Assembly (NCBI GenBank): GCA_037142195.1
Contig: JBAXBA010000002.1
Coordinates: forward strand, 1-64,000
Direction of reading: 5' to 3'
Source of the DNA: Pseudomonadota bacterium
Lineage (GTDB): Bacteria; Bdellovibrionota_B; Oligoflexia; Oligoflexales; CAIMVM01
DNA: 64,000 bases
Shown: piece by piece, positions 1-64,000 of the stretch
How the letters are laid out: the number at the start of each line of letters is the position of its first letter
Numbering within the stretch: position 1 is the stretch's first letter
Notes under the pieces: generated by a model
The model's input: only the letters and a program-made list of their open reading frames with translations
Databases searched by the model: none
Told to the model about the DNA's origin: nothing
Position numbers and translations under genes: made by a program

Positions 1-53
1 GAAGCTTCCAAATAGGCGCCTTATGGTTATGCCATTTTTTATGAAGATTTTAG

Positions 54-974
54 GTTCATAGAGAAGGACGTAACTGCATCGTTACAGGGTCCAATGCGCA
101 TCTACTCAGCCGTGAGCTAGCATCTGCACTTACAGGACGGCATATCGCAATCGAGCTTCTGCCGTTCTCTTATCCAGAATTTTTAAGGTGTGGTCAAAGT
201 GATAGCGACAATGCGCTCCTTCACTATTTAAAAAGTGGTGGGTTTCCTGAGGTTCTTGTGAGAGGTGCGGATGAGCTCTCTTACCTTGGCACACTATGGG
301 ATTCCATAATCCTGAAAGACGTTGTCCGGCGTTATAAAGTTAGAAATGTGGGTGAACTCCACGATCTGTACTCCATCCTACTCCATGCGATTGGATCAAG
401 GTTCAACAATGATAGCTTGGTGCGCGCTTTAAACGGCAGAGTCAGCGCTCCAACAGTCAAAAAATTTCTTTTGTATGGAAACGAAGCGTATCTGTTTGGC
501 GAGCTTCCTCGTTTTCATTATGGAGCTCGTAAAAGACTAAAATTCGATCGCAAAGCCTATGTTTATGACAACGGCTTTTTACTCGCAAAGAAAGTTTTTA
601 CATCACCTGACCATGGCCGACTTTTAGAAAATATGGTCTTTATCGAGTTAGTAAGACAAAAATTTCGACCTGGACTAAATCTTTTCTATTATGTTACGGC
701 GGATGGTTATGAGGTTGACTTTTTGCTGCGGCAAGGGAGCAAAAATCATGAGCTTATTCAGGTCACTTGGAATATGAGTGAGCAAAAAACAAGAGAGCGC
801 GAAATCCGGGCTTTGCAGCAAGCCGCTTCTGAACTTAACGTGCAAAAGATACGAATTCTCACATGGGATCAGGCTGAAATTTTACAGATGGGTGACATTA
901 CCATAGCCATCGAGCCTGTTCGGCAATGGCTCGTGCAGCAGAATCAGCAACAACAAAAGAACACCAGTTACTAA
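54..974 (+). pseudogene. AAA_14-DUF4143 ATPase, C-terminal two-thirds (5' part missing or frameshifted)
   Basis: The frame is open from 54 (VHREGRNCIVTGSNAHLLSRELASALTGR...GGFPEV) through ORF 258..974 (GRLLENMVF, EVDFLL, LIQV). In-frame stops at 42 and 51 precede it, so Walker A/B are not in frame. Confidence 0.75.
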
Positions 975-979
975 CTTAG

Positions 980-1150
980 TCACCGGCAAAAAAGAAGTCG
1001 TATTCCCGTAAACACGATGGCTCTTAGTTCCTCTGCGAGGAGTTTGAGTAGGGTGCTTTTTCCGCAGGGGCGTACCCCGCTCACATCTTTTACCAATGGT
1101 TTGTTGACGAAGGGTTTGATTCTTTCTGTATAGAGCTTACAGTTCAGCAT
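980..1150 (-). pseudogene. N-terminal fragment (56 aa) of an AAA_14-DUF4143 ATPase
   Basis: Hand translation from ATG 1150: MLNCKLYTERIKPFVNKPLVKDVSGVRPCGKSTLLKLLAEEL..., with Walker A GxRxCGKST, ending at TGA 980-982. Confidence 0.7.
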
Positions 1151-1450
1151 GTCGCCCCCTTATTAGACTGTACTCTAATCTAATTGAGAGCATCATGAAA
1201 GTTTAGGATATACAAGAATGTTTTTCGGGTGTGCCAGTGTGCCGCTGGGGTATGTGACAGGGCTGGAAATCAGGTTTGGCTTTATAATCGATTTAGACTT
1301 GGATTAAAGAGTGTCAAATTGTGAGACGATGAGCAAGCGACAACATGTTGAAATTGGTAGCCTTTTAGATTGGTACAATAATTGTATTTAGAGGCTAGTA
1401 TATGGAACTAAGATTTTATATATAATTTGCCTACAAGGAGGGGGATTAAG

Positions 1451-1723
1451 ATGGATACGAATGATAAATTGGAGCTTCTCCTTATGGGAGCTCAACAATT
1501 TGAATATACAGAGACGGAGCAACGCTGGCATGAATATAGACAAAAGTTAATGAGTAGTCTGTCAGGCGAGTCAGATGAGATAAGGGCTGTTCAGTTACAA
1601 CTAGCTTATAATCGATGGCACGGGATTAAAAATTCTAATGAATTGTTAGCAAAAGGCGAAGAGACCGCATCGGAAGATGGGGAGTTTTTTCAAGGCGATT
1701 ATGGTGGTGAGATTTTTGAATGA
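1451..1723 (+). CDS. hypothetical protein (about 90 aa, acidic)
   Basis: ORF 1427..1723; ATG at 1451 follows a strong SD (AAGGAGGGGG). No recognisable motif. Confidence 0.5.
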   Translation: MDTNDKLELLLMGAQQFEYTETEQRWHEYRQKLMSSLSGESDEIRAVQLQLAYNRWHGIKNSNELLAKGEETASEDGEFFQGDYGGEIFE

Positions 1724-1964
1724 CAGTCGCAAAAAAACCATGGCAACAAGTGACTTCTCACCTAAAGCAACCAGCCGCTATCTAAAAGAATTAAGATAAT
1801 CTTACTTTACGAGGGTCCTGAGCGGTGGCCAAGTAACCTCTATTTTAATGGGGCTAAACTTAGAAAAACTCAGGAGTTAAGAACGGGATACATTATAATA
1901 GTCGGGGCGTGAGGGAGGCTATTATGGATTTATCCCCGGAGAATCAGTGAGCTTCGCTCAATGT

Positions 1965-3152
1965 TCATAAGTTTAAGTTCCGAAGAAATTCCTCTATGGG
2001 CGTTACTTCAATACCATCCGTTCGTAGGCTGGAAGTCGCGACTCGAGCAACTAATGTCTTTCGTATTTGAGGAAATTCCTCTTCAAACGCTTTGATACCT
2101 AAAAAATCGGTCTCCTTTATCCTCTCTCCGCTTTTCACTTCGATGGCCCAGAAGGGCACTCCATCCCGAGTAAGAATGAAATCAACTTCTTTGTGATCCA
2201 CGCTTCGCCAGTAAAATAGGTTTAAGTTCTCTCGAACGTTTTGTGCGCAGTAAATCTTTAGGTTCTGGAATACATAACTTTCCATCGCCACGCCAAACTC
2301 TGGCGTGGCTTCGGAAAGTGAAAATCGGTTCAATATCGCATTAAATATCCCACAATCAAAAAAATAGAATTTTCTACTAGTCATTGCTTTGCGCTTATGG
2401 GTTTCTTGATAACATGGAAGCAGATGCCCAATGAGCGTGTCTTCAAGAACTCCGAACCAAGAAGTTACCGTGGACTCGCTGAGTGCAACGTCACTAGCAA
2501 CGCCACGCATCGAGATTTGTTGGCCCGTTGCCAGAGCTGCGATTTCTAGAAATCGGGAGAACTTTGGTAGGTTGCGCGTGACCCCTTCTGCTCGAATTTC
2601 GATTTCGATGTAGACATCAATGTATCGGCGAAGAACAGCTTTGCGCTGAGCGCTCTTGATAACTGTCGGTAAGCCTCCCCACTGCACAAGTTCTCCAATT
2701 GTGGGAGCAATTTTGGGATCGCTGGTCGCTTCGATATAGGACAGGGGCCAAAATGTTCGAAGTCCTGCTCTTCCTCCAAGAAGGTTTTGACCAGCGCTAA
2801 GGAGTCGGCGCATGCTGCTTCCCGTGAGAATAAATCGAAGGTTTGAATGATTGACTTCGGCTTCGCAAATTTCACTCTGAACAACATCCAACAACGTTGG
2901 AATTTTTTGAATCTCGTCAATAATGACAATGGGAAATTGAGGTGACTTTGCTAGATATTGCCGAATCATTTCGGAAAGATGTTCCGGCTTTGCGTTTAGC
3001 TCGCGGGCCACTCCGGGTTTTAGCAGATCAACGACCAATGCTTTTGGAAACTCTTTGGCGAGTTGAGTCGTCTTCCCAGTTTGGCGCGGGCCAAAGAGAA
3101 AGAAGCTTTCAGTCAAAATATCATCTATAAAATTGTAACTTCTTGTAAACAT
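1965..3152 (-). CDS. AAA_14 + DUF4143 ATPase with C-terminal PD-(D/E)XK-like domain
   Basis: GPRQTGKT Walker A, IIDEIQK Walker B, LTGSS, KFYFFDCG, EVDF...IEVKS. Confidence 0.9.
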   Translation of the reverse strand: MFTRSYNFIDDILTESFFLFGPRQTGKTTQLAKEFPKALVVDLLKPGVARELNAKPEHLSEMIRQYLAKSPQFPIVIIDEIQKIPTLLDVVQSEICEAEVNHSNLRFILTGSSMRRLLSAGQNLLGGRAGLRTFWPLSYIEATSDPKIAPTIGELVQWGGLPTVIKSAQRKAVLRRYIDVYIEIEIRAEGVTRNLPKFSRFLEIAALATGQQISMRGVASDVALSESTVTSWFGVLEDTLIGHLLPCYQETHKRKAMTSRKFYFFDCGIFNAILNRFSLSEATPEFGVAMESYVFQNLKIYCAQNVRENLNLFYWRSVDHKEVDFILTRDGVPFWAIEVKSGERIKETDFLGIKAFEEEFPQIRKTLVARVATSSLRTDGIEVTPIEEFLRNLNL

Positions 3153-3173
3153 TTATATAAATCTCCAAAAATC

Positions 3174-3221
3174 CTTGCCATAGTCATGGATATTTTAAGT
3201 AATATCCGTGACTTTATCAAG
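3174..3221. promoter_or_regulatory. imperfect inverted repeat upstream of the AAA-DUF4143 gene (putative operator)
   Basis: Arms CTTGCCATAGTCATGGATATT / AATATCCGTGACTTTATCAAG with a 6-nt spacer, about 20 bp upstream of the start codon. Confidence 0.55.
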
Positions 3222-3404
3222 AAGAAAGGCCCTTCTCTCTGTGGCAATTGTAAATTTGCAGGGTACGTTTTTGACAGCCCACCGAGTGCTTTGACTCTGT
3301 AAAGCAGAATGAGTGAACCATCGCTAAGAAAACAACGAATGCCTTGCCCATGCCTTTAGTTTTACTAGGCCGTTTTCCTTTAAATATTCTATCGCCCTAG
3401 GAAC

Positions 3405-3605
3405 GGTACTTTCAGCAATTTTAGCCATTAAGACTAGATCAACGGTCGTTACTTTTAGATTTTAAATCATTGATTCCAATGGCATTTTCTGAGACGTATT
3501 CAGCATGTGTTTATATCTTTCTCTGACTTTGGGTTCGAGTTAGTCGGATAACTGGAAACCATTACAATCCTCATTTTTATTAAGATCGCAACTCACCATT
3601 CCATA
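3405..3605 (+). repeat. degenerate direct copy of 37355-37555 (3' tip and downstream region of the 37533..38681 AAA gene)
   Basis: Shared strings such as cattttctgagacgtattcagcatg, agtcggataactgg, tacaatcctcattttt and caactcaccattcca. Confidence 0.85.
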
Positions 3606-3767
3606 GGTGGCCGCTAAAGCCGAATTCCGAAACGGTGTATATTGTATTTGAATATTTGTTTTGTCGTTCCGTAAAAATCTTTTTGTACATACTGACGGAT
3701 TTTTGATTCTAGAAGGCAAAAGATGAGAGGAGGTGGAGCGTAACTCCTGATTTGCCTGATTTTCAAT

Positions 3768-3888
3768 AAATCCACCTGAAGTTGGATTTTAATCCGATTT
3801 AGGCTTCTATCCGCAGAAATCTAACTACAGTTTGATTTTTGTGGACAAGCTGGCCTAGAACTGAGAAAATCATACTAAAGTTGGATTT
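3768..3888. promoter_or_regulatory. three HipB-type palindromic operators at 49-50 bp spacing
   Basis: AAATCCACCTGAAGTTGGATTT (3768), AAATCTAACTACAGTTTGATTT (3817), AAATCATACTAAAGTTGGATTT (3867); consensus AAATCCAACT-N2-AGTTGGATTT, directly upstream of hipB. Confidence 0.75.
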
Positions 3889-3901
3889 TGGAGACGAGAC
3901 C

Positions 3902-4132
3902 ATGTCCCCCAATAAGTCATTTGAAGTTCCCAAAAATATTGAGCATTTCGTGGAATGCGTACGTCAAAGGCGCAAAGCTCTAAAACTTACTCAATCTGAT
4001 CTTGCCGGCCTCTGCGGAATTACTAAAGAGGGGCTAAGTCGCATTGAGCGTGGTGACGTCGAGCCAAAACTCGGGACCATTATGAAGTTGGTCAAGTTGC
4101 TAAGTGGAGATATCGAGGTTAAGTGGAAATGA
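3902..4132 (+). CDS. hipB: HipB-like XRE HTH antitoxin
   Basis: RQRRKALKLTQSDLAGLCGITKEGLSRIERG HTH; overlaps the start of hipA. Confidence 0.88.
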   Translation: MSPNKSFEVPKNIEHFVECVRQRRKALKLTQSDLAGLCGITKEGLSRIERGDVEPKLGTIMKLVKLLSGDIEVKWK

Positions 4133-5412
4133 AACCACGAAAACTCTATATCCACTATGATACCAAAATAGTCGGAATATTGACCGAAGATGAAAATAGC
4201 CTGCCGCATTTTTCCTTTGATTCAAGCTGGTCTGCCGATCAAGATGCCTTTCCGCTCAGCTTAGCCCTACCTCTTCGCGAGGAGCCATATACTGGAAAGG
4301 TAGTCACATCATTCTTTGAAAATTTAATCCCTGAAGGCGACCAACGTCGGCAAATTGAGCAAATCGCCGGGCTGCCAGCGGCCGATGACGCAGCCTATTT
4401 GGAGCGATTTGGCGAAGATTGCGCAGGTGCATTGTCTATATCGATTCATCGACTTCCTATTGCCCAATCTAAAGAGACACGTGAGAAGAATATCCCTTAC
4501 CAATCTATAGAAGATTCGATCAAGAAAGGTATACCAGTAAGCGCTTTACTGGGTGAGGATGGAGATTTTCCACCCTTTTCCTTAGCTGGAGCTCAGGCCA
4601 AGTTTGCTTGTTGCATCCGTGAAGGGAAGATTTATCTACCTGGAGCAGGACAGCCGACTACCCATATCGTGAAGCTACCGATTCGTTCAGGTGAAAAACT
4701 TTTAGACTCAGTCCTAAACGAATACCTTTCGATGCGTTTAGCCAAAATATGCGGTTTAGCGGTTCCTGACGTCATGATCCTTGGGGACAAAGTGCCACTT
4801 TTTGGAATAGAGCGCTTTGATCGTGCAACCAGCTCAAATTTCACTCGTCGCTTGCACGCTCAAGATTTTTGCCAAGCATTTGGTATTCCCAGCAGAGAGA
4901 AATACGAAACCCATGGTGGGCCGTCATTTGCCCTCTGTTATGGCTTAGTAAGGGAACACTCAACGAATGCTGCTCACGATCTCTTAGGACTGATTGATTG
5001 GGTGGGTTTCAATCTCGCCCTCGGCAACAACGATAGCCATGCAAAAAACCTTTCCTTGATTTTATCATCTGACGGCATAAAGCTAGCGCCATTTTATGAT
5101 ATCGTCTGCACCGCTCTCTACCCTCATTATAGTTCGCAATTTGCTTTCCGTTTTGAAGAGGTCCGTAGTTGGGACAAAATAACAAATGCACGCATTGATG
5201 TATTTTCCAAGCATTTAGGATTGCATGGAAATTTCGTGATATCACGTTGGACTACCCTTTTTGACAAATTAAACGCGGGATTCCAGGAACTCCTCATAGA
5301 GTGTTCTACGGATAAGGCTCGGACTAAAACCCTTAAAAAAATCGGACTGGAAATCAAGAAACGTACTCAAAGCCTAGAAAAGGCATTTCAAAAAAAATCT
5401 CCTAAAAAATAA
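4129..5412 (+). CDS. hipA: HipA family Ser/Thr kinase toxin
   Basis: N-terminal FFENLIPEG, FSLAGAQAK P-loop, NNDSHAKN, LAPFYD. Confidence 0.93.
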   Translation: MKPRKLYIHYDTKIVGILTEDENSLPHFSFDSSWSADQDAFPLSLALPLREEPYTGKVVTSFFENLIPEGDQRRQIEQIAGLPAADDAAYLERFGEDCAGALSISIHRLPIAQSKETREKNIPYQSIEDSIKKGIPVSALLGEDGDFPPFSLAGAQAKFACCIREGKIYLPGAGQPTTHIVKLPIRSGEKLLDSVLNEYLSMRLAKICGLAVPDVMILGDKVPLFGIERFDRATSSNFTRRLHAQDFCQAFGIPSREKYETHGGPSFALCYGLVREHSTNAAHDLLGLIDWVGFNLALGNNDSHAKNLSLILSSDGIKLAPFYDIVCTALYPHYSSQFAFRFEEVRSWDKITNARIDVFSKHLGLHGNFVISRWTTLFDKLNAGFQELLIECSTDKARTKTLKKIGLEIKKRTQSLEKAFQKKSPKK

Positions 5413-5439
5413 AATTTAAGTCGGAAGAACCTCTTTCTT

Positions 5440-5787
5440 AATCTCTTCTTCAAGGCAACTTTTTATGGTGAAACGCCCTCACTTAGCCGTTTGCCTATTT
5501 TACCTAGGTAACGACTCAAAATCCCAAACAAATAACACTAGGCTATGGGACAGCATCCGAAAAAGCTCGGTTTTCTCGAAGGGGAAAGGACCTTACTGGA
5601 ATACCCCAAGCAAAACCTCGGGCTGATATTGACCTAACTATTCGTTCGTATGAGGAATTTATCATAAAAATATCGGCTCTATTTGCAAGAAATATGAGAT
5701 CATTTTTCTTGCACAGCTACACTAAAATTAACTACGTAGGAGAGTACAAAAAAAGAGAGACGTTTGGACTTAGAGTTGAGATATGCC
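5440..5787 (+). repeat. mosaic of degenerate copies: 5' end/upstream of the 39401..40582 AAA gene, block 40710-40840, and 5' end/promoter of the DUF6088 AbiEi gene (23500-23690; also 14726-14930)
   Basis: gccctcacttag...gcctattttac; cctaggtaac...cagcatccgaaaaa; caagcaaaacctcgggctgatattgacctaactattcgtt; ttgcaagaaatat...tttttcttgca. Confidence 0.8.
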
Positions 5788-6007
5788 AAACCCATTCCTT
5801 CCATAGTATCGATCCTAATTCGAGGCCTTCGCACTCTGGGAGTTTTGTCTATAGGCACCCTTGGAAACACTCCACCAATCAGAGCAAAAAATGAAAGCCT
5901 TCATCCATTGCCAGTGCTACGCTTTCAAAGTACTTGGCCCTTCTTTTGAAGTTTGATTTCATAATCGACAGGGCCAACGAGAGGGCATAAAGTTGCCCTT
6001 AAGTTCT
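5788..6007 (+). repeat. degenerate repeat R copy 1 (homologous to the region upstream of yeeE, 41732-42350)
   Basis: aaacccattcctt...ttcgcactc...gtctatag; cactccacc.atcagagcaaaa; gtttgatttcataatcgacag; cttaagttct. Confidence 0.8.
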
Positions 6008-6063
6008 CAATTTTCTAATGAAAAATCGAAGGTCTGACTCCGGTCTTTAGCGCGGTCTCTACT

Positions 6064-6948
6064 TTATTCCGTAAACTTTAGATCCATGATTACTTCGATC
6101 CCTTCTTGCCAAGGATATACCTCTACCCCATCGGCTGTAACTCTTGCTTGCTCTTCCTGGCAAAGCACGAGTCGTCTTGCTCCAGGAAAATCACTCTTAG
6201 TATTTTTTAGTGCTTGAAAGTCATCACTCGTGAGATTCTTTGAAGATTTGATTTCCACAAGAAAGGTAACTTTTCCAGACATTTCAATTAGTAAGTCAAT
6301 CTCTAATCCGTCTGAAGTCTGTAAATAACTCAAGCGTATTTGTTTTTCTGAATAGGAAACTCGCCGATGTATCTCAGACATTAAAAAAGCTTCGAACACC
6401 TCCCCATAATAGGAGCTTCTAGGTGTTGGTTCAACATCTAGCAACTCAGCAAGAGATCGTTGTACTCCTATATCAAAAAAATAGAATTTAGGTGCGCTTC
6501 GTTGTCTTGATCGCACACTCCGATGATAGGAGTCTAGAAAAAATCCGACCAGGGTTTCTTCAAGAATAGAAAAATAGCGTTCGACGCTTTTAGCATCTAC
6601 CCCTGCATCACGTGCAATTTTTGAATAGTTAAGAGACCGCATGTGGGACATGGCTGCTACAGGAAGAAATTTTCGAAAGGGATCCATGTTCCGGACAAGC
6701 TGTTCCAGCTGTATTTCCTCTTTGAGATAAGTATGAGCATAACTCTTCAAAAATAGTTTGCAATCTCTAGGGTTATCGTAGGAAAGCACTTTGGGAAGTG
6801 TTCCAAACCGAAGGGCTCTTTCTAAATCAAAAGTTATTCCTATCTCCTTTTGACAAAGAGGATACAAATGAAACGAAAATGACCGTCCAGCAAGTAAGTT
6901 AGCTTGACCGCGTTTAAGCTTGCGCGCACTTGAGCCTGAAAGGGCTAA
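6064..6948 (-). pseudogene. 5'-truncated AAA_14-DUF4143 ATPase
   Basis: The frame extends upstream of ORF 6064..6867 only to ALSGSSARKLKRGQANLLAGR; stop at 6970-6972. Walker A/B are absent; KFYFFDIG and EIDL...VEIKS are retained. Confidence 0.8.
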
Positions 6949-7142
6949 AGCAGTTAACCCAAAACTTAATCAAACTTGAGCAATAAATAGGTTACGATCA
7001 GTAATTACTTGGGCGTCGATTTGGGCATAGCGGGGTCAAAACGTATTCAATGACCAGCTTCTTACCTTTGATTTTCAGGAGGTTGCCGGCTCTTCTCAAA
7101 GGTTTTACAGAAAAAAATTCCATGAGACATGAAAAACACTTG

Positions 7143-7176
7143 CAGTCAGAACCGTTATTATGTATGGTTCTGACTG
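7143..7176. promoter_or_regulatory. 11-bp perfect inverted repeat (orphan operator-like)
   Basis: CAGTCAGAACC-N12-GGTTCTGACTG with no intact gene adjacent. Confidence 0.5.
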
Positions 7177-7623
7177 ATTAGATTTTACATGCGAGCTTTC
7201 TCTTTCAAGTTACCTCAATAGCCAGGACAAAAGTATTACCGTCGAAAATCTGAGGGTTTCAGGAAGGCTTAAAAACCACAAGCTTTCAGGAGCGATTGCA
7301 GATCAAGATTTTTACGAACTGAAATGGCAGCTTGAATAGAAATCGAGGATGTATGGGAATAGGCGTTACCTGGCAGACAGGTTTTTCTAGGGCTCTGAAA
7401 CGCGCTCTACCTGCAGCCGCTTGGAATGGAGGATTTCAAATTATAGAGACTTAAATGCACCGCTTCACCTAAGAAATTTAATAAAAAATAGGACCAGCTA
7501 GGTCCGAATTCACGCCCAGGGAGATGACGGCTCTGGATTCTAGGAGTTTTTCCAAGGAGACAACTAGCATCGATGAAGTGGGAAATGAACAGTCAACTTG
7601 TTATGCACAAGTTTGCGTAAGTT

Positions 7624-7789
7624 TCATGTAGCGGAAGGATCAGCATAGTATCCTGATCCAAGCGCAATCAATTTGACGTCGGCAGCAATGCGCCGCAGAC
7701 TAGCCCCTGAAGCTACAAAGGTTTGGAGCTCGCGCGCGCATAACTCCATTTTTTTTAATAGTTTCAAATAGATCTAGTCTCTTTTTCAT
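7624..7789 (-). pseudogene. frameshifted, truncated AbiEi-type (type IV TA) antitoxin N-terminal wHTH
   Basis: MKKRLDLFETIKKNGVMRAR, a frameshift in a CG-dinucleotide run, then ELQTFVASGASLRRIAADVKLIALGSGYYADP, matching the AbiEi N-terminal pattern. SD GAGG upstream. Confidence 0.6.
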
Positions 7790-7810
7790 GTTTCTACGCC
7801 TCTTCCCAAT

Positions 7811-7858
7811 TGATAATATGTTACCACAATTTCATTTTTTTGTGGTAACATATTATCA
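7811..7858. promoter_or_regulatory. perfect 19-bp inverted repeat, AbiEi-type operator
   Basis: TGATAATATGTTACCACAA-N10-TTGTGGTAACATATTATCA, about 20 bp upstream of the AbiEi remnant. Confidence 0.7.
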
Positions 7859-8152
7859 TATCGACTTGTCGACCCTCTTAAACTCAAGAAAGCTTGAAAC
7901 AGACCTCTAAGAATTCCAAACCTAATCAGGGATTTAATCATAAGGTGAGCTTTGATCTTTTTGCAGTGATTGCTGAATTTCCTCTGAATGTACCACCCAA
8001 TTTCCTTGCATCATATACTAGCCGAGAGGCGGGTTTTGAGCCAATCGGAGTCGATGAAACCGACGAAGAGAAAAGGTAATTTCCACTTATAAATGATGGT
8101 GGAAATTCGGCTGCCAAGGCTCGAAAAGACTTGGGAACGACTGCCATAGCGG

Positions 8153-8527
8153 CTACAAAAAATGTTGCTCAAGCCAAGTGGTAATATCGGAAAGAATGGC
8201 TTTATTTTTGATCACTCTTTCGATTATAAAATCTTCCGCCTCGTCGGGATCGAAGTCTACCCTAACTCCATTCATCTCTAAAAAAATTAAAGTCGTTACT
8301 ATAGCAATTCGTTTATTTCCATCCACGAATCCGTGATTGGAAACCAGACTTTGCAGCAATGCAGCTGCTTGTTCCGAAAGCGAGTTGTAATATCCTGTCT
8401 GCGGTCTTCCAAGTGCAGAAGCCAACAGCCCTGGGTCCCGAAGACCAAGACTTCCACCATCAAGTGCAATCAATTGCTCGTGCAGTTTGATCACCTCGTC
8501 TAGGGTCGGGTATAACGTTGCCTTCAC
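8153..8527 (-). CDS. doc: Fic/Doc family death-on-curing toxin
   Basis: GLRDPGLLASALGRP and HGFVDGNKR Doc motif; coupled to the upstream small gene. Confidence 0.92.
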   Translation of the reverse strand: MKATLYPTLDEVIKLHEQLIALDGGSLGLRDPGLLASALGRPQTGYYNSLSEQAAALLQSLVSNHGFVDGNKRIAIVTTLIFLEMNGVRVDFDPDEAEDFIIERVIKNKAILSDITTWLEQHFL

Positions 8528-8736
8528 TTAGAAAGCCTTCTTACCAGTTCTCGGACGTTAGGATTACTCAACACTCGATCTGCTGCTTCAAGGAATACCG
8601 GACGAACGGCCACTCGATCTAGATACTGTTTCAGTGCTTCATTTACGACATCTTGTTTCTTGCGACCAGACTCTTTGACATACGAATCCAGTTTGTTTTT
8701 GACTGCGGAATCAATTTGGCTTGCAAACTTTTCCAT
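8524..8736 (-). CDS. ribbon-helix-helix antitoxin partner of Doc
   Basis: KFASQID...SGRKKQDVVNEALKQYL RHH pattern; 4-nt overlap with doc; SD GGGAGG. Confidence 0.8.
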   Translation of the reverse strand: MEKFASQIDSAVKNKLDSYVKESGRKKQDVVNEALKQYLDRVAVRPVFLEAADRVLSNPNVRELVRRLSK

Positions 8737-9109
8737 TAGGATCCTCCCCTTGCTTACAAGATCCTATCGGTAGACTATCATGAAATATCAAGAAAATTCT
8801 TGAAAAATATTATACTAATAAATACATATAGTTGGGCTTAGCCCACCCCCTGGAAAGCTTGCCGCTAAACTTTGGGGCTATCCGGAAAAGCTCGGCTTTC
8901 GAGGTGGGGAAGGGCTGGCCTTGGGTAAATGTGACACTCCATTCCAGGCTCTCATCATCCAAAAATGAAGCGCAGCTCAGACACAAAGACACTTGCGTTG
9001 GGATCCTCTAAATCCGTATCCCTATAACCATTTAAAATTACTCAAATTCCCACTTCATTGCGCAAATCTCAGCCTAGCAGTGGGAATATCATTAATAACA
9101 CAACCTTAC

Positions 9110-9370
9110 TTAAGATCTGATGACTTTTGACGTCATGAGTACCCTTAGGGAACTTGTGATTCCGCTTGCAGACTGGTCAAAGGATTTTTCTGGGAGCGAA
9201 TCAAGGTCTAGTCCATCAATCTTTGGCATCTTCATAAATTCTGACTCGGTAAGGCCCGAGCCAATGATAAGTGTATCAAAGAATTCTCTGCCAAAAATCT
9301 CTTGGTTCCTCCGAACCATATACTTCATTCTCTGGTCTCGAGGCATCCCCTAAAACGCGGAGGATGTGAC
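9110..9370 (-). pseudogene. fragment duplicate of the 35703..36080 MNT/BolA-like gene
   Basis: NQEIFGREFFDTLIIGSGLTESEF...DQSASGI is nearly the same as the 36-kb copy; the 5' part is missing. Confidence 0.8.
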
Positions 9371-9487
9371 TACGGAGCAAGCTAGTCACTTATTTCGGTT
9401 TGCCTTAAATCGACAACTAGAAGGAGCGTCATCAAAACAAGTCGAATAGGTCTCTCAATTTCGATGAGTTGATTTCATTTGATCGGC

Positions 9488-10747
9488 TTAGATGCCAAAT
9501 ACTTCATGAAAGAAATTCATTCTTTTCTTAATTTCTTCTTCTAGAACCTTTGAGGTCATCTGCTCAGGAAATCGTTCCTTAAAATCTTGAATCTCGATTG
9601 GCAGTCTTTGATCAAGTGCTGAAAATAGATTCTTTGCCTGCTTTGCTAGGAAATCATCATTAAGTCCTAAGTCTAAAGAAAATTTCTGGAAAGTTCTGGT
9701 TTTGAGTTTAAACCATAGGTTTTGCCCACCAATCTTAAAAGAAAATCTTTGTCCCACTTCCTTATAGATAGATGTGGATAATATGTCATAAAAAGGAGCA
9801 AGTCGGATGCCATTTGTGGTCTGCAAAAATGCTAGATTTTTGGAATGGGAGTCATTATTGCCAATGACCAGATTAAAAAGAAGCCATTTCAAGAGCTGAT
9901 TGAGATCTGGAATGGGGGATGCGCTATAACTTTTAATAAGTTCATAGTTATCTTTAAAAGTAGGTCCTCCCTCGGTTTCATATTTTTTAAGAGAGGTAAA
10001 TCCCTGTGCCTGACAAAAGTCTTGTTGATGAATGCGACATACCTTGCCTTTTTTGTCTATGAATCGGTCGAACCTTTGAGTGATGAAAAGTGGAAACTCC
10101 CCTTCGATAATATCTACATGTGGAACATGGAGACCTACAGCATTAGCAAGTTTCATGCAGAAATATTCGTTATATGGTGTATCGTGTGTAGATTTAAAGT
10201 TTCTTACAGCCGGCTTAATGATATGAGTCGTAGGAGTTCCATCGAGAGGTAGATAAATCTTTTTCTGCTCGTAAATGATAGCAAATTTGTCTTGTGCGCC
10301 AGCTAAAGAAAATTTGCCACCTTCGTGGTTCAAAATCTCATCGGCAAGACTTTTCTTGTCTTTTAAATAACCATAGATTGTAGATAGATTTAGCTCTTTT
10401 CTAGTCAACTTACTTTTGGAGAAAGAGATTTTTTCTGGTCTTATTTTGAAAGCCCCAGCACAATCTCCACCGAACTCCTTTAGAAATCCGAACTCAGTTT
10501 GAATACTGTTCTTGCCGTGTTCCTGGGTAAGAGCTCTTATGTTCCCTTCTGGCAATAGATTCTCAAAAAAGGACTTGGTTACCAAATGTCCAAAGGGCTT
10601 TTCTGAAAGAGGCATTGCGATCGAAAGGGGAAATCTGGATGGGTGTTTTAGCCATGAGGTGTCATATTCAAAACTGAGCCGCTCATCGCCATCAAAAATG
10701 AGAGCCCCTACCTCTAGTTCCTCGCAGTAGACAATAAGCTTATTCAT
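9488..10747 (-). CDS. hipA: HipA family kinase toxin (second copy)
   Basis: FFENLLPEG, FSLAGAQDK, NNDSHSKN, LAPFYD. Confidence 0.93.
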   Translation of the reverse strand: MNKLIVYCEELEVGALIFDGDERLSFEYDTSWLKHPSRFPLSIAMPLSEKPFGHLVTKSFFENLLPEGNIRALTQEHGKNSIQTEFGFLKEFGGDCAGAFKIRPEKISFSKSKLTRKELNLSTIYGYLKDKKSLADEILNHEGGKFSLAGAQDKFAIIYEQKKIYLPLDGTPTTHIIKPAVRNFKSTHDTPYNEYFCMKLANAVGLHVPHVDIIEGEFPLFITQRFDRFIDKKGKVCRIHQQDFCQAQGFTSLKKYETEGGPTFKDNYELIKSYSASPIPDLNQLLKWLLFNLVIGNNDSHSKNLAFLQTTNGIRLAPFYDILSTSIYKEVGQRFSFKIGGQNLWFKLKTRTFQKFSLDLGLNDDFLAKQAKNLFSALDQRLPIEIQDFKERFPEQMTSKVLEEEIKKRMNFFHEVFGI

Positions 10748-10971
10748 TTACTGCCTCTCTTACGAAGAACTAGTTCAAAACCCAAAAGTTTCGCAATCTT
10801 GATTAAGCTTGAAAGTTTTGGGTCATTTTCCTCTTTTTCAAGTTTTACAATCCCTACCCGGGACAGACCCGTGTAAGTGGCAAGATCTTCTTGTGTGACC
10901 TGCATCTCAGAGCGAAGTGCTTTAATAGTCGCTCCTATAGTTTTGGCATCCATTATAATAATTTCTTCCAT
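10744..10971 (-). CDS. hipB: HipB-like XRE HTH antitoxin
   Basis: LRSEMQVTQEDLATYTGLSRVGIVKLEK; ATGA-like overlap with hipA. Confidence 0.88.
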   Translation of the reverse strand: MEEIIIMDAKTIGATIKALRSEMQVTQEDLATYTGLSRVGIVKLEKEENDPKLSSLIKIAKLLGFELVLRKRGSK

Positions 10972-11025
10972 GTGTCCTCCAGTTTACATATGGTAGCACA
11001 TAGCCCGCCCGCCATCAAAAAGAAT

Positions 11026-11084
11026 CCTTCAGTATACTTTTAGGGTGAAAAAATGACTAGTTTCAGTGGAAAGTATACTAAAGG
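11026..11084. promoter_or_regulatory. inverted pair of 15-bp sites upstream of the second hipB
   Basis: CCTTCAGTATACTTT ... AAAGTATACTAAAGG, each containing the palindromic core AGTATACT. Confidence 0.5.
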
Positions 11085-11331
11085 CTACATTTAGCCTAGA
11101 CGACTACTCGAGAAGTATGGAGGCAAAGCAAAATGAAAGTTTGTGAAGATCCGAAAGCTCAAAACTCTCGTGAAGAATCTAGGGCACCATGGCACTTGCG
11201 GCGATCTCATTAGAATCCACTTGAATCATATTTGGTACTTTTGCAGCCAATCCAGATATCATTTTTACTCGTTCAACGGCATCAGGATGGAACTTGATTA
11301 TTCTGGAGTAAACTCTCTCACTATGCACATC

Positions 11332-11598
11332 GAAAACATCAGATTTAAGCAGATCTATCCAAACTCCGTCGGGAAATTGATCCCGCCGCAAAGTAGTCTT
11401 GCCAGTCTGACGAGGCCACAAAGAAATAAAGATCTTTGACTATTGTTTAATAAAAGCCGGCGTTTATAACTCAAAATACCTCCACTTGAAAATTACATGT
11501 ATATTTAAGACGATATTTACTAAACAGGCAACCTTCCTCAAATACTAGACTTTTTCCACTATGTGCCCTTATTTTAAATAGTTGTGATTTCTGCAGCA
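11332..11598 (-). pseudogene. 5' fragment and promoter duplicate of the 37533..38681 AAA gene
   Basis: PRQTGKTTLRRDQFPDGVWIDLLKSDVF matches the 38.6-kb gene; DNA similarity to 38540-38805 continues through the upstream region. Confidence 0.85.
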
Positions 11599-11605
11599 GA
11601 TTCCG

Positions 11606-11915
11606 CTAGTGGAAACTCATGCCGCTCAGAGCCCGTGCAATTTCTACCATCAATTTATAGGCCAACTCTTCTTGAGCAAAGAAGCGCTGAAGAAATCCGT
11701 TCAGCTTCTGGAGCAGATCCATAATTCTATGTCGCCAAAATTCGTTATCTTCGGCAACAGGGAAGGACTGAAATAGAAGAGATTTTAGTGCCAATTCGAT
11801 CGCAAAAAACGCATTCTCTACTGAATTATTAAAGTGCCTATTATTGGATAGAATGACTCCTGCCAACTTTTCTTTCGCATTTCTACTTAATTTCTCGCAT
11901 TTTTTGACTTCCCTC
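11606..11915 (-). pseudogene. truncated duplicate of the HEPN gene (36050..36460)
   Basis: HFNNSVENAFFAIELALKSLLFQ...HRIMDLLQK is near-identical to the 36-kb HEPN; 3' end lost. Upstream similarity continues to about 12430 versus about 36995. Confidence 0.85.
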
Positions 11916-12769
11916 CCCTGTTTCCTCCGGCGCCTTCGGCTATTATGCCTTATTTATATCCTGCATCTCCTTAGACTTCTGAAATCAGCACTCTAAGCTG
12001 TTTTAATTCGATTAAAAGTAAACACAATATTGCTTGCGAAGAACTTTCCAAATACGAATTCTCCAGTTCTACTTACGCCCACAAATTTTAGTTAGGTAAT
12101 GTTTACAAGTCCTTTTTTTTCTTAAAAGATAATGGAGATTGATAGGAATCTCCTTCCAGGAAAAGCCCCCAAATTTTGCTTCATCAATAAAAAGATGCCC
12201 TGGACGCTGGTCTTGGCAATTTTGCAAGTTTAACACCCAGCAGAAAGCTACCAAGATCGTACCTGCGTGAGAAACTAATCGAAGGTAGCATAAAATCCAT
12301 AGTTAAAATACTTCCGACTCTTGAAGGAATAGATCGACTTGAAACACGTCTTCATCCTGCCGATTCACCCGAAACTAGACCTACTATTTCGAAATTTTTT
12401 TCTGCTTCTTGATGAGGATTTGCTAAGTGTAATTCCGTCAAAAAACCGCAAAAATATTTCTTTGAGCATGATGCTTGTAGCTCTTTCAGTAGAATCTAGA
12501 TCTTTGAGATTTGATAGATTTTGAAATATTGAAAGCCGCAAATTGAATCTGAAATTTGCGAGCGGAACAAAAGCTACCAAAATGCACCAAACTCATCTCA
12601 CCTCTCCCGCCTTTGGCAATCTGCCGCAAGAAGGTCTCTGGTTCCCATAGGAAAGTTTCTTAGTTAGCATTTACCAGAAAAAAGAAAGGCGTTTGGAAAT
12701 AGAGTTATGCTTTGTCAAGATCCATAACTATCTGATGGAGTCGTTGGCTTGAATCGACATGGAACAGGT

Positions 12770-13639
12770 CTATGGAAGGTCAGAAGACGATTCTGTTATG
12801 CGGCCAACTGCAACCAGAAATAGATCTAAGTCCCAAGCCTCAAGGCGATCTGTGTCGAAAATAAATGGTCTAATGTCTTCTTTAAGTGCGTTCATGTCTA
12901 TCGTCCTTAGCTTCTGATCTAAAAGATATTTGACTGCAGATAAGGTTAGTGGGTCACTTTCTAAATAGTGACCACTCTGTCTCATCCGCTTTTCAAGATG
13001 GAAAATATTTGGTGCGACTCCTCGACCAACGTACCAAAGGACATCATACCAATCCCTTCCTTTTACATTCTGCACCCTTTGTCGACAAAGTGCGGCGTGC
13101 AATTTACCTGCAAACAGACTAGGCAGATCATAAGTCAAGACACTAAAAGGAATTGGCATAAGAAGCACATTTGCGATAAAGTTAGCCCCTTCTGGCGGAT
13201 CCGTATCCACCTCAAGTTTAATTTTAATCTGCCTATCTCTGTGAGTTTTTGATTTGGAGCCAATATGAATAAGGTGTGTCTGAGTATTACCTTTAATAAA
13301 AGCAGACTCAACGGATGAAAGAGTTGATTTAACTTTTTTTTCCACAGACACCATAAAACCATAGGATTGCAATTCGCTTTTGATGGCATTGAGATAGTCA
13401 TCCAGCCGGAAATTCTCATGTTTTTTGGTCAGTGAGAAGTCAATATCTTCAGAGAATCTGTCAAGTCCATAAAAGATGCGAAGTGCAGTTTCTCCGTAAA
13501 AGGCTGCATGTTCAAAAAATTTTGATCGCCACAGACCAAGAAGAGCAACTTCTTGTATGACTTCTTTAAGTGCTCTTTCTTCCTCGTCTAGGCTTCTCGC
13601 TTTATATTTGCTAAGCATAGATAAAATAGCTGAGTTCAT
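12770..13639 (-). CDS. AbiEii/AbiGii nucleotidyltransferase toxin (DUF1814-type), GGT motif altered to GET
   Basis: AAFYGETALRIFYGLDRFSEDIDF, KIKLEVD, AGKLHA, KGRDWYD. Confidence 0.88.
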   Translation of the reverse strand: MNSAILSMLSKYKARSLDEEERALKEVIQEVALLGLWRSKFFEHAAFYGETALRIFYGLDRFSEDIDFSLTKKHENFRLDDYLNAIKSELQSYGFMVSVEKKVKSTLSSVESAFIKGNTQTHLIHIGSKSKTHRDRQIKIKLEVDTDPPEGANFIANVLLMPIPFSVLTYDLPSLFAGKLHAALCRQRVQNVKGRDWYDVLWYVGRGVAPNIFHLEKRMRQSGHYLESDPLTLSAVKYLLDQKLRTIDMNALKEDIRPFIFDTDRLEAWDLDLFLVAVGRITESSSDLP

Positions 13640-14265
13640 TTCAGTTTCCTTATGCAGTTGGCAAGTTCGGCGCCTAAGGGCAACTTGCTTACAAGTGATA
13701 AGTCTTTTAGCTTCCCTAGGGAAAGCTTTTTTAGCGCGCTTTCATCCAATCGCAGATCTGTAATCAGAAGATCGAGAGTTGGCACCAAACTTTCTAGATT
13801 GCTACCTAATCGATATTTTACAAAATCAAACAAAGCTTTTTCAGGAGTTGCCAAAAGGGCAAACCTCTCTTGATCTATCGCAATGCGACCCATCCCTGCG
13901 GCATACAAATTTGCATTTTGGAAAAAGTATTCAAATTCTCCAATTGGCGTTTTAAAGTGCTTTTTGCGCCCTGTCGTAACACTCCAAACCGCAACAGGAG
14001 CTTCAGGGATGAGCCCATAATGAGAAAGTGCTGATGCATAGGAAACATAAGATGGACCAAATATAAGATTGGCCAAAATAAGCCGTGAAAATGGCTTCTT
14101 AAATTGGGGACCTGGAATATAGAGCCCTTTTTTTACCCTAACGATCTCCTCAGAGTTCAGCAACCTACGAATCCGTCCCCACGGATCAGAATACCCGGAC
14201 AATTTATTCATCAAATAAACATAATCAAATTCGTTGGGTATGTCTTCACCGGGACTAAAAAGCAC
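13636..14265 (-). CDS. AbiEi-type antitoxin/transcriptional regulator
   Basis: IVRVKKGLY, PSYVSYASALSHYGLIPE, ATPEKALFD; ATGA coupling to the toxin. Confidence 0.88.
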   Translation of the reverse strand: MLFSPGEDIPNEFDYVYLMNKLSGYSDPWGRIRRLLNSEEIVRVKKGLYIPGPQFKKPFSRLILANLIFGPSYVSYASALSHYGLIPEAPVAVWSVTTGRKKHFKTPIGEFEYFFQNANLYAAGMGRIAIDQERFALLATPEKALFDFVKYRLGSNLESLVPTLDLLITDLRLDESALKKLSLGKLKDLSLVSKLPLGAELANCIRKLK

Positions 14266-14275
14266 AAGAAATATC

Positions 14276-14310
14276 CTCCAGTATCTGTTATTTTACACCA
14301 GATACTGGAG
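14276..14310. promoter_or_regulatory. 12-bp perfect inverted repeat, AbiEi operator candidate
   Basis: CTCCAGTATCTG-N11-CAGATACTGGAG immediately upstream of the antitoxin start. Confidence 0.7.
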
Positions 14311-14447
14311 ATAAATCAATCCTTCTTTCGGCTTGCTTTATACTGACAAAAATGAGGCTGTCAGCCTCTTCCCCAAACTGCGTGACACTCTTTTTTCTAG
14401 CGGCCATTTAGCTTCCGACCTTACGGGCGAGATACTATCCTAGTTTA

Positions 14448-14695
14448 TTAAGATGACTTTTTCTTTGGCCGGCTTGATTTGACATGATCCAAAAGCACCA
14501 TCCGCAGATACGGCTGGGAACCAAGGCCTTTCTCGCTAGCTAAACTTTTGAGCTGGGCGATAAGCTGCTTCGGTAATCGTACGGATATCACTTGAAGGCC
14601 CTTGGCCTCATCCATTTCTAGTTCCCTTTCGGAACTTATGGATTTAGCGTGTAGAGCGTCCGCACCTAACTCCCGCGACTCCCACTTCTCAACTG
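14448..14695 (-). pseudogene. 5'-truncated duplicate of the CopG-type antitoxin at 40976..41266
   Basis: VEKWESRELGADA...LQVISVRLPKQLIAQLKSLA...YLRMVLLDHVKSS is nearly identical; the N-terminus is replaced by unrelated repeat DNA and no toxin is present. Confidence 0.75.
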
Positions 14696-14952
14696 CATAT
14701 TTCGGTGCAAGCCGGTCACTCAGGAAGGACCTTACTGAAGAAGGCCCCAAGCAAAACCTCGGGCAGATAATGACCTAACTATTCGTTCGTATGAGGAATT
14801 AATCACAAAAATATCGGCTATATTTGCAAGAATATATGAGATCATTTTTCTCTCACAGCTACACTAAAATGGACTACGTCGGAGAGCAACAAAAAGAGAG
14901 ACGTTTGGACGTAGAGCTGAACTATGCCAAAATACAACTTTTCCAAAACTAC

Positions 14953-15453
14953 TTACGCAGCAGAGGAGAATCTTAAGTCACTCAGTTGCTTCAGGAAGAG
15001 TTCATCGGAATCTATTACGAGAACGCTTTCATCACCCAACATCTTCCTAGTGGAACCAGCTTGGGCGAGCTCCATCGCCAAGCGCTCTAAAGCAAGCATA
15101 GCTTGAGATTTTGATATTTCCTGTTCCGAACGTAGAATCTTAGATACTTTTGATTTTTGACACCCCACAAGTAGGCCAAATTCAACTTGATTTACTTTAA
15201 GAAAGACCATAATCGCTCGGACTTTGCTGGCACTGATGGTAAAATCTGTCTCTTGAATTGCCTTACGATAATTTAGCTTTAAAAAACTAAGAACCGCCAA
15301 TTGATTTAAACGATGAATTTCTGATGCTGCAAGAGATCTACGACATTTTTCGGAAATCCCCACTTCTACATCATCCACGACAATCGTTCCAAGAGGATGC
15401 TTATACTCATATTTAGATTCTTTAACGCGCTTTAACATGTTCTCTTTCTCCAA
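14953..15453 (-). CDS. MqsA-like antitoxin (degenerate Zn-ribbon + XRE HTH)
   Basis: GTIVVDDVEVGISEKC N-terminus; VRAIMVFLKVNQVEFGLLVGCQKSKVSKI HTH; overlaps the upstream small gene. Confidence 0.65.
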   Translation of the reverse strand: MEKENMLKRVKESKYEYKHPLGTIVVDDVEVGISEKCRRSLAASEIHRLNQLAVLSFLKLNYRKAIQETDFTISASKVRAIMVFLKVNQVEFGLLVGCQKSKVSKILRSEQEISKSQAMLALERLAMELAQAGSTRKMLGDESVLVIDSDELFLKQLSDLRFSSAA

Positions 15454-15736
15454 CAGAAACTACGAGAATAAGCTGCCCTCTATCGTCTTCCTCAAACTGG
15501 ACGACAAGCCTAACCGCATTTCCAAGTACATCCTTAGTTCTCCAGTAAAACCTCTCGCCTAAAAAATTTAGATCCCTGGTATCCTGAAATCTTCCCGGCC
15601 CTTTAACAAGCGAAAAAACTTCGGCCACCGACCATGCACGCTCTGGATGGTCAAGCAAAACATGCTCTTCGCAGACTTCAATTCGGTTTTCAGCACGCAA
15701 CTTAAAAAATAACCTTTTTGCTTCGGTAAGTTTCAC
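15422..15736 (-). CDS. putative DUF4258/BrnT-like toxin
   Basis: 104 aa, EHVLLDHPERAWSVAEV...RLVVQF...LILVVSV pattern; upstream of an HTH antitoxin in toxin-antitoxin order. Confidence 0.55.
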   Translation of the reverse strand: MKLTEAKRLFFKLRAENRIEVCEEHVLLDHPERAWSVAEVFSLVKGPGRFQDTRDLNFLGERFYWRTKDVLGNAVRLVVQFEEDDRGQLILVVSVGEREHVKAR

Positions 15737-16230
15737 CCTCTTCCCTTTCTACAAGAATCTCTTCGGAGTGTCCACAGGAAACCTTTAAATGCATGCTAAT
15801 CTGCTGTCATAAAACGGCAAAAAACACTTGGAAGCGTCTTTCCTTCCAGCAATCGACCCTCCCTTTCGATGGATGCATTCAGATAAAAATTGGGAGGCTA
15901 AACCTGGACAAACTCATCAAGTCGTCAAGTCGTCAAGTCGAGTAAAATATCGCTACCTGAGACCAGGTTAAATGATGAAAATTTTTAAAAAAAAGAGGCG
16001 GCATTTATATCAAAAAGAAAAGAAGCGACGGTGAGTGAGTCTACCGCTATGACTTTAGTCAAGAGGGCCTGTTGGATAGGTGTTGCCCATTCAGATGCTC
16101 TTTCATTCAAAGCGTTAGGTTGCCTCAATTCATTCGGCCCTTATTGAGGAGAATTTGATGATTCCATCACGGTGTTTGTTATCGTCTCCTAGGATAGGAT
16201 TGCACAGGCCCATCCGACTTTGCTCCGCCC

Positions 16231-16613
16231 AAAACCATCCCTTCCAAAATTTAGTTCCAAATTCGGAATCTTCACGCTCTAGAGACTGTAATCGAAGAAG
16301 CACCTATGATTTTTTAAAAACTCTAAAACCATCTTTTTTATATCCCAGAATCCCTCTCTTCATAAACAGTTAAAATATTTAGGAAGTCACTTTGGGAAAT
16401 CTCGTGAGAATCTACGTCCCAAAGATTTGATGATTTTTTTAGTCATGGGTCGCCCCATCAAGACTCCTCAAACATCACCCGCTCGAAAGTTATTATTTTG
16501 GTCGAACGGCTTCTTACCTTCTCCGCTCAGTGCTGATTTAACTCCGACAAGCTCTCCCAGTCCCAAAAGAGTAACCACCATCAATGGGCATTCCCTCTCC
16601 CTCATGAAATAAC
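16231..16613 (+). repeat. degenerate repeat R copy 2
   Basis: atgatttttt...tatcccagaa...taaaatattt...gtcccaaagatttgatgatttttt.agtcatg...ccccatcaagactcctc...gctcgaaagtta, shared with 21781-21942, 23705-24015, 38889-39080 and 41732-42065. Confidence 0.85.
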
Positions 16614-16983
16614 AATGCGATCCGTAAAATCATGTTAGAAGCTGCCATTAAACGCGGCGTTTTACCCTGGCAAATAAGCTTGAAAACCAAGGTCCAAACA
16701 ATCAATCACTACTCAAACCTTTGGCGATGCGAGAATATCTGTAAAGACAAAGTATATGCCTTTATGCTAGCGGCTATCGGCAACAAATTGGTAGGGAATC
16801 GTCCTGGTCGATCTGAGCCCAGAAAAAGGAAACGAAGACCAAAACCCTCTAAAATTCTACATTGCAAAAGAAATGCTACTCGGGTAGATGCAGTGCCTGT
16901 ACGCAAAAACCTAGAAAACCTGCAGTTAAAATTCGCTCAAACCAATGCGCAGTAAAGACGACGCGCTTAACCTAGTGCCATTG
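16612..16983 (+). mobile_element. IS4-family transposase C-terminal remnant with right terminal inverted repeat
   Basis: NAIRKIMLEAA...PWQISLK...VGNRPGRSEPRKRKRRPK is typical of IS4-family C-termini; CTTAACCTAGTGCCATTG at 16966-16983 resembles IS4-type ends. Confidence 0.7.
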
Positions 16984-17066
16984 AGTTAATAACTTAGTCA
17001 CAATTGAATAAAGAAGTCGCATTCCCGCAAACAAAAGTACGGAGCTAAATTCAGAGATTTCAAATT

Positions 17067-18398
17067 TTACTTCTTAATGTATTTCGTATTCTTGCCTTGT
17101 CCTATTCGCTGAAGAATTCCCCGGCTTACGAGTTCAGACAAGGTGAAAGAAGCAGTTCGATCAGAAACTCCAGCAAGAACTAAATCGCGCTTATTTACTT
17201 CGATTTTTTCCTGGAGAATCGCTAGAGCGGTTTCGACAGGCGATATCTGAGCTGAAAATACTTTTTTTCGGAACAGTATCACCTTAAAGCTCTTTGCCTG
17301 TTCCAAAAAGTTGGGATGCTGCAGATGGGCTGCTGCCAGGGCTCTTCTTGCTTCAAGAATTCCACTTCCAAGTTTTTCCATGAGCCTCAATTTACGTGCG
17401 AATTTTGTAATATGAATATTTCGAATCTGACTAGTACCATCACCTAAACTCTGAGCATAAATCGATGGCGGTAGCTCCCCTGGACTAAAGATTTCCAGTC
17501 GATCGTCGAAAATAGCAATTTTGACTGGACCAGCAATATTGTATTTTCTGTGAATTAGCGCGTTCAAAATCAGCCCCCTAAGCGCTAGCTCAGGAAAACA
17601 TTCTTCTGGCCCGAATTTAACATGGTTCCTCAAGGTATAGTTAGAAGAGGTATATTCATTAATAAGCGAAATGGCCTCGTTCGACATCTTTCCCAAATTT
17701 CCAGATAAATCATGTGACCTCACTATATCTCTGCCTGTGATTCCTCTAAATTTAGTGACAATAATTTCACTCTCGGGAACAAAACGTTGTGGCTCTAATC
17801 CGTATACCATTAGCGCAGCCAGTGTCGGATAGTAGTCACCTGAAATGTCCTTGGCCAATACTCCCTCTCGTTCTAGATCTTTTTCAGAATACCCAGAGTA
17901 GATCTTTTTTAGCAGAGTCTGGTCTAAGTCTTTGATGCTTGCTTCATGAGAAGGAACTCGTGCGTCAAAGGGCTTCTCAAATGCTTGGAGCAGGAGGAGT
18001 TCTTTAAGGTCGTCCTCGGCTGGGCGAAGGGTTGAACGACCTGAACGAACATATACTCCTTGTGTAGATCCCTCGCTTTTCAAGAAATAGGGCTTGGCAT
18101 TTCCCTGACTGACTTGTACTTCGAGAATATTTTTTCCCTATATATTTCTTACCAAAAGATTAGGAATAAGAAATGGATAAATAGATTGCGCGATTGTATT
18201 GCTGAACTCTTCCAAGAAATGATTTAGATCGTCATCACCTATCCCAACAATCTCACCGTCGTCCGAGACGCCTATAAATATGCTGCCACCTGATGTATTT
18301 GCAAATGCGGCACAAGTCTTAAGGATTCCAGCTGAGGGCGTAAAATCTCGTTTGAATTCGCAATTTTTTCCCTCTGCATTAGGCATTAAAAATGTCAT
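17067..18398 (-). pseudogene. Schlafen/AlbA_2 - HATPase/RecG C-terminal - wHTH protein split by one in-frame TAG
   Basis: ORFs 18138..18398 (EFKR, AFANTSGGSIFIGVSDDG) and 17067..18083 (NALIHRKY, IFDDRLEIFSPG, MEKLGSG) are in one frame: NLLVRNI-TAG-GKNILEVQVSQGNAKPYFL. Confidence 0.85.
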
Positions 18399-18441
18399 AG
18401 TCTGTTCTCCGAGAAATAGAGATTTTTTTTGTACGCGAGGC

Positions 18442-18499
18442 CATACCCCGGATCGCGCAATTCACGCAAGCATACCCCGGATCGCGCAATTCACGTAAG
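18442..18499. repeat. 29-bp tandem repeat x2 upstream of the first Schlafen gene
   Basis: CATACCCCGGATCGCGCAATTCACG(C/T)AAG twice. Confidence 0.9.
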
Positions 18500-18682
18500 T
18501 ATGCCCGCAGGGTAAAATCGGACTTTTTAAAATATCAATGGTTTCAGTATATTAAACCATCTTAAACTAAGTTCTTTACACTCGGTAGATTGCCATTCGA
18601 TATTTGGCCGCATTTAAATGCTAATTCTTAAATCGCGATGGATGGCTTTTGCGCGGCGCTGAGACCGAACGTTTGAGGCGTC

Positions 18683-19855
18683 TCAGAAATATTTATCAAA
18701 TCCACCTTTCCACAAGACTTCGATAAAATCTCGGTAATAGTAGTTTTCTACATCTCCATAGGGACTGAGCTTTGTGATAGTATCTCGAGATACAACTATT
18801 GCCTTTCTTATTTTTGGCTCTATTTTTAAAAGCGAGCTGATGCTTTTAAAATGCCTGCTATTGAGGCGTTCGCTTGATTTTACCTCGATAGCAAAGGTCT
18901 CACCTAAAATAAAATCTACTTCTGATCCAGATTTCGTCCTCCAATAATTCAAACTAAGATTCAATTTTCTCGTATATGAAATGTAAGCTCGGAGCTCTAG
19001 TGCAATAAGTTGCTCAAATTGATCGCCAAATTCCTTTGATTCTAGTTCGAGTGTAGAAAAACCTGCTAGATAATAGGAGACTCCACAATCAAAAAAATAG
19101 AATTTTGCCGTTGCTACTTGCTTTCGGCTTTTTAAACTATGTGCCGGCTCAACTTCAAATGCGATTAAAGTGTCTTTAAGAATCTGAAAATACTCTTTCG
19201 CCGTTGGACCACTAACCCCAGCGTCCGATGCAAATTGGGCATAGTTGACTTGTTGTCCATTGCAGAGAGCCGCACTTTTTAAAAATCGAGAAAAGGATTG
19301 TAGCTGTCGAATCTCGGATTCTCTTTGAATTTCTTCTTTCAAATACTCGCCACAATAGGCAGCAAGCTCTTCAAGAGGTTCGTCGGATAAGAAAGTCATG
19401 GGAAGACTTCCAAACTGTAATACTCGATTCAAGTCAAAATCATTTCCAACCTCATGTATAGTCAAGGGGAAAAGTTCGGCTCTTCTTGCTCTCCCACCAA
19501 GTAAATTAGATTGATTTTTAAATAGCTTTCGAGCACTGCTACCTGTTAATAGAAAATGAAGCTTTGAGTCGATAGAGACTAATCGATGCACCTCATTGAG
19601 AATATCAGGGATTCTTTGTACCTCATCAATGACCACTAATTTTTTGTCCGCTATCATTTGGCTAAGGTAAGTATTGTCTTGGAGTAGCCTCTGGTAAACT
19701 CTATCGTCCAAAAGATTTATAAGACAAAAGTCTTCACCGGCGAAACAATCTGCGATGAGCGTGGATTTGCCAGTACCTCTTGCACCAAAAAGAAAGTGGC
19801 TTCTTTTTTTCAATAGTTCAAGTAGGTTAACGGACCTTTGGAATTTTCTAGTCAT
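18683..19855 (-). CDS. AAA_14 + DUF4143 ATPase
   Basis: GARGTGKS, VIDEVQR, LTGSSARKL, KFYFFDCG, EVDF...IEVKS. Confidence 0.9.
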   Translation of the reverse strand: MTRKFQRSVNLLELLKKRSHFLFGARGTGKSTLIADCFAGEDFCLINLLDDRVYQRLLQDNTYLSQMIADKKLVVIDEVQRIPDILNEVHRLVSIDSKLHFLLTGSSARKLFKNQSNLLGGRARRAELFPLTIHEVGNDFDLNRVLQFGSLPMTFLSDEPLEELAAYCGEYLKEEIQRESEIRQLQSFSRFLKSAALCNGQQVNYAQFASDAGVSGPTAKEYFQILKDTLIAFEVEPAHSLKSRKQVATAKFYFFDCGVSYYLAGFSTLELESKEFGDQFEQLIALELRAYISYTRKLNLSLNYWRTKSGSEVDFILGETFAIEVKSSERLNSRHFKSISSLLKIEPKIRKAIVVSRDTITKLSPYGDVENYYYRDFIEVLWKGGFDKYF

Positions 19856-20234
19856 ATATAAACCTCTACTTTAGATTATAGGGCAAATAATAAACTTTGG
19901 GTTTACTATTTTGCAAGATCATAAATGAGAACCTCTAATTCTTGGTTGATTATCAGGCAAGTACATGAATTTACTTAGTTTTTTATAGGCCCTGCTTTGA
20001 AGACAATCAGTTGGGTAAAGCATGAGTAGAATCCTTATGGACTACCAAGATTTAAAAAGTCCCGACCTTTTTGGAGTACGGTGTAAAATAGGCGTATTGG
20101 GTTTTAAATCCCGTTAAATAAAAAGCTATTTGCGCTATATAGCGGTTCAAACCTATCGAAATCGCCACATGAAACTTATACAAACCTTTGTATGTGCTTT
20201 TTGTACATTTCCCACTTCTTCGATGCTAGGGACA

Positions 20235-20413
20235 ATGCTTCAGAGCCAATAAATACATCACACCAGAATCTATGTAGTCCGGCCATGCGGCGCCACTGAA
20301 ACGAAAGTTGTTCAACTAGGCGAGAGAACTCGAAAATTAGGTTCGTCTCCGGCTTATGCATTCTTGTGCAATTAGCCTTGCCTTGTGCATTCTTGTGCAA
20401 TTAGCCTTGCCTT
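20235..20413 (+). repeat. copy of 33318-33480 (upstream region of the second Schlafen gene) including the 29-bp tandem
   Basis: cttcagagccaa.aaatacatcacaccagaatcta...cgccactgaaa...ttcgtctccggctt; CTT(A/G)TGCATTCTTGTGCAATTAGCCTTGC x2. Confidence 0.85.
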
Positions 20414-21145
20414 ACAGTCGCGCGTATCATGCAAGAACAAGCAGATGTTATAATAATCGCCGACTGCTGATTTAAACCTGATGCCGTCCGTATTTTCAGG
20501 TGCATTTTTCCTAAGCCAATGGGCCAGTATTTGGCTTGGTGCCGGATACTTAATATCAACCCATGTACCTGCCATGCTGGACATAGGCACGAGGTTAGCT
20601 ATGTTGGGGATTGCTGAGGAAAGACTTATCAAAACCGTATCTATATCAATAAGATTGAGAGCATCTGTTGTTGCGGCTTTTATTTCATAAGTGACTGCGG
20701 TTGACTTTGCCATACCCTCATCGCCGTATTCTTTGCGAACTCCATTTAAATCCTCGCATATATAAAGAGCAGATTTCTTGCGTCCCATATTGCCAAATTC
20801 TTTTACGGCCGTGGACGATGTTTGCGCTCCCCCAATATTGTAGCGACCACCATCACTTAAGGAGCCAGCCGTATCGAGAACATCGATAAGTCTACCAACC
20901 CTACGATAATACGTTTGACGGAAATATTGTTTAATCCAGTCGCTTTCAAAAGTCAGAGGTTCAAGAAGTTTAAAGAGATAGTTACTCTGCGACTGATTAA
21001 GTTTTGCTTCAGACTTCGTTACTTTTTCGACTCTTGTGAGTAGGATTCTGAAATATCGATAGTCCTTAAAAATATGATCACCACTGATTCCAGCGACGAT
21101 CAGGTCTTTCCCCGATATAAAAGCTTTTACAAGTTTACGAATCAT
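20372..21145 (-). CDS. RES-domain NAD+ phosphorylase-type toxin with N-terminal extension
   Basis: YRR, GGRYN, ALYIC..E, SQ.LA, DGIRFKSA, NICLF; downstream of a DUF2384-like gene. Confidence 0.8.
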   Translation of the reverse strand: MIRKLVKAFISGKDLIVAGISGDHIFKDYRYFRILLTRVEKVTKSEAKLNQSQSNYLFKLLEPLTFESDWIKQYFRQTYYRRVGRLIDVLDTAGSLSDGGRYNIGGAQTSSTAVKEFGNMGRKKSALYICEDLNGVRKEYGDEGMAKSTAVTYEIKAATTDALNLIDIDTVLISLSSAIPNIANLVPMSSMAGTWVDIKYPAPSQILAHWLRKNAPENTDGIRFKSAVGDYYNICLFLHDTRDCKARLIAQECTRQG

Positions 21146-21157
21146 AGCTCCTTATTT

Positions 21158-21556
21158 TTAAGCTGTCATTTCTTGTAGTTTAGCAATGACGCTTTCCGCT
21201 TCACCTGCCAATGCCTTCTCAAAAGGGGAGCGGCCAAAAAAGAGATGATTAGGAGACATGACCCAAAGAATGGTTTTCTCTTTGTCACCATCATGCAATT
21301 GAAATGCAAGGTCACTTATCATGACGAGACTAATGAGTCGTTCGCGAACCTTTTTGTCTATGATTGCTGATGGCTGATAAAGTTTAGGGCGCGAAATTTC
21401 AAGTGTCTCTGCAAGTTCTGTTAAAGGAAGACTTGTTAGTTCTGCTATCCGCTTAAACATATCTGTATTGATTTTGGTGAACGCAGAGTTTGTAGCAAAC
21501 CATTTGAGATGGTCGCTGACTTGTCCCGTATGTTCGATATAACTGGCATTTCTCAT
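21158..21556 (-). CDS. Xre/MbcA/ParS (DUF2384-like) antitoxin
   Basis: HTH (LTELAETLEISR) plus WVMSPNHLFFGRSP...GEAESV C-terminal toxin-binding pattern. Confidence 0.82.
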   Translation of the reverse strand: MRNASYIEHTGQVSDHLKWFATNSAFTKINTDMFKRIAELTSLPLTELAETLEISRPKLYQPSAIIDKKVRERLISLVMISDLAFQLHDGDKEKTILWVMSPNHLFFGRSPFEKALAGEAESVIAKLQEMTA

Positions 21557-21780
21557 GTGAACCTCTCAAAGGCAAAATCACCCTCTTATCCCACTATACT
21601 CTAAGATCGGAATAATTCTCAATAACTTAAGTAAATCTAGTTAGTTGACACTATAAGTACATATTTTTACAGAAATAAAACATTTTGTGACATCAAGGAA
21701 TTAATGACCTTTTTTGGGATCGCGCCTCAAAACCTGTTAGTTCCACTTAGACTATGCCTTAGGGCAAAACCCCTTTTTAC

Positions 21781-21942
21781 ACCCATGATTTTTGAGAACT
21801 ATAAAACCTTCCTTTTTGTATCCCAGAATCTATCTCTTCAAAAATAGGTAAAATATTTGGAATGCCATAGCATTAGTAGCAATCTCGTGAGAATCCACGT
21901 CCCAAAGATTTGATGATTTTTGAAGTCATGGGAGATCCCATC
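21781..21942 (+). repeat. degenerate repeat R copy 3
   Basis: acccatgatttttgaga...ttttgtatcccagaa...ggtaaaatattt...ctcgtgagaatc.acgtcccaaagatttgatgattttt. Confidence 0.85.
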
Positions 21943-21973
21943 TTTACTCATTCACCAGCACTCGATCAAATGC

Positions 21974-22963
21974 TCAAGGTAAGGAGAGCCCATTAATCTT
22001 AAATTCAAGAGTTTTGATTTGGCTCAGGAGATCGGAGAAATCAGGAATTTCGCCATAGATCATGACTTGCATTTCTCTGTAGTCTCTTTCTAGCGAAGAA
22101 CGTATGTGTTCAGGGGGCAAGAGCCGCATAGTTCCAGGTTTGGCGAGATCATATCGGGCCCAGCCGCGAGGATAAAATCGCTCTTTGGACGCGACAACAG
22201 ATGCAAGTAAACTGAGATCGCTAAAAGCTGCCTCCTTTACGGGGGATTGGGCTAAACGCGCAAGATCATAGTAATGGCGCGAATAGCGATCCGGTTGAGT
22301 GTTTCCCTCTGGACGAAAGGCTTCATGGTGAAGAATAGTTGCCTTTTCCCAGAAAGTTCGTTCGGCCTTTATGCACTGCACATGGCATGTCTTCCTGTTG
22401 AATACATTCGGGAATTCCTCAGCACAGTAAGGTGTAATTTCATATTTTTCATTTGGTGTCCATATCGCCAATGGTCCGATTTCTAATCGTATCTCAGGCC
22501 TGATGTAAGTCTCAGCGAAAGAAGCTGGGTATTTCACAGAAATGACATTTGGGTCTTTTGGGTCAAGTTCAACCTTGACAACCGGCGCAAGGAGCTGAAT
22601 ACATAACGGTAGTAGCTGGTCCCGAATATAATCCTGTGCTGCTACTTGTAACTGTTTGTTGAATTGATCCTGTTTTGTTCTTGATCTCTTTGCCTCAGGG
22701 TCTTCGTTGGTTATTTCCTTCCAATCGAGGATGAGGTCTATATCTTCAGAGAAACGCTCGATAAGTCCAAACACTTTGGAAAGTGAAGTGCCGCCCTTGA
22801 ACAAGATTTTTCGTGCGAGGCTAGGATCGTCAAAGAGTTTCGCAATTGACCAGCACACCCAGAAGTCTTTTTCAGCGATGGCATTCGATAGGCCACGTCG
22901 GGTGGCGGTTTCACGAAAAAGTTCAGCACGATCTTTAGCTGGTAATGTCGCTATTTTATCCAT
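21974..22963 (-). CDS. AbiEii nucleotidyltransferase toxin
   Basis: EKDFWVCW, FKGGTSLSK...RFSEDIDL, ERTFWEK, SRHYYD; ATG at 22963 overlaps the upstream TGA. Confidence 0.92.
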   Translation of the reverse strand: MDKIATLPAKDRAELFRETATRRGLSNAIAEKDFWVCWSIAKLFDDPSLARKILFKGGTSLSKVFGLIERFSEDIDLILDWKEITNEDPEAKRSRTKQDQFNKQLQVAAQDYIRDQLLPLCIQLLAPVVKVELDPKDPNVISVKYPASFAETYIRPEIRLEIGPLAIWTPNEKYEITPYCAEEFPNVFNRKTCHVQCIKAERTFWEKATILHHEAFRPEGNTQPDRYSRHYYDLARLAQSPVKEAAFSDLSLLASVVASKERFYPRGWARYDLAKPGTMRLLPPEHIRSSLERDYREMQVMIYGEIPDFSDLLSQIKTLEFKINGLSLP

Positions 22964-23574
22964 CAATCTCCCCCCTGGCATATCTTGACTATAGCCGCAT
23001 GAATCCATCCAGTTGTGATTTTGGTGTCAATTAAAACTTTTCTAGACAGGCGAGGATCAAGCCAGTTTCGTATGGTCTCGATGGTATTAGCGTTAATTCT
23101 ATCAGAGCCAAGGGATTTTAGACCCTGAACTATGATCGAACTTTCTCTGTGGGCGAAGCCTGTTTCTTTTAAGGTCGTATGCTTGAAAACGATACTATTT
23201 TTTCCAATCTTAAACACGCGGTTTGGTCCGTCGGAAACATAGACAACCTGTCCTGGAACTTGGTCAGTAAGTCTCATAAGACTCAGTGCCGACGGGCCAT
23301 TGATTTGAATGCGCCATCCAAACTTTCGGGCAATAGCATTGGCTACTGCATCGAGATCGGGACTTAGCGGTTGTTTCAGTAATTCGCTGTATTGTGGCAA
23401 ATCGTAAATGCCACGGACAACACGCCTAATGGTTCCATTTTCGGCCAGGCGATGTAGGGCGCTATCCACGCTAGATCGGATTCCGAGGTGGCCAAAGTCC
23501 TTGCTGGAGAACGCCCAAGCAAAACCTTGGGCTGATATTGACCTAACTATTCGTTTTTCTAAAGAAATATTCAT
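22963..23574 (-). CDS. DUF6088 AbiEi-type antitoxin
   Basis: VDSALHRLAENGTIRRVVRGIYD.P, LTDQVP, YVSDGP; likely start ATG 23574 (MNISLEK). Confidence 0.88.
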   Translation of the reverse strand: MNISLEKRIVRSISAQGFAWAFSSKDFGHLGIRSSVDSALHRLAENGTIRRVVRGIYDLPQYSELLKQPLSPDLDAVANAIARKFGWRIQINGPSALSLMRLTDQVPGQVVYVSDGPNRVFKIGKNSIVFKHTTLKETGFAHRESSIIVQGLKSLGSDRINANTIETIRNWLDPRLSRKVLIDTKITTGWIHAAIVKICQGGD

Positions 23575-23591
23575 ATGTATACCACCATATC

Positions 23592-23623
23592 TTGCAAGAA
23601 ATATTATAACATTTTTCTTGCAA
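23592..23623. promoter_or_regulatory. 10-bp inverted repeat, operator candidate for the DUF6088 operon
   Basis: TTGCAAGAAA-N12-TTTCTTGCAA; decayed copies at about 5683-5713 and about 14824. Confidence 0.6.
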
Positions 23624-23704
23624 CAATACAGCAAAATTGGCTCCCTTGGAGAATGCCCAAAGGAAAGACATTTGGGCGAAGACCTAAACAATCACAAAAC
23701 GCAT

Positions 23705-24525
23705 TCTTTGATTTTTGTCTACTTTAAAACAATGCATTTTATATCCCAAAGCCGCCCTTTCCATAACAGGTAAAATATTTGTAAAGATATGACGCTTGTA
23801 GGGATCTCATTTAAGCCAACTTCCATGATATTAATTAGTATTGCAATAGTGAGAGCTGAACCTTTAGTCTTTCAGTAGCATTCGATATAAAGTTACTATT
23901 TGGACCAAACTCCGATCGTTCTCTACGCTCAGCAGTGATTTGGCATTAGCAAAATCCCTTTAATCTCAAAAAAGAACCACTATCAATGGGCATTCCCTCT
24001 CCCTCATGAAATAACTCATACTCCTTGGAATCACTCCACCCATCAGAGCAAAACCTGAAGACCTTCATCCATTGCCAGAGCTGCGGCTTTCAAAAGACTT
24101 TCCTCGTAGTTTGAAGATTGATTTCAGAATCGATAGTGTCAGCTAGAGGGCATATAGTGGCCTTAAGTTCTGGGGGTGTCATGGAAGTGGTCCGTCAGAG
24201 CTGGCTTAGGATCTAGAAAAAGAGGAGGACATATGCCTTTTGGATCAGAAATTTTAGGCGGTATTTTAGTTGGCCTTGGCATGGCTATAACGCTCTTATA
24301 TGAAAGTCAGATTTCAGGAGCGTCGGGCTATGCAGCGGCGAGCTTAAGACCAAGTCCTACCGGAAGAGCGGAGCTCTATTTTGTCGCAGGTCTCGTTTTG
24401 GCAGGGCTGATTTGGCGGTTTGCGGGAGGTCATCTGAGTGATGCTGATGAGAGTCATCTCGGAATTCCAGCCTGGATTCTTGCTGGGCTATTGGTGGGCT
24501 TTGGAGCCCGCTTAGGAGGAGGCTG
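23705..24525 (+). repeat. repeat R copy 4, running into a near-identical copy of the yeeE 5' region (42200-42703)
   Basis: From about 24134 to 24525 it is almost base-for-base identical to about 42313-42703; more diverged leftwards. Confidence 0.92.
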
Positions 24526-24532
24526 TATTTAG
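24233..24532 (+). pseudogene. 3'-truncated duplicate of the YeeE/YedE gene
   Basis: MPFGSEILGG...GARLGGGC then I-stop, where the intact copy continues TSGHGVCG. Confidence 0.9.
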
Positions 24533-24578
24533 AAAATCTTCAATGATCAACAAAGCAAATCTAAACTGGCTTGCACTG

Positions 24579-26567
24579 CTAACTTATTTCGTTAATTCTA
24601 GGTATCACTGTCTTCACAGCTGCTCCGGCTTGCAGAAGCAATCTAAGAAGCTGCGCATGCGCTATGGGTTTTGGTATGAAACTATCAGCTCCAGACTCAA
24701 TTGCAAACTTGTTATCGGCAGCAACGATGCGGTTTGAATGGATACAAATAAGTGCCTTGGAGCCACGGCGCCTCAACTCGGCAACGAGTTCAAAGCCATT
24801 CAAAGACATTTTGCCCATGTCAACATCAGTGACTATGAAGTCATAGTCATGGTTTGTGATAGCTTGTAAAGCTTCAATCGAACCATCGGCCTGAGTCAAT
24901 TCTAACGCCTTACTTAGTTCCGGCGTTCTCATCATATGTGATGCAAGCGCACTTCGGTAGATGGGCTCATCGTCTACAATCAATACCCGCAAAGGACGAC
25001 CGATGGATGAATGCGCGAGCAAGACATCTTCTTCCAATGATAATTCACCCTTATCGATACTTGTTGAGGCTTGAATTTTTTCCGTAAGCAGTGTCAACTG
25101 CTTTGCTATGTCAGAACTGTGCTGCGGCAAACTTGCCGTGGTGGCATTGAGTTGGTTGGCAGTAGGCAACGTAAAGAAAAACTCAACCTTGCCCTCAGGG
25201 TGTTCTGACGTCTTACTCGATTCGCACCAAATCTTGCCACCGTGAGCATTTACTACCTTTTGTGCAATGGCCAGTCCAAGGCCTGTGCCGCCCTTTTTGC
25301 CGCTAGTAAAAAAAGTATCAAAAAGCTTAGCTAGATTTTCTTCTAGAATCACAGAGCCTTCATTACCAATACAAAAAGTAATCATTCCTTTTGATTCCAA
25401 AGTCTTAAACCACATCGATCCTTTGTACCTCATCTCCTGGAAAGCATTGTCCACGATGTTAGAGAACACGCGGCTGATTTTTTGGACATGAACGTATGCC
25501 AAGTGAGTGTGTTCAAAGTCGTAAGAGAATGAAATTTTAGCGTCAGGATAAATTCGAACAACGTCCCCAAGAGTCGATTCAATTATAGATTCAGGGCTTA
25601 CTGCCTCTTGTATCAACTTAACCGAGGATGACCCAATCTCCATTACGTCAGCAAGCATACCATCAACACCAATCATAGCACTGTCAATCTGGGGAACGAC
25701 GCGAGACATCACCTTTTTCACACTTTCAGGATCTTTGGCATTGCCAAGCATCGCAAGACCGATACGCAACATGGTTAAAGGCTTGCGGACGTCGTGGGCT
25801 AACATTTGGGTGGTGCGGGCAATTGCCTCATCAGTGCGTGCTTGAAATTTAACTTCGGCCTTTTCAGCTTCGCTTAGGCGAATAGCAATTGCAAGCTCAC
25901 CGATTTCGCGAGCAAGTCTTCGAATGACTGTAACCAGGCGCATTTCTTCTGACGAGCTCGGATTCTTAGGGCTCTGTGCCGTCTTGACAGTCTCGTGATT
26001 TCTTACAGGATCGCTAAGGATCTGATCAGCGAGAGCTTCAATAGCAGAGATAGCTCGATCCAGGTTCGAAAACTCATTTTTCATCGTGTGTCGTACTGAA
26101 ATCAGTATCAAGGAACAAAGTACTAGCAAGCTAAGGCTAATCAAGCCAATAACGTGAATAGTTGGTTCCACCCAAGCAGATCTATCCACAAAAAGATGGA
26201 TAACACCCCAGCTAGTTCCCATCTCATCAAGAACCGCTACGGTCTCATGGGGGCCTTCGGTGGCACCAATATTGCAAATTTCGACGCCTTGCTGATTATT
26301 GACCTTAACCCCAGTAAATAAACCAGTTTCCAGCGCCATACGCATTGTGTTTTTAATTGGCAAGCTATCGGATGATATTAAATGACTGACGATATTATTT
26401 GGAAGTGATGCCCGCCAGGTGACAATTTGGCGAGACTGAAACGACTGAACTGTGACCCCGATACTGAAACCAGCAATAATAATTACTAATATAGACCCTA
26501 GTAATGCTTTAGGAGCGATGGCTCGCATTAATTTTGAATAAATGCTACTTAAGGAGTGAGAGCTCAT
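24579..26567 (-). CDS. membrane-bound hybrid sensor histidine kinase/response regulator
   Basis: Two TM segments around a periplasmic region, H-box LAHDVRKPL, N-box NIVDNA, GGTGLGL, C-terminal receiver (IVDDE, VTDVDM, FIPKP). Confidence 0.93.
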   Translation of the reverse strand: MSSHSLSSIYSKLMRAIAPKALLGSILVIIIAGFSIGVTVQSFQSRQIVTWRASLPNNIVSHLISSDSLPIKNTMRMALETGLFTGVKVNNQQGVEICNIGATEGPHETVAVLDEMGTSWGVIHLFVDRSAWVEPTIHVIGLISLSLLVLCSLILISVRHTMKNEFSNLDRAISAIEALADQILSDPVRNHETVKTAQSPKNPSSSEEMRLVTVIRRLAREIGELAIAIRLSEAEKAEVKFQARTDEAIARTTQMLAHDVRKPLTMLRIGLAMLGNAKDPESVKKVMSRVVPQIDSAMIGVDGMLADVMEIGSSSVKLIQEAVSPESIIESTLGDVVRIYPDAKISFSYDFEHTHLAYVHVQKISRVFSNIVDNAFQEMRYKGSMWFKTLESKGMITFCIGNEGSVILEENLAKLFDTFFTSGKKGGTGLGLAIAQKVVNAHGGKIWCESSKTSEHPEGKVEFFFTLPTANQLNATTASLPQHSSDIAKQLTLLTEKIQASTSIDKGELSLEEDVLLAHSSIGRPLRVLIVDDEPIYRSALASHMMRTPELSKALELTQADGSIEALQAITNHDYDFIVTDVDMGKMSLNGFELVAELRRRGSKALICIHSNRIVAADNKFAIESGADSFIPKPIAHAQLLRLLLQAGAAVKTVIPRINEIS

Positions 26568-27772
26568 AGTATACCTCTACGCCTTACCAATGCTGGAAAC
26601 AATACGAACATCTGCAAGACTCCTGCTGTTATAAAAAGTAAAGGAAGTGCGTTTAAAGAATAAGCGCCAATAACTACAAATGGAGATAAAGCCATTGCAA
26701 TCCCTGATGCTACGCTGGTCATGGACACTGCCCTAACCTGTTCGCCTAGTGATGCTGCCTTTAGAATGAGGTCATCTCTTCGACTAAGAACACCTAGCTC
26801 CATGCCTATTCGCGCCAAAAGTATCATTAAAATTATGGTGACAATTTGATCCGAATCCCCAATCAGATAAAGTAGAAATCCGTTTGGAATCAAGAAAAAA
26901 GATGCAACAGCCCGAATAGATTTGATACCCCAAATATTCCTATATGCGAGGTTGGCTAAAAATATAGAGGTAGCCTCGATCGCCCAAAACGCCCCCCGGA
27001 AGGAATCTGGCAGCACAGTAAGCGGGACAAAAAAGGAGTTGGAAGATGCAATCAGGGGGATAATAGCCACACATGCATATGACAATACGACGAATAATAG
27101 ATAGATCAGCATACTCGAGTCCGTGAATAGGCCAAATTTTTCTGCCGATTTGGAGCCGCCATCGCTCTTCGTCGCCTGGCTTCCCCAATCGCCATTCTTA
27201 AAGAATTTGGTCTGCGGCAGCAAAATTGCGGCGACCAAATAGGTTGCTAAATCAAAGCAAAGCACGCCTTGCCATCCACCGAAGTGCTCAATGATTGGCC
27301 ATGATAGACCTGCAAGCAAAAAAGATATTGCCGCAATAGTACCGCGTAGTGCCTGCGACGATTTGAATTTATGCTCATCACTTTCAACTCGCCGAAAAAT
27401 GACGGTGATAACATTGTTCAACACTACTGAAGGTATCGCTGAGGCAACTATCACAGCAACCGACAAGCCAGGTTGCTTGAACCATAGGGCTAAACCTAAC
27501 AAGACATTGCAAAGTACGCCGATAATTTGCGACCCCAATACAGAAGTCCGACCTCCTAAATGGAGCGACAAACCAGATCCAGCCAGGACCAAGGCAGACA
27601 CACAAAGAGTTTTTAAACTTAATGCGATTGCCACCGCCTCAAGTCCGCCGCCTATGACCCCAACTGTTTTGAATCCTACAAAGGATGTTAAATTGGTGCC
27701 AAAATTAGTCAATCCGAGAAGTAAAAGCATAGCCAAACGCTCATTATTTTTCACTTTATCATCCGCGTTCAT
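26564..27772 (-). CDS. MFS-type transporter (probable exporter)
   Basis: 402 aa with about 12 hydrophobic segments and a central hydrophilic loop; coupled to both neighbours. Confidence 0.75.
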   Translation of the reverse strand: MNADDKVKNNERLAMLLLLGLTNFGTNLTSFVGFKTVGVIGGGLEAVAIALSLKTLCVSALVLAGSGLSLHLGGRTSVLGSQIIGVLCNVLLGLALWFKQPGLSVAVIVASAIPSVVLNNVITVIFRRVESDEHKFKSSQALRGTIAAISFLLAGLSWPIIEHFGGWQGVLCFDLATYLVAAILLPQTKFFKNGDWGSQATKSDGGSKSAEKFGLFTDSSMLIYLLFVVLSYACVAIIPLIASSNSFFVPLTVLPDSFRGAFWAIEATSIFLANLAYRNIWGIKSIRAVASFFLIPNGFLLYLIGDSDQIVTIILMILLARIGMELGVLSRRDDLILKAASLGEQVRAVSMTSVASGIAMALSPFVVIGAYSLNALPLLFITAGVLQMFVLFPALVRRRGIL

Positions 27773-29003
27773 ATACTAGGAAGTGCCTTCCGACTTCTTT
27801 TGCTACCAACTCAATCCTTTTCAGATTATGGGATTTCAATAGATCATCGTATTCGCTAAGTGTTCTCTCTTTGCCACCAGCTTGAAGTAACATATTGAAA
27901 TCGTAACCTGCGTTCTTTATACGATCATCTTCTAAGGGGCGTTCTAAGACAATGATCTTTCCTCCTGGCTCAAGGTAAGCCAGAGCATTGCGAAGAATAG
28001 AATCGCAGGTTAAATCGTCCCAATCGTGCAAGATCCAGCCTAGGATAAGACAGTCAAAGGCTTCCAGTTGTGTTGAAGTTGAAGCTTTCTCGTGTTGAAC
28101 TGTAAAATCCTGATAGAAACGCCGAATGTTCAAGTCATCCGCTCCACATACTGTAGTGCGAAGCTTTTGCAAAGAGAATTGGGTGGAGGGGTGATCCATT
28201 ACCGTGAAGTCCGCTGGTCTCAAAAAAATTGACTTGCATGCCAACATCACTTGGCCTATGCCACCACCAACATCGAGAAATTTTGTCGATCCTGTTTTTT
28301 CCAAATAATCCGCTAGCTCTAGGTTACTTTGCCAATTAGAGAATGCAAACGTCAAGGCATGAAGGGCCATCAGATCATCCGGTTTGTCGTAGTGATCAAA
28401 AAGTCGAGTTGAAGAAAGTTCAAAGGCAACATCAGCGACACTTCCACCACGCTCTAAACCGAGTAAAATACAGTCATTAGTCATTGCTCTGCGAACTACA
28501 TGTCTGTAGAAAGTAAGCGTCATCAAATTTGAAGCCTCATAAAATAGATTTGGCTCGTTCTTATAAAGTAGACTTAGGGATCCTGCAAAAGAGATTATCT
28601 GATCGACATAGGATATGATCGCCCCCAGTGAGCTCTCACTTTCAATCTCAGATTTTAGCCATTGTATAAGTTCCGTTTGAGCATAAGTTTCGCGACGATG
28701 TTCAGTCATCTTAAAAGCTATTCCAGTTGAAGTTTTTTCGAGCATGCACATGCCTGATTCAACAAGAGCATTTAGCATTCTCTGGCATGCCTCCAATTTC
28801 CATCCGAAATGGGCGGCTAGATCTGATGCAAAAAAACGAGCCTGCACATAATCTCCCGCTGTTGCGGCCTTTAAGTACTTTTCAATTCGAGGTTTTGCAA
28901 AGTCTTCAATTCTAATAAGAACAAATATCCGCAAGTCATCGCGATCAAGTTTTTTACTCCATTTCTGGTAAGTCTCCAGAATAGGCTTATCTATTATTTG
29001 CAA
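27759..29003 (-). CDS. SAM-dependent O-methyltransferase (Methyltransf_2 type) with N-terminal wHTH/dimerisation region
   Basis: FLDVGGGIG, WILHDWDD, LEPGGKIIVLE, GGKERTLSEY. Confidence 0.9.
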   Translation of the reverse strand: MQIIDKPILETYQKWSKKLDRDDLRIFVLIRIEDFAKPRIEKYLKAATAGDYVQARFFASDLAAHFGWKLEACQRMLNALVESGMCMLEKTSTGIAFKMTEHRRETYAQTELIQWLKSEIESESSLGAIISYVDQIISFAGSLSLLYKNEPNLFYEASNLMTLTFYRHVVRRAMTNDCILLGLERGGSVADVAFELSSTRLFDHYDKPDDLMALHALTFAFSNWQSNLELADYLEKTGSTKFLDVGGGIGQVMLACKSIFLRPADFTVMDHPSTQFSLQKLRTTVCGADDLNIRRFYQDFTVQHEKASTSTQLEAFDCLILGWILHDWDDLTCDSILRNALAYLEPGGKIIVLERPLEDDRIKNAGYDFNMLLQAGGKERTLSEYDDLLKSHNLKRIELVAKEVGRHFLVYERG

Positions 29004-30526
29004 GCATCACCTCGAGAAATTTTTTCAAGATAAGAAAATGAATTGGGACTAATGAGCACCCCGGAGAGACTATTTGGAATTTGAATACAGCTCTTTACGA
29101 AATTTACATGCCCTACATGATACATCGGTATCATGATAGATTCCTCGAAAATATCCCGGTCAAGTTCGCGATAGATCTCAAAGCGATCACTTAGATTAGG
29201 CAGTCCCATAGCGCGATGCAATAAATCAACATATAGAGGCTTAGTGTAAAAAAAGAATAGATTACCATCGCCTGGCAAAAATCTTCTAAAAACGGCGCCA
29301 GCATCCCTAGATGGAAATAGAAAAAGTTCAATGTATGCAGCAGTTTTTGGGTGACCTTCTCTAGGACTCATCTCTGCATAGCTCTTCTCATATTGAAAAT
29401 TTGCCTGAAGCCCCACACTTGCCATGGCCTTTGTAATACGCTCTTGATCACATGTGGATGCACGTCCTATGTGTTCGTAAATGGTTACAATTGAGTCTGC
29501 CGCCGACAACTTGGGAAAACTAAGAGCCTTTTGTGTAGACGATATATTAGGTTTTTTGTTAAGGCTTCCACCTATACCGGGTGGGATAAAGCCAATTGCA
29601 GATGTGGTCCCTGGGGAGCACTGTTCGATCTTTTGTATGTCGCTAATTTGGCGGTGAAGCTCCTGCCTTCTATTTTTGTCTTTAAATGCTGCAAATTTTG
29701 GGTTGACCACAAGAGTTTGGGTAACAGACGCAGAGTGAAAGTGCTTATTATAGGCTGCAGAGTGAATTTTAGCTCCCGTGGAGGATAGATACATAGCCGC
29801 GACATCGACCGTGCCTGCGTCTAATGTTTGGGCAATATTTTTTTCATCGTAATAGCGAAAAGTAATTTTATCATGTTTCGCTTCTTTGGGGGTTCTCTTC
29901 ATGAATTCGTTGGGCACGACTGTAGCCTCATTGGCTAATTTGGAGTCGACCCGGTAGGGACCACTTCCAATAGTTGATCCATTTGAAGCAATTTTGAATA
30001 CAGAAACGTTCAGAGATGCTATTCGATACAAAAAACTACTTGGATCAAACTTTAATTGAAAAATCACCGAAGTTCGGTCCGTAGACTCCCTGATTCCCAC
30101 AGCATTTGAATTGCCCTCAATACACCCAGCCAAATCATCTAGAAGGTCACGAATGCGACTTTCCTTCGAGCACAGAATCTGAAATGAACGAACGATGTCT
30201 GCAGTGGTAACATTACTGCCATCAGAAAATTTATGCTTAGGGCGAATGACAACGCTCAATTCCTTATGTGATCGATCGAATGTCCATGATTCAGCTAATT
30301 CAGGGGCAATCGCACCATCCTCATTCAACTTAAAAAGTCCTTCATAGATGAGTGACAAAATAAAACGTTCCTGAGCGATAGCAACTTTTTGCGGCTCAGT
30401 ATTTAGGATAGGATTTGGTATGGCAACAAGCAAATTGTCTTGACCTTGTTTTTTAGCCAACGCAGCGCTGGAAATAAAATAGAATACCCAAATCACGAAC
30501 AATTTTTTTCGGCTAAACATCCTCAT
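28994..30526 (-). CDS. family-5 (OppA/DppA-like) solute-binding protein with no cognate ABC permease/ATPase
   Basis: Signal peptide, IYEGLFKL...IAPELAESW, KFSDGSNVTTADIVRSF, GSGPYRV. Confidence 0.88.
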   Translation of the reverse strand: MRMFSRKKLFVIWVFYFISSAALAKKQGQDNLLVAIPNPILNTEPQKVAIAQERFILSLIYEGLFKLNEDGAIAPELAESWTFDRSHKELSVVIRPKHKFSDGSNVTTADIVRSFQILCSKESRIRDLLDDLAGCIEGNSNAVGIRESTDRTSVIFQLKFDPSSFLYRIASLNVSVFKIASNGSTIGSGPYRVDSKLANEATVVPNEFMKRTPKEAKHDKITFRYYDEKNIAQTLDAGTVDVAAMYLSSTGAKIHSAAYNKHFHSASVTQTLVVNPKFAAFKDKNRRQELHRQISDIQKIEQCSPGTTSAIGFIPPGIGGSLNKKPNISSTQKALSFPKLSAADSIVTIYEHIGRASTCDQERITKAMASVGLQANFQYEKSYAEMSPREGHPKTAAYIELFLFPSRDAGAVFRRFLPGDGNLFFFYTKPLYVDLLHRAMGLPNLSDRFEIYRELDRDIFEESIMIPMYHVGHVNFVKSCIQIPNSLSGVLISPNSFSYLEKISRGDACK

Positions 30527-31815
30527 GCCAATGCACCCTCGACTGTTTTAGTCTCGTCTTCATCAAGTTGTTCGCGTAGTTCAGGGTTTTCTATTATCAT
30601 AAGTGCAATTTCCCTCTCCTTGGATATCTGTTTTGACTCACCATATAGCCTAGTCAGCTCGATAAGTGGACTTAAAGCTAAATTGTCAGCTTTTGCAGAT
30701 GCTAGAAATGACCGTTCAGCAGCGCCCAGGTCTCCTAAGTTTTTTTCACATTGCCCCTGTAGATGTAAGTTCATGGCCGTGGCAGGAGGACCTAATGATG
30801 CTGCTTGTTTAAAATGAACGAGTGCTTTTTCGTGATTTTTTATTTTGCAAAAATGCAAACCTAATTCGCTATGGGACGTTGAGTCATAGGGATCCAAATG
30901 AGACATTTGTGAAAAGGCTGCGACCGCTTGATCTGTATCATTACGTGAGAGGTAGAGCTTAGCAAATGATTGCCACAAAGTGGCTTGTAACTCATCTCGA
31001 AGTGTGGACCAAGGTTTATTCTCAGTGTTGATCATTTGAGAGGCTTGTAGAGCACGATCCATTAACTTTAGGACTGAGTCGTACGACAATCCTGGTGTCA
31101 TGGCAAGACCCCTTAAAGCTGTCGACCACTTGAGGGCTTGCCCCCAATCTTTTGGCGAAAATTTGAGCCAACTGTCGAGATTGGAAAGAATCGCAGCTGC
31201 GTGTTTACGAGCGTGAATCTGGCCGCGTTCGAATCGGGATGACACGACTACAATGCGTGCTATAAGCGAAATATGTTCGAGCAGTAAGGCATTATCAACG
31301 GTGGAAGCCATCTCGGCAAGATTTTCAAGTTTGCTAAACGAAGCTGAAATGCCAAGATCTAAATCTAGTATTTGGAAAAGAAGTGCTCGTTGGCTTTCGT
31401 ATTTGAAGAATATAGTTGAACTTGCATCTGTGGACTTAAAAGCTCGAATTTCTTCTATAAGTCCATATCGAGCAAGCACAGCCATCAAAGGAATTAGAAC
31501 GGAATCTACGTGATAAGAGTCACAAGGTAAATGTGCTACAGATGATGCAGCATCCGCCAGTCGCTTTCGAAATGACTTTAGTTCGGTGGCAGCTTCCGCA
31601 TTTTCTAATCGATCTATTTCGTGAAAAAATTCCGGGTTTGGAATTCTTTGGGGAAATGAAATGTCTTTTGCGCGCCCAGCAAGTAATCCCTCGATTCCAT
31701 TTACGTGAGACCAAAACCAGGCAAAGAACTCGGAATTCCGAGTGGAATAGGAGCTCGAATATCCGCAATATCCAGGCGTAATATTTGAAAAATTCGCATT
31801 TATTAAAGGCAACAA
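30523..31815 (-). CDS. tetratricopeptide-repeat protein with uncharacterised N-terminal half
   Basis: C-terminal TPR-like repeats (AVAAFSQMSHLDPYDSTSHSELGLHF, ALVHFKQAASLGP); TTG start after GGAGAG; ATGA overlap with the SBP gene. Confidence 0.78.
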   Translation of the reverse strand: MLPLINANFSNITPGYCGYSSSYSTRNSEFFAWFWSHVNGIEGLLAGRAKDISFPQRIPNPEFFHEIDRLENAEAATELKSFRKRLADAASSVAHLPCDSYHVDSVLIPLMAVLARYGLIEEIRAFKSTDASSTIFFKYESQRALLFQILDLDLGISASFSKLENLAEMASTVDNALLLEHISLIARIVVVSSRFERGQIHARKHAAAILSNLDSWLKFSPKDWGQALKWSTALRGLAMTPGLSYDSVLKLMDRALQASQMINTENKPWSTLRDELQATLWQSFAKLYLSRNDTDQAVAAFSQMSHLDPYDSTSHSELGLHFCKIKNHEKALVHFKQAASLGPPATAMNLHLQGQCEKNLGDLGAAERSFLASAKADNLALSPLIELTRLYGESKQISKEREIALMIIENPELREQLDEDETKTVEGALA

Positions 31816-31864
31816 ATACTCTCCATTTAGTCTTCAGTCTATGAGAGGAATTTTGGGTTCAGGA

Positions 31865-31884
31865 AGGGGGACTGTAGTCCCCCT
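31865..31884 (-). terminator. GC-rich hairpin between the small ORF and the TPR gene (attenuator or stability hairpin)
   Basis: AGGGGGAC-TACA-GTCCCCCT on the minus strand; no long U-tract, so read-through is plausible. Confidence 0.55.
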
Positions 31885-31918
31885 CTTGGCTATTGCCATG
31901 CTCCTACCGGTATTACTT

Positions 31919-31969
31919 TTAAGTACCTGCGTAGTTTGCGCCGGCAGCTTTCCGTTTAGACTTAAACAT
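31919..31969 (-). CDS. candidate 16-aa peptide MFKSKRKAAGANYAGT (not in the ORF track)
   Basis: SD AAGGAG (31982-31977) 7 nt before ATG 31969; ends TAA AAG TAA. In-frame upstream ATGs at 31975 and 32017 lack a well-spaced SD. Confidence 0.55.
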   Translation of the reverse strand: MFKSKRKAAGANYAGT

Positions 31970-32107
31970 TATCATTCTCCTTTCTGTTTTCCCATTGTTT
32001 GACTTGAGGTCTTTCATGCACTGAGCTGGTGTTTCGCTGGCCCATAAATTGAGGCCTTTGAAAGCTGAGTACTTTGAAAAACCGCAAAAACTCACAACGA
32101 TCCAAAG

Positions 32108-32122
32108 GCAATCTCCGTGCCA
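32108..32122 (-). promoter_or_regulatory. sigma-54 (-24/-12) promoter
   Basis: TGGCACG-GAGA-TTGC on the minus strand, matching the consensus TGGCACG-N4-TTGC and pointing into the peptide/TPR operon. Confidence 0.72.
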
Positions 32123-32229
32123 CTAGTTTTTTCACTGGCAACCCCTCGAAACCACGTCCAAACCTAGTATAGCGGGTGCTCCAAAACTCTAAATTCGTCC
32201 CGGCCGTGGTACAAAATCTTTTCATTTGC

Positions 32230-32472
32230 CTAGAATATGGGCAAAAGTGGTAAATAAATGGACCCACAGGGATAAGCGAGGCCATCAAAGACTAGGCGAT
32301 CCGATATGTCTTTCGGAGAATCCTCAAGCAAGGCCTTTAAAACTCCAAACACGGCGTAATCTTTCCATACTATTTCACTGGAAATCCCCAGCGCATCTGC
32401 AGTATTCAAAGTGGCATCATGGATTTTTTCATCTAAAAAGAGTGAGCCAAAGTTGGACATTAGGGACTCCAT
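32230..32472 (-). pseudogene. truncated AbiEii toxin
   Basis: TADALGISSEIVWKDYAV...RLVF then diverges (DGLAY) where KGGTSL is expected. Confidence 0.75.
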
Positions 32473-32487
32473 CCGGAAGATATTTGG

Positions 32488-33150
32488 TCAATTCAAATGA
32501 AAAACAAATTCCAGATTCCTAATGGCTTTCCGCCCCTTCTGACCACCAAGACGTGTACATATATCGCGCAAGCAACTTCGACTTATGAAGTTGATTTTAA
32601 GGAAGCGCTTAAAGCCAAGAGCTACCTCAGCACTCGATTCATTGCCTATTTTGTCAAGAGAGACGAGTGCTAGATATGACTTGAGCTCGCTATCGCTTAA
32701 ATCCTGGTACTTCTCCATTGGCACCGTAACAACCTTCAAGGCTTTCGAATTTCCAGGAAAACGCACGGGAGCTATAAATGATTTCTGTACTGGAACTTGG
32801 GTGGTTAAAGCCATCTCATAGAAAAGCGTTGCTCCCACGGGTATCAATCGGTTGATTCGAATACGCTCATTCCCAAACGATGCTTGATCACGGGCCCGCT
32901 TCTCCAAAAGAAGCTTTTGCAAAACCGCCTCATCCGAAGCACGACTTGGGCCTACCAACGTCTCCTTAGGAAGGTAATACATTCCCCTGGAGTAGCGCTT
33001 GATCTTCGACTGAGCCTCCAAGCGGGAAAGTGCCCGCTGCACTGTGCCTGCTGAAAAGCGAGGAATCGCCACATCCCTCCAGCTGAAAACTGACCCTGAT
33101 TTAAATTCTCTTATTTTATTGAGGACTTGACGAGAACACAAACCGCGCAT
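32488..33150 (-). CDS. DUF6088-like AbiEi antitoxin
   Basis: TVQRALSRLEAQSKIKRYSRGMYYLPK, LTTQVP. Confidence 0.8.
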   Translation of the reverse strand: MRGLCSRQVLNKIREFKSGSVFSWRDVAIPRFSAGTVQRALSRLEAQSKIKRYSRGMYYLPKETLVGPSRASDEAVLQKLLLEKRARDQASFGNERIRINRLIPVGATLFYEMALTTQVPVQKSFIAPVRFPGNSKALKVVTVPMEKYQDLSDSELKSYLALVSLDKIGNESSAEVALGFKRFLKINFISRSCLRDICTRLGGQKGRKAIRNLEFVFHLN

Positions 33151-33437
33151 GTTAAATTCCCCTATACTCTTATATATCCGAATAGTTACTATCGGTTTTG
33201 TCTAAAAATAATTTAATTAGATTCAGTCAAAAAGTGAGATAATATATTATTTTTATTGATTTATTAGTCTCGTTCAAAAGAGAGAACGTTGTTCCAGATA
33301 ACTGGTTAATTATTTAGGGGCAATACTTCAGAGCCAACAAATACATCACACCAGAATCTAAGCAGTCCGGCTATGGGGCGCCACTGAAAGAAAGTTTTTC
33401 AACTAAGCGCGAACTCGAAAATGAGCTTCGTCTCCGG

Positions 33438-33506
33438 CTTGTGCATTCTTGTGCAATTGGCCTTGCCTTGTGCATTCTTGTGCATTATGATCTCCCTTGT
33501 GCAATT
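33438..33506. repeat. 29-bp period tandem (about 2.4 units) upstream of the second Schlafen gene
   Basis: CTTGTGCATTCTTGTGCAATTGGCCTTGC / CTTGTGCATTCTTGTGCATTATGATCTCC / CTTGTGCAATT. Confidence 0.85.
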
Positions 33507-33551
33507 AGCAGTGACGAATTTCTAGAAGGGCATACTGGAAAGGAATCTTCG

Positions 33552-34901
33552 ATGTTTGGAAAAGAGATGCTTGGAAAAGAGATGCTTGACCGAGAGTCAA
33601 AAACACTGGAGTACAAGCGGGAATTACCCTCGAATCTGGCGGGCATAATTAAGACATGCGTCGCATTTTCTAATACTGCCGGCGGCCGCATTGTTCTAGG
33701 GGTTGAAGATGAAAACCGGAGTGTGATTGGCCTGACCGATAGGGAGATGGAAAAGGCGCTCGAGATCTTAGCTTCAGCTATTTACGAGGCAGTAACGCCA
33801 GCTGTTGTAGCCGAGGTGTTTAACCTGACCATTGATGAAAAGCATCTGATCATTGTTGACGTCGCTCGGGGCAGCAGTCCTCCTTATTTTGTCAAACGGC
33901 TTGGATCGACGAAAGGTGTTTTTGTTCGAGTAGGACCAACAACTCGACCCGCCTCACTGGAACACATTCACGAGTTAATGAGTTTTCGAAGTCGATACTC
34001 TTTTGATGAGGAATCCCTCCAGGGCTCAATGGATGAAATTGATGCAGGACTCATAGAGCAGGCATATGGCCGTTCTCCAAGTCGTGAGCTCTTGATGTCG
34101 GAAAAGGTGTTGTTAAAATCCGTTCAGAATCAGCCCGCCTTGTCGCTGGCAGCCATGGTCGCTTTCGGAAAACGACCTGACAGACAAATCCCGGAAGCGG
34201 CGGTTATCTGCACGCGATTTCAAGGAACATCGGGACGAGACATTATCGAGTCCAGCGAGATCCACGGGCCAATCTCCGATTTGACATCGCGTGTACTCGA
34301 TTTTCTTCAGCGGCATTTGGAAAGAAACTTTAAATTGCGCGGCGCAAAGCTCAGCGGAATGGAATTGATACCTTTAGCCGCTTTACGCGAGGCGGTTGTC
34401 AACGCATTGATTCATCGAAAATACAATGTTCCCTCTCCTGTTAAGGTGGCAGTCTTTGACAATCGTGTAGAGATTTTTAGCCCGGGAGGACTTCCAGGCC
34501 TGATCACGTTAAAGCAGCTGGGTGACGGGAGCAGCCATTTGCGCAACCCTCTTCTTGCAAAGTTCGCAAGACGCCTCAGGATCATGGAAAAACTTGGCTC
34601 CGGAGTTCGCGTGATGCTTGAAGAGTGTCAAAAACGGGGCATCGTGCCGCCCGAGTTTTTTGAAGATGGCGATTACGTAAAAGTTGTGTTCGGCACCGAG
34701 CGGAGTCAGCAAAACGCCCATGAGCTATCAAGCGTTATCGCGGACTTGTTCCTAAGGCAGCAAATAGTTCGAGTGAGCGAAATCTCAAAATGTGTAAAGG
34801 TATCTCGAAATACAATTACCAATGCTCTAAATCGGTTGCTCGAGGAGGGCAAGATATCAAGGCATGGCAAAGGCGCGGGCACCTACTACACGCGAACGTG
34901 A
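33552..34901 (+). CDS. Schlafen/AlbA_2 - HATPase/RecG C-terminal - wHTH protein (intact)
   Basis: ESKTLEYKR, AFSNTAGGRIVLGVED, ALREAVVNALIHRKY, MEKLGSG, C-terminal wHTH. Start is 33552, 33567 or 33582 (15-bp tandem). Confidence 0.88.
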   Translation: MFGKEMLGKEMLDRESKTLEYKRELPSNLAGIIKTCVAFSNTAGGRIVLGVEDENRSVIGLTDREMEKALEILASAIYEAVTPAVVAEVFNLTIDEKHLIIVDVARGSSPPYFVKRLGSTKGVFVRVGPTTRPASLEHIHELMSFRSRYSFDEESLQGSMDEIDAGLIEQAYGRSPSRELLMSEKVLLKSVQNQPALSLAAMVAFGKRPDRQIPEAAVICTRFQGTSGRDIIESSEIHGPISDLTSRVLDFLQRHLERNFKLRGAKLSGMELIPLAALREAVVNALIHRKYNVPSPVKVAVFDNRVEIFSPGGLPGLITLKQLGDGSSHLRNPLLAKFARRLRIMEKLGSGVRVMLEECQKRGIVPPEFFEDGDYVKVVFGTERSQQNAHELSSVIADLFLRQQIVRVSEISKCVKVSRNTITNALNRLLEEGKISRHGKGAGTYYTRT

Positions 34902-35064
34902 CGGTAATGGTGCCAGCTGCCAAAAAAATCTCGCCTTGCAATCGCGTATATCATGGGCGAACAAGTAATCTTTAGCGACTTCTGAAACGACATGACGTTT
35001 CCGGCTGCTTTTAGAAAGTGGGGAAATGGCGACACGCCTAAAGGGATTATTAAGATAATATGAG

Positions 35065-35502
35065 GTGAAAAATATGATACGAAGTGAAACAGAATATCAA
35101 AAAGCTATTGGGCGAGTTAAGAATGAAAAAGAACTCATTGAAAAAGCCAAAAAAAATCTAAAAAACAAAGGGTTAAAATCAAAAGAAATAGAGAGAGCTT
35201 TAAACCCCTTGCTGTCTTTCACAGCGCAGTTAGAAGAAGAAATAGAAACCTACGAAAAAATTAAAAGAGGTGATTTCGAAACCATTGAAAACTTCGATGG
35301 ATTAGGTCGATCTTTGATTGCCTTACGTATAAACAAAAATATGTCCCAAAAAGATCTGGCGGATAAACTAAAAATTGCAGAGTCGCAGATTTCTCGTTAT
35401 GAAAAGAATGAGTACCGAGGCATTTCCATGGAACGAGTCAACGAAATATTAAACGCTCTTCATGCAAAAGCGGTTACAAAATTTGAAATTCTTGTGGCTT
35501 GA
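35065..35502 (+). CDS. XRE-family HTH protein, HigA-like orphan antitoxin/regulator
   Basis: MIRSETEYQKA N-terminus; LIALRINKNMSQKDLADKL...ISRYEKNEY. Confidence 0.8.
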   Translation: MKNMIRSETEYQKAIGRVKNEKELIEKAKKNLKNKGLKSKEIERALNPLLSFTAQLEEEIETYEKIKRGDFETIENFDGLGRSLIALRINKNMSQKDLADKLKIAESQISRYEKNEYRGISMERVNEILNALHAKAVTKFEILVA

Positions 35503-35702
35503 AATGGGGCGCGGGAATTCACCGGGACGCTTTAGATCAGAATATTTTTGTTGATTCCACTATTTATGTTCCTATAGCTGCCTGAAGATGTGCTGGTTGC
35601 GGCACTGCAGAAGCTGTGTATGCCACCAAGGTGATAGATACGCAAGTTTCCAAGTTCACTGGTTAGAGCCAGCCTTGCCTTTTTAAGTCCATTGGCACCT
35701 GT

Positions 35703-36080
35703 TCAAATCATTTGCTTGTCTTGTTTTGCTAACTTAGTTTCGATAGTGGAACTTAATATCCCGCTTGCAGATTGGTCTAAGGACTTTTCTGGGAAAGAGT
35801 CCAGGTCCTCTCCATCCATCGCTGGCATCATCAGAAATTCTGACTCGGTAAGCGCCGAGCCAATAATAAGTGTATCGAAGAACTCTCCGCCAAAAATCTC
35901 TTGGTTTTTGCTAACCATGTAGTGCATTCTCTGGGCTCGGGACATCCCCTGAAAGGAAGAGGATGTGACTATAAATTCGACGCCTGTCGGAAGCCTGTCT
36001 CTCAAGATACGGACTTGAGCATCGGAAAAGTCCTGAGAAAAACCCATTTTTATTCGTTCCAATAGTTTAATTCTATCCAT
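35703..36080 (-). CDS. HEPN partner: MNT-like/BolA-like small protein lacking the GS-x10-DxD motif
   Basis: VEFIVTSSSFQGMSRAQRM...ALTESEF; overlaps the HEPN 3' end; likely start ATG 36080. Confidence 0.6.
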   Translation of the reverse strand: MDRIKLLERIKMGFSQDFSDAQVRILRDRLPTGVEFIVTSSSFQGMSRAQRMHYMVSKNQEIFGGEFFDTLIIGSALTESEFLMMPAMDGEDLDSFPEKSLDQSASGILSSTIETKLAKQDKQMI

Positions 36081-36460
36081 TTCAACAACCATTCCGATGA
36101 GTTACAGTATTTGTCAGCTAATGCCCTATCGGCATCTCCATAATATCTATCCCTTGGGGCCCAAACATTAGCATCCCCAGCAATTTCTACCAGCAATTTA
36201 TAGGCCAAGACATCTTGAACAAAGAGGCTCTGAAGAAATCCGTTCCGCTTCTGAAGCAGATCCATAATTCTATGCCCCCAAAATTCGCTATCTTCGGCAT
36301 CTGGGAAGGTCTGAAATAAAAGAGATTTTAGTGCCAGTTCGATTGCAAAAAAAGCATTTTCTACCGAATTATTAAAATGCATGTTCTTATTGGAAAGAAT
36401 GGCTCCCGCCAACTTTTCTTTTGCATTTCTACTTAATTTCTCCCATTTTTTGACTTCCAC
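36050..36460 (-). CDS. HEPN domain protein
   Basis: AIELALKSLL, GHRIMDLL, RY motif and helical layout typical of HEPN. Confidence 0.78.
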   Translation of the reverse strand: MEVKKWEKLSRNAKEKLAGAILSNKNMHFNNSVENAFFAIELALKSLLFQTFPDAEDSEFWGHRIMDLLQKRNGFLQSLFVQDVLAYKLLVEIAGDANVWAPRDRYYGDADRALADKYCNSSEWLLKWIELNYWNE

Positions 36461-37532
36461 CCCCTATTTCCTCCAGCGCCGTCGACTTCGATGCAAAATT
36501 TATATCCTGCTTCTCCTCAGATAGACTTCTGAATCAGGACTCCAAGCCGTTTCAACTCGATTTAAAGCAAACACAAGTACTACTGAGAAAAGCTTTCCAA
36601 ATACCAACTCTCCTGATCTCCTTGTGCCGATCGACTTTACGCAAATGGTCGATACCAGCCCTTTTATTCCTTAAATGCCAGTGGGTATCAAAAAGGAGCT
36701 TCTTCAAGGAAAAAACCCCAATTTCTAGCCCATCTATAAATAGAGGCTTAGACGCCACAAGACCGGTCTACGCAATTTTACAGGTTATGCGCCCACAGGA
36801 ATTTACTAAGATAGAGCCGTGTGAGAAATTAATCTAAGTCACCATAAAAGCCACAGTTAAAATAGGTTCGCTGGTAGAACGGGTAGATTGATATAGCCCT
36901 ATGATCTTGGAAGAAGTCCTCATCGTGGCAGTTCATCAGATCCTAAGCAGACTAGTTCGAAATGGTTTTTTTCTGCTTCTTGAAGAGCCTTTGACGACTC
37001 CAAACTCTTTTTTATTTTGGTTGCACTAGATTCTTACGCCTCTCAAGTCGCATGCTGTTGCTTGTCCAATACTCAGTGACAGATTTGATGTAGCCATCTC
37101 GATCAATCTCAAAAAATGAAACTACAAAAAGATCTCGCGCATTGCCGTAATGCTTTATTGGCTCGAAAAAAAATTTAAAAATTTTGCAAATACCTTATCC
37201 CATTGATCATAGTCATAAATACTATTTTGAATTCGAATATTGTAGTCACTAATATGGCGATGACCTCCTTCAATGAAATTATCGGCTCCTACGATAATCT
37301 CTTCTGATTGGGGCCAGTATGCTTAAAAATCTTCAGAAAGGCTTGCTCCGAAATATGCAATTAGCCATTAAGGCTAAATCAACGGTCGTTAATTTTGGAT
37401 TCCTAATAATTGATTCCAATGCCATTTTCTGAGACGTATTCAGCATGTATTTATATTTTTCTCTGATCTTTTCTCTGACTTTGAGTTCGAGTCAGTCGGA
37501 TAACTGGTAACCAATACAATCCTCATTTTTTA

Positions 37533-38681
37533 TTAAGATCCCAACTCACCATTCCAGAGGGCCTGTACAAACTCTCGCCATGGCCAGACTTCAATCCCAT
37601 CGTCAAGACGTCGTCTAGAGCTATCAAGACTCACGATGATGCGCCTTTTACAATGGGGATAGTCTTGATAGAGAGCACGGAGACCGCCAAGATGATTGCT
37701 ATTCACACTTTTTGTTGCCTTTGCTTCAATTGCCAACTCCATGTCATTGACAATGAAGTCTACTTCGGGACCATTGGCCACGGACCAAAAGCTCATGTCC
37801 CAAAAGCATCCGCGATACTCGTTGTAGCAACATAGCTCATGAAAAATCCAGTTTTCAAATGCTTTACCAAAAAGCTCCGATTGAGGTTCCAGTGATCGAC
37901 GCTTTCCCAGAAAATTTACAACTCCAACATCATGGAAGTAAAACTTAGGTAACATGCGTTGTCTTCTCTTCGGCCTCAAAGTATAGGCATTCAGCCAACT
38001 CCCAAGTAAAGTGTCCTCCAGTATTTGATAGTGATCACGAATCGTCTGACTGGCGACCCCTACATCGCGAGCGAAGGTTGACATATTCACAGATTCCGTG
38101 TCTGATAAAGCGGCCATGCGCAAGAACTCGCTAAAAGCAGGAATGCTGCGTACGGCAGACTCAGCGGCAATTTCTTCCTTAAGATAATTGCCACAGTAGC
38201 TTGCTAAGTCAGGCCAGACATCCTGACTCGAATAGTGAGGCGGCAAATAGCCTTGGTTGAGTGCTCTTACTAAGTTAAACTCGGGACCTACTTCAGCAGC
38301 AGATAGTCCATAAATTTGTCGGCGGTGCGCTCGTCCTCCTAGAAGATTGGCGTGTGTTCGTTTTACCTTCCGCGCGCTAGATCCGCTCAATGCGAAATGG
38401 ATCCTATGGTTCTCTATGAGATAATGTACTTCATCTAATAACTCAGGTACTTTTTGAATCTCATCGATGACCACCCAAGACGGTTTGGATTCGGAGATTT
38501 CTTCTCGCAAAAGATGAGGCATAGCCGCATACTTCCCGAAAACATCAGATTTGAGCAAATCTATCCAAACTCCGTCGGGAAATTGATCCCGCAGCAAAGT
38601 AGTCTTGCCAGTCTGACGAGGCCCCCAAAGAAAAAAAGATTTTTGACTATTATTCAATAAAAGCAGACGTTTATAACTCAC
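37533..38681 (-). CDS. AAA_14 + DUF4143 ATPase
   Basis: GPRQTGKT, VIDEIQK, LSGSSARK, KFYFHDVG, EVDF...IEAKA. Confidence 0.9.
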   Translation of the reverse strand: MSYKRLLLLNNSQKSFFLWGPRQTGKTTLLRDQFPDGVWIDLLKSDVFGKYAAMPHLLREEISESKPSWVVIDEIQKVPELLDEVHYLIENHRIHFALSGSSARKVKRTHANLLGGRAHRRQIYGLSAAEVGPEFNLVRALNQGYLPPHYSSQDVWPDLASYCGNYLKEEIAAESAVRSIPAFSEFLRMAALSDTESVNMSTFARDVGVASQTIRDHYQILEDTLLGSWLNAYTLRPKRRQRMLPKFYFHDVGVVNFLGKRRSLEPQSELFGKAFENWIFHELCCYNEYRGCFWDMSFWSVANGPEVDFIVNDMELAIEAKATKSVNSNHLGGLRALYQDYPHCKRRIIVSLDSSRRRLDDGIEVWPWREFVQALWNGELGS

Positions 38682-38888
38682 AATACCTCCACTTGAAAAT
38701 TACATGTATATTTCAGGCACTAGTTATTATATAGACAACCGGTTTCAAATACTAGACTTTTTCCACCATGTGCCCTTATTTTAAACAGTTGTGATTTCTG
38801 CAGCAACTTTTACTTTATGACCTTCGTAGGCTCTTGGTTTCTTTTCGTTTATGAAGCTGCCAAGTAATGAACTTAACGTTAGCTGAAC

Positions 38889-39080
38889 AACCCATGCCCT
38901 CTATAATTTGGATCCAAATTCGAAGTCTTCACACTTCGGGGGTTAGTCTATAGCACCCATGATTTTTTTGACGACTCTAAAACCATCTTTTTTGTATCCC
39001 AGAAACCATCTCTTCAAAAACAGGTAAAATATTTATGAAGGTATGGCACTTGTAGGAATATCGTGAAATCCCCCAGCTAA
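38889..39080 (+). repeat. degenerate repeat R copy 5
   Basis: tctataatttggatccaaattcgaagtcttc...tagtctatagcacccatgattttt...ggtaaaatatttatg...atggcacttgtaggaat, shared with 41744-41910. Confidence 0.88.
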
Positions 39081-39400
39081 AGATGCAGCAAGTATTTTTT
39101 TAATACTACGGCCCCAGGACGCTATCATTCCAACTAAAGAAAGGCGTTGGCCATCTTTGGTTAAATGGCCGAGACTGGTGTTTGATTAACAGCTTTCCCA
39201 CTGTCAAGTGGTCAGGCCATACGCCAGGATTCCAAACTTAGTTTTATCTTCATATAGCTCACTTGAATGGGTGCAGCATTACATTAGTCCTTATGGGTGA
39301 CCGCGTTTAAAAGGGCCTCACGAAGAGCTTGATCAGGAACAGACGAGGAGGGATTCATGTCTTCCCCGCGTTTACCTCAAAACTCAAAATTAACTTTTAG

Positions 39401-40582
39401 TTATCTCTCCCGAAGTGTGGAACTCAGAATACTAGAACATTTTTCTGGCAAAGACTGCAGCACATTCAAGGCAAAAGCCTCACCTATCGATAGGTGAGCA
39501 ACGCCTCGAATAATCGATAAAGGTTGAGATTTGACCGAAAGCTGCCAAAGGTTGGTTACCGCCAACTTGCTACCAAAATATTGCAATGATTTATGGGACT
39601 CTGCACGGGCATATTTACATTCTATCAGATCGAGTACTAAGCCATTTCGAACGACAGCAAAGTCAACTTCACGCTTTTCCTTATCTCGAATGTAACAAAG
39701 CTCATATCGAAATCCATCTCGATCAGACAAAAATTGCAGACGTTTTAGGAGCGCACAGGCCAAAAGATTTTCTGAACGCGAACCAAGATCATCTACTCCA
39801 TCTGCAACATCAAAGAAGTAAATTTTAGATTGCTTCTGTAAGGATCGAGAAATTTTATTTGAAAAAGGATAGACTCGAAATATAATATACATCCGCTCCA
39901 AGACTTCTATCCAATGCTGAATCGTCTTATGGCTGACTTGAATCTCTTCAGCTAAATTATTGATCGAAATGGGACTTCCTACTCGCTCTCGAAGAAGTTC
40001 CAAAAGTAAATTGAGCCTTGAGATATCACGAACAGCTTCTAAGTCCCTAATGTCTTCCTTAATAACTTTTTCTGACCTTTCTAGTCGCCAGCGACGTGCC
40101 TCCCTTTCGTCATTTTGAAGGAATGGCTCAGGAAATCCTCCTAATAACATGATTCTTTCCACAACTTCTTGGGGAGAAAGTTTATCCACAATCTCATCTG
40201 GGGTAATGGGATGAAGACGCCAATGATGATAACGCCCCATTAAAGAGTCGCCACCCCGACGGTAGACATCTAAACGAGCGCTGCCAGTGACAAGAAAATT
40301 CTGATGGGCAAGGCGTGTGTCGAATAGCCCTTTAACTTTGTTTTTCCAGTTTCGAAATTTGTGAATTTCATCAAATACGATAAGATTAGCAGATTCATCA
40401 ATCTCTTCCTTAAGAATAGCTCGCTTTCCAGGAGTACTATCCCAATTGAGGTAGAGGCTAGTGGGGTAAAAGGCCATGATCTGCTTTGCCAGTGTGGTCT
40501 TGCCACACTGCCTAGGACCAGAAAGAAAGACCATTTTCTTTTGCAAATCTTTTGTAATCTCTTTTTCTAGGTACCTTTTCAT
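39401..40582 (-). CDS. AAA_14 + DUF4143 ATPase
   Basis: GPRQCGKT, VFDEIHK, VTGSARLD, GGFPEP, KIYFFD, EVDF...IECK. Confidence 0.9.
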   Translation of the reverse strand: MKRYLEKEITKDLQKKMVFLSGPRQCGKTTLAKQIMAFYPTSLYLNWDSTPGKRAILKEEIDESANLIVFDEIHKFRNWKNKVKGLFDTRLAHQNFLVTGSARLDVYRRGGDSLMGRYHHWRLHPITPDEIVDKLSPQEVVERIMLLGGFPEPFLQNDEREARRWRLERSEKVIKEDIRDLEAVRDISRLNLLLELLRERVGSPISINNLAEEIQVSHKTIQHWIEVLERMYIIFRVYPFSNKISRSLQKQSKIYFFDVADGVDDLGSRSENLLACALLKRLQFLSDRDGFRYELCYIRDKEKREVDFAVVRNGLVLDLIECKYARAESHKSLQYFGSKLAVTNLWQLSVKSQPLSIIRGVAHLSIGEAFALNVLQSLPEKCSSILSSTLRER

Positions 40583-40608
40583 GGTGAAATGCCCTCACTT
40601 AGGAGTTT

Positions 40609-40670
40609 GCCTATTTTACACCGTACTCCAAAAAAGTCGCGACTTTTTTGGAGTACGGTGTAAAATAGGC
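40609..40670. repeat. perfect 62-bp palindrome upstream of the AAA gene
   Basis: GCCTATTTTACACCGTACTCCAAAAAAGTCG|CGACTTTTTTGGAGTACGGTGTAAAATAGGC, no spacer. Confidence 0.95.
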
Positions 40671-40975
40671 TGATTTTGCCTTAACTCACTTTAAATAATG
40701 AGCTTTTTGACCTAGGTAACAACTCAAACTCCCAAAAAAATACCGCTAGGCTAAGGGGGCAGCATCCGAAAAAACTCGGTTTTCGGGGATGGGGCCCGGC
40801 CTTACTGAAGAAAGCCCAAGTAAAACCCCGGGCTGAAATTATGTTTTGGTCGAGGACATCGGCGTAAGCATCACGCAGCCATTCAAAGTCTTCGATTTCA
40901 TCCGAGCCTCTGCTCCCCTTTTTTCTACGAACCATTTTGCTCCTAATGTCAAATACAAGACCTTACCGAAATTCA

Positions 40976-41266
40976 TTAAGACGACTTTTTCTTTGGGCTG
41001 CTTGATTTGACATGATCCAAAAGCACCATCCGAAGATACGGCTGGTAACCTAGTCCCTTCTCGCCAGCTAAACTTTTGAGCTGGGCGATAAGCTGCTTCG
41101 GTAATCGTACGGATATCACTTGAAGGCCCATGGCCTCATCCATTTCTAGTTCACTTTCGGAATTTATGGGTTTAGCGTGTTGAGCGTCCGCACCTAGCTC
41201 CCGCGACTCCCACTTCTCCACATCGTGGAGATTGTCAGGTTTGGTATCCCGGGAAATTCGTCGCAT
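40976..41266 (-). CDS. CopG/BrnA-type antitoxin
   Basis: WESRELGAD...LQVISVRLPKQLIAQLK...GLGYQPYLRMVL RHH C-terminus. Confidence 0.85.
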   Translation of the reverse strand: MRRISRDTKPDNLHDVEKWESRELGADAQHAKPINSESELEMDEAMGLQVISVRLPKQLIAQLKSLAGEKGLGYQPYLRMVLLDHVKSSSPKKKSS

Positions 41267-41537
41267 AAATCTTCTCCTCTTGCATGTTAGGCTCATAAGC
41301 TGTCTTTAAGACAAACTGTTTGAACTTCTTGTCGAACAAAAAAACCACTTTAAGTTTTCGACCAGAGTCCGTTTCTGCAATGAACCACCGCGTCGGCGGG
41401 AAGGTTCGATTCTCCGCACGGTCATCAATTAGGCTGCCATATAGTTTATTCTGAAAGCATTCCAGAACCTCACCAGGCATAACTCCATGCTTTTTTTGCA
41501 GCTTTTTCTAGGCTGTGGGATCGATATGGAGATTCAT
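41235..41537 (-). pseudogene. BrnT/DUF4258-like toxin interrupted by TAG at codon 10
   Basis: ATG 41537: MNLHIDPTA-TAG(41510-41508)-KKLQKKHGVMPGEVLECFQN...PPTRWFIAETDSGRKLKVVF...KTAYEPN. Confidence 0.78.
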
Positions 41538-41731
41538 ACGCGACCCCTATTCCACTTGTAATACAAGAGAAATATATAAGCAATACAATGTATATTTGAA
41601 GAACCGGTCAAAATATTAGCGATATTTCATATCCTATTGATTTTAATCATTTTTTGTAAATCCCCAGAGGGTAAGTGATAAGAAAAATTACTGCTTTATT
41701 AAAAAATTGAATGCCTCTCTATGCTGGTACC

Positions 41732-42410
41732 AAAACCCATTCCTTCTATAATTTGGATCCAAATTCGAAGTCTTCGCACTCCGGGGGGTAGTCTATAGCA
41801 CCCATGATTTTTGAGAGCTTTACAACCTTCCATTTTGTATCCCAAATACAGCCATTGCAAAAACAAGTAAAATATTTATGGCGGCATGGCACTTGTAGGA
41901 ATCACGTGAAAATCCACATCCCTAAGTTTTGATGATTTTTTTAGTCATGAGTGGCCCCATCAAGACTCCTCCAACATCACACGCTCGAAAGTTACTATTT
42001 TGGCCGAACGTCCTCTCGCCCTCTCCGCTCGGTGCTGATTTATCTCGGTCAAGCTCTTCCAGTCCCTCTCCTTGGACTCGCGCGTATCATGGGGGAACAA
42101 CCATTCGGGTAGCGATTGGCAACCGCAAGTTCCCACAATCATCAAAAGATGAACCACCATCAAATGTCCTTCCATCTGATTCATGAAAGAGTTCGCTCCC
42201 CCCTTGGAATCACTCCACCCATCAGAGCAAAACCTGAAAACCTCCATCCATTACCAGAGCTACAGCTTTCAAAGGACTTGGCTCTTTTTTTGGAGTTTGA
42301 TTTCATAATCGACAGTGTCAGCTAGAGGGCATATAGTGGCCTTAAGTTCTGGGGTGTCATGGAAGTGGTCCGTCAGAGCTGGCTTAGGATCTAGAAAAAG
42401 AGGAGGACAT
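41732..42410 (+). repeat. most complete copy of repeat R (upstream of the yeeE operon)
   Basis: Contains, in order, nearly all sub-blocks found in the five other copies. Confidence 0.85.
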
Positions 42411-42821
42411 ATGCCTTTTGGATCAGAAATTTTAGGCGGTATTTTAGTTGGCCTTGGCATGGCTATAACGCTCTTATATGAAAGTCAGATTTCAGGAGCG
42501 TCGGGCTATGCAGCGGCGAGCTTAAGACCAAGTCCTACCGGAAGAGCGGAGCTCTATTTTGTCGCAGGTCTCGTTTTGGCAGGGCTGATTTGGCGGTTTG
42601 CGGGAGGTCATCTGAGTGATGCTGATGAGAGTCATCTCGGACTTCCAGCCTGGATTCTAGCTGGGCTATTGGTGGGCTTTGGAGCCCGCTTAGGAGGAGG
42701 CTGCACCAGCGGACACGGTGTCTGTGGACTTGGCCGGCTTTCTCACCGCTCCCTAGCAGCTGTACTTATTTTTATGGCCTTCGCTTTTTTAACGGCAGCC
42801 GTCATGAGGATTTATTTATGA
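42411..42821 (+). CDS. YeeE/YedE family sulfur transport membrane protein
   Basis: AGLLVGFGARLGGGCTSGHGVCG motif; SD GAGGAGG. Confidence 0.92.
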   Translation: MPFGSEILGGILVGLGMAITLLYESQISGASGYAAASLRPSPTGRAELYFVAGLVLAGLIWRFAGGHLSDADESHLGLPAWILAGLLVGFGARLGGGCTSGHGVCGLGRLSHRSLAAVLIFMAFAFLTAAVMRIYL

Positions 42822-43225
42822 GACAAGGCGTCTATTTAGCTTCTGGTCTTATTTTTGGTTTAGGACTCGCCATCTCCCAGATGGTCGATCCTCTCAAGGT
42901 AAAAAGTTTTTTAGCATTAGGGACTCCCGACTGGAACCCAGCTCTGATGTTTGTTTTAGGATCCGCGGCACCTACCTATTACCTGGCTTTTTTATACTTA
43001 AACCGGCGCCAGAAATCGTTTGACGGGAAACCCTTTCCTCATCCGACTCCTAGGCCCATCGATAAAAAACTTGTGGCGGGTTCGGTGCTGTTTGGGATCG
43101 GTTGGGGGATAGCAGGGGTTTGTCCTGGACCAGCTCTTTTTCACTTAGCTTACCTGGATGAGCAGTTTTTTCTCTTTATCGTCATGATGGTTCTAGGCTT
43201 CGAACTTCAAAGGAAACTCATTTGA
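42818..43225 (+). CDS. YeeE/YedE family partner membrane protein
   Basis: FGLGLAISQMVDP.KV, WNPALMFV, FGIGWGIAGVCPGPA. Confidence 0.9.
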   Translation: MRQGVYLASGLIFGLGLAISQMVDPLKVKSFLALGTPDWNPALMFVLGSAAPTYYLAFLYLNRRQKSFDGKPFPHPTPRPIDKKLVAGSVLFGIGWGIAGVCPGPALFHLAYLDEQFFLFIVMMVLGFELQRKLI

Positions 43226-44031
43226 CTCTAGAAACCTTAGGATATTTAGCCTCCCTGGTGATGGGACTTGTTCTTGGACTCACAGGCGGGGGCGGGTCTC
43301 TGCTGGCCCTCCCTATTTTGGTCTATCTCTTTGGGATCAGTGCCCTCGATGCTACGAGTTATTCTTTAGGGATCATTGGGATCATTAGTCTTTGGGGAGC
43401 GTTGGGAGCCTATAGAAACGGTGACTTAAAACTAGGCCATGCCCTCTTTTTTGGAATTCCAGGAATCATGGGGGTTCTTCTTTCAAGAAGAATTCTTTTA
43501 CCCGCGGTTCCAGCTCAAATCCACTTTTTGAGTTCCGTGATTTCCAAAGACTCCCTACTCTTGATTTCCTTCGCACTTTTAATGCTTTTTACCTCTCTTT
43601 CCATGCTGAAATCTCTTGCTCAAAAAAGAAACTTTACCCCTCCTCCTAGTACCCATCCGGTTGCCATGGGCTACCTGGTGGTTCTAGGTCTTGGTGTCGG
43701 GATGCTTTCTGGATTTGTAGGAGCAGGGGGAGGGTTTTTAATCGTTCCTGCCCTTCTCTCCCTTGGCAAGCTGGACATGAAACAGACGGTCGGAACCTCT
43801 CTTCTGATTATCGGCATGCAATCTAGTTTTGGGGTTCTGAGCGATCTTCATCGCTTAGACGTCTTAGACTTAAAACTCTTTTTAGCGATTGTGTCTTTAG
43901 CAAGCATCGGCATGAGTATAGGGAGCAGGGCCAGGTCTTTTATCTCAGATAGCAAATTGAAGTTTGGATTTGCGGTGCTGGTGCTGGTTTTAGCGGTGGG
44001 GATACTTTGGGATCAGGTGGGGCGGGTTTAA
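43222..44031 (+). CDS. TauE/SafE family sulfite exporter
   Basis: GLTGGGGSLLALPILVY and GFVGAGGGFLIVPAL repeats. Confidence 0.92.
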   Translation: MTLETLGYLASLVMGLVLGLTGGGGSLLALPILVYLFGISALDATSYSLGIIGIISLWGALGAYRNGDLKLGHALFFGIPGIMGVLLSRRILLPAVPAQIHFLSSVISKDSLLLISFALLMLFTSLSMLKSLAQKRNFTPPPSTHPVAMGYLVVLGLGVGMLSGFVGAGGGFLIVPALLSLGKLDMKQTVGTSLLIIGMQSSFGVLSDLHRLDVLDLKLFLAIVSLASIGMSIGSRARSFISDSKLKFGFAVLVLVLAVGILWDQVGRV

Positions 44032-45071
44032 GACAAATGAAATTTTAAAGTGCGGCGAATTGCTTCTTCCAATCCAATGTTACACTTTAACCCTAATTCA
44101 TTGCGAGCTCTTGCAACATCTGGTAGATATCTAGAAGGATTGGCACCTGGAATTTCTTTGCCAACTATGTCGACTTTGGGACTAAAAGACCCAGAAAAAA
44201 AATCTCTGGTATAGACTTGAGTGACTTTATTTGCGAAGTCTTTCATGGAAACAGGCTCATCATTTCCGACATTATATGCTTCACCAACTCGTCCATTTAG
44301 TAAAATAGTCCAGAGCCAAACAGCCAAGTCTGCCGCGTACAAATATCCTCTTAGGGCATTGCCATCTCCAGAAACGTTAATATCGCGACCACTTGAAACA
44401 TCTGCAATGAAGCTCTCTGCAGCAAACGCACCACCACCAGAAAGATATGGACCAATGAACGCAAAGCACCTTGCAACCTTAACTGGCAAACCATAAATAT
44501 CCTTGTAGATAGAGCCCAGTGTCTCAGCTAATCTCTTACTTTCACCGTAAATGCTTTTTGAGTTTAAAAAATCTGGACCTCCATAAAAAGCCTCTGGAAT
44601 TTTATCCATGTCCTGAGACTGAGTCCCGTAAACAGCACCTGAACTAACTAATAGGAATCCTTTTAATTTTTGATCTTTGACTAACTCAAGAATATTTTTA
44701 GTACCAAGTACTACCGTTTCAAATGTCTTTAAATGATTGTCTAAATTCCTATCTATGCCGACAGATGTTGCGGCATGAATAACATAATCTACTTTCGGGA
44801 TAGAACTTAAATGAACTACATTTTCATTGATGAATACAATATTTGAGCTGACAAACTCAGGAAAATTGTCAACAAATTGTTTTGAATTTCTAGCAACTAC
44901 GTAAACCTTAATTTCAGTCATATAAATCTTATTTAACAAAGATATAGACTGCAAAAGCCACTTTCCAAAAAAACCTGTGCCGCCAGTAATTAAAATCGAT
45001 ACACCCATGAGTCGATCTTTAAATGGCATCATTTTTTCTGACAAATAACTAACATCTTCATCAATTAACAT
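44028..45071 (-). CDS. NAD-dependent epimerase/dehydratase (nucleotide-sugar SDR)
   Basis: ITGGTGFFG, SSGAVYG, YGESK. Confidence 0.88.
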   Translation of the reverse strand: MLIDEDVSYLSEKMMPFKDRLMGVSILITGGTGFFGKWLLQSISLLNKIYMTEIKVYVVARNSKQFVDNFPEFVSSNIVFINENVVHLSSIPKVDYVIHAATSVGIDRNLDNHLKTFETVVLGTKNILELVKDQKLKGFLLVSSGAVYGTQSQDMDKIPEAFYGGPDFLNSKSIYGESKRLAETLGSIYKDIYGLPVKVARCFAFIGPYLSGGGAFAAESFIADVSSGRDINVSGDGNALRGYLYAADLAVWLWTILLNGRVGEAYNVGNDEPVSMKDFANKVTQVYTRDFFSGSFSPKVDIVGKEIPGANPSRYLPDVARARNELGLKCNIGLEEAIRRTLKFHLS

Positions 45072-45098
45072 TTATAGCTCTTAATCGTTGGCTGTTAA

Positions 45099-46013
45099 CT
45101 AGCTTTCAAGAAAAGAAAGTATTCGAGTTTTTACAGAGCCAACATCCAATTTATGCTCCAAAATAGCATAATCATAACTACCGCAGCTCTCAGTAAATCG
45201 ATTGTTTATTCCTATTCGTAATAGACGAGACGAAACAATTGCGGACTCAGCTACCATTTCTGCGACTATAGACCCAATGCCCCCATTGACCGAATGCTCT
45301 TCTAAGGTAACTACAGTTTTTGCAGAACCCAAAATCGTCAATAGTTCGTGCCTATCAAAAGTCGATAAAGAAAATAATGAAATGACAAGCGCATCAATGT
45401 CCTTCGAAACTTCAAGGGCAGTGCTCACCATAGAGCCTGTCGCTATAAAACAAACACTAGACTTTGAAGAATTTACCTTACTAAATCCCCTAGTCATGTC
45501 CACGTCTTGTGGCCCCTTATGAATGGAGGGTTTATCGCTCTTTCCAATTCTTATATAAGAAGCATTTCTTGAATTAGCCGCTGCTTTCAAGCACAAGTCC
45601 ATTTCAAACTTATCAGCTGGGCTATAAATATCTAAATTTGCTAAGCTTCTTAACATGGATATATCTTCGGCGCACTGATGACTAGCACCTAACGTGTTAT
45701 ATACAAGCCCTGCCCCGTCACCTAACATGATAACGGGCAGATGGTCATAACAAATATCCATTTTAATAAACTCGAATACTCGAGTCGGCAAAAAAGCAGA
45801 TAAGCCATAAACGACTACCTTAAAGCCATTTTTGGAAAGCCCTGCAGCATATCCGATCATTGCTTGTTCGCATACGCCCACGTTTATAAATTTAGACGGT
45901 GATTCGCTTCTAAGCCCGTCAAAAAGCGCATAGCCATGATCTCCAGACAAAACGACAAAATCCTCGATGGTAGCCGCCTGTTCAATCAAGAAATTAGATA
46001 GGACTTGTCTCAT
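45099..46013 (-). CDS. transketolase-like C-terminal subunit
   Basis: FINVGVCEQAMIG, GASHQ, LEEHSVNGGIGS. Confidence 0.9.
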   Translation of the reverse strand: MRQVLSNFLIEQAATIEDFVVLSGDHGYALFDGLRSESPSKFINVGVCEQAMIGYAAGLSKNGFKVVVYGLSAFLPTRVFEFIKMDICYDHLPVIMLGDGAGLVYNTLGASHQCAEDISMLRSLANLDIYSPADKFEMDLCLKAAANSRNASYIRIGKSDKPSIHKGPQDVDMTRGFSKVNSSKSSVCFIATGSMVSTALEVSKDIDALVISLFSLSTFDRHELLTILGSAKTVVTLEEHSVNGGIGSIVAEMVAESAIVSSRLLRIGINNRFTESCGSYDYAILEHKLDVGSVKTRILSFLES

Positions 46014-46822
46014 GGTTCAAGCTCGCTCAAACTTCTTTCCAAAGTTTCTTTGTCTAATCTTGAATAATGCCAAACGTTGTTGCTCTCCATAAAACTTATA
46101 CCTTTACCTTTAACAGTTCTTGCAACCAGCGCCTTAGGAGTCTGTAATTTACTGGACAATAAGAAATTCAGCGTTTCTTCTATTGATGACTCGCTATGCC
46201 CATCTACTTCGCAGCACTCAAATCCAAAGGCTTCAAATTTTGCTTTTAACGGCTCTAGGTTTAGAACATCCTCAGACCTGCCCATAGCTTGGTAGCTGTT
46301 TGCATCAACAATTACGACCAAATTTCTAAGGGAATGATGGGCGGCAAAAAGAAAACATTCCCAGGCGCTTCCTTCATTGATTTCTCCGTCGCCAACAATC
46401 ACAAATACGTTTCTTGTCCTAGAGCCCCTCAACTTATCAGCAAGCGCTATTCCAGTGGCCACTGTTATACCATGACCTAGTGAACCTCCGGATACTTCAA
46501 TTCCTGGACAATGGACCGAAGATAGTCCTTTAAGTTTGGACCCATCTTGAAAGTAGGACTCTATCTCTTCAGAAGAGACAATGCCTTTTTGAAAGAGCGC
46601 TGCATAGCAAGCCATAACTCCGTGGCCTTTGCTCAAAGCTAAAATATCGCGATCATTAGATTTTAAATTGTCCTTATCAATTCGGATGAACTTAGAATAC
46701 AAAACCGCAACCAACTCTACCAAAGAGAAGGCACAACCTATATGAACAGAGCTCCCTGAATAGGCCATCTTTAGTATGGTTTTACGCATCAAAATTGGGT
46801 CTATTCTTGTTTTATCTTTCAT
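46010..46822 (-). CDS. transketolase-like N-terminal (TPP-binding) subunit
   Basis: LSKGH, GSLGHG, GDGEINEG...N, TVKGKG. Confidence 0.9.
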   Translation of the reverse strand: MKDKTRIDPILMRKTILKMAYSGSSVHIGCAFSLVELVAVLYSKFIRIDKDNLKSNDRDILALSKGHGVMACYAALFQKGIVSSEEIESYFQDGSKLKGLSSVHCPGIEVSGGSLGHGITVATGIALADKLRGSRTRNVFVIVGDGEINEGSAWECFLFAAHHSLRNLVVIVDANSYQAMGRSEDVLNLEPLKAKFEAFGFECCEVDGHSESSIEETLNFLLSSKLQTPKALVARTVKGKGISFMESNNVWHYSRLDKETLERSLSELEP

Positions 46823-46828
46823 ATTTTT

Positions 46829-47905
46829 TCAATTTTCCTTGGTAACTTTAATAAACCTTTGGATCTGATCCAATGTAAAGGCTCGGGAGTTCCGATGATT
46901 ATTTTGGGTTTCAAGATACCACTTCGCTGTCCAATTCAATGCATCATTAAGATTTAAGGACGGATTCCATCCTAGTTGGTACCTCGCTTTAGATATATCT
47001 AACTTAAGCAACTCGGCCTCATGAAATGAGAGCGAGGAACCGAATGTCACTGAAGAAGATTTATTAAGAATCTCTTGAAAGGTCTCAACTACATATTTAA
47101 CCGAAGTACAATCTTGATCGTTAGGGCCAAAATTCCAGCCTTCAGCAAACTTCTGTCCTCCCTCTTTAAAGAGGGACTCTGCCAACATCAAATAACCCGA
47201 CAATGGCTCTAAAACATGCTGCCATGGCCTGACCGCATTTGGATTTCTAATCTCAAGCGGATTTCGCTCAAACGTTGAGCGAACCAAATCAGGGATCAAC
47301 CTATCTTCCGCATAGTCCCCGCCGCCAATCACATTACCTGCCCTTGCAGTCGCAATATGAGTGGAGTTTTTATCTGAAAAAAAGGACTTTCTGTAAGAGC
47401 TAGTAATCAATTCAGCGCAGCCTTTAGAACACGAATATGGATCGAAGCCTCCCATGGGTTCATTCTCTCGGTAACCCCAGGGCCACTCCTTATTTTCATA
47501 GCATTTATCCGATGTTACTACGACTGCCGCTTTGGATTCAGGACAAGCCCTTAGGGCTTCAAGAAAATTAACGGTTCCCATCAAATTTGTAGAATAAGTT
47601 TCAACAGGGTCTTTATAGGAATGTCTGACTAGAGGTTGGGCTGCCAGGTGGAAAACAATTTCTGGTTCCGCGGTTTTCATTCTAGACTTTAGTAATGGCA
47701 GGTCTCTTATGTCACCTTCTATGTGAGTTATACCTGCTGAAACATCTGCCAATTGAAATAAGCTTGGGCTTGTTGGTGGAGCTAAAGAAAATCCTGTGAC
47801 ATGAGCTCCCATCTCTTTAAGCCATAAAGTCAGCCAACTTCCCTTGAACCCAGTATGCCCCGTAAGGAATACCCTTTTTCCTTTCCAGAAACTCTGAGTT
47901 ACCAT
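46829..47905 (-). CDS. rfbG: CDP-glucose 4,6-dehydratase
   Basis: FWKGKRVFLTGHTGFKGSWL, HLAAQPLVR, TSDKCYEN, RPWQHVLEPL. Confidence 0.95.
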   Translation of the reverse strand: MVTQSFWKGKRVFLTGHTGFKGSWLTLWLKEMGAHVTGFSLAPPTSPSLFQLADVSAGITHIEGDIRDLPLLKSRMKTAEPEIVFHLAAQPLVRHSYKDPVETYSTNLMGTVNFLEALRACPESKAAVVVTSDKCYENKEWPWGYRENEPMGGFDPYSCSKGCAELITSSYRKSFFSDKNSTHIATARAGNVIGGGDYAEDRLIPDLVRSTFERNPLEIRNPNAVRPWQHVLEPLSGYLMLAESLFKEGGQKFAEGWNFGPNDQDCTSVKYVVETFQEILNKSSSVTFGSSLSFHEAELLKLDISKARYQLGWNPSLNLNDALNWTAKWYLETQNNHRNSRAFTLDQIQRFIKVTKEN

Positions 47906-47907
47906 AT

Positions 47908-48672
47908 TTAGTCCTTCCACTTTGCATTGCCGCTGGTCCAGAGGTCTTCAAGATAGTTCTTATCCCTCAAGGTATCCATGGGTTGCCAAAATCCATAATG
48001 CTTAAATGCATTCAGCTGTTTGTCTTTTGCAAGTTTCTCTAAAGGCTCTCGTTCCCAAATGGAGTCATCCCCAGATATCAATTCGATTACCTTTGGATTT
48101 AGAACAAAAAAACCACCATTAATCCAAGCACCATCCCCTTTAGGTTTTTCCGCAAAGCTTGTAATGCTATCGCGATCTAAATCTAGAGCACCAAAACGCC
48201 CAGGAGGCTGCACTGCCGTTAAAGTCGCCATTTTTCCAGAAGATTTATGAAATTCAATGAGCTTAGCAATATTTACGTCAGATAGCCCATCGCCATAAGT
48301 TAAGCAAAAATCTTTTTCGCCCAGATACTTAGCAATTCGTTTTAGACGGCCGCCGGTCATCGTATCTGCACCGGTGTCTACAACAGTAACTTTCCAAGGT
48401 TCACTAAAATTTTCGTGTACCTCTCTTTGATTGTTAGCAAAGTCAAAGGTCACGTCAGAGTTATGTAGAAAATAATTGGCAAAGTATTCTTTAATCATAT
48501 ACTGCTTATAACCGCAGCAGATAATAAATTCATTGATTCCATGTTTTGAATATAACTTCATGATGTGAAGCAGTATCGGCTTTCCACCAATTTCAATCAT
48601 GGGTTTAGGTTTAACTCCCGATTCTTCGCTGATTCGAGTGCCGAGGCCCCCAGCTAAGATGACACATTTCAT
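47908..48672 (-). CDS. rfbF: glucose-1-phosphate cytidylyltransferase
   Basis: [39 protein letters not shown]. Confidence 0.95.
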
Positions 48673-50018
48673 TTCTTTTTGCCCTCACAGAACAGTGCCG
48701 CTTCTAATAATGAATGGCCGATATAAGCAATCATGTCCTTTTCTAAACCAGGCCAAATACCCACAAAAAAAGAGCTGTTCATAATTCGGTCTGTGTTTTT
48801 TAGGTCACCATGAATACTATGTGGAATATGAATATAGGCGGGCTGTTTAAGAAGATTGCCTCCAAACAAAAGTCTAGTTCCTATCTTTTTTTCACTTAGG
48901 AAATTTAATATGTCTTTACGATTGATGTGAGGATCTTTGAGGGTTAAAAGATACCCGAACCAAGACGGGGTGGCTCCTGGAATTACTTCCGGAATTTCAA
49001 AGTAGCGTAAAGCCCCATTCTTCTCTAATTCCTGAGTAAGAAACTCGAAATTCTCATTTCGTTTCATAATAAAACCGGGAAGCTTCTTGAGTTGAGATAG
49101 ACCGATAGCAGCCTGCATATCTGTTACTTTAAGATTATAGCCAATATGAGAGTAGGTGTACTTGTGATCATAGCCCTTAGGAAGATTTCCTAACTGCCAT
49201 TCATAACGTTTACCACAGGTTCCCTCTTCTGCAGGAGCACAGTAACAATCTCTTCCCCAATCTCTAAAACTTTCAGCGAATTTCTTCACAGAAGGTGAGT
49301 TAGTCATGACTGCCCCGCCTTCGCCCATTGTGATATGGTGAGCTGGATAAAAACTACAAGTAGCCACATCTCCAAAGGTTCCGACGTTCTTGCCATTAAT
49401 CTTAGCGCCCAATGCATCACAACAGTCTTCTATGAACCAAATGCCTCTCTTTTTGCAAAGAGCTGCAATACCCTCCGCATCAAATGGGTTCCCCAAGGTG
49501 TGGGCAATCATAACCAGTTTAGTGCGCGGAGTGATGGCGGCTTCGACTGCTTCCAAAGTTACATTATGAGTCGCCATATCCACATCAATAAATCTTGGAA
49601 TCATGCCAAATTGAAGCGCTGGATTTACTGTAGTCGGAAATGCGCAGGCTGGAGTAATAAACTCATCGCCTGGTTTAAGAGCTCTATCTTTAAAAAAAGG
49701 GCTTGTTAGAGCTGAAAAAGCTACTAGGTTTGCACTTGACCCAGAATTAACCAAAAGGCAATACTTGGTGCCAAAAAATTGCGCAAACTTCGACTCAAAA
49801 TCTTTGGAAAACCTGCCTGATGTTAGCCACATATCTAGAGAAGCCTCGATCAATTGCCCAAGGTCTTCCGCGTCAAGAACCTTGCCATTGGCAGGAAGGA
49901 AATGCGCCCCAGGCTGAAAATTTTTTTCAGAATTTACAATAGAAAAATATCTAGCGCTGAGGGTCAATATCTGATTTTTAACTTCAGCGGCCTCTTTGGT
50001 ATGCATATTGAATCCCAT
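48669..50018 (-). CDS. rfbH: CDP-6-deoxy-D-xylo-4-hexulose 3-dehydrase (E1, DdhC)
   Basis: [31 protein letters not shown] (His in place of Lys), WGRDCYC...TCG Fe-S motif. Confidence 0.93.
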
Positions 50019-50214
50019 TAAAACCTCATACTACAAAATAACTTAACTTAAGAACAGAGAAGCTTCGCCAGTGGCAGTTAGAAAATCAGCTTAAATTGGA
50101 CTAAACATGATCTGGGATATGCAGATGGCATAAAAATCCCAAATTCGAAGCAAAATAGACTGAGCCAGCATGGAGAAATCAAAATTACAACTTACCTAGG
50201 TTTCAAAAAATACA

Positions 50215-51207
50215 TTGCATTCGAAATACAATGACAATATGCTACCAATCAAACATGCTGCGGGAAAGATAATGTTACATATTACAATACTTTCCCCATG
50301 CTTTAATGAAGAGTCTAATGTTGAAGAGTTCTTTCAAAGAGTTAGTACTCAATTTAAGACCCTAAATGAGTATAGTTTTGATGTATTGTTTATAGATAAT
50401 TGCTCTACAGATAATACAGTTCAAATTATTACAAAGCTGATTGAATCGAATTCAAATATAAGGTTAATTGTAAATAGTCGAAACTTTGGTCATATCCGAT
50501 CTCCGTATTACGGATTATTGCAAACAGATGCCGATGCGACAATTCTTTTGGCATCTGACCTACAAGACCCACCTGAGTTGATTCCATTACTGCTAAATAA
50601 ATGGCGGCATGGGTTTCCCATTGTTAAGGCTGTAAAAAATAAGTCACACGAAACTGCATCTATGTATCTTATAAGAACGGCTTATTATAAGTTGTTAGCA
50701 AAATTGACAAACCTTGTCCTGACTGAGCATTATACAGGTAGTGGACTCTACGACCGTTCGATAATTTCAATATTTAAAAAAATCAATGACCCTTATCCCT
50801 ATTTTAGAGGCCTAGTTTCTGATATTGGATTTGATTTTGCAATAGTGGAATTTACCCAGCCAAAGAGAGTACGGGGACTTACCAAAAATAATTTTTATAC
50901 ACTGTATGATATGGCAATGTTAGGAATAACGAATCATTCAAAGGTACCCCTTAGAATCGCTACTTTTTTAGGATTTCTAATGAGCATTGGAAGCATATCA
51001 ATAGGACTAGTTTATTTTGTTTTAAAGATAATTTATTGGGAAAGATTTCAAGCTGGAGTTCTTCCTATAATGCTCGGGATCTTTTTCTTTGGCTCAGTCC
51101 AACTTTTATTTTTAGGTATTATTGGCGAGTACATCGGAAATATTCACACTCAAGTACAAAACAGGCCGTTAGTTCTTGAGAAGAAGCGAGTCAATTTCGC
51201 CACATGA
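50215..51207 (+). CDS. GT2 polyprenyl-phosphate glycosyltransferase (GtrB/ArnC-like)
   Basis: SPCFNEE, IDNCSTD, SRNFG, DLQDPPELIP, two C-terminal TMs, GIIGEYIG. True start may be 50272. Confidence 0.88.
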   Translation: MHSKYNDNMLPIKHAAGKIMLHITILSPCFNEESNVEEFFQRVSTQFKTLNEYSFDVLFIDNCSTDNTVQIITKLIESNSNIRLIVNSRNFGHIRSPYYGLLQTDADATILLASDLQDPPELIPLLLNKWRHGFPIVKAVKNKSHETASMYLIRTAYYKLLAKLTNLVLTEHYTGSGLYDRSIISIFKKINDPYPYFRGLVSDIGFDFAIVEFTQPKRVRGLTKNNFYTLYDMAMLGITNHSKVPLRIATFLGFLMSIGSISIGLVYFVLKIIYWERFQAGVLPIMLGIFFFGSVQLLFLGIIGEYIGNIHTQVQNRPLVLEKKRVNFAT

Positions 51208-52490
51208 CTAAAATTTTTCGGCAAATTTCGCAAAAGAATCTTGGAATTTTGTCACCTAATATGTTTAGGGCTAGAATGCAATTTAAGTTGAATTTAGAAA
51301 AAATTGATCTCTATAAACTCTTTTTTTCGACATTCTTTGTTTCTTTAACTATTGGATATGTTGCTTATTATTTTTTTTCAGGCTCATTTCAAGACACATC
51401 GACAGTCCCAGCTGGCAAAATTATAGGCGGTGATTTTGAGATAATCGCACGAGAAGGCCACAATTTTCTAATGGGATTACCATTTGTAGGGACCGGCCAT
51501 CCCCCGCTTGAAAATATACTTCTCGGCCTATTTAAGCTACTTTTTGGCTCAAAACATGCGTATTTTATATTTATAACTTTTTCTCTGATGTGTTTTTTAG
51601 CTTCAATTTTTATCGCTAATAGAATTACTTCGGCGAAATCTTCATTTCACCTAATTTCATTTTTGCCATTTATATTTGTTTATCCTATTCTTTTCAACCT
51701 CGAGAGAGGCAATACCGATTCAATTTCATTACTATTTATTGTGTTATTCCTATTCTTTTCACAAAAGAAAAATATTTTTTTGGCATCTACAAGCATATTT
51801 ATTGCGTACAACCTAAAAATATACCCAATAGTTTTTCTACCTATTTTCTTGATCCATTTCGGTCTTCTTAGGACTTGCGCGCTGGCCTTTATGATTCAGT
51901 TCGGCCTTATGACGTCGGGTATAGAAGGCCTCATAGAAATGATTAAATCTATAGGAGAACTGGCATCAAATCCGTATATATGGGATGGCAATCACTCTGC
52001 GATTTCCTTTGCTACGAAGCATTTTCCAAACAAAATTAACGAAGTTGCAAATTTGATAATTGTAGGCCTCACTATAAGCCTCATCGGGATAACTTTAGAT
52101 CAACTTTTTTACCGAAGAAGGCCTTCGAACCAAAATACGAGCGCCGGTGAAAGAATGGATCCTCTTTCAATACAAATAAAATCTTTGATCGGCCTAATGT
52201 TTATTTCTTGCTCTTTGATTCCTGGAACAAGCCACGACTATAGACTTCTAATTCAAGTTGCGCCTTGGCTACTAATTTTACCAAACAGTCTCCAAATTGG
52301 TGAAAAATTCAACCAGCAGAGTTGGCTGCAGAATCTAGATAAAATTTGTATTTTTGGAATAACAATCGCAACTTCGTCGCTTTTCTTTCCTAGAAACTTC
52401 TTTCTTGATAAAACAGCATTGCTCTTAGTAATGGCGGGGTGCTATTTAACAATTTACTTAAGTCAAATCCTTCAAAGGAGAGTACAATAA
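51204..52490 (+). CDS. multi-TM GT-C fold glycosyltransferase (GT87/DUF2029-like)
   Basis: HPP, LERGNTD, LKIYP and HDY motifs in a polytopic membrane protein. Confidence 0.7.
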   Translation: MTKIFRQISQKNLGILSPNMFRARMQFKLNLEKIDLYKLFFSTFFVSLTIGYVAYYFFSGSFQDTSTVPAGKIIGGDFEIIAREGHNFLMGLPFVGTGHPPLENILLGLFKLLFGSKHAYFIFITFSLMCFLASIFIANRITSAKSSFHLISFLPFIFVYPILFNLERGNTDSISLLFIVLFLFFSQKKNIFLASTSIFIAYNLKIYPIVFLPIFLIHFGLLRTCALAFMIQFGLMTSGIEGLIEMIKSIGELASNPYIWDGNHSAISFATKHFPNKINEVANLIIVGLTISLIGITLDQLFYRRRPSNQNTSAGERMDPLSIQIKSLIGLMFISCSLIPGTSHDYRLLIQVAPWLLILPNSLQIGEKFNQQSWLQNLDKICIFGITIATSSLFFPRNFFLDKTALLLVMAGCYLTIYLSQILQRRVQ

Positions 52491-52652
52491 ATCGCTTTTG
52501 CTATTCAATACGCAGGTAACCATTGTCACGCTGAACTAAGAATTAAATGTTTTGAAAATCTATGGCTTGACAATTTTTTCAGCAATTCCTAGTATGCCCC
52601 TTAGAAAATATGTACTTCATCTGCTGAAGATTAGGAATTCTTGAGGGTAACA

Positions 52653-54464
52653 ATGTGTGGTTTCTTTGCGACTAATTATAAAGTTCAAGATGTAAATAAA
52701 CTGTTAGAAGCTTGTAGCTATCGGGGCCCCGATTCTAGCAGCCATCTGCTCCTTGATGGGATAGTTTTCGGATTCAATAGACTGGCAATTATTGATTTAA
52801 ACGAACGAGCTAATCAACCTTTTTGGTCGAGCTGTGGCAGATACGTCCTGTTGTTCAATGGCGAAATTTATAATTGTGCCGAATTGAAAGGCCATCTCAA
52901 ACTACCCGAGGAATCTTATACCACAAGTTCAGACACAGAAGTATTGATGAATTACCTTATTAAGTTCGGCTTAGAAGGGGCTGAAAAACTAAATGGAATG
53001 TTTGCATTCGTATTTTATGACAAGGAAACTAAAAATATTATTGTAGCAAGAGACAGGTTTGGGGTTAAACCTTTATTTTATTCCGTTGATGGCGATAAGT
53101 TTCTATTTACTTCTGATCCTAAAATTGCCCACTTAGTCACAGATCTCAAACCCAATCTGCCATTAGTACAAAACTATGTTGCATACCGCTTTCTTCCCAC
53201 AAAATTTAACCTATTTTCTAATTTGGTTTCCCTTCATCCGGGAACTGCTTTACTAAAAACCAAAATCAGTCAGTTTAAGACTCATTGTTGGACTGATTTA
53301 GGCCAGAATCTTGAGAAGAAAGACTACTCCAGCACAACTATCGAAAAATCTACGGAGTTTGTAGAGAGACTTCTAAAAAATTCTTTGATTTCGCAAATGA
53401 ACGCTGATGTACCTGTTGGCTTTTTTTTGAGCGGTGGACTCGATTCAAGTTTATTGGTAGCCATTGCAGCCAAAGAATCCTCCGAAAGAATTAGGACCTT
53501 TTCGATAACATTTTCAGACTATGAACATTCAGAAACTCAATACCAAAGATTAGTATCCTCTAAGTTTAACACAATACATGAAGAGATGGATGTCAGCCAT
53601 GAGTCCTACTACAAGTCATACCTAGAATGTACTAGTAAAGGATTCCAACCAATCCTAATCCCCAATTATGTGTGTGTTTATCAACTAGCTCAAAATGCTA
53701 AAAGGAGCGTTAAGGTACTCCTTAGTGGAGAAGGAGCGGATGAGGTTTTCGGGGGATATCATAGATATTCTGATTTGCTCCTTGCTAAACACATTAAGAC
53801 CATGAAGTTACAAGGTATTTTTAAAATTCTTGCTTTGATTAAGTCAAGTTTAGGAAGATTTTCTAATATTGAACAGCCAGATGAGTTCTTCAATAGCCAA
53901 AAGACATACTTTCAAAAAACTGATCAAGTTCATTTTTTTAAACAACCACCGGTTCAATTCACTAATCAGTATGAATTATCTTGGAATGATTTGAATACCG
54001 CTCTTCTCGAAGATCAACAAACTTATATGTTAGGTTTACTTAATAGAGTCGATCAAATGACAATGCTTGCTAGCATCGAAAGTAGGGTGCCCTACCTCGA
54101 CATTGATCTGGTTAATTATGTCAACAGCTTAAGGTTTGAGGACAAAGTAGGCATAAGAAGCCCAAAAAAGATTTTATATAATATTGGTCGAACTTATTTA
54201 CCAAAAGAAATTCTGGAAAGACCCAAGATTGGGTTTTCAGTGCCCATTTCAGATTGGTTTACCGGGCAAAAATTGATGGGGGAATTGAAATATATTTTAC
54301 TAGAAGAGAGAAGCAGGAAACGAAATTTGATCGATTATGTTAAACTGGAAGAAGTTTTTTCCTCGGCTGAGCTAACAAAAAAATATGGTGAATCCTTGAT
54401 TTTCCCAATGCTAAGCATAGAGTTATGGCTTAGAAATTTAGAAGATTCACCAATTCTCAATTAG
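52653..54464 (+). CDS. asnB: asparagine synthetase-like glutamine amidotransferase (polysaccharide amidation)
   Basis: MCG N-terminus, RGPD, RLAIID, FNGEIYN, LSGGLDSS, SGEGADEVFGGY, ESRVPYLD. Confidence 0.88.
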   Translation: MCGFFATNYKVQDVNKLLEACSYRGPDSSSHLLLDGIVFGFNRLAIIDLNERANQPFWSSCGRYVLLFNGEIYNCAELKGHLKLPEESYTTSSDTEVLMNYLIKFGLEGAEKLNGMFAFVFYDKETKNIIVARDRFGVKPLFYSVDGDKFLFTSDPKIAHLVTDLKPNLPLVQNYVAYRFLPTKFNLFSNLVSLHPGTALLKTKISQFKTHCWTDLGQNLEKKDYSSTTIEKSTEFVERLLKNSLISQMNADVPVGFFLSGGLDSSLLVAIAAKESSERIRTFSITFSDYEHSETQYQRLVSSKFNTIHEEMDVSHESYYKSYLECTSKGFQPILIPNYVCVYQLAQNAKRSVKVLLSGEGADEVFGGYHRYSDLLLAKHIKTMKLQGIFKILALIKSSLGRFSNIEQPDEFFNSQKTYFQKTDQVHFFKQPPVQFTNQYELSWNDLNTALLEDQQTYMLGLLNRVDQMTMLASIESRVPYLDIDLVNYVNSLRFEDKVGIRSPKKILYNIGRTYLPKEILERPKIGFSVPISDWFTGQKLMGELKYILLEERSRKRNLIDYVKLEEVFSSAELTKKYGESLIFPMLSIELWLRNLEDSPILN

Positions 54465-54480
54465 GCGCTTTGAAAATTTA

Positions 54481-56217
54481 ATGTTTTTAATTCATGATAG
54501 TTTTTTTGAAATTAGAATAGACAGGGGATGTGAGCTCCAACTACACATTCCAAATTCTTATACTGCTAACGTATTATTTAATCCCGACTTCTGCATAGTG
54601 GAGTTTTTTTTTAACACAGGAAATATTTTTCGGGTTTTTGAAATCAAACTTGTAGGAGTGGAAGAAAGATTTATTGTAGTTTCCCGGGGAAATCGCTTTA
54701 TAGAATTTGTGTCATCACAAGAGAAACTGACAGTAGCACAAATAATCGAATTTTCATTTTGGAACGATTGCGCTTTGTTTTCATTTGGGCAAAGATCACT
54801 AATATTCAAGTCATACTGTAATCGGGCAGCTTCGATACCATTGTTTTGGACCAAGAGTTCTGAATCATTTATTTTGTCGAATTCACATGTTCCTTTATAT
54901 TCGGCGAGTTCAAGAAAATTTTCAAGAGTAGGAATTTTAGAGTCACTTTTATTTGATCACACTTTAGGAAATCGAACGCTATTTGACGATATTTTTCAGC
55001 AATCGGCTGGACATTTCTTGTCGCTTGATCTAAAGTCCAACCAAGTGAGCTCAGCTCGCTATAACAGCATTTCACTATCACATAATCAAGCGCAAAAAGC
55101 TAAATCTGACATTTTTGAGGGCACAAGTACATTAGAGAAAATACTTTTGTCCTCATTAACAAACATAGACAAAGACTTTAAGCTTGGAATTCCACTGTCT
55201 GGTGGATTAGATTCGCGAGCTATAGTTTACCAAAGCTATCAAAAATTTAAATTTGAAACACTGACCTATGGCCAAGAGCACTCTTTTGAGTTTTCCAATG
55301 CTGATGCCGTTGCAAAAGCCTTGGATCTAGTGAACCACAAGTATATATTAGACAACAAACACTACTTGAATACTCATATAGAATCCTGTGTTTATTCCGG
55401 CGGAATTTCACATCTTATGCATAGCCATTTATCCTCAGCAATAGCTTCAAATAGTTTTAAAGGAGTGGTTATTGGCTTTATGGGTGATCCCATTGCAGGC
55501 TCAGCGCAGCATATCAATTTCCAGGGAAAAGGTTTCGAAGACTTTGCTGACGCATTGTTGAAATATAGGAAGATTGGCCTTAAGGACCTAAAAAACATTT
55601 TCTCGACAAGTGATGAAGCTGAAATCGTTGAAGATTTGCGAGATCTATATATAGACATTAAGGATCTATGTCCCCACGAACGACTTCTTGAATATTATTT
55701 TATAGTCATCAGGCAGTCAAAACTGATTTCAAGTATTTTCAATAGCATCCTTTCTCAGAAAATTCAGATCTTCTATCCTTTTATGGATGATAGATTCGCT
55801 CGTTTTTTCCTGGAACTAGGATACGATGACCGATTAAATCGAAAGTTCTACAAGGAATGTATTAGGGAAATGGAATCAAAGTTTTTTTCTAATTTTGGTT
55901 TAGATATAGCTTTTCCAAAAACAAGATTGTACGGGATGAACGCAAAAGCCGCTCGAACTTGCCAGTCGCTAGTTGAGTTAATTTCTATGGGAAAGTTTTC
56001 TTTATCTAATCCATTTTTGACAGAAAATCCAAACTCCGTCCTTAATAATTGTCTAAAAAATATCTATAGTGAGTCACTTTCCGTCTGCGAAGCTAATGGT
56101 ATTATAAATCAGGAGCTTGCAAAAAAGATTCAAGGGCCATTTTTAACAACTGCCTGGACCCATTCAGCTTTCAGGATTATTAGCATTAAAAAAATGATTG
56201 ACTATTTCAGTATCTAA
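54481..56217 (+). CDS. asparagine synthase-related protein (divergent, no N-terminal Cys)
   Basis: PLSGGLDSR, GFMGD, YPFMD. Confidence 0.72.
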   Translation: MFLIHDSFFEIRIDRGCELQLHIPNSYTANVLFNPDFCIVEFFFNTGNIFRVFEIKLVGVEERFIVVSRGNRFIEFVSSQEKLTVAQIIEFSFWNDCALFSFGQRSLIFKSYCNRAASIPLFWTKSSESFILSNSHVPLYSASSRKFSRVGILESLLFDHTLGNRTLFDDIFQQSAGHFLSLDLKSNQVSSARYNSISLSHNQAQKAKSDIFEGTSTLEKILLSSLTNIDKDFKLGIPLSGGLDSRAIVYQSYQKFKFETLTYGQEHSFEFSNADAVAKALDLVNHKYILDNKHYLNTHIESCVYSGGISHLMHSHLSSAIASNSFKGVVIGFMGDPIAGSAQHINFQGKGFEDFADALLKYRKIGLKDLKNIFSTSDEAEIVEDLRDLYIDIKDLCPHERLLEYYFIVIRQSKLISSIFNSILSQKIQIFYPFMDDRFARFFLELGYDDRLNRKFYKECIREMESKFFSNFGLDIAFPKTRLYGMNAKAARTCQSLVELISMGKFSLSNPFLTENPNSVLNNCLKNIYSESLSVCEANGIINQELAKKIQGPFLTTAWTHSAFRIISIKKMIDYFSI

Positions 56218-56360
56218 AGTTCGACATTGTTGAGTTACAACTGTTGAGCGGCTGTTGAGCGACAATGAAAAACGGCAATTTTTCGATTTGAATTTTAACG
56301 CCTGGTTCATTGACTGTCTTAAAATAGCGCGCGGCACACAGTTCTTGCCACTTAAGTGCT

Positions 56361-57437
56361 CTACCTTGAAATGCCACCTAATAGTTCCATCACATACCTG
56401 CCTCGTGAATAGATATCATGCCCATCTGCCCAAACTCGACTAAGTATGCGCTCTCGCATTTTCCTAATTCGATTGGCATCACCCTTAAGACCGGTCACCT
56501 TTGCGACGAGTTCTTCAGGGCTAGAGAAAAAAAGTGCTTCCTCACCACTTTCAAACAATGACTCTAGATCACTAGTACGCTCTGAAACTAATATAGTGCC
56601 AGCGGCAGGAATTTCGAAACACCGTCTCGTATAGGTATCTCGATTAAGTTTAGATAGAAAACAAAGAGCCATTGGTGAGCAGTTTAAAGCCAAATTATAT
56701 TCATCTCCCCAAAGTGGGCGAACATCCTTCAATTTAGAAAAAACTTTATGTTTCGAAATGATCTTTCCCCAACCAGAACTACCACTTTCGATATGCCCAA
56801 ACAATCTTACGTTAATCCCTTGTTCTAACAATCTAGCTAACGCCTCATCTCTTCCGTCATCTTCAAAATGACCGATAAAGACAATATCCCCGCCGTATTT
56901 CTCGACATCTTGATTCGAGGGACCAACTGGTCTGTTAACTTCCGGTATGAACCAACTTCGCAAAAGCTCTGATCTAGGGGATCCAGCGAGTTCAAAGTCT
57001 TTAAGATTTTTATGCCGATAAGCAAAGGCGATATCTAAAATTGGAAGAGACGCATTGAAATGCCTCCATAGTAGAGGACTCGCCTCAGGGCTAAATGGAT
57101 CATCATTATTGTATGCAACAACAATAATCTGGGGAAATATTTGTCTTATTTGGCGAATCGTAGCGGCCAAAATATGGGTGCCTCGGTATATAAACAAAAC
57201 TTCCGGCAAATGTTCTCTAACTAATTCAACCAGGTCATCGTTAAGTTTACTGACAATGGGACCTATCAAATATTTATTTTGGAACCTTCTACAAAATTTA
57301 TGGATTGGGCGAGAGCCGCCTGAAAAGTAAGGGTACCACTTGAAAGGGATAACATTTGCACCTGCCTTTTCCAAAGCAATTGCTAAAGGAACCTCATGTA
57401 TTTTTGAATGCCAGTCGCCCGCTAATACTACTTTCAT
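56361..57437 (-). CDS. glycosyltransferase (CgeB/Glyco_trans_1_2-like)
   Basis: YNNDDPF, FIGHFEDDGR, RDTYTRRCFEIPAAG. Confidence 0.85.
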   Translation of the reverse strand: MKVVLAGDWHSKIHEVPLAIALEKAGANVIPFKWYPYFSGGSRPIHKFCRRFQNKYLIGPIVSKLNDDLVELVREHLPEVLFIYRGTHILAATIRQIRQIFPQIIVVAYNNDDPFSPEASPLLWRHFNASLPILDIAFAYRHKNLKDFELAGSPRSELLRSWFIPEVNRPVGPSNQDVEKYGGDIVFIGHFEDDGRDEALARLLEQGINVRLFGHIESGSSGWGKIISKHKVFSKLKDVRPLWGDEYNLALNCSPMALCFLSKLNRDTYTRRCFEIPAAGTILVSERTSDLESLFESGEEALFFSSPEELVAKVTGLKGDANRIRKMRERILSRVWADGHDIYSRGRYVMELLGGISR

Positions 57438-57445
57438 AAACCAGC

Positions 57446-58468
57446 CTATAATTTGGGGGTGTATCCCAATCTATTTTTTATCAAAAGAATTAAACGATTT
57501 GTCCTCTTAGGGCCCAAAAAAGAAAGTACAATAAAGTAGAACCAGAAATAAATACTGGTCGCAAAACCTAATTTAGCTAATTTAATAGTATAACCTAGAA
57601 AAACTAAAAAACTCTGGTTAGCCTGAATTGAAAGTAGTGGGTAAGAATACGCTCTCATGTCTTTCATTATTATTGAAAATAAATTTGGATAGTCTTGACT
57701 AATATCTTTTGCAATCCTGATTAGACCCTCAATGAAATGGATGCTGCTTTCAGGTGTCTGAACTCCTGGAACAAACTTGCCTTTCTCCAATTCGGAATTT
57801 CCAAAATCAGGCGTTCCTCCTGTCCTGTAGAGAGCGACGGACCTTGGTGAATACACTCCTTCTCGTTGTAGCAGAACTTTAGAAACTAAATAAAGCTGAT
57901 AGAGGAGAGTGCCATCAAATCGATCTGTTGCTACTAAATTAGCTGTCTCTCTATGAATACCGAGGCCGGATATAACCACAAAACGTCTAAAAAAAACGCC
58001 GACTGTCTCTATTCCTGGTGGGAACACTTGAAAATTAGGGAAATATCTAAACAACTCGCCAGGAGAATCTTTAGAGCCAGAAAAACTTCTATAGGTTCTT
58101 AAAAAAGCCCCAGGATTCTCTGCCTTATTTAAACAATCAGCTATATGGCTTAACGCTCCAACTTCAAGTAGATCGTCATTACCAACAAAAACACAAAAAT
58201 CTCCTTGAGATTTAGATACAAGTTCCCTAAAATTTCTGTCGTATCCGAAGTTTTTATAGTTTTCGAAATACCTTATTTTCGATGGGTTTGAAATAAGATA
58301 CTCTTGTGTAATTAATCTGATACTCTCTCGCTGGGGAGAGAAGTCTTCACATATGACAATCTCAAAATCCTCAAAATCTTGGCTCAGAATGGATTCCAAG
58401 AGTTCTGTCAAGTTCTCAGCTCTATTGTATGCTGGAATACATACGGAAATCAGGGGATGACTTTTCAA
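57446..58468 (-). CDS. GT2 glycosyltransferase (dideoxyhexosyltransferase/RfbV-like)
   Basis: ISVCIPAYNR, NFGYDRN, GNDD; co-located with ddh genes. Confidence 0.8.
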   Translation of the reverse strand: MKSHPLISVCIPAYNRAENLTELLESILSQDFEDFEIVICEDFSPQRESIRLITQEYLISNPSKIRYFENYKNFGYDRNFRELVSKSQGDFCVFVGNDDLLEVGALSHIADCLNKAENPGAFLRTYRSFSGSKDSPGELFRYFPNFQVFPPGIETVGVFFRRFVVISGLGIHRETANLVATDRFDGTLLYQLYLVSKVLLQREGVYSPRSVALYRTGGTPDFGNSELEKGKFVPGVQTPESSIHFIEGLIRIAKDISQDYPNLFSIIMKDMRAYSYPLLSIQANQSFLVFLGYTIKLAKLGFATSIYFWFYFIVLSFLGPKRTNRLILLIKNRLGYTPKL

Positions 58469-58491
58469 AATGACTCCAAGTTATACAATTT

Positions 58492-59505
58492 TTAAATTGC
58501 TCTAATCCTATCAAGTAACTCTGCATTAACAATCTGCCAACCAAATTTAAATTGATCAAATTTATAGGAATCTATTGTTTCCAAAATACCATCTTTCGTT
58601 GAATACTTAATGCAATTAAGGTCCAAAAATTCCCGGTGGGAGGCAATATCAGAAACAACTAGCTTTTTATTGAACTGCGCGGCCTCTGCTAAGGCATTTG
58701 AAGAATTTTCGATTTCAGAAAATGAAATGTAGGCAAAACTATTCTTCAGAACTCCTAAGACTTCAGTATGTGGCAAAACACCCATCCATTCCAGAGACTT
58801 ATGTTTTAAAGCCGCCAGCTCGGGGACCTCACCGATAATTTTCAATTTTAAATCTTTGTATAAATTAGAATTGTCTAAAAACCACGATATCAACAAATCT
58901 AGTCTCTTATAAGAATAAGTGCCTATAGCCACAAAATAACGATTACTATCGTTAGATGGCGCTATAATATTGGGTTTCTCATTTTCTAATCCATTCTTCG
59001 ATATGTGAATTATATCAGAACTAACATCCAATTTAGTAATCAGAGACATAGTAAACTTAGATTCACACGACCACAAATCAACAAATTTAACGCTTCTTTT
59101 GAAAAAAAATCCGAGTATAAAAAATCGAACTCTATCAAAAAAAGAAAGTACAATTCCATCGGTTTTAAGGCTCAATGCGTTACTGACATGCAAAATTTGA
59201 ATACGCGCGAACCTTTTATTCAATGGAATGCCGTAGCTATACCAAATATCTACATTTCCAACCATTTTCAAAATTCGGGATTTGTAAGACTCTAAGTTGC
59301 AAATTTTAGCAAATTTAGTTTTTTCGATTTTCAAGACTCTATTTTGGGGCCAATTTTCAAGATCGGCAGCACTTGGAACCAAAAATAAAACATTCTCCCA
59401 ATCACTGAAGTAATCCAAATATGCCCGCAATCTCTTTAAACCACCCCCAACGGGACTTGACGAAAAATCAAAGACTATTGAAGTGGAGCTGTCAATCTTC
59501 ATCAT
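58492..59505 (-). CDS. GT4-like glycosyltransferase
   Basis: GGG near the N-terminus, YKRLD, SEIENSSNALAEA, VSDIASHRE. Confidence 0.75.
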   Translation of the reverse strand: MMKIDSSTSIVFDFSSSPVGGGLKRLRAYLDYFSDWENVLFLVPSAADLENWPQNRVLKIEKTKFAKICNLESYKSRILKMVGNVDIWYSYGIPLNKRFARIQILHVSNALSLKTDGIVLSFFDRVRFFILGFFFKRSVKFVDLWSCESKFTMSLITKLDVSSDIIHISKNGLENEKPNIIAPSNDSNRYFVAIGTYSYKRLDLLISWFLDNSNLYKDLKLKIIGEVPELAALKHKSLEWMGVLPHTEVLGVLKNSFAYISFSEIENSSNALAEAAQFNKKLVVSDIASHREFLDLNCIKYSTKDGILETIDSYKFDQFKFGWQIVNAELLDRIRAI

Positions 59506-59509
59506 TGTC

Positions 59510-60532
59510 CTAGTAATGGAAGCCTTCCTTTAAGTACCAACTAACAAATTTCTCAACTCCATCTTCTAAACTTGTATTGGGGGCAAAATCTGAAACTGAC
59601 CTCAATGCTTGAGTATCTGCGGATGTTACGTGAACATCTCCCTGTTGCATCTCTCTGAAATTTATAATTGCTTTTTTTCCAAGGCTTTTTTCTATGGCAG
59701 CGACTAGCTCTATAACTTGTCTCGGCTGATGATTCCCAATATTAAAAAAACTATGTTTGGAATTATCTGGATTGATGGGATAAGGTAACTCCGCAATTTT
59801 GTTAAAATTTTTGGCTAAACTAAGTATACCTGATACGATATCGTCGACAAAAGTAAAGTCGCGCCACAGCTTCCCTTCTCCATAAAGATCAATGGGCCTG
59901 TTTTCATTAATTGCCTTAGTAAATTTAAAGACAGCCATATCTGGCCTACCCCAAGGCCCATATACTGTGAAAAACCTTAGTCCTATACTTCTCAGCTCAA
60001 AAAGGTGGGAATAGGTATAAGCCATGAGCTCGTTTGCTTTTTTTGTAGCTGCATAGAGACTAATTGGAAAATCGGTTTTGTCATTTTCAGAAAAACGAGG
60101 ATTGGGGTTCTCACCATATACACTGCTACTACTCGCGTACATCAGATTGAAATTTGAAAATTTTCTGCAGTATTCTAAAATCTCAAGAAAACCACTTACA
60201 TTTGACCGAATATAGGCCTGCGGTTTTTCTAGGCTAAATCGCACACCGGGCTGTGCAGCAAGGTGTAAAACCAGGTCAAATTTTTTATGAAATCGCACTC
60301 CCGATAATGAGTTAATTTCATTGACATCAAAATCTTCAACTAATATTTCATGCCTATCTTTCAAGTATTTGCAGCGCGCTCTTTTTAACTCATTGGAGTA
60401 ATAAGGATCAAAATTATCAATTGCTTCTACAGCATAACCCGCAGAATGAAATTTACTACATGCGTGCATGCCAATAAATCCCGCAGCGCCTGTAATCAAT
60501 ACACTTGGCTTAGACACGTCTGCTCCAAACAA
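59510..60532 (-). CDS. UDP-glucuronate 4-epimerase-like SDR
   Basis: TGAAGFIG, HLAAQPGVR, PISLYAATKKANE, RFFTVYGPWGRPDMA. Confidence 0.88.
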   Translation of the reverse strand: MFGADVSKPSVLITGAAGFIGMHACSKFHSAGYAVEAIDNFDPYYSNELKRARCKYLKDRHEILVEDFDVNEINSLSGVRFHKKFDLVLHLAAQPGVRFSLEKPQAYIRSNVSGFLEILEYCRKFSNFNLMYASSSSVYGENPNPRFSENDKTDFPISLYAATKKANELMAYTYSHLFELRSIGLRFFTVYGPWGRPDMAVFKFTKAINENRPIDLYGEGKLWRDFTFVDDIVSGILSLAKNFNKIAELPYPINPDNSKHSFFNIGNHQPRQVIELVAAIEKSLGKKAIINFREMQQGDVHVTSADTQALRSVSDFAPNTSLEDGVEKFVSWYLKEGFHY

Positions 60533-61643
60533 CTCTATTTATGTAATCAGTATAGCTTAAAATGATTTTAACAACTTTATCCGATACATTTGGCATGTGA
60601 TAGTCAAAGACTGGTCTAGAATCCGAGAACTGGGTATTAGTCTCCAAAAGCAGAGCTTCTAGACACTGCAAAATACGTGCGCTGTTGACCCCAGGCATCA
60701 TCACAACACCCTCTTCCATCGCCTCTGGGCGCTCGTGAGCTTGGCGTATATTTAAAGCTTTAAATCCAAGTATATTTGCTTCTTCGCTGATAGTGCCGCT
60801 GTCGGAAAAAACAACTTTTGCATTCAATTGAAGATTAACATAGTCCATAAAGCCCAATGGTTTATGGAGATTTATGTTTCTATGCATCTGAATTTCTTCG
60901 GCTTCTATTCTTTTTCTAGTTCTAGGATGAGTAGAAACAATTACTGGAAGGCCGTATATTTCAGCGACGCTATTCAATGTAGAAAAAATTGATTTTAAAT
61001 TTTCCAAATTATCAACGTTTTCCTCTCTATGAGTGCTAACCAAAAAATAATTATCTTTTGTCACTCCTAAACAAGAAAGTACGTCTGACTGCAATATTTT
61101 CGGCTTAAAATATGAAAGCACTTCAAACATGGGACTGCCAGTTTTAATAATCCGGTCAGGCGGAATTCCCTCCCTAAGCAAATACTCTCTTGCTATATCA
61201 CTATAAGGCAAATTTATGTCTGAAATATGATCTACTATTTTTCTATTTATTTCTTCAGGAACTCGTTGATCGAAACAACGATTTCCAGCTTCCATGTGAA
61301 AAACTGGAATCTTTCTTCTCTTGGCTGGAATCGCTGCCAAGCAGCTGTTCGTATCACCCAGGATCAGCACAGCATCTGGAGCTTCTTTTGCTAAAACCTT
61401 ATCGACTTCAATGATTATATTTCCAATAGTTTCGGCAGCTGAACCTGATGCCACACTGAGAAAATAGTCCGGCTTTTTTAGTTCTAGGTCTCGAAAAAAA
61501 ATCTCATTCAATTCATAATCGTAATTTTGTCCAGTATGCACGATTATATGATTGCAAGTTTGATCCAAACGAGAAATTACCCTCGAAAGCCGAATTATCT
61601 CCGGCCTAGTGCCAACTACAGTTATTACCTTTAATTTATTCAT
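60510..61643 (-). CDS. fnlC: UDP-2-acetamido-2,6-dideoxy-L-talose 2-epimerase (FnlC/WbjD/Cap5G)
   Basis: VGTRPEIIRLSR, HMEAGNRCFDQRVPEEINRK, HERPE; follows fnlA and fnlB. Confidence 0.9.
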   Translation of the reverse strand: MNKLKVITVVGTRPEIIRLSRVISRLDQTCNHIIVHTGQNYDYELNEIFFRDLELKKPDYFLSVASGSAAETIGNIIIEVDKVLAKEAPDAVLILGDTNSCLAAIPAKRRKIPVFHMEAGNRCFDQRVPEEINRKIVDHISDINLPYSDIAREYLLREGIPPDRIIKTGSPMFEVLSYFKPKILQSDVLSCLGVTKDNYFLVSTHREENVDNLENLKSIFSTLNSVAEIYGLPVIVSTHPRTRKRIEAEEIQMHRNINLHKPLGFMDYVNLQLNAKVVFSDSGTISEEANILGFKALNIRQAHERPEAMEEGVVMMPGVNSARILQCLEALLLETNTQFSDSRPVFDYHMPNVSDKVVKIILSYTDYINRVVWSRRV

Positions 61644-62749
61644 ATCAGCTCCGCGGAGATTGTATCTGGCAAATCTCGATTAAAGATCTCATTCGCCCAA
61701 AGCATTACTACAAGTTTGTCGTCACCAATATTTGTAATATCGTGGGCCCATCCTGGAATTGTATCTACGATCTCAGGAACATTGCCATCTGTGATAAGCG
61801 TGTACTTTTCATTCGTCAAAATATTTCTAAATCTAAATTCCGCTTTTCCTGAAATCACTAGAAATTTCTCAGTTTTGGTATGGTGATAGTGCCCACCTCT
61901 AGTAACTCCACAAAGTGCCGTAAAATAGGAAAATTGTCCCGCGTCGGAGGTTTTGAGCATCTCAACAAAATCGCCTCTCGCATCAGCATACTTCTTAACC
62001 TTCAAAGAAAATTTAGACGGTGGCAAAAAGCTGATATAAGTCGAATACAAAGCACGGATCAGACCATTTCCAACTCTTCCAATCTCCAAGGTTTGAGGGA
62101 ATAATTTGAAACCTTCAAGTATATCGGACACATCTCCTACTGAAGTAGAATACACATGTTGATCAATTTCAGGAAACGACCCGCCATTCATTGATGCCAG
62201 CACCGCCTTAATAAGTACGTTTACGACGTCATCAATATAAATAAGCGTTAATGGCATATTTCGATCGTGCACTGTATATGCTTTATCATTTGCAATCGAG
62301 TGGCAAAAAGTTGCTACTGCAGAATTATAATTGGGTTTTGACCATTTCCCAAAAACATTTGGAAATCTGTAAATTTTGGTTAAGGCTTTTGTTTCCGCGG
62401 CATAGTCGGAAATTACTTTCTCGGCGTTGAATTTGGATTTACCATAGGGATTGTCTAAATTGGCTTGAACCGAAGAAGAATAAATAATCGGTATCTTCCG
62501 ACCAATTCTAAGTATTGTATCGCACAATTTCTTGGTTAGTTCAACATTCCCTTCATGAAACTCCTTAATATCATTTGGGCGGTTAATGCCAGCAAGGTGC
62601 ACCACTGCATCAGAGACTCTGAGACCTTCAATCATATCAACTTCAGATGTGTCTCTAAAAATTTCGACAACTTCATGGTTAAGTTCTCTGCAGGCCAAAA
62701 CTAAATTCTTCCCAATAAATCCACGTGAACCCGTTACTAAAATTTTCAT
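61640..62749 (-). CDS. fnlB: UDP-L-FucNAc pathway reductase (FnlB/WbjC/Cap5F; SDR + cupin)
   Basis: HLAGINRP, PNVFGKW..PNYNS, RGGHYHHTKTEKF, LWANE. Confidence 0.9.
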   Translation of the reverse strand: MKILVTGSRGFIGKNLVLACRELNHEVVEIFRDTSEVDMIEGLRVSDAVVHLAGINRPNDIKEFHEGNVELTKKLCDTILRIGRKIPIIYSSSVQANLDNPYGKSKFNAEKVISDYAAETKALTKIYRFPNVFGKWSKPNYNSAVATFCHSIANDKAYTVHDRNMPLTLIYIDDVVNVLIKAVLASMNGGSFPEIDQHVYSTSVGDVSDILEGFKLFPQTLEIGRVGNGLIRALYSTYISFLPPSKFSLKVKKYADARGDFVEMLKTSDAGQFSYFTALCGVTRGGHYHHTKTEKFLVISGKAEFRFRNILTNEKYTLITDGNVPEIVDTIPGWAHDITNIGDDKLVVMLWANEIFNRDLPDTISAELI

Positions 62750-62761
62750 AGCTCCACCTAT

Positions 62762-63775
62762 CTATTTACGGAGTTCTTCTTGAACGAGTGGAAGCTGCAA
62801 TAGAATTTCTTTTATTTCTTTTACATTTAATCGCCTAGTATTAGAAGAATTATAATCTTCTTGCTCGGTAACTCTGCGATCTCCGTCTGAATAATATAAG
62901 CTGTAATTTAGATCTCGGTCGTCAGGTGCTACCCGGTAATAATCCCCAAGGTCTACAGACCGTAATCTTTCCTCTCGACTTAGCAAGGTTTCATGCTTTT
63001 TTTCACCGTGCCGAGTGCCGATTATCTTGATTTCATTTTTTGAATTAAAAATCTCGCAAACTGCAATGGCCAAGTCATGAATTGTTGAGGCTGGGGACTT
63101 TTGAACGAAAATATCCCCTCCTTCAGCATTCTTAAAAGCGAAAAAAACCAAATGCATCGCTTGATCCAAAGTCATTAAAAATCTGGTCATTTCGGGGTCT
63201 GTTATTGTAATTGATTTATTTTCTTTAATTTGCTTTATAAACAACGGAACCACGGAACCTCTAGACGCCAAAACGTTTCCATAGCGTGTTGCGGAAATAG
63301 TAATCACTTTTGGGTCTACTGCTCGCCCTTTAGCAACAGAGACTTTTTCCATCATTGCTTTTGATATTCCCATTGCATTGATGGGGTATACGGCTTTATC
63401 GGTGCTCAACACTACAACGTTTTTTACCGAACTAGCTATACATGCATTTAAAACATTTTCAGTCCCAAGAATATTTGTTTTTACTGCTTCCATTGGATAG
63501 AATTCACACGAAGGGACTTGTTTTAAAGCTGCAGCTGAAAATACATAGTCCACCCCTCTCAGAGCATTTTCAATGGAACTATAGTCCCTAACATCTCCGA
63601 TATGGTATTTTACTCGAGTACTGTTTAAGTCTAGTCGCATATCCTCTTGCTTTTTTTCGTCACGACTAAAAATCCTAATTTCTTTAATATCAGTACTATT
63701 TAGAAAATGCCGGGCCACAACGTTACCAAAGGATCCTGTTCCGCCCGTTACTAGAACTGTTTTATTTTTGAACAC
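62762..63775 (-). CDS. fnlA: UDP-GlcNAc 4,6-dehydratase/5-epimerase (FnlA/WbjB/Cap5E)
   Basis: TGGTGSFG, FSRDEKKQ, AAALKQVPSCEFYP, STDKAVYPINAMG, GTRHGEK. Confidence 0.92.
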   Translation of the reverse strand: MFKNKTVLVTGGTGSFGNVVARHFLNSTDIKEIRIFSRDEKKQEDMRLDLNSTRVKYHIGDVRDYSSIENALRGVDYVFSAAALKQVPSCEFYPMEAVKTNILGTENVLNACIASSVKNVVVLSTDKAVYPINAMGISKAMMEKVSVAKGRAVDPKVITISATRYGNVLASRGSVVPLFIKQIKENKSITITDPEMTRFLMTLDQAMHLVFFAFKNAEGGDIFVQKSPASTIHDLAIAVCEIFNSKNEIKIIGTRHGEKKHETLLSREERLRSVDLGDYYRVAPDDRDLNYSLYYSDGDRRVTEQEDYNSSNTRRLNVKEIKEILLQLPLVQEELRK

Positions 63776-63787
63776 GCTAAGCCTTCC

Positions 63788-64000
63788 CTATTTTGTGCAA
63801 GCCTGTATATATTTTTCAACTAGCTTGGTTTTATCAAAAAATTGCCGATAAATATCTTGGTTTTTTGTTCCTAAATCTCTGATTTCATTTTCACTCAATT
63901 TCGAAACGGCAATGATATTGTTGACAATAGCATCAACATTGCCAGATTCAAATGTAAAAACGCTTGAATAGCCCTCAAACATTCTATTGGCCTCACCATC
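63788..64000 (-). CDS. C-terminal end of a probable GT4 glycosyltransferase (partial, runs off the window)
   Basis: FESGNVDAIVNNI...LGTKNQDIYRQFFDK resembles GT4 C-termini; cluster context. Confidence 0.5.
   Translation of the reverse strand, partial: DGEANRMFEGYSSVFTFESGNVDAIVNNIIAVSKLSENEIRDLGTKNQDIYRQFFDKTKLVEKYIQACTK

Follow-up and report, generated by a model that had tools for sequence, protein, structure and literature searches.

A conserved small peptide gene in a phyla-crossing gene cluster that may make, export and sense a peptide

We analysed the sequence of a 64-kb stretch of bacterial DNA (hereafter, the window) and found a gene cluster suggestive of an undescribed system in which a peptide is made, exported and sensed. 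Its peptide gene is conserved and co-occurs across phyla with the other genes of the module, whose products are assigned to folds or families and, from their sequences, to cellular locations. With slightly less than even confidence, we take the locus to be one copy of a horizontally spread module arranged round a translated gene for a peptide of 16–18 residues and working as a make-export-sense circuit; peptide binding, chemistry, direction of transport and kinase output are the steps that we infer. No description of the cluster was found in the literature searched.

The minus-strand run at 24579-31815 consists of five genes, each overlapping the next in the ORF list of the window (Table 1). 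The initial annotation had reported these overlaps and had placed a tiny ORF, a Shine-Dalgarno (SD) sequence and a hairpin ahead of the five genes; the overlaps were found to be 4, 10, 14 and 4 bp between successive ORFs, and all three upstream elements are present in the sequence, the hairpin with a stem of 8 bp. It had also described the operon as a candidate self-contained one, which two results do not fully bear out: no gene for a DNA-binding output is encoded within the window, and an extra receiver-domain protein carried by many relatives was not found in this genome.

Table 1 Features of the cluster in the window. ORF starts are the first start codon after a stop, and true starts may be further downstream.
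Feature	Position	Strand	Basis
Hybrid sensor histidine kinase, C-terminal receiver; 662 aa	24579..26567	-	HATPase_c, Response_reg, weak HisKA
MFS-fold membrane protein, presumed exporter; 402 aa	26564..27772	-	Fold of model, no Pfam
SAM-dependent O-methyltransferase, long N-terminal extension; 414 aa	27759..29003	-	Methyltransf_2
Orphan periplasmic solute-binding protein, family 5 (peptide/nickel type); 510 aa	28994..30526	-	SBP_bac_5
Protein X, cytoplasmic all-helical TPR-family protein of an unnamed family; 430 aa	30523..31815	-	Weak TPR Pfam match and structure model
GC-rich hairpin past the small ORF, 8-bp stem, 4-nt loop, no T-run	31865..31884	-	RNAfold
Small ORF, 16 codons and stop, conserved peptide gene	31919..31969	-	SD and peptide motif
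Sigma-54-like -24/-12 motif TGGCAC-N5-TTGC, possible promoter, doubtful part	32108..32122	-	Exact match

Conservation of the peptide gene and distribution of the cluster

The 19 distinct related loci span at least two phyla, and their hosts belong to Gram-negative lineages (an Oligoflexales-like MAG and Gammaproteobacteria MAGs). Synteny of the cluster genes in other genomes, which the initial annotation had anticipated, was observed at 30–50% protein identity. The cluster is rare, being present in 3 of 131 genomes of the phylum; it sits in an accessory island and is decayed in a sister species. A sister strain of about 97% identity keeps the entire stretch with two indels only, one of 3 nt, in frame, within the methyltransferase gene and one of 1 nt in the spacer that separates X from the hairpin. 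Where contigs allow, the constant core consists of the small ORF and X, mostly with the methyltransferase.

In the window, AGGAG lies 7 nt ahead of the second of two ATGs, from which the 16-codon small ORF is read. A conserved small ORF had been expected in homologous clusters, and one with the same peptide motif was found in 16 of the 19 distinct X-holding loci (the window, L011, L048, L050, L052, L053, L056, L070, L074, L075, L015, L017, L054, L055, L058 and L067/L076), while contig ends cut the expected site in the other three (L010, L051 and L059). A peptide profile built without the window peptide ranked that peptide first among 192,859 six-frame segments of the genome (E 0.0051), the next-best segment scoring E 0.65, and out-of-sample loci matched the profile with E values of 4.9e-11 (L067), 3.3e-9 (L070), 2.9e-4 (L074) and 1.8e-3 (L075). 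The L058 peptide scored at noise level (E 0.34 versus 0.25-0.3 for unrelated segments) and is counted on its position, stop codon and SD only. All 12 small ORFs inspected have a purine-rich SD. The peptides, of 16–18 residues, share an aromatic residue, a basic Ser/Thr-Lys-rich stretch, an invariant Gly, a polar residue and a C-proximal Tyr/Phe, the last being Phe instead of Tyr in L050; conservation spans nearly their entire length, and no hydrophobic signal segment was found in these basic sequences. Inspection of the homologous clusters, as proposed in the initial annotation, recovered a short ORF with a shared amino-acid motif and synonymous codon changes: conserved Gly residues are encoded by GGC, GGT and GGA, and conserved Arg residues by CGT, CGA, CGC and AGA. 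In five of the loci termed type B, the conserved DNA block comprises the SD and the ORF, and the flanks diverge, with indels.

The position of the small ORF varies among loci: it precedes X, the methyltransferase gene or the exporter gene, or follows the exporter or kinase gene convergent with the X operon. In L048, L052 and L070 it is the last gene of its strand, and what comes next is the 3′ end of an operon running the opposite way. The small ORF thus behaves as a component in its own right and, judged by its sequence, the peptide gene is real and conserved.

The 80 nt past the small-ORF stop fold at -25.0 kcal/mol (RNAfold), and hairpins or terminators were found 3′ of the small ORF in eight further loci read, including L011, L048, L050, L052, L053, L056 and L070. 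A terminator scan did not call the window hairpin (31884..31865), and no T-run follows it. The sigma-54 promoter proposed in the initial annotation fared less well. The motif is exact at 32122..32108, with -24 GG and -12 GC at the right spacing, and rpoN is present in the genome; the kinase gene contains a second exact TGGCAC-N5-TTGC, at 26261-26275 on the opposite strand. With up to one mismatch allowed, four matches were found against 3.09 expected, and 31 of 100 shuffles reached four; therefore, the motif alone is not above chance. Nor is it conserved: L011 has a sigma-70-like site, TTGTTA-17-TATAAT, upstream of its small ORF, and the sigma-54 motif was not seen there. The 10 neighbours scanned included no AAA+ enhancer-binding protein.

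Protein families of the cluster

X belongs to an unnamed family of proteins of roughly 420 aa that match end to end. In Pfam, it matches TPR_2 and related families weakly (E 1.2e-6) and only over residues about 279-370. No HTH or other domain was detected in residues 1-270, where family-specific motifs only were seen, and Pfam recognised no catalytic, DNA-binding, protease or RRE-like domain in X. A hydropathy scan detected no TM segment. The structure model of X (pLDDT 80, pTM 0.81) is an all-alpha superhelix. Its best structural matches were two peptide-binding TPR proteins, LGN/Pins (Z 17.9) and RapI (Z 16.7, 271 residues aligned); the matches also include designed TPRs, at about 15, and a phage Rap with its peptide (Z 13.9), pLS20 Rap (13.2), RapH (13.0) and NprR (12.3); a Foldseek search with the model gave generic TPR proteins only, among the matches listed. 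The predicted structure and its matches are consistent with the annotated TPR protein, as a cytoplasmic superhelix of the peptide-binding kind. The likeness of X to Rap or LGN is within the reach of chance for helical repeats.

The methyltransferase matches Methyltransf_2 (E 1.2e-18, 67.7 bits versus a cut-off of 22.3), and its nearest solved relatives are hydroxyindole and plant phenol O-methyltransferases, which act on aromatic hydroxyls. The annotated O-methyltransferase is accordingly assigned, by its nearest solved relatives, a probable phenol-type activity. Residues invariant in four orthologues are D244, G246-G248 and G250 of the SAM glycine motif and H326-D327-W328 of an H-D-W motif, in which H326 is presumably the catalytic base. 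A Methyltransf_2 enzyme is present in 15 loci, and L058 has two. L048 carries a Cupin_2 protein in its place, so methylation is not universal. When the five window proteins were compared with known anti-phage defence systems (PADLOC), four had no match and the methyltransferase had a single weak one (mad2, E 5.3e-4).

The 402-aa membrane protein has about 10-12 hydrophobic segments in a hydropathy scan. The MFS label given to it in the initial annotation agrees with the fold of its predicted model (pLDDT 76, pTM 0.79) but not with Pfam, in which the window protein has no match. In a Foldseek search with the model, the best 50 matches were all transporters of the MFS (TM 0.6-0.75, E down to 3.3e-8), whose fold has twelve helices in two bundles; ferroportin, MdfA, SotB and VMAT match over the full length at TM about 0.7, and DHA1-type efflux pumps are the closest. 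Homologues of the exporter match MFS_1 below or near the cut-off (L053 1.1e-8, L017 1e-4, L075 2.8e-4). Relatives of the cluster encode an MFS or a MATE exporter, and no exporter gene was found in the stretch examined of L052, L055 and L058. The usual cargo of MFS and MATE transporters is far smaller than a 16-residue cationic peptide, which counts against export of the whole peptide; the exported species may be a peptide fragment or something else.

The binding protein matches SBP_bac_5 (E 1.2e-23), its nearest solved relatives being peptide, murein-tripeptide, nickel and pheromone binders, and is itself of the OppA/PrgZ family. Six cysteines are invariant in nine orthologues, and no gene for an ABC permease or ATPase is adjacent to the binding-protein gene. 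The kinase matches HATPase_c (4e-18), Response_reg (6.5e-17) and, weakly, HisKA. A hydropathy scan placed TM segments at residues 22-40 and 139-157 with a periplasmic loop of about 98 aa between them. The loop is conserved across phyla with motifs of its own, and 9 of the 15 columns invariant among eight orthologues fall within it. The orphan peptide-type binding protein strictly co-occurs with the dedicated kinase: both are present in nine loci (the window, L010, L011, L048, L052, L056, L070, L074 and L075), and both are missing from the stretch examined of the six type-B loci, so a locus need not contain the sensing half. In type-A loci, the strict pairing of binding protein and kinase, the latter with a system-specific sensor loop, suggests that sensing is central.

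Some loci carry further genes. In L051, L052, L059 and L070, the gene immediately before X encodes a receiver-domain protein, and in L070 the two genes share 4 bp; no receiver domain is present in the clusters of L011 and the type-B loci. L016, which has neither X nor the small ORF, combines a methyltransferase of the clade seen in the window with a kinase, a LysE exporter, a binding protein and an aromatic amino-acid hydroxylase.

Proposed circuit and alternative explanations

In the circuit that we tentatively favour, the peptide would be made in the cytoplasm and held in the concave groove of the X superhelix. The phenol-type O-methyltransferase would modify it, most likely on the Tyr hydroxyl, and it may be trimmed as well. 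The MFS exporter would pump it out, and the orphan family-5 binding protein would capture it in the periplasm and signal onward to the dedicated hybrid histidine kinase by way of that kinase's periplasmic loop. The whole would resemble an autoinducer circuit. A more far-reaching claim, which we regard as possible but doubtful, is that this is the first family of ribosomally encoded peptide autoinducers native to Gram-negatives: a phyla-crossing cassette in which a new TPR family delivers an unprocessed 16–18-residue peptide to an O-methyltransferase acting on tyrosine, an efflux pump of the drug type exports it, and a periplasmic peptide-binding protein, with its kinase, reads it back. Under this claim, X may in addition modulate the phosphorelay in a Rap-like way.

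The same parts could form a RiPP-type cluster whose natural product is an antibiotic, binds metal or resembles a cofactor, an explanation that we consider unlikely. The small ORF would then be the precursor, X and the methyltransferase would act in maturation and the exporter in release or self-protection, and the binding protein and kinase would serve autoinduction, uptake sensing or immunity control only. Such an architecture, in which a tiny precursor and a hairpin go with a tailoring enzyme and an exporter of the MFS or MATE kind, is indeed present, tailoring differs by locus (a cupin in L048, two methyltransferases in L058), and the small ORF and X, mostly with the methyltransferase, persist in type-B loci without the sensing half. 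However, Pfam and NCBIfam searches of the five window proteins identified no known maturase, RRE/PqqD-like domain or leader peptidase, although X might serve as a RiPP recognition element through a different fold. The peptide is also very short for a leader and a core and is conserved over nearly its full length rather than in a core alone, and the strict binding protein-kinase pairing makes sensing look central in type-A loci. An intracellular circuit like Rap-Phr, to which we assign a low probability, would make X the receptor of a re-imported peptide, acting on the receiver domain of the kinase or of the upstream protein, with the family-5 protein importing through an Opp-type permease encoded elsewhere. 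RapI, phage Rap, pLS20 Rap, RapH and NprR among the structural matches, the receiver-domain gene just upstream of X in L051, L052, L059 and L070, and the OppA/PrgZ family of the binding protein are consistent with this, but Rap scores no higher than generic TPR proteins, Pfam detects neither an HTH nor any other effector domain in X, permease genes are not adjacent, and L011 and the type-B clusters have no receiver domain. Moreover, the 16–18-residue peptide has no secretion signal, unlike Phr-type propeptides, and passages of PMC10075063 describe RRNPP systems for Firmicutes and their mobile elements, which also counts against such a circuit here.

It is comparably improbable that a small aromatic molecule unrelated to the peptide is made and sensed, the small ORF being a regulatory micro-protein acting on X, the kinase or the exporter. 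Small phenols are the normal substrates of the methyltransferase family, MFS and MATE pumps fit small molecules, and the L016 cluster combines kinase, methyltransferase, hydroxylase, LysE exporter and binding protein without X or the small ORF. On the other hand, a scaffold-building enzyme is absent from the window cluster and most relatives, no pair is as constant as the small ORF and X, and the binding protein is of the peptide/nickel type. The order of short ORF, hairpin and first gene in the window and L011 would also suit a leader peptide followed by a transcriptional or translational attenuator of the downstream operon. The varying position of the small ORF counts against such a role: no gene follows it in L048, L052 and L070, where the convergent operon faces it, and elsewhere the next gene differs (X, methyltransferase or exporter). 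In addition, the amino-acid sequence, beyond structure, is conserved across phyla, and we give this explanation very little weight.

Relation to known signalling and peptide systems

Gene-encoded peptide signals are textbook knowledge for Gram-positive bacteria. Passages of PMC10075063 describe proteobacterial signals as enzyme-made small molecules, a picture that the cluster would alter if the favoured make-export-sense circuit is true. The cluster is a small, defined and portable set of parts for testing a gene-encoded peptide circuit in Gram-negative lineages. Two families that had no annotation, those of the peptide and of protein X, are picked out; the methyltransferase may prove to be a new one that acts on peptide tyrosines, and the combination of a family-5 binding protein and a kinase is new. 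The cluster also illustrates that a 16-codon gene, normally missed by gene callers, can be the most informative gene of a locus.

With Gram-positive quorum sensing of the Agr and ComCDE type, the cluster has in common a short ribosomal peptide, dedicated export and a membrane histidine kinase in a single locus; no sequence relationship was seen. Here, in contrast, the hosts are Gram-negative, the peptide lacks both leader and signal sequence, export is assigned to an MFS or MATE protein rather than an ABC/peptidase transporter or AgrB, and a periplasmic binding protein stands between signal and kinase, with a TPR protein and an O-methyltransferase in addition. RRNPP systems (Rap-Phr, NprR-NprX, PlcR-PapR), which import their peptides through Opp, likewise combine a cytoplasmic TPR superhelix with a tiny peptide gene, and an OppA-family protein and receiver domains are nearby. 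The hosts here, however, are outside Firmicutes, no sequence similarity beyond TPR repeats was seen, and a methyltransferase, an efflux pump and a membrane kinase belong to the module.

Family-5 binding proteins take up or recognise RiPP peptides from tiny precursors of the microcin C and pantocin A type. Those systems share with the cluster a very short precursor gene followed by a hairpin, SAM-dependent tailoring and an MFS exporter, whereas Pfam and NCBIfam revealed no maturase of the ThiF/E1-like or any other known type among the five window proteins, the constant partner here is a TPR protein and a dedicated kinase is attached. The phc system of Ralstonia also encodes a SAM-dependent signal-making methyltransferase (PhcB) with a sensing kinase (PhcS), but its signal is a fatty-acid methyl ester, and neither a peptide gene nor a TPR protein or a binding protein forms part of it. 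CBP belongs to the family-5 binding proteins. LuxP-LuxQ, TorT-TorS and CBP-ChiS resemble the cluster in having an orphan periplasmic binding protein beside a (hybrid) kinase and no ABC permease genes, and the action of CBP on ChiS, as set out in the abstract of PMC12704726, is a working precedent. The kinase of the present cluster differs from these in its short periplasmic loop of about 98 aa with conserved motifs of its own, and its presumed ligand would be a self-made peptide, in contrast to AI-2, TMAO or a chitin oligosaccharide.

The cluster and its upstream elements

Five overlapping minus-strand genes, preceded by a small ORF and a hairpin, make up the cluster in the window. The initial annotation had read them as a peptide make-export-sense operon, and the anatomy on which it relied, namely the gene overlaps, the small ORF with its SD sequence and the hairpin, was found in full. 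The sigma-54 promoter was only partly borne out: the exact motif is present, but allowing one mismatch the window holds 4 matches against 3.09 expected, a frequency no greater than chance, which makes the promoter doubtful. An rpoN gene was found in the window's genome. The second exact copy of the motif is probably a chance match. The hairpin lies 3' of the small ORF, lacks a T-run and was not called by a terminator scan. Searches of the five window proteins gave no NCBIfam match above a curated cut-off and no PADLOC defence family, and five translated small-ORF stretches matched 0 NCBIfam families.

Coordinates of features in the window and in related loci (L numbers)
Feature	Location	Strand	Description
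Five ORFs	window 31815 down to 24579	-	neighbour overlaps 4, 10, 14, 4 bp
Protein X, 430 aa	window	-	weak Pfam TPR repeats, C-terminal third
Binding protein	window	-	Pfam SBP_bac_5
Methyltransferase	window	-	Pfam Methyltransf_2
Kinase	window	-	Pfam HATPase_c and C-terminal receiver
Small ORF	window 31969-31919	-	AGGAG 7 nt 5' of second ATG, giving 16 codons
Hairpin	window 31884-31865	-	GC-rich, 8-bp stem
Sigma-54-like motif TGGCAC-N5-TTGC	window 32122-32108	-	exact match
Second TGGCAC-N5-TTGC	window 26261-26275	+	exact match inside kinase gene, opposite strand
Flanks of cluster	window 18683-23691, 32488-40582		
Stretch replaced in sister species G001	window 30491-32287; L009 (G001:C228) 259-1472		
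Exporter deletion in G001	window 26642-27755		
X split by insertion	L075 8650-12444		
X truncated	L015 10583-10789		
Type-B layout	L017 7811-12408		
Second kinase	L074 14324-16240; L075 2556-4398		
Row lacking X and small ORF	L016 7788-13306		

Homologous clusters and the small ORF

A search with the methyltransferase gave matches in 7 of 41 related genomes, the window's own counted, and in three of these the match lies within a homologous cluster. The methyltransferase is covered nearly end to end in G001, the sister species, and in G040, and over its C-terminal 237 residues in G037. All five genes are present in G037 (L011) at 29-36% identity with their order kept, so that the synteny implied by the operon reading exists elsewhere. 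The 4.9-kb contig of G040 (L010) encodes X, the binding protein, the methyltransferase and the kinase at 32-51% identity, together with 45 remaining residues of the exporter. Genome and metagenome scans, the latter with a 22-row subset of the X alignment, and whole-genome searches yielded 19 distinct loci with X, after identical records were merged (L011 = L014; L010 = L013; L048 = L049; L057 = L066 = L070; L015 = L060 = L065; L017 = L064; L067 = L076) and the degraded X remnants L068 and L069, in which no convincing small ORF was seen, were excluded.

The loci fall into two layouts. Type A (window, L010, L011, L048, L050, L051, L052, L053, L056, L059, L070, L074, L075) comprises X, a family-5 binding protein, the kinase, an exporter of the MFS-like or MatE kind and, in most cases, the methyltransferase, and a receiver-domain protein is often encoded directly 5' of X. 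When the receiver protein of L070 was used as a single query, no match was found in the window's genome. In L074 and L075, a second histidine kinase, soluble and ~255-276 aa long, is encoded beside the receiver-domain protein, which hints at a multi-step phosphorelay. Type B (L015, L017, L054, L055, L058, L076), from gammaproteobacterial MAGs, comprises a LexA-like repressor (HTH-S24), a conserved 176-aa protein without family, the small ORF, the methyltransferase, X and Vut_1, a vitamin-uptake-type membrane protein, with an additional MFS-like or MatE gene in some members. In L017 and the other type-B loci, the repressor, the 176-aa protein and Vut_1 replace the binding protein and the kinase. 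The latter two are both present in 9 loci and both absent from the 6 type-B loci; on the short contigs L051, L053 and L057, the binding protein alone of that pair is in view.

A conserved small ORF beside homologous clusters, which the initial annotation had proposed looking for, is present in 16 of the 19 loci. In L011, a 16-codon ORF with an SD sequence lies directly upstream of X, shares the motif of the window peptide and is then followed by a hairpin. A six-frame pattern search and then an 11-peptide profile located the small ORF in 12 loci, and the profile was matched independently by loci retrieved later (L067/L076, E 4.9e-11; L070, 3.3e-9; L074, 2.9e-4; L075, 1.8e-3). The L058 peptide scored at noise level (E 0.34), and this copy was accepted because of the same gap, the stop codon at its end and the SD sequence. 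The three loci without a small ORF end early: L010 inside X, L059 at the end of X, and L051 ~700 bp past the binding protein, before the site that the small ORF occupies in L052 and L070.

The peptide motif runs aromatic, basic, Ser/Thr, mostly Lys, any, mostly Lys, and then Ser/Thr/Asn, any, invariant Gly, any, small polar or acidic, and Tyr (Phe once), with a tail of 1-3 variable residues. All 12 small ORFs whose sequences were read have an SD sequence and, among these 12, conserved residues are each encoded by several synonymous codons. The conserved DNA block of five type-B loci consists of the SD sequence and the ORF, and its flanks diverge, with indels. As judged from these sequences, the small ORF is under selection for its translated product.

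Two other explanations of the small ORF were considered. A chance ORF was rejected on two results: with a profile from which the window peptide had been left out, the window ORF ranked first among 192,859 six-frame genome segments (E 0.0051; next, 0.65), and L067, L070, L074 and L075 gave out-of-sample matches. The other explanation is a leader peptide. The small ORF precedes X in the window, L011, L050 and L055. It precedes the methyltransferase in L053, L056 and five type-B loci and the exporter in L074 and L075, and in L048, L052 and L070 it comes after the exporter or the kinase, facing the 3' end of a convergent X operon from which a terminator-like hairpin separates it. The leader-peptide reading was judged very unlikely on account of these four different positions among the loci. 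Since the small ORF stays with the cluster but with no single neighbour, it behaves as an independent component.

Distribution, setting and decay

Three of 95 genomes from the order encode X, and so do 3 of 131 from the phylum. In one gammaproteobacterial order the count is 6 of 86, and among 400 genomes sampled from that class it is at least 3, a floor because only four candidates were scored per genome. The window cluster neighbours AbiE and RES toxin-antitoxin genes and DUF4143 ATPases. On both sides of it lie AbiEii genes with DUF6088 (AbiEi-like) genes, and the same flanks encode a RES-domain protein, a Schlafen/AlbA_2 regulator and three DUF4143/AAA_14 ATPases.

In G001, which belongs to the same genus, two small ORFs stand in place of the stretch with the promoter motif, small ORF and X; one has a Fic/DOC domain, and the one before it was taken by eye for a ribbon-helix-helix antitoxin. 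A clean deletion has left only the last 25 codons of the exporter gene, and the binding-protein gene is spread over two reading frames; in this species the cluster is decaying. In L075, X is split in two by a ~2.5-kb insertion with an IS66-family transposase. In L015, X ends after ~67 residues and unrelated genes follow. A ~97% identical relative in lake metagenomes (sets X2 and X3, possibly one data set) keeps the whole stretch, with only 3-nt in-frame and 1-nt intergenic indels. The module is accessory and mobile; it is kept where it occurs and is lost as a block.

Protein X and its partners

The closest solved relatives of the methyltransferase are hydroxyindole and plant phenol O-methyltransferases, and its SAM and H-D-W motifs are invariant among the orthologues aligned; with such relatives and motifs, the Tyr hydroxyl would be the obvious target in the peptide. 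Exceptions are the one peptide with Phe at that position and L048, where a cupin replaces the methyltransferase. The 402-aa exporter had no Pfam match, and a PDB sequence search with its profile (E up to 1) gave 0 matches. In a fold search, a model derived from seven orthologues (pLDDT 76) matched MFS transporters over its full length, the nearest being DHA1 efflux pumps and vesicular amine transporters. The binding protein has a hydrophobic signal-like segment at its N-terminus and six cysteines that are invariant in nine orthologues; no permease genes adjoin it, and the ligands of its closest solved relatives are peptides, murein tripeptide, nickel complexes or a peptide pheromone. In the kinase, a hydropathy scan placed two TM segments around a ~98-residue loop, and this periplasmic loop holds 9 of 15 invariant columns in an alignment of eight orthologues from two phyla; the sensor part of the kinase is hence specific to this system. 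The same scan found no TM segment in X or in the methyltransferase.

A word-based protein search returned only 2 relatives of X. With a four-row profile, full HMMER searching retrieved 156 proteins (E up to 1e-30), the top-ranking ones being single-stretch matches in proteins of ~400-475 residues that cover almost the whole profile. The family alignment, of 75 HMMER relatives and the window protein, shares N-terminal motifs outside every Pfam model as well as the TPR part. Ten clusters of the family were looked up and 2 were named, "tetratricopeptide (TPR) repeat protein" and "hypothetical protein". An atlas search with X gave generic TPR clusters only, and no family model turned up for X in Pfam or NCBIfam, nor for the peptide in NCBIfam.

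These results confirm the initial observation: both the peptide gene and the synteny are genuine, and their conservation extends across phyla. The make-export-sense reading, itself unproven, is the best fit to the anatomy. A literature search over titles and the openings of abstracts found, among the papers listed, no description of such a cluster. L016, from a Bdellovibrionaceae MAG, lacks X and the small ORF. It has in one row a kinase, a same-clade methyltransferase, an aromatic amino-acid hydroxylase of the biopterin type, a LysE exporter and a binding protein, an arrangement resembling an analogous circuit that would serve a small aromatic molecule.

The model of X is an all-alpha superhelix (pLDDT 80, pTM 0.81) for which Foldseek returned generic TPR proteins. 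In a structure search independent of Foldseek, peptide-binding TPR proteins ranked first, with LGN/Pins at Z 17.9 and RapI at Z 16.7 over 271 residues, and further Rap proteins and NprR matched at Z 12-14. Because helical repeats reach ~13-14 by chance, these matches indicate that X shares a peptide-binding kind of fold with such proteins rather than kinship.

Follow-up and report, generated by a model that had tools for sequence, protein, structure and literature searches.

Immediately upstream of the gene for a TPR-superhelix protein, on the minus strand of the window (the whole 64,000-nucleotide stretch of DNA analysed here), lies an unannotated open reading frame (ORF) of 16 codons. The locus raises two questions: whether so short an ORF is a gene and, if so, what the proteins encoded behind it do with its product. 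The order of the operon is peptide, hairpin, TPR protein, solute-binding protein (SBP), O-methyltransferase (OMT), MFS-type transporter and histidine kinase (Table 1), and it is the same in a second genome, G037. The five downstream genes run into one another, with overlaps of 4 nt (TPR/SBP), 10 nt (SBP/OMT), 14 nt (OMT/MFS) and 4 nt (MFS/kinase). The small ORF had been proposed to share its operon with a methyltransferase, and the OMT is indeed encoded within these overlapping genes. The peptide gene and the five protein genes are called the cassette below. The cassette sits in a variable island, with toxin-antitoxin modules on its flanks.

Table 1. Positions of the small ORF, its signals and the downstream genes in the window
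Feature	Position	Strand	Description
Shine-Dalgarno sequence AAGGAG	31977..31982	minus	7 nt 5' of the ATG
RNA-library-covered stretch	31888..32076	minus	one 188-nt contig per run; two metatranscriptome runs, one sample
Small ORF	31919..31969	minus	16 codons (31969-31922) and TAA; encodes MFKSKRKAAGANYAGT
G+C-rich hairpin	31865..31884	minus	8-9 bp; between small ORF and TPR gene
TPR-superhelix protein	30523..31815	minus	430 aa, cytoplasmic, all-helical; TTG start, GGAG 8 nt upstream
Family-5 solute-binding protein (SBP)	28994..30526	minus	510 aa, secreted; PF00496, E 1.2e-23
SAM-dependent O-methyltransferase (OMT)	27759..29003	minus	414 aa, ASMT/COMT/DnrK type; PF00891, E 1.2e-18
MFS-type transporter	26564..27772	minus	402 aa; Atlas model; about 12 hydrophobic segments
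Hybrid histidine kinase	24579..26567	minus	662 aa; HisKA, HATPase_c and receiver domains

All the elements of the small ORF named in the preliminary description are present on the minus strand. The Shine-Dalgarno (SD) sequence is followed by the 7-nt spacer AATGATA (31976-31970), the ATG (31969-31967), 16 codons and a TAA (31921-31919), which AAG separates from a second TAA (31915-31913). The encoded peptide is hydrophilic and basic, with four Lys or Arg among its 16 residues and a net charge of about +5, and it has neither a signal sequence nor a hydrophobic segment. A promoter scan of the window returned a single site (32193-32166, 9/12), with no excess over shuffled sequences.

Three loci with an intact TPR gene can be compared: the window, L003 (in G037) and L041, which comes from metagenome_contigs. 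Conservation of the SD and the ORF across homologous loci had been named as a check, and each of the three has a small ORF with a strong SD upstream of its TPR homologue; in L041 the SD reads TAGGAG and stands 6 nt from the ATG, and in L003 it is AAGGAG at a distance of 5 nt. The TPR proteins of these loci are only 31-38% identical. Pairwise comparison of the three ORFs over their 13 shared codons gives no differences at position 2, four at position 1 and six to eight at position 3. Eleven of the 13 core residues are kept between loci, the conserved core being FKSKRK-xx-GA-[N/D]-Y-[A/T]. In a three-way DNA alignment, all three sequences agree in 23 of the 36 ungapped columns of the ORF block; the upstream flank has 6 such columns in 34, and the downstream flank 17 in 98. 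Among the 131 genomes of the phylum, 2 contain a match to a degenerate 33-nt pattern, in both cases at the small-ORF locus and nowhere else (control matches, 0), and a 36-nt pattern has exactly one match in metagenome_contigs, immediately 5' of the TPR homologue of L041; the pattern scan of viral_contigs gave 0 matches. The codon-position pattern and the contrast between the ORF block and its diverged flanks bear out the claim that this is a true gene, and together with the homologous SD-led ORFs at all three loci and the rarity of the pattern they indicate that it is not due to chance. Judged by comparative sequence evidence, the 16-codon ORF is very probably a real peptide gene that is selected on its amino-acid sequence.

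A chance ORF within a non-coding leader or a small RNA would account for the mere 16 codons, for the missing annotation and for the 188-nt RNA contigs, which could represent such a small RNA. The codon-position differences, the SD and ATG kept at three of three loci, the unconserved flanks and a pattern unique to the small-ORF loci among the 131 genomes and the metagenome collection all speak against it, as does Rfam, in which no family matches the region (the best match is a microRNA model, E 0.89). This reading is already close to being refuted, and its probability is almost negligible. A 58-aa in-frame extension starting from a GTG at 32095 was rejected: it is unconserved, and in-frame stops lie 12 nt (L041) and 9 nt (L003) before the ATG.

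Downstream of the small ORF, the 8-bp GC stem-loop without a U-tract is present as first described (31884-31865). Its arms, AGGGGGACT and AGTCCCCCT, start 34 nt past the ORF and form 8 pairs with a 4-nt loop in RNAfold; UUCCUGAACCC follows, with no U-tract, and the terminator scan makes no call. The 110-nt stretch holding this hairpin has a z-score of -2.28, and in its bracket string extra pairings start about 11 nt past the stop. The hairpin found at the same place in L041 has 15 bp (z -4.35), and that of L003 has 8 bp and is terminator-like with a T-rich tail; L003 also has a sigma-70-like promoter (10/12) 34 nt 5' of the ATG. Thus the position of the hairpin is kept at all three loci and its sequence is not shared; the core hairpin follows the stop after 34 nt in the window, after about 33 nt in L003 and after 13 nt in L041, and a terminator-like form with a T-tail is found at one locus of the three.

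The two RNA contigs (X8, 31889-32076; X9, 31888-32075) do not differ from the window in a single letter. They take in the SD and the small ORF together with the 5' flank and 30 nt beyond the stop, ending 4-5 nt short of the hairpin. These contigs, which are unstranded, have no true ends and might include DNA carried over into the RNA libraries, are limited to the small-ORF region and so fit a short precursor transcript. Within 30400-32400, neither the TPR gene nor the upstream flank has a contig in either RNA run, a gap in cover that is not evidence of a transcriptional step-down. A DNA run from another study (X2) contains a strain that is 96% identical along the whole stretch.

The same arrangement might be read as a regulatory leader: the ORF and the hairpin would form a translation-coupled attenuator that adjusts read-through into the operon, the released peptide would be functionless, and the operon would serve to sense (SBP and kinase), methylate (OMT) and transport (MFS) a small aromatic compound. 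In attenuation leaders, the site at which the ribosome stops or stalls chooses between alternative hairpins, one of which is an intrinsic terminator with a U-tract. At all three loci a tiny ORF and a stable hairpin do precede structural genes, the L003 hairpin is terminator-like, the RNA contigs end just ahead of the hairpin, and small aromatics are the substrates of all the neighbours of the OMT; furthermore, an SBP-OMT-kinase core occurs without the peptide in genome G001 and probably in G040. Against this, because the stop-hairpin spacing is unfixed and the hairpin sequences differ (in single-sequence folds), neither the ribosome-hairpin geometry nor any alternative pairing appears conserved, and two of the three hairpins have no T-tail. 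Genes of amino-acid biosynthesis, which a leader rich in Lys and Arg would be expected to serve, are missing from the operon, and the peptide, TPR and MFS genes tend to be lost jointly. Conservation of 11 of 13 core residues is also stronger and more even than a leader based on a run of codons requires; arrest peptides can be conserved as well. Overall, the leader-peptide reading, the chief alternative considered, is unlikely.

The OMT belongs to the Methyltransf_2 family, whose HMM it matches with 67.7 bits (cut-off 22.3). Its PDB sequence matches are phenol OMTs, and the best Foldseek matches of its model (pLDDT 84.6) are ASMT, DnrK and MmcR, with E-values of about 1e-15. At the N-terminus the model has the usual winged-helix dimerisation region and two additional helices. 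The motifs LDxGGGxGQ, ILGWILHDW, VLE and GGKERT are kept in all four cassette OMTs; LDVGGGIGQ (SAM-binding) and ILGWILHDW, which includes the catalytic HDW, are invariant among them. H326, D327 and W328 are present in all nine OMTs compared, and the His of this motif is presumably the catalytic base, as in the family generally. PADLOC returned only a weak mad2 match on the methyltransferase core (E 5e-4).

Which residue of the peptide could accept a methyl group? The Tyr hydroxyl, the Asn and the C-terminal carboxyl had all been proposed. The Asn drops out, for the residue varies (N, N, D) and O-methylation of Asn is impossible. The C-terminal carboxyl is an unlikely acceptor because the tail varies in both length and sequence (AGT, TTGA, TH). 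The case for Tyr holds as far as the residue and the enzyme are concerned, the Tyr being invariant in all three peptides and the OMT being of the phenol type with an intact HDW motif; the OMT possibly O-methylates the peptide on this invariant Tyr. The sequence and structural neighbours of the OMT all act on small aromatic molecules and none on peptides. The proposed division of the peptide into leader and core finds no support: both halves are conserved, and the cassette contains no recognised protease.

The cassette has the generic trait of a RiPP precursor locus, a short peptide gene clustered and conserved with a tailoring enzyme (the OMT) at the three intact loci. By Pfam or NCBIfam it holds only TPR, SBP_bac_5, Methyltransf_2 and kinase domains, with no enzyme that defines a RiPP class, no RRE domain and no protease. 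A close parallel is the cittilin pathway of Myxococcus xanthus, in which the product is made from the precursor CitA by the P450 CitB and the methyltransferase CitC, with CitC methylating only the already cyclised tetrapeptide (bioRxiv 10.1101/2020.05.25.114512; PMC11285071). The two systems are alike in having a very small precursor gene beside a SAM-dependent methyltransferase (in the cassette, one that may act on a Tyr-bearing peptide), with transporter genes adjacent. They differ in that the P450 that cross-links Tyr residues in cittilin-type RiPPs has no counterpart, no P450 domain or other cross-linking enzyme being recognised among the five cassette proteins, in that the precursor here has 16-17 residues with both halves conserved, and in the added TPR protein, SBP and histidine kinase.

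In layout, the start of the operon resembles that of microcin C. The microcin C operon consists of the mccA heptapeptide gene, an intergenic hairpin, MccB and the MFS pump MccC, and its hairpin yields a short abundant transcript as well as read-through. A tiny first ORF, a hairpin straight after it and an MFS protein in the operon are common to both. The traits that define microcin C-like systems are the ThiF-like adenylyltransferase MccB and a precursor ending in Asn, whereas the cassette lacks a ThiF/MccB-like adenylyltransferase and the last residues of its peptides are T, A and H. It encodes instead an O-methyltransferase, a TPR protein and a sensing pair.

The TPR protein, encoded next to the peptide, is the candidate for binding it. 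Pfam TPR matches are confined to the C-terminal third of the 430-aa chain, and the AF2 model (pLDDT 83) consists of helices throughout, with no hydrophobic segment. The top structural matches are the peptide-binding superhelices of Pins/LGN (Z 18.7 and 18.3) and RapI (Z 16.1, 270 residues aligned); a peptide-bound phage Rap reaches Z 14.0 and the Rap of pLS20 Z 13.0. Helical repeats commonly give values below about 13, and unrelated TPR proteins with scores of 13-15 are numerous here. Pins/LGN and designed TPRs match the model as well as or better than the Rap proteins do. Searches with the single sequence found two relatives, and profile searches the same number plus two generic TPR proteins; these searches use a word index, which distant relatives can escape. 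The ESM Atlas gives generic TPR clusters only. A scan of metagenome_contigs with the TPR alignment produced 227 pattern matches and 0 relatives, and a scan of genome_contigs nothing beyond the G037 contig.

These likenesses raise the possibility of a Rap/Phr-like switch, in which the TPR protein, with the unmodified peptide as its ligand, would modulate the phosphorelay of the kinase and its receiver, and the OMT, SBP and MFS protein would serve another ligand. RRNPP systems (Rap/Phr, in Firmicutes and their phages) similarly place the gene for a cytoplasmic TPR superhelix beside a peptide gene and employ an OppA-family SBP and a phosphorelay. Here, the peptide gene adjoins the TPR gene at all three loci, the model aligns with RapI and the two other Rap structures, and the cassette has both an OppA-family SBP and a receiver-bearing kinase. 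However, in RRNPP systems the peptide is a secreted, signal-bearing pro-peptide encoded downstream of its receptor, whereas the present one has no signal sequence and is encoded upstream of the TPR gene. The cassette contains no Opp permease or ATPase genes, and its host is a bacterium with an outer membrane. The TPR matches are generic, and Pfam and NCBIfam give no Rap/NprR-type family match. Such a switch is quite improbable.

The remaining proteins suggest transport and sensing. The SBP scores 84.3 bits against the SBP_bac_5 HMM (cut-off 32.4) and has distant NikA/OppA matches; its N-terminus, MRMFSRKKLFVIWVFYFISSAALA followed by KK, carries a signal-like hydrophobic segment that is present in all five homologues examined and from which export is predicted. 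No ABC/Opp permease or ATPase genes accompany it in the cassette. The MFS-type protein is blank in Pfam and NCBIfam; its ESM Atlas feature score is 0.99, its model matches MFS clusters with TM 0.71-0.83, and among protein representatives it has 56 matches with E-values up to 1e-3, of which 2 reach 1e-30 or less. In the N-terminal part of the histidine kinase two membrane segments flank a loop of about 100 aa. Since the genome encodes LpxC, the host has an outer membrane and hence a periplasm.

Binding proteins that work through kinases are known, such as the chitin-binding protein with ChiS in Vibrio, and LuxP with LuxQ. The cassette likewise encodes a periplasmic SBP without a transporter of its own beside a membrane-bound hybrid kinase with a periplasmic loop; it differs from these in that the ligand of the putative interaction would be a ribosomal peptide from the same operon. 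Operons of nisin-type lantibiotics combine a precursor with modification, export and two-component sensing and are autoinduced. The present operon is similar in that a precursor gene with a hairpin behind it is followed by genes for tailoring and transport and for a kinase that might sense the product, but it has no LanB/C/M, ABC exporter or protease, and sensing is proposed to go through the orphan periplasmic SBP.

A further reading is a cationic, bacteriocin-like antimicrobial peptide, for which the MFS protein would provide both export and immunity, with the SBP-kinase pair as an autoinducing sensor, as in lantibiotic operons. The short and strongly basic peptide would suit this role, and so would the layout of precursor, tailoring enzyme, transporter and two-component sensor, the patchy occurrence (4 of 131 genomes) and the variable island with its flanking toxin-antitoxin modules. 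The peptide, however, has no amphipathic or hydrophobic half, and neither a dedicated immunity protein nor a protease is recognised in the cassette by Pfam or NCBIfam. An antimicrobial function is very improbable.

By combining these observations, it is possible to outline a mechanism in which the operon probably modifies, exports and senses its own peptide. We infer that the TPR protein binds the peptide, that the peptide is methylated and where, which way it is transported, and that the SBP-kinase pair senses it. Translation of the peptide in the cytoplasm would start from a short transcript, most of which ends, or is stabilised, at the hairpin, and the five protein genes would be expressed by read-through past it. 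The TPR superhelix, acting as scaffold, chaperone or receiver, would bind the peptide in an extended form, and the OMT would methylate the hydroxyl of Tyr13. The peptide might then cross the inner membrane via the MFS carrier. In the periplasm it would be captured by the OppA-like SBP, which would signal through the sensor loop of the kinase. The result would be an autoinduction circuit resembling lantibiotic and pheromone operons. The complete sequence of TPR binding, Tyr methylation, export and sensing is offered tentatively, the balance tipping slightly against all of it being right. Several points weigh against it: the neighbours of the OMT are without exception small-molecule enzymes, no RiPP enzyme, RRE or protease is recognised, the Rap/LGN likeness is generic among TPR superhelices, the RNA support consists of two unstranded contigs from a single sample, and the independent loci number three in total. 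Furthermore, the OMT, SBP and kinase survive where the peptide, TPR and MFS genes are lost or broken (G001, G040), and a related core in G103 is without TPR and MFS genes.

The cassette is very rare. Any form of it occurs in 4 of the 131 genomes of the phylum, and profile searches of 5.8 billion proteins found two relatives of the TPR protein and about six of the OMT. Full-text literature searching, limited to the word combinations tried, found no paper on such a combination of genes. In G001, which belongs to the same genus, the segment with the peptide and TPR genes is replaced and the MFS gene is a remnant of 25 codons; G040 retains a shortened TPR gene (205 aa) and a 45-codon remnant of the MFS gene. 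Both genomes keep the OMT, SBP and kinase intact, and the peptide, TPR and MFS genes are lost or broken (loss of the peptide being probable in G040); the peptide, TPR and MFS genes therefore tend to go together. A related SBP-OMT-kinase core without TPR and MFS genes is found in G103. As the OMT is kept in all three of these cores, it need not depend on the peptide.

A more specific and bolder form of the proposed mechanism is a self-contained autoinducer, in which an unprocessed 16-mer would be O-methylated on Tyr under the direction of the TPR protein, exported by the MFS protein and read out by the orphan SBP-kinase pair, as a new class of RiPP or pheromone. In this form, which is unlikely, the TPR protein would be the recognition element that directs an OMT of the small-molecule type to a peptide, and G001 and G040, having the sensing half alone, would be eavesdroppers.

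Standard annotation is blind to genes of 16 codons, and comparative evidence alone establishes this one. To our knowledge, peptide-based signalling is scarce in bacteria that have an outer membrane. If the peptide is both substrate and signal, signalling by a peptide with a methylated Tyr would be added to their repertoire. A phenol O-methyltransferase of the small-molecule type would then act on a ribosomal peptide, and TPR proteins would be suggested as peptide-recognition partners for RiPP-like pathways. The cassette of six genes is compact enough for full testing by heterologous expression.

Upstream of the SBP gene, the G103 locus, which is carried by 1 of the 33 genomes of its family, also has a small ORF, MKQKFESVRVPSGSGNTL, without a Tyr. 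It was considered as a distant relative of the peptide and set aside, since its score with a three-sequence HMM is too weak (2.0 bits, which places it 16th among 756 six-frame pieces), and it stays a lead; if it is a relative, the Tyr is not universal. OMT matches in two other genomes (G120 and G130) cover about 80 residues, with E-values of 1e-11 to 1e-12.

Sequence comparison indicates with high confidence that the 16-codon ORF is a real gene, and it nearly excludes a chance ORF. The layout given in the preliminary description (AAGGAG, a 7-nt spacer, ATG, 16 codons, TAA-AAG-TAA and a hairpin without a U-tract) proved accurate on the minus strand, with 34 nt between stop and hairpin. In a related genome (G037, locus L003), AAGGAG, a 5-nt spacer and ATG begin a gene for the peptide MKFKSKRKSTGADYTH, and in a metagenome locus (L041) TAGGAG, a 6-nt spacer and ATG begin one for MFKSKRKPSGANYTTGA. 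Each is directly followed by the gene for a homologue of the 430-aa TPR protein (38% identical in L041), and the peptide gene is present at all three loci, including the window, that have an intact homologue of this protein. A degenerate DNA pattern from the window and G037 peptides matched 2 of 131 genomes of the phylum, only at these two sites; the reversed pattern gave no match in the same 131 genomes. A slightly longer pattern matched exactly one record of the metagenome collection, L041.

Conservation of the codon pattern at homologous loci, proposed earlier as a check on the ORF, was found. Over 13 shared codons, the three pairwise comparisons give 4 differences at first positions, 0 at second and 6-8 at third, and the Shine-Dalgarno sequence and ORF are kept at 3/3 loci. 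Columns identical in the three-way DNA alignment make up 23/36 of the ORF block, 6/34 of the upstream flank and 17/98 of the downstream flank. As judged from these alignments, the codon-position and flank pattern is a protein-coding signature, and the small ORF is conserved far more strongly than the neighbouring proteins, which are 31-38% identical among the three loci. The small-ORF region matches no Rfam family. The longer in-frame reading of the window (58 aa) is not shared by the other two loci, where in-frame stops lie 12 nt (L041) and 9 nt (L003) before the ATG.

Coordinates of the small ORF, its surroundings and the compared loci
Feature	Position	Strand	Remark
Shine-Dalgarno AAGGAG	31982-31977	minus	7-nt spacer to ATG 31969-31967
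Small ORF, 16 sense codons, MFKSKRKAAGANYAGT	ATG 31969-31967, TAA 31921-31919	minus	then AAG and a second TAA
Hairpin, arms AGGGGGACT / AGTCCCCCT	31884-31865	minus	RNAfold: 8 pairs, 4-nt loop; 34 nt after stop
430-aa TPR protein	30523-31815	minus	Pfam TPR repeats confined to last third
O-methyltransferase (OMT)	27759-29003	minus	member of PF00891
Upstream AbiEi/AbiEii-type module	DUF6088 32488-33150; 80-aa remnant 32230-32472	minus	G001 counterpart of remnant matches AbiEii N-terminus
Downstream AbiEi/AbiEii module, complete	DUF6088 22963-23691; AbiEii 21974-23008	minus	
G001 comparison	L042 (G001:C228) 259-1472, 2711-2732, ~4207-4209		versus window 32287-30491, 27755-26642
G040 decay	L034 (G040:C249) 4158-4775 and 1255-1413		TPR gene: C-terminal 205 codons; 45-codon MFS remnant
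G103 core	L050 (G103:C109) 5946-11083		SBP_bac_5, OMT, kinase fragments, response regulator

A stable hairpin separates the small ORF from the next gene at all three loci. The hairpin sequences are unrelated, with 8 bp in the window (stretch z -2.28), 8 bp in L003 (z -2.22) and 15 bp in L041 (z -4.35, 0/200 shuffles as good). The terminator scan makes no call at the window hairpin. The L003 hairpin is the sole one of the three with a T-rich tail and a terminator-like call, and a sigma-70-like promoter (10/12) lies 34 nt before the ATG of this locus. The main rival explanation, a regulatory leader peptide before an operon that deals with a small aromatic compound, sits poorly with an evenly conserved peptide, with a U-tract missing at two of the three loci and with a stop-to-hairpin distance that varies (by eye count 34 nt in the window, ~33 in L003 and 13 in L041).

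Two metatranscriptome runs of one sample yield one 188-nt contig each, spanning 31888/9-32075/6, which cover the 5' flank, the Shine-Dalgarno sequence, the ORF and 30 nt past it and end 4-5 nt short of the hairpin. They hint at a short small-ORF transcript and do not prove it; contigs from an RNA library carry neither strand nor true ends, and DNA carry-over is possible.

The five genes downstream of the small ORF overlap by 4, 10, 14 and 4 nt. The TPR protein is helical throughout in its AF2 model (pLDDT 83), and no catalytic domain was recognised in it. Structurally it comes closest to the peptide-binding TPR superhelices Pins/LGN (Z 18.7 and 18.3, ~295 residues) and RapI (Z 16.1); these matches show the type of fold and not the family, because many generic TPR proteins score 13-15 too. 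Relatives were found in two of 61 related genomes, G037 and G040 (another genome of the phylum, with the last 205 codons), and a profile search of 5.8 billion proteins also gave 2; the matches in 26 other genomes are weak and generic to TPR (E 1e-8 or worse).

The solute-binding protein (SBP) belongs to family 5 (PF00496, E 1.2e-23) and is distantly similar to NikA/OppA. Its N-terminus is signal-like, as in its four homologues, and no ABC permease genes lie beside it in the cassette. The nearest PDB sequences to the OMT are plant OMTs, ASMT and COMT, and its model (pLDDT 84.6) matches ASMT, DnrK and MmcR, enzymes of a type that methylates small-molecule aromatic hydroxyls. The SAM motif and ILGWILHDW, VLE and GGKERT are kept in 4/4 cassette members. 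In the profile search of 5.8 billion proteins, ~6 matches of this subtype stand ahead of a gap in E value, from 3e-29 to 2e-16, after which generic OMTs set in. The cassette-type OMTs (alignments A4 and A5) have no match to the dimerisation-domain family PF08100, seen in nearly all generic relatives, and two additional long helices at the N-terminus (residues 6-48) are predicted ahead of the winged helix. The 402-aa protein has no Pfam match; its Atlas model superposes on MFS transporter clusters at TM 0.71-0.83, and its sequence contains ~12 hydrophobic segments. The hybrid histidine kinase has a ~100-residue loop flanked by two membrane segments, and the genome encodes LpxC, so that a periplasm is expected. 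Gene order in G037 is the same, and its kinase is without a receiver domain.

We read the small ORF and its cassette as a precursor or pheromone peptide operon of unusual make-up, for which the following course of events may be proposed. The peptide would be made from a short transcript, ended or stabilised by the hairpin, and held by the TPR superhelix. The phenol-type OMT would probably then methylate its invariant Tyr, and the MFS carrier would take it to the periplasm, where the orphan SBP and the kinase would sense it. The data establish the gene and its conservation, the hairpin, the composition of the operon and where its proteins are predicted to reside; the steps of this scheme are inferred from them. 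Among the methyl acceptors suggested earlier, Tyr is thus the probable one; Asn varies to Asp and accepts no O-methyl, and the C-terminal tail varies. Against this scheme, all OMT neighbours use small molecules, and the OMT persists in genomes that have lost the peptide; the RNA support is thin, and the cassette shows no recognisable RiPP class enzyme, RRE or protease. The preliminary interpretation as a leader/core precursor is partly supported.

The cassette can be compared with several known systems. Microcin C combines a tiny ORF, a hairpin, an MFS pump and MccB; the cassette has the first two and a predicted MFS carrier, but MccB is absent from it. A cationic bacteriocin is a lesser rival explanation. 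With RRNPP systems the cassette shares a TPR protein adjoining the peptide gene and an OppA-type protein, and a Rap/Phr-like switch is likewise a lesser rival; here, however, the peptide lacks a signal sequence, the genes stand in another order and the cassette holds no Opp permease. The overall logic is like that of autoinduced lantibiotic operons. Cittilins pair a tiny precursor with a methyltransferase that works on a Tyr-derived peptide (bioRxiv 10.1101/2020.05.25.114512; PMC11285071), a layout that the cassette recalls, but they have a P450, which the cassette lacks. The cassette belongs to none of these four systems, and full-text literature searches for its gene combination turned up no paper on a cassette of this kind.

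In G001, a genome of the same genus, the DNA of the SBP, OMT and kinase genes is 94-96% identical to that of the window. A clean deletion has removed the MFS gene but for a 25-codon remnant, and the 1.8-kb peptide and TPR segment is swapped for 1.2 kb with an 85-aa ORF and a Fic/DOC protein. The SBP of G001 reads in two frames, which a frameshift or an assembly error could explain. In G040, the SBP (51% identical) and OMT are intact, and unrelated sequence lies upstream of the truncated TPR gene; the peptide pattern was not found in this genome, and just 125 nt lie between the truncated gene and the contig end. The same three parts (peptide, TPR and MFS) seem to have decayed in G040 a second time, independently. 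G103, from another family of the class, has the SBP (30% identical, full length), OMT and kinase, and TPR and MFS are absent. We take SBP, OMT and kinase to be an older core, and peptide, TPR and MFS to travel as a group. At 5771-5827 of the G103 locus, ~120 nt upstream of the SBP, GAGG, 6 nt and ATG begin an ORF encoding MKQKFESVRVPSGSGNTL, which is similar to FxSxRxPSG in the L041 peptide but has no Tyr; as a peptide relative it is not significant (2.0 bits with a 3-sequence HMM, rank 16 of 756).

The cassette sits in a variable island, bracketed by AbiEi/AbiEii-type toxin-antitoxin modules (32230-33150 and 21974-23691). Since the G001 counterpart of the 80-aa remnant matches the AbiEii N-terminus, the gene ahead of the small ORF is a truncated toxin gene. 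Island-type genes on one side are an AAA_14/DUF4143 ATPase (18683-19855) and a RES-domain protein preceded by a small ORF (20372-21556); on the other are a Schlafen/AlbA_2 and HATPase_c_4 protein with a C-terminal HTH (33441-34901, plus) and an HTH_3 protein (35065-35502). Run X2, DNA sequenced in another study, contains a 9149-nt contig that shows 82 differences from window positions 30400-32400, besides a 1-nt deletion (31847); the sequence points to a ~96%-identical strain, probably the source of P0001, a relative of the TPR protein.
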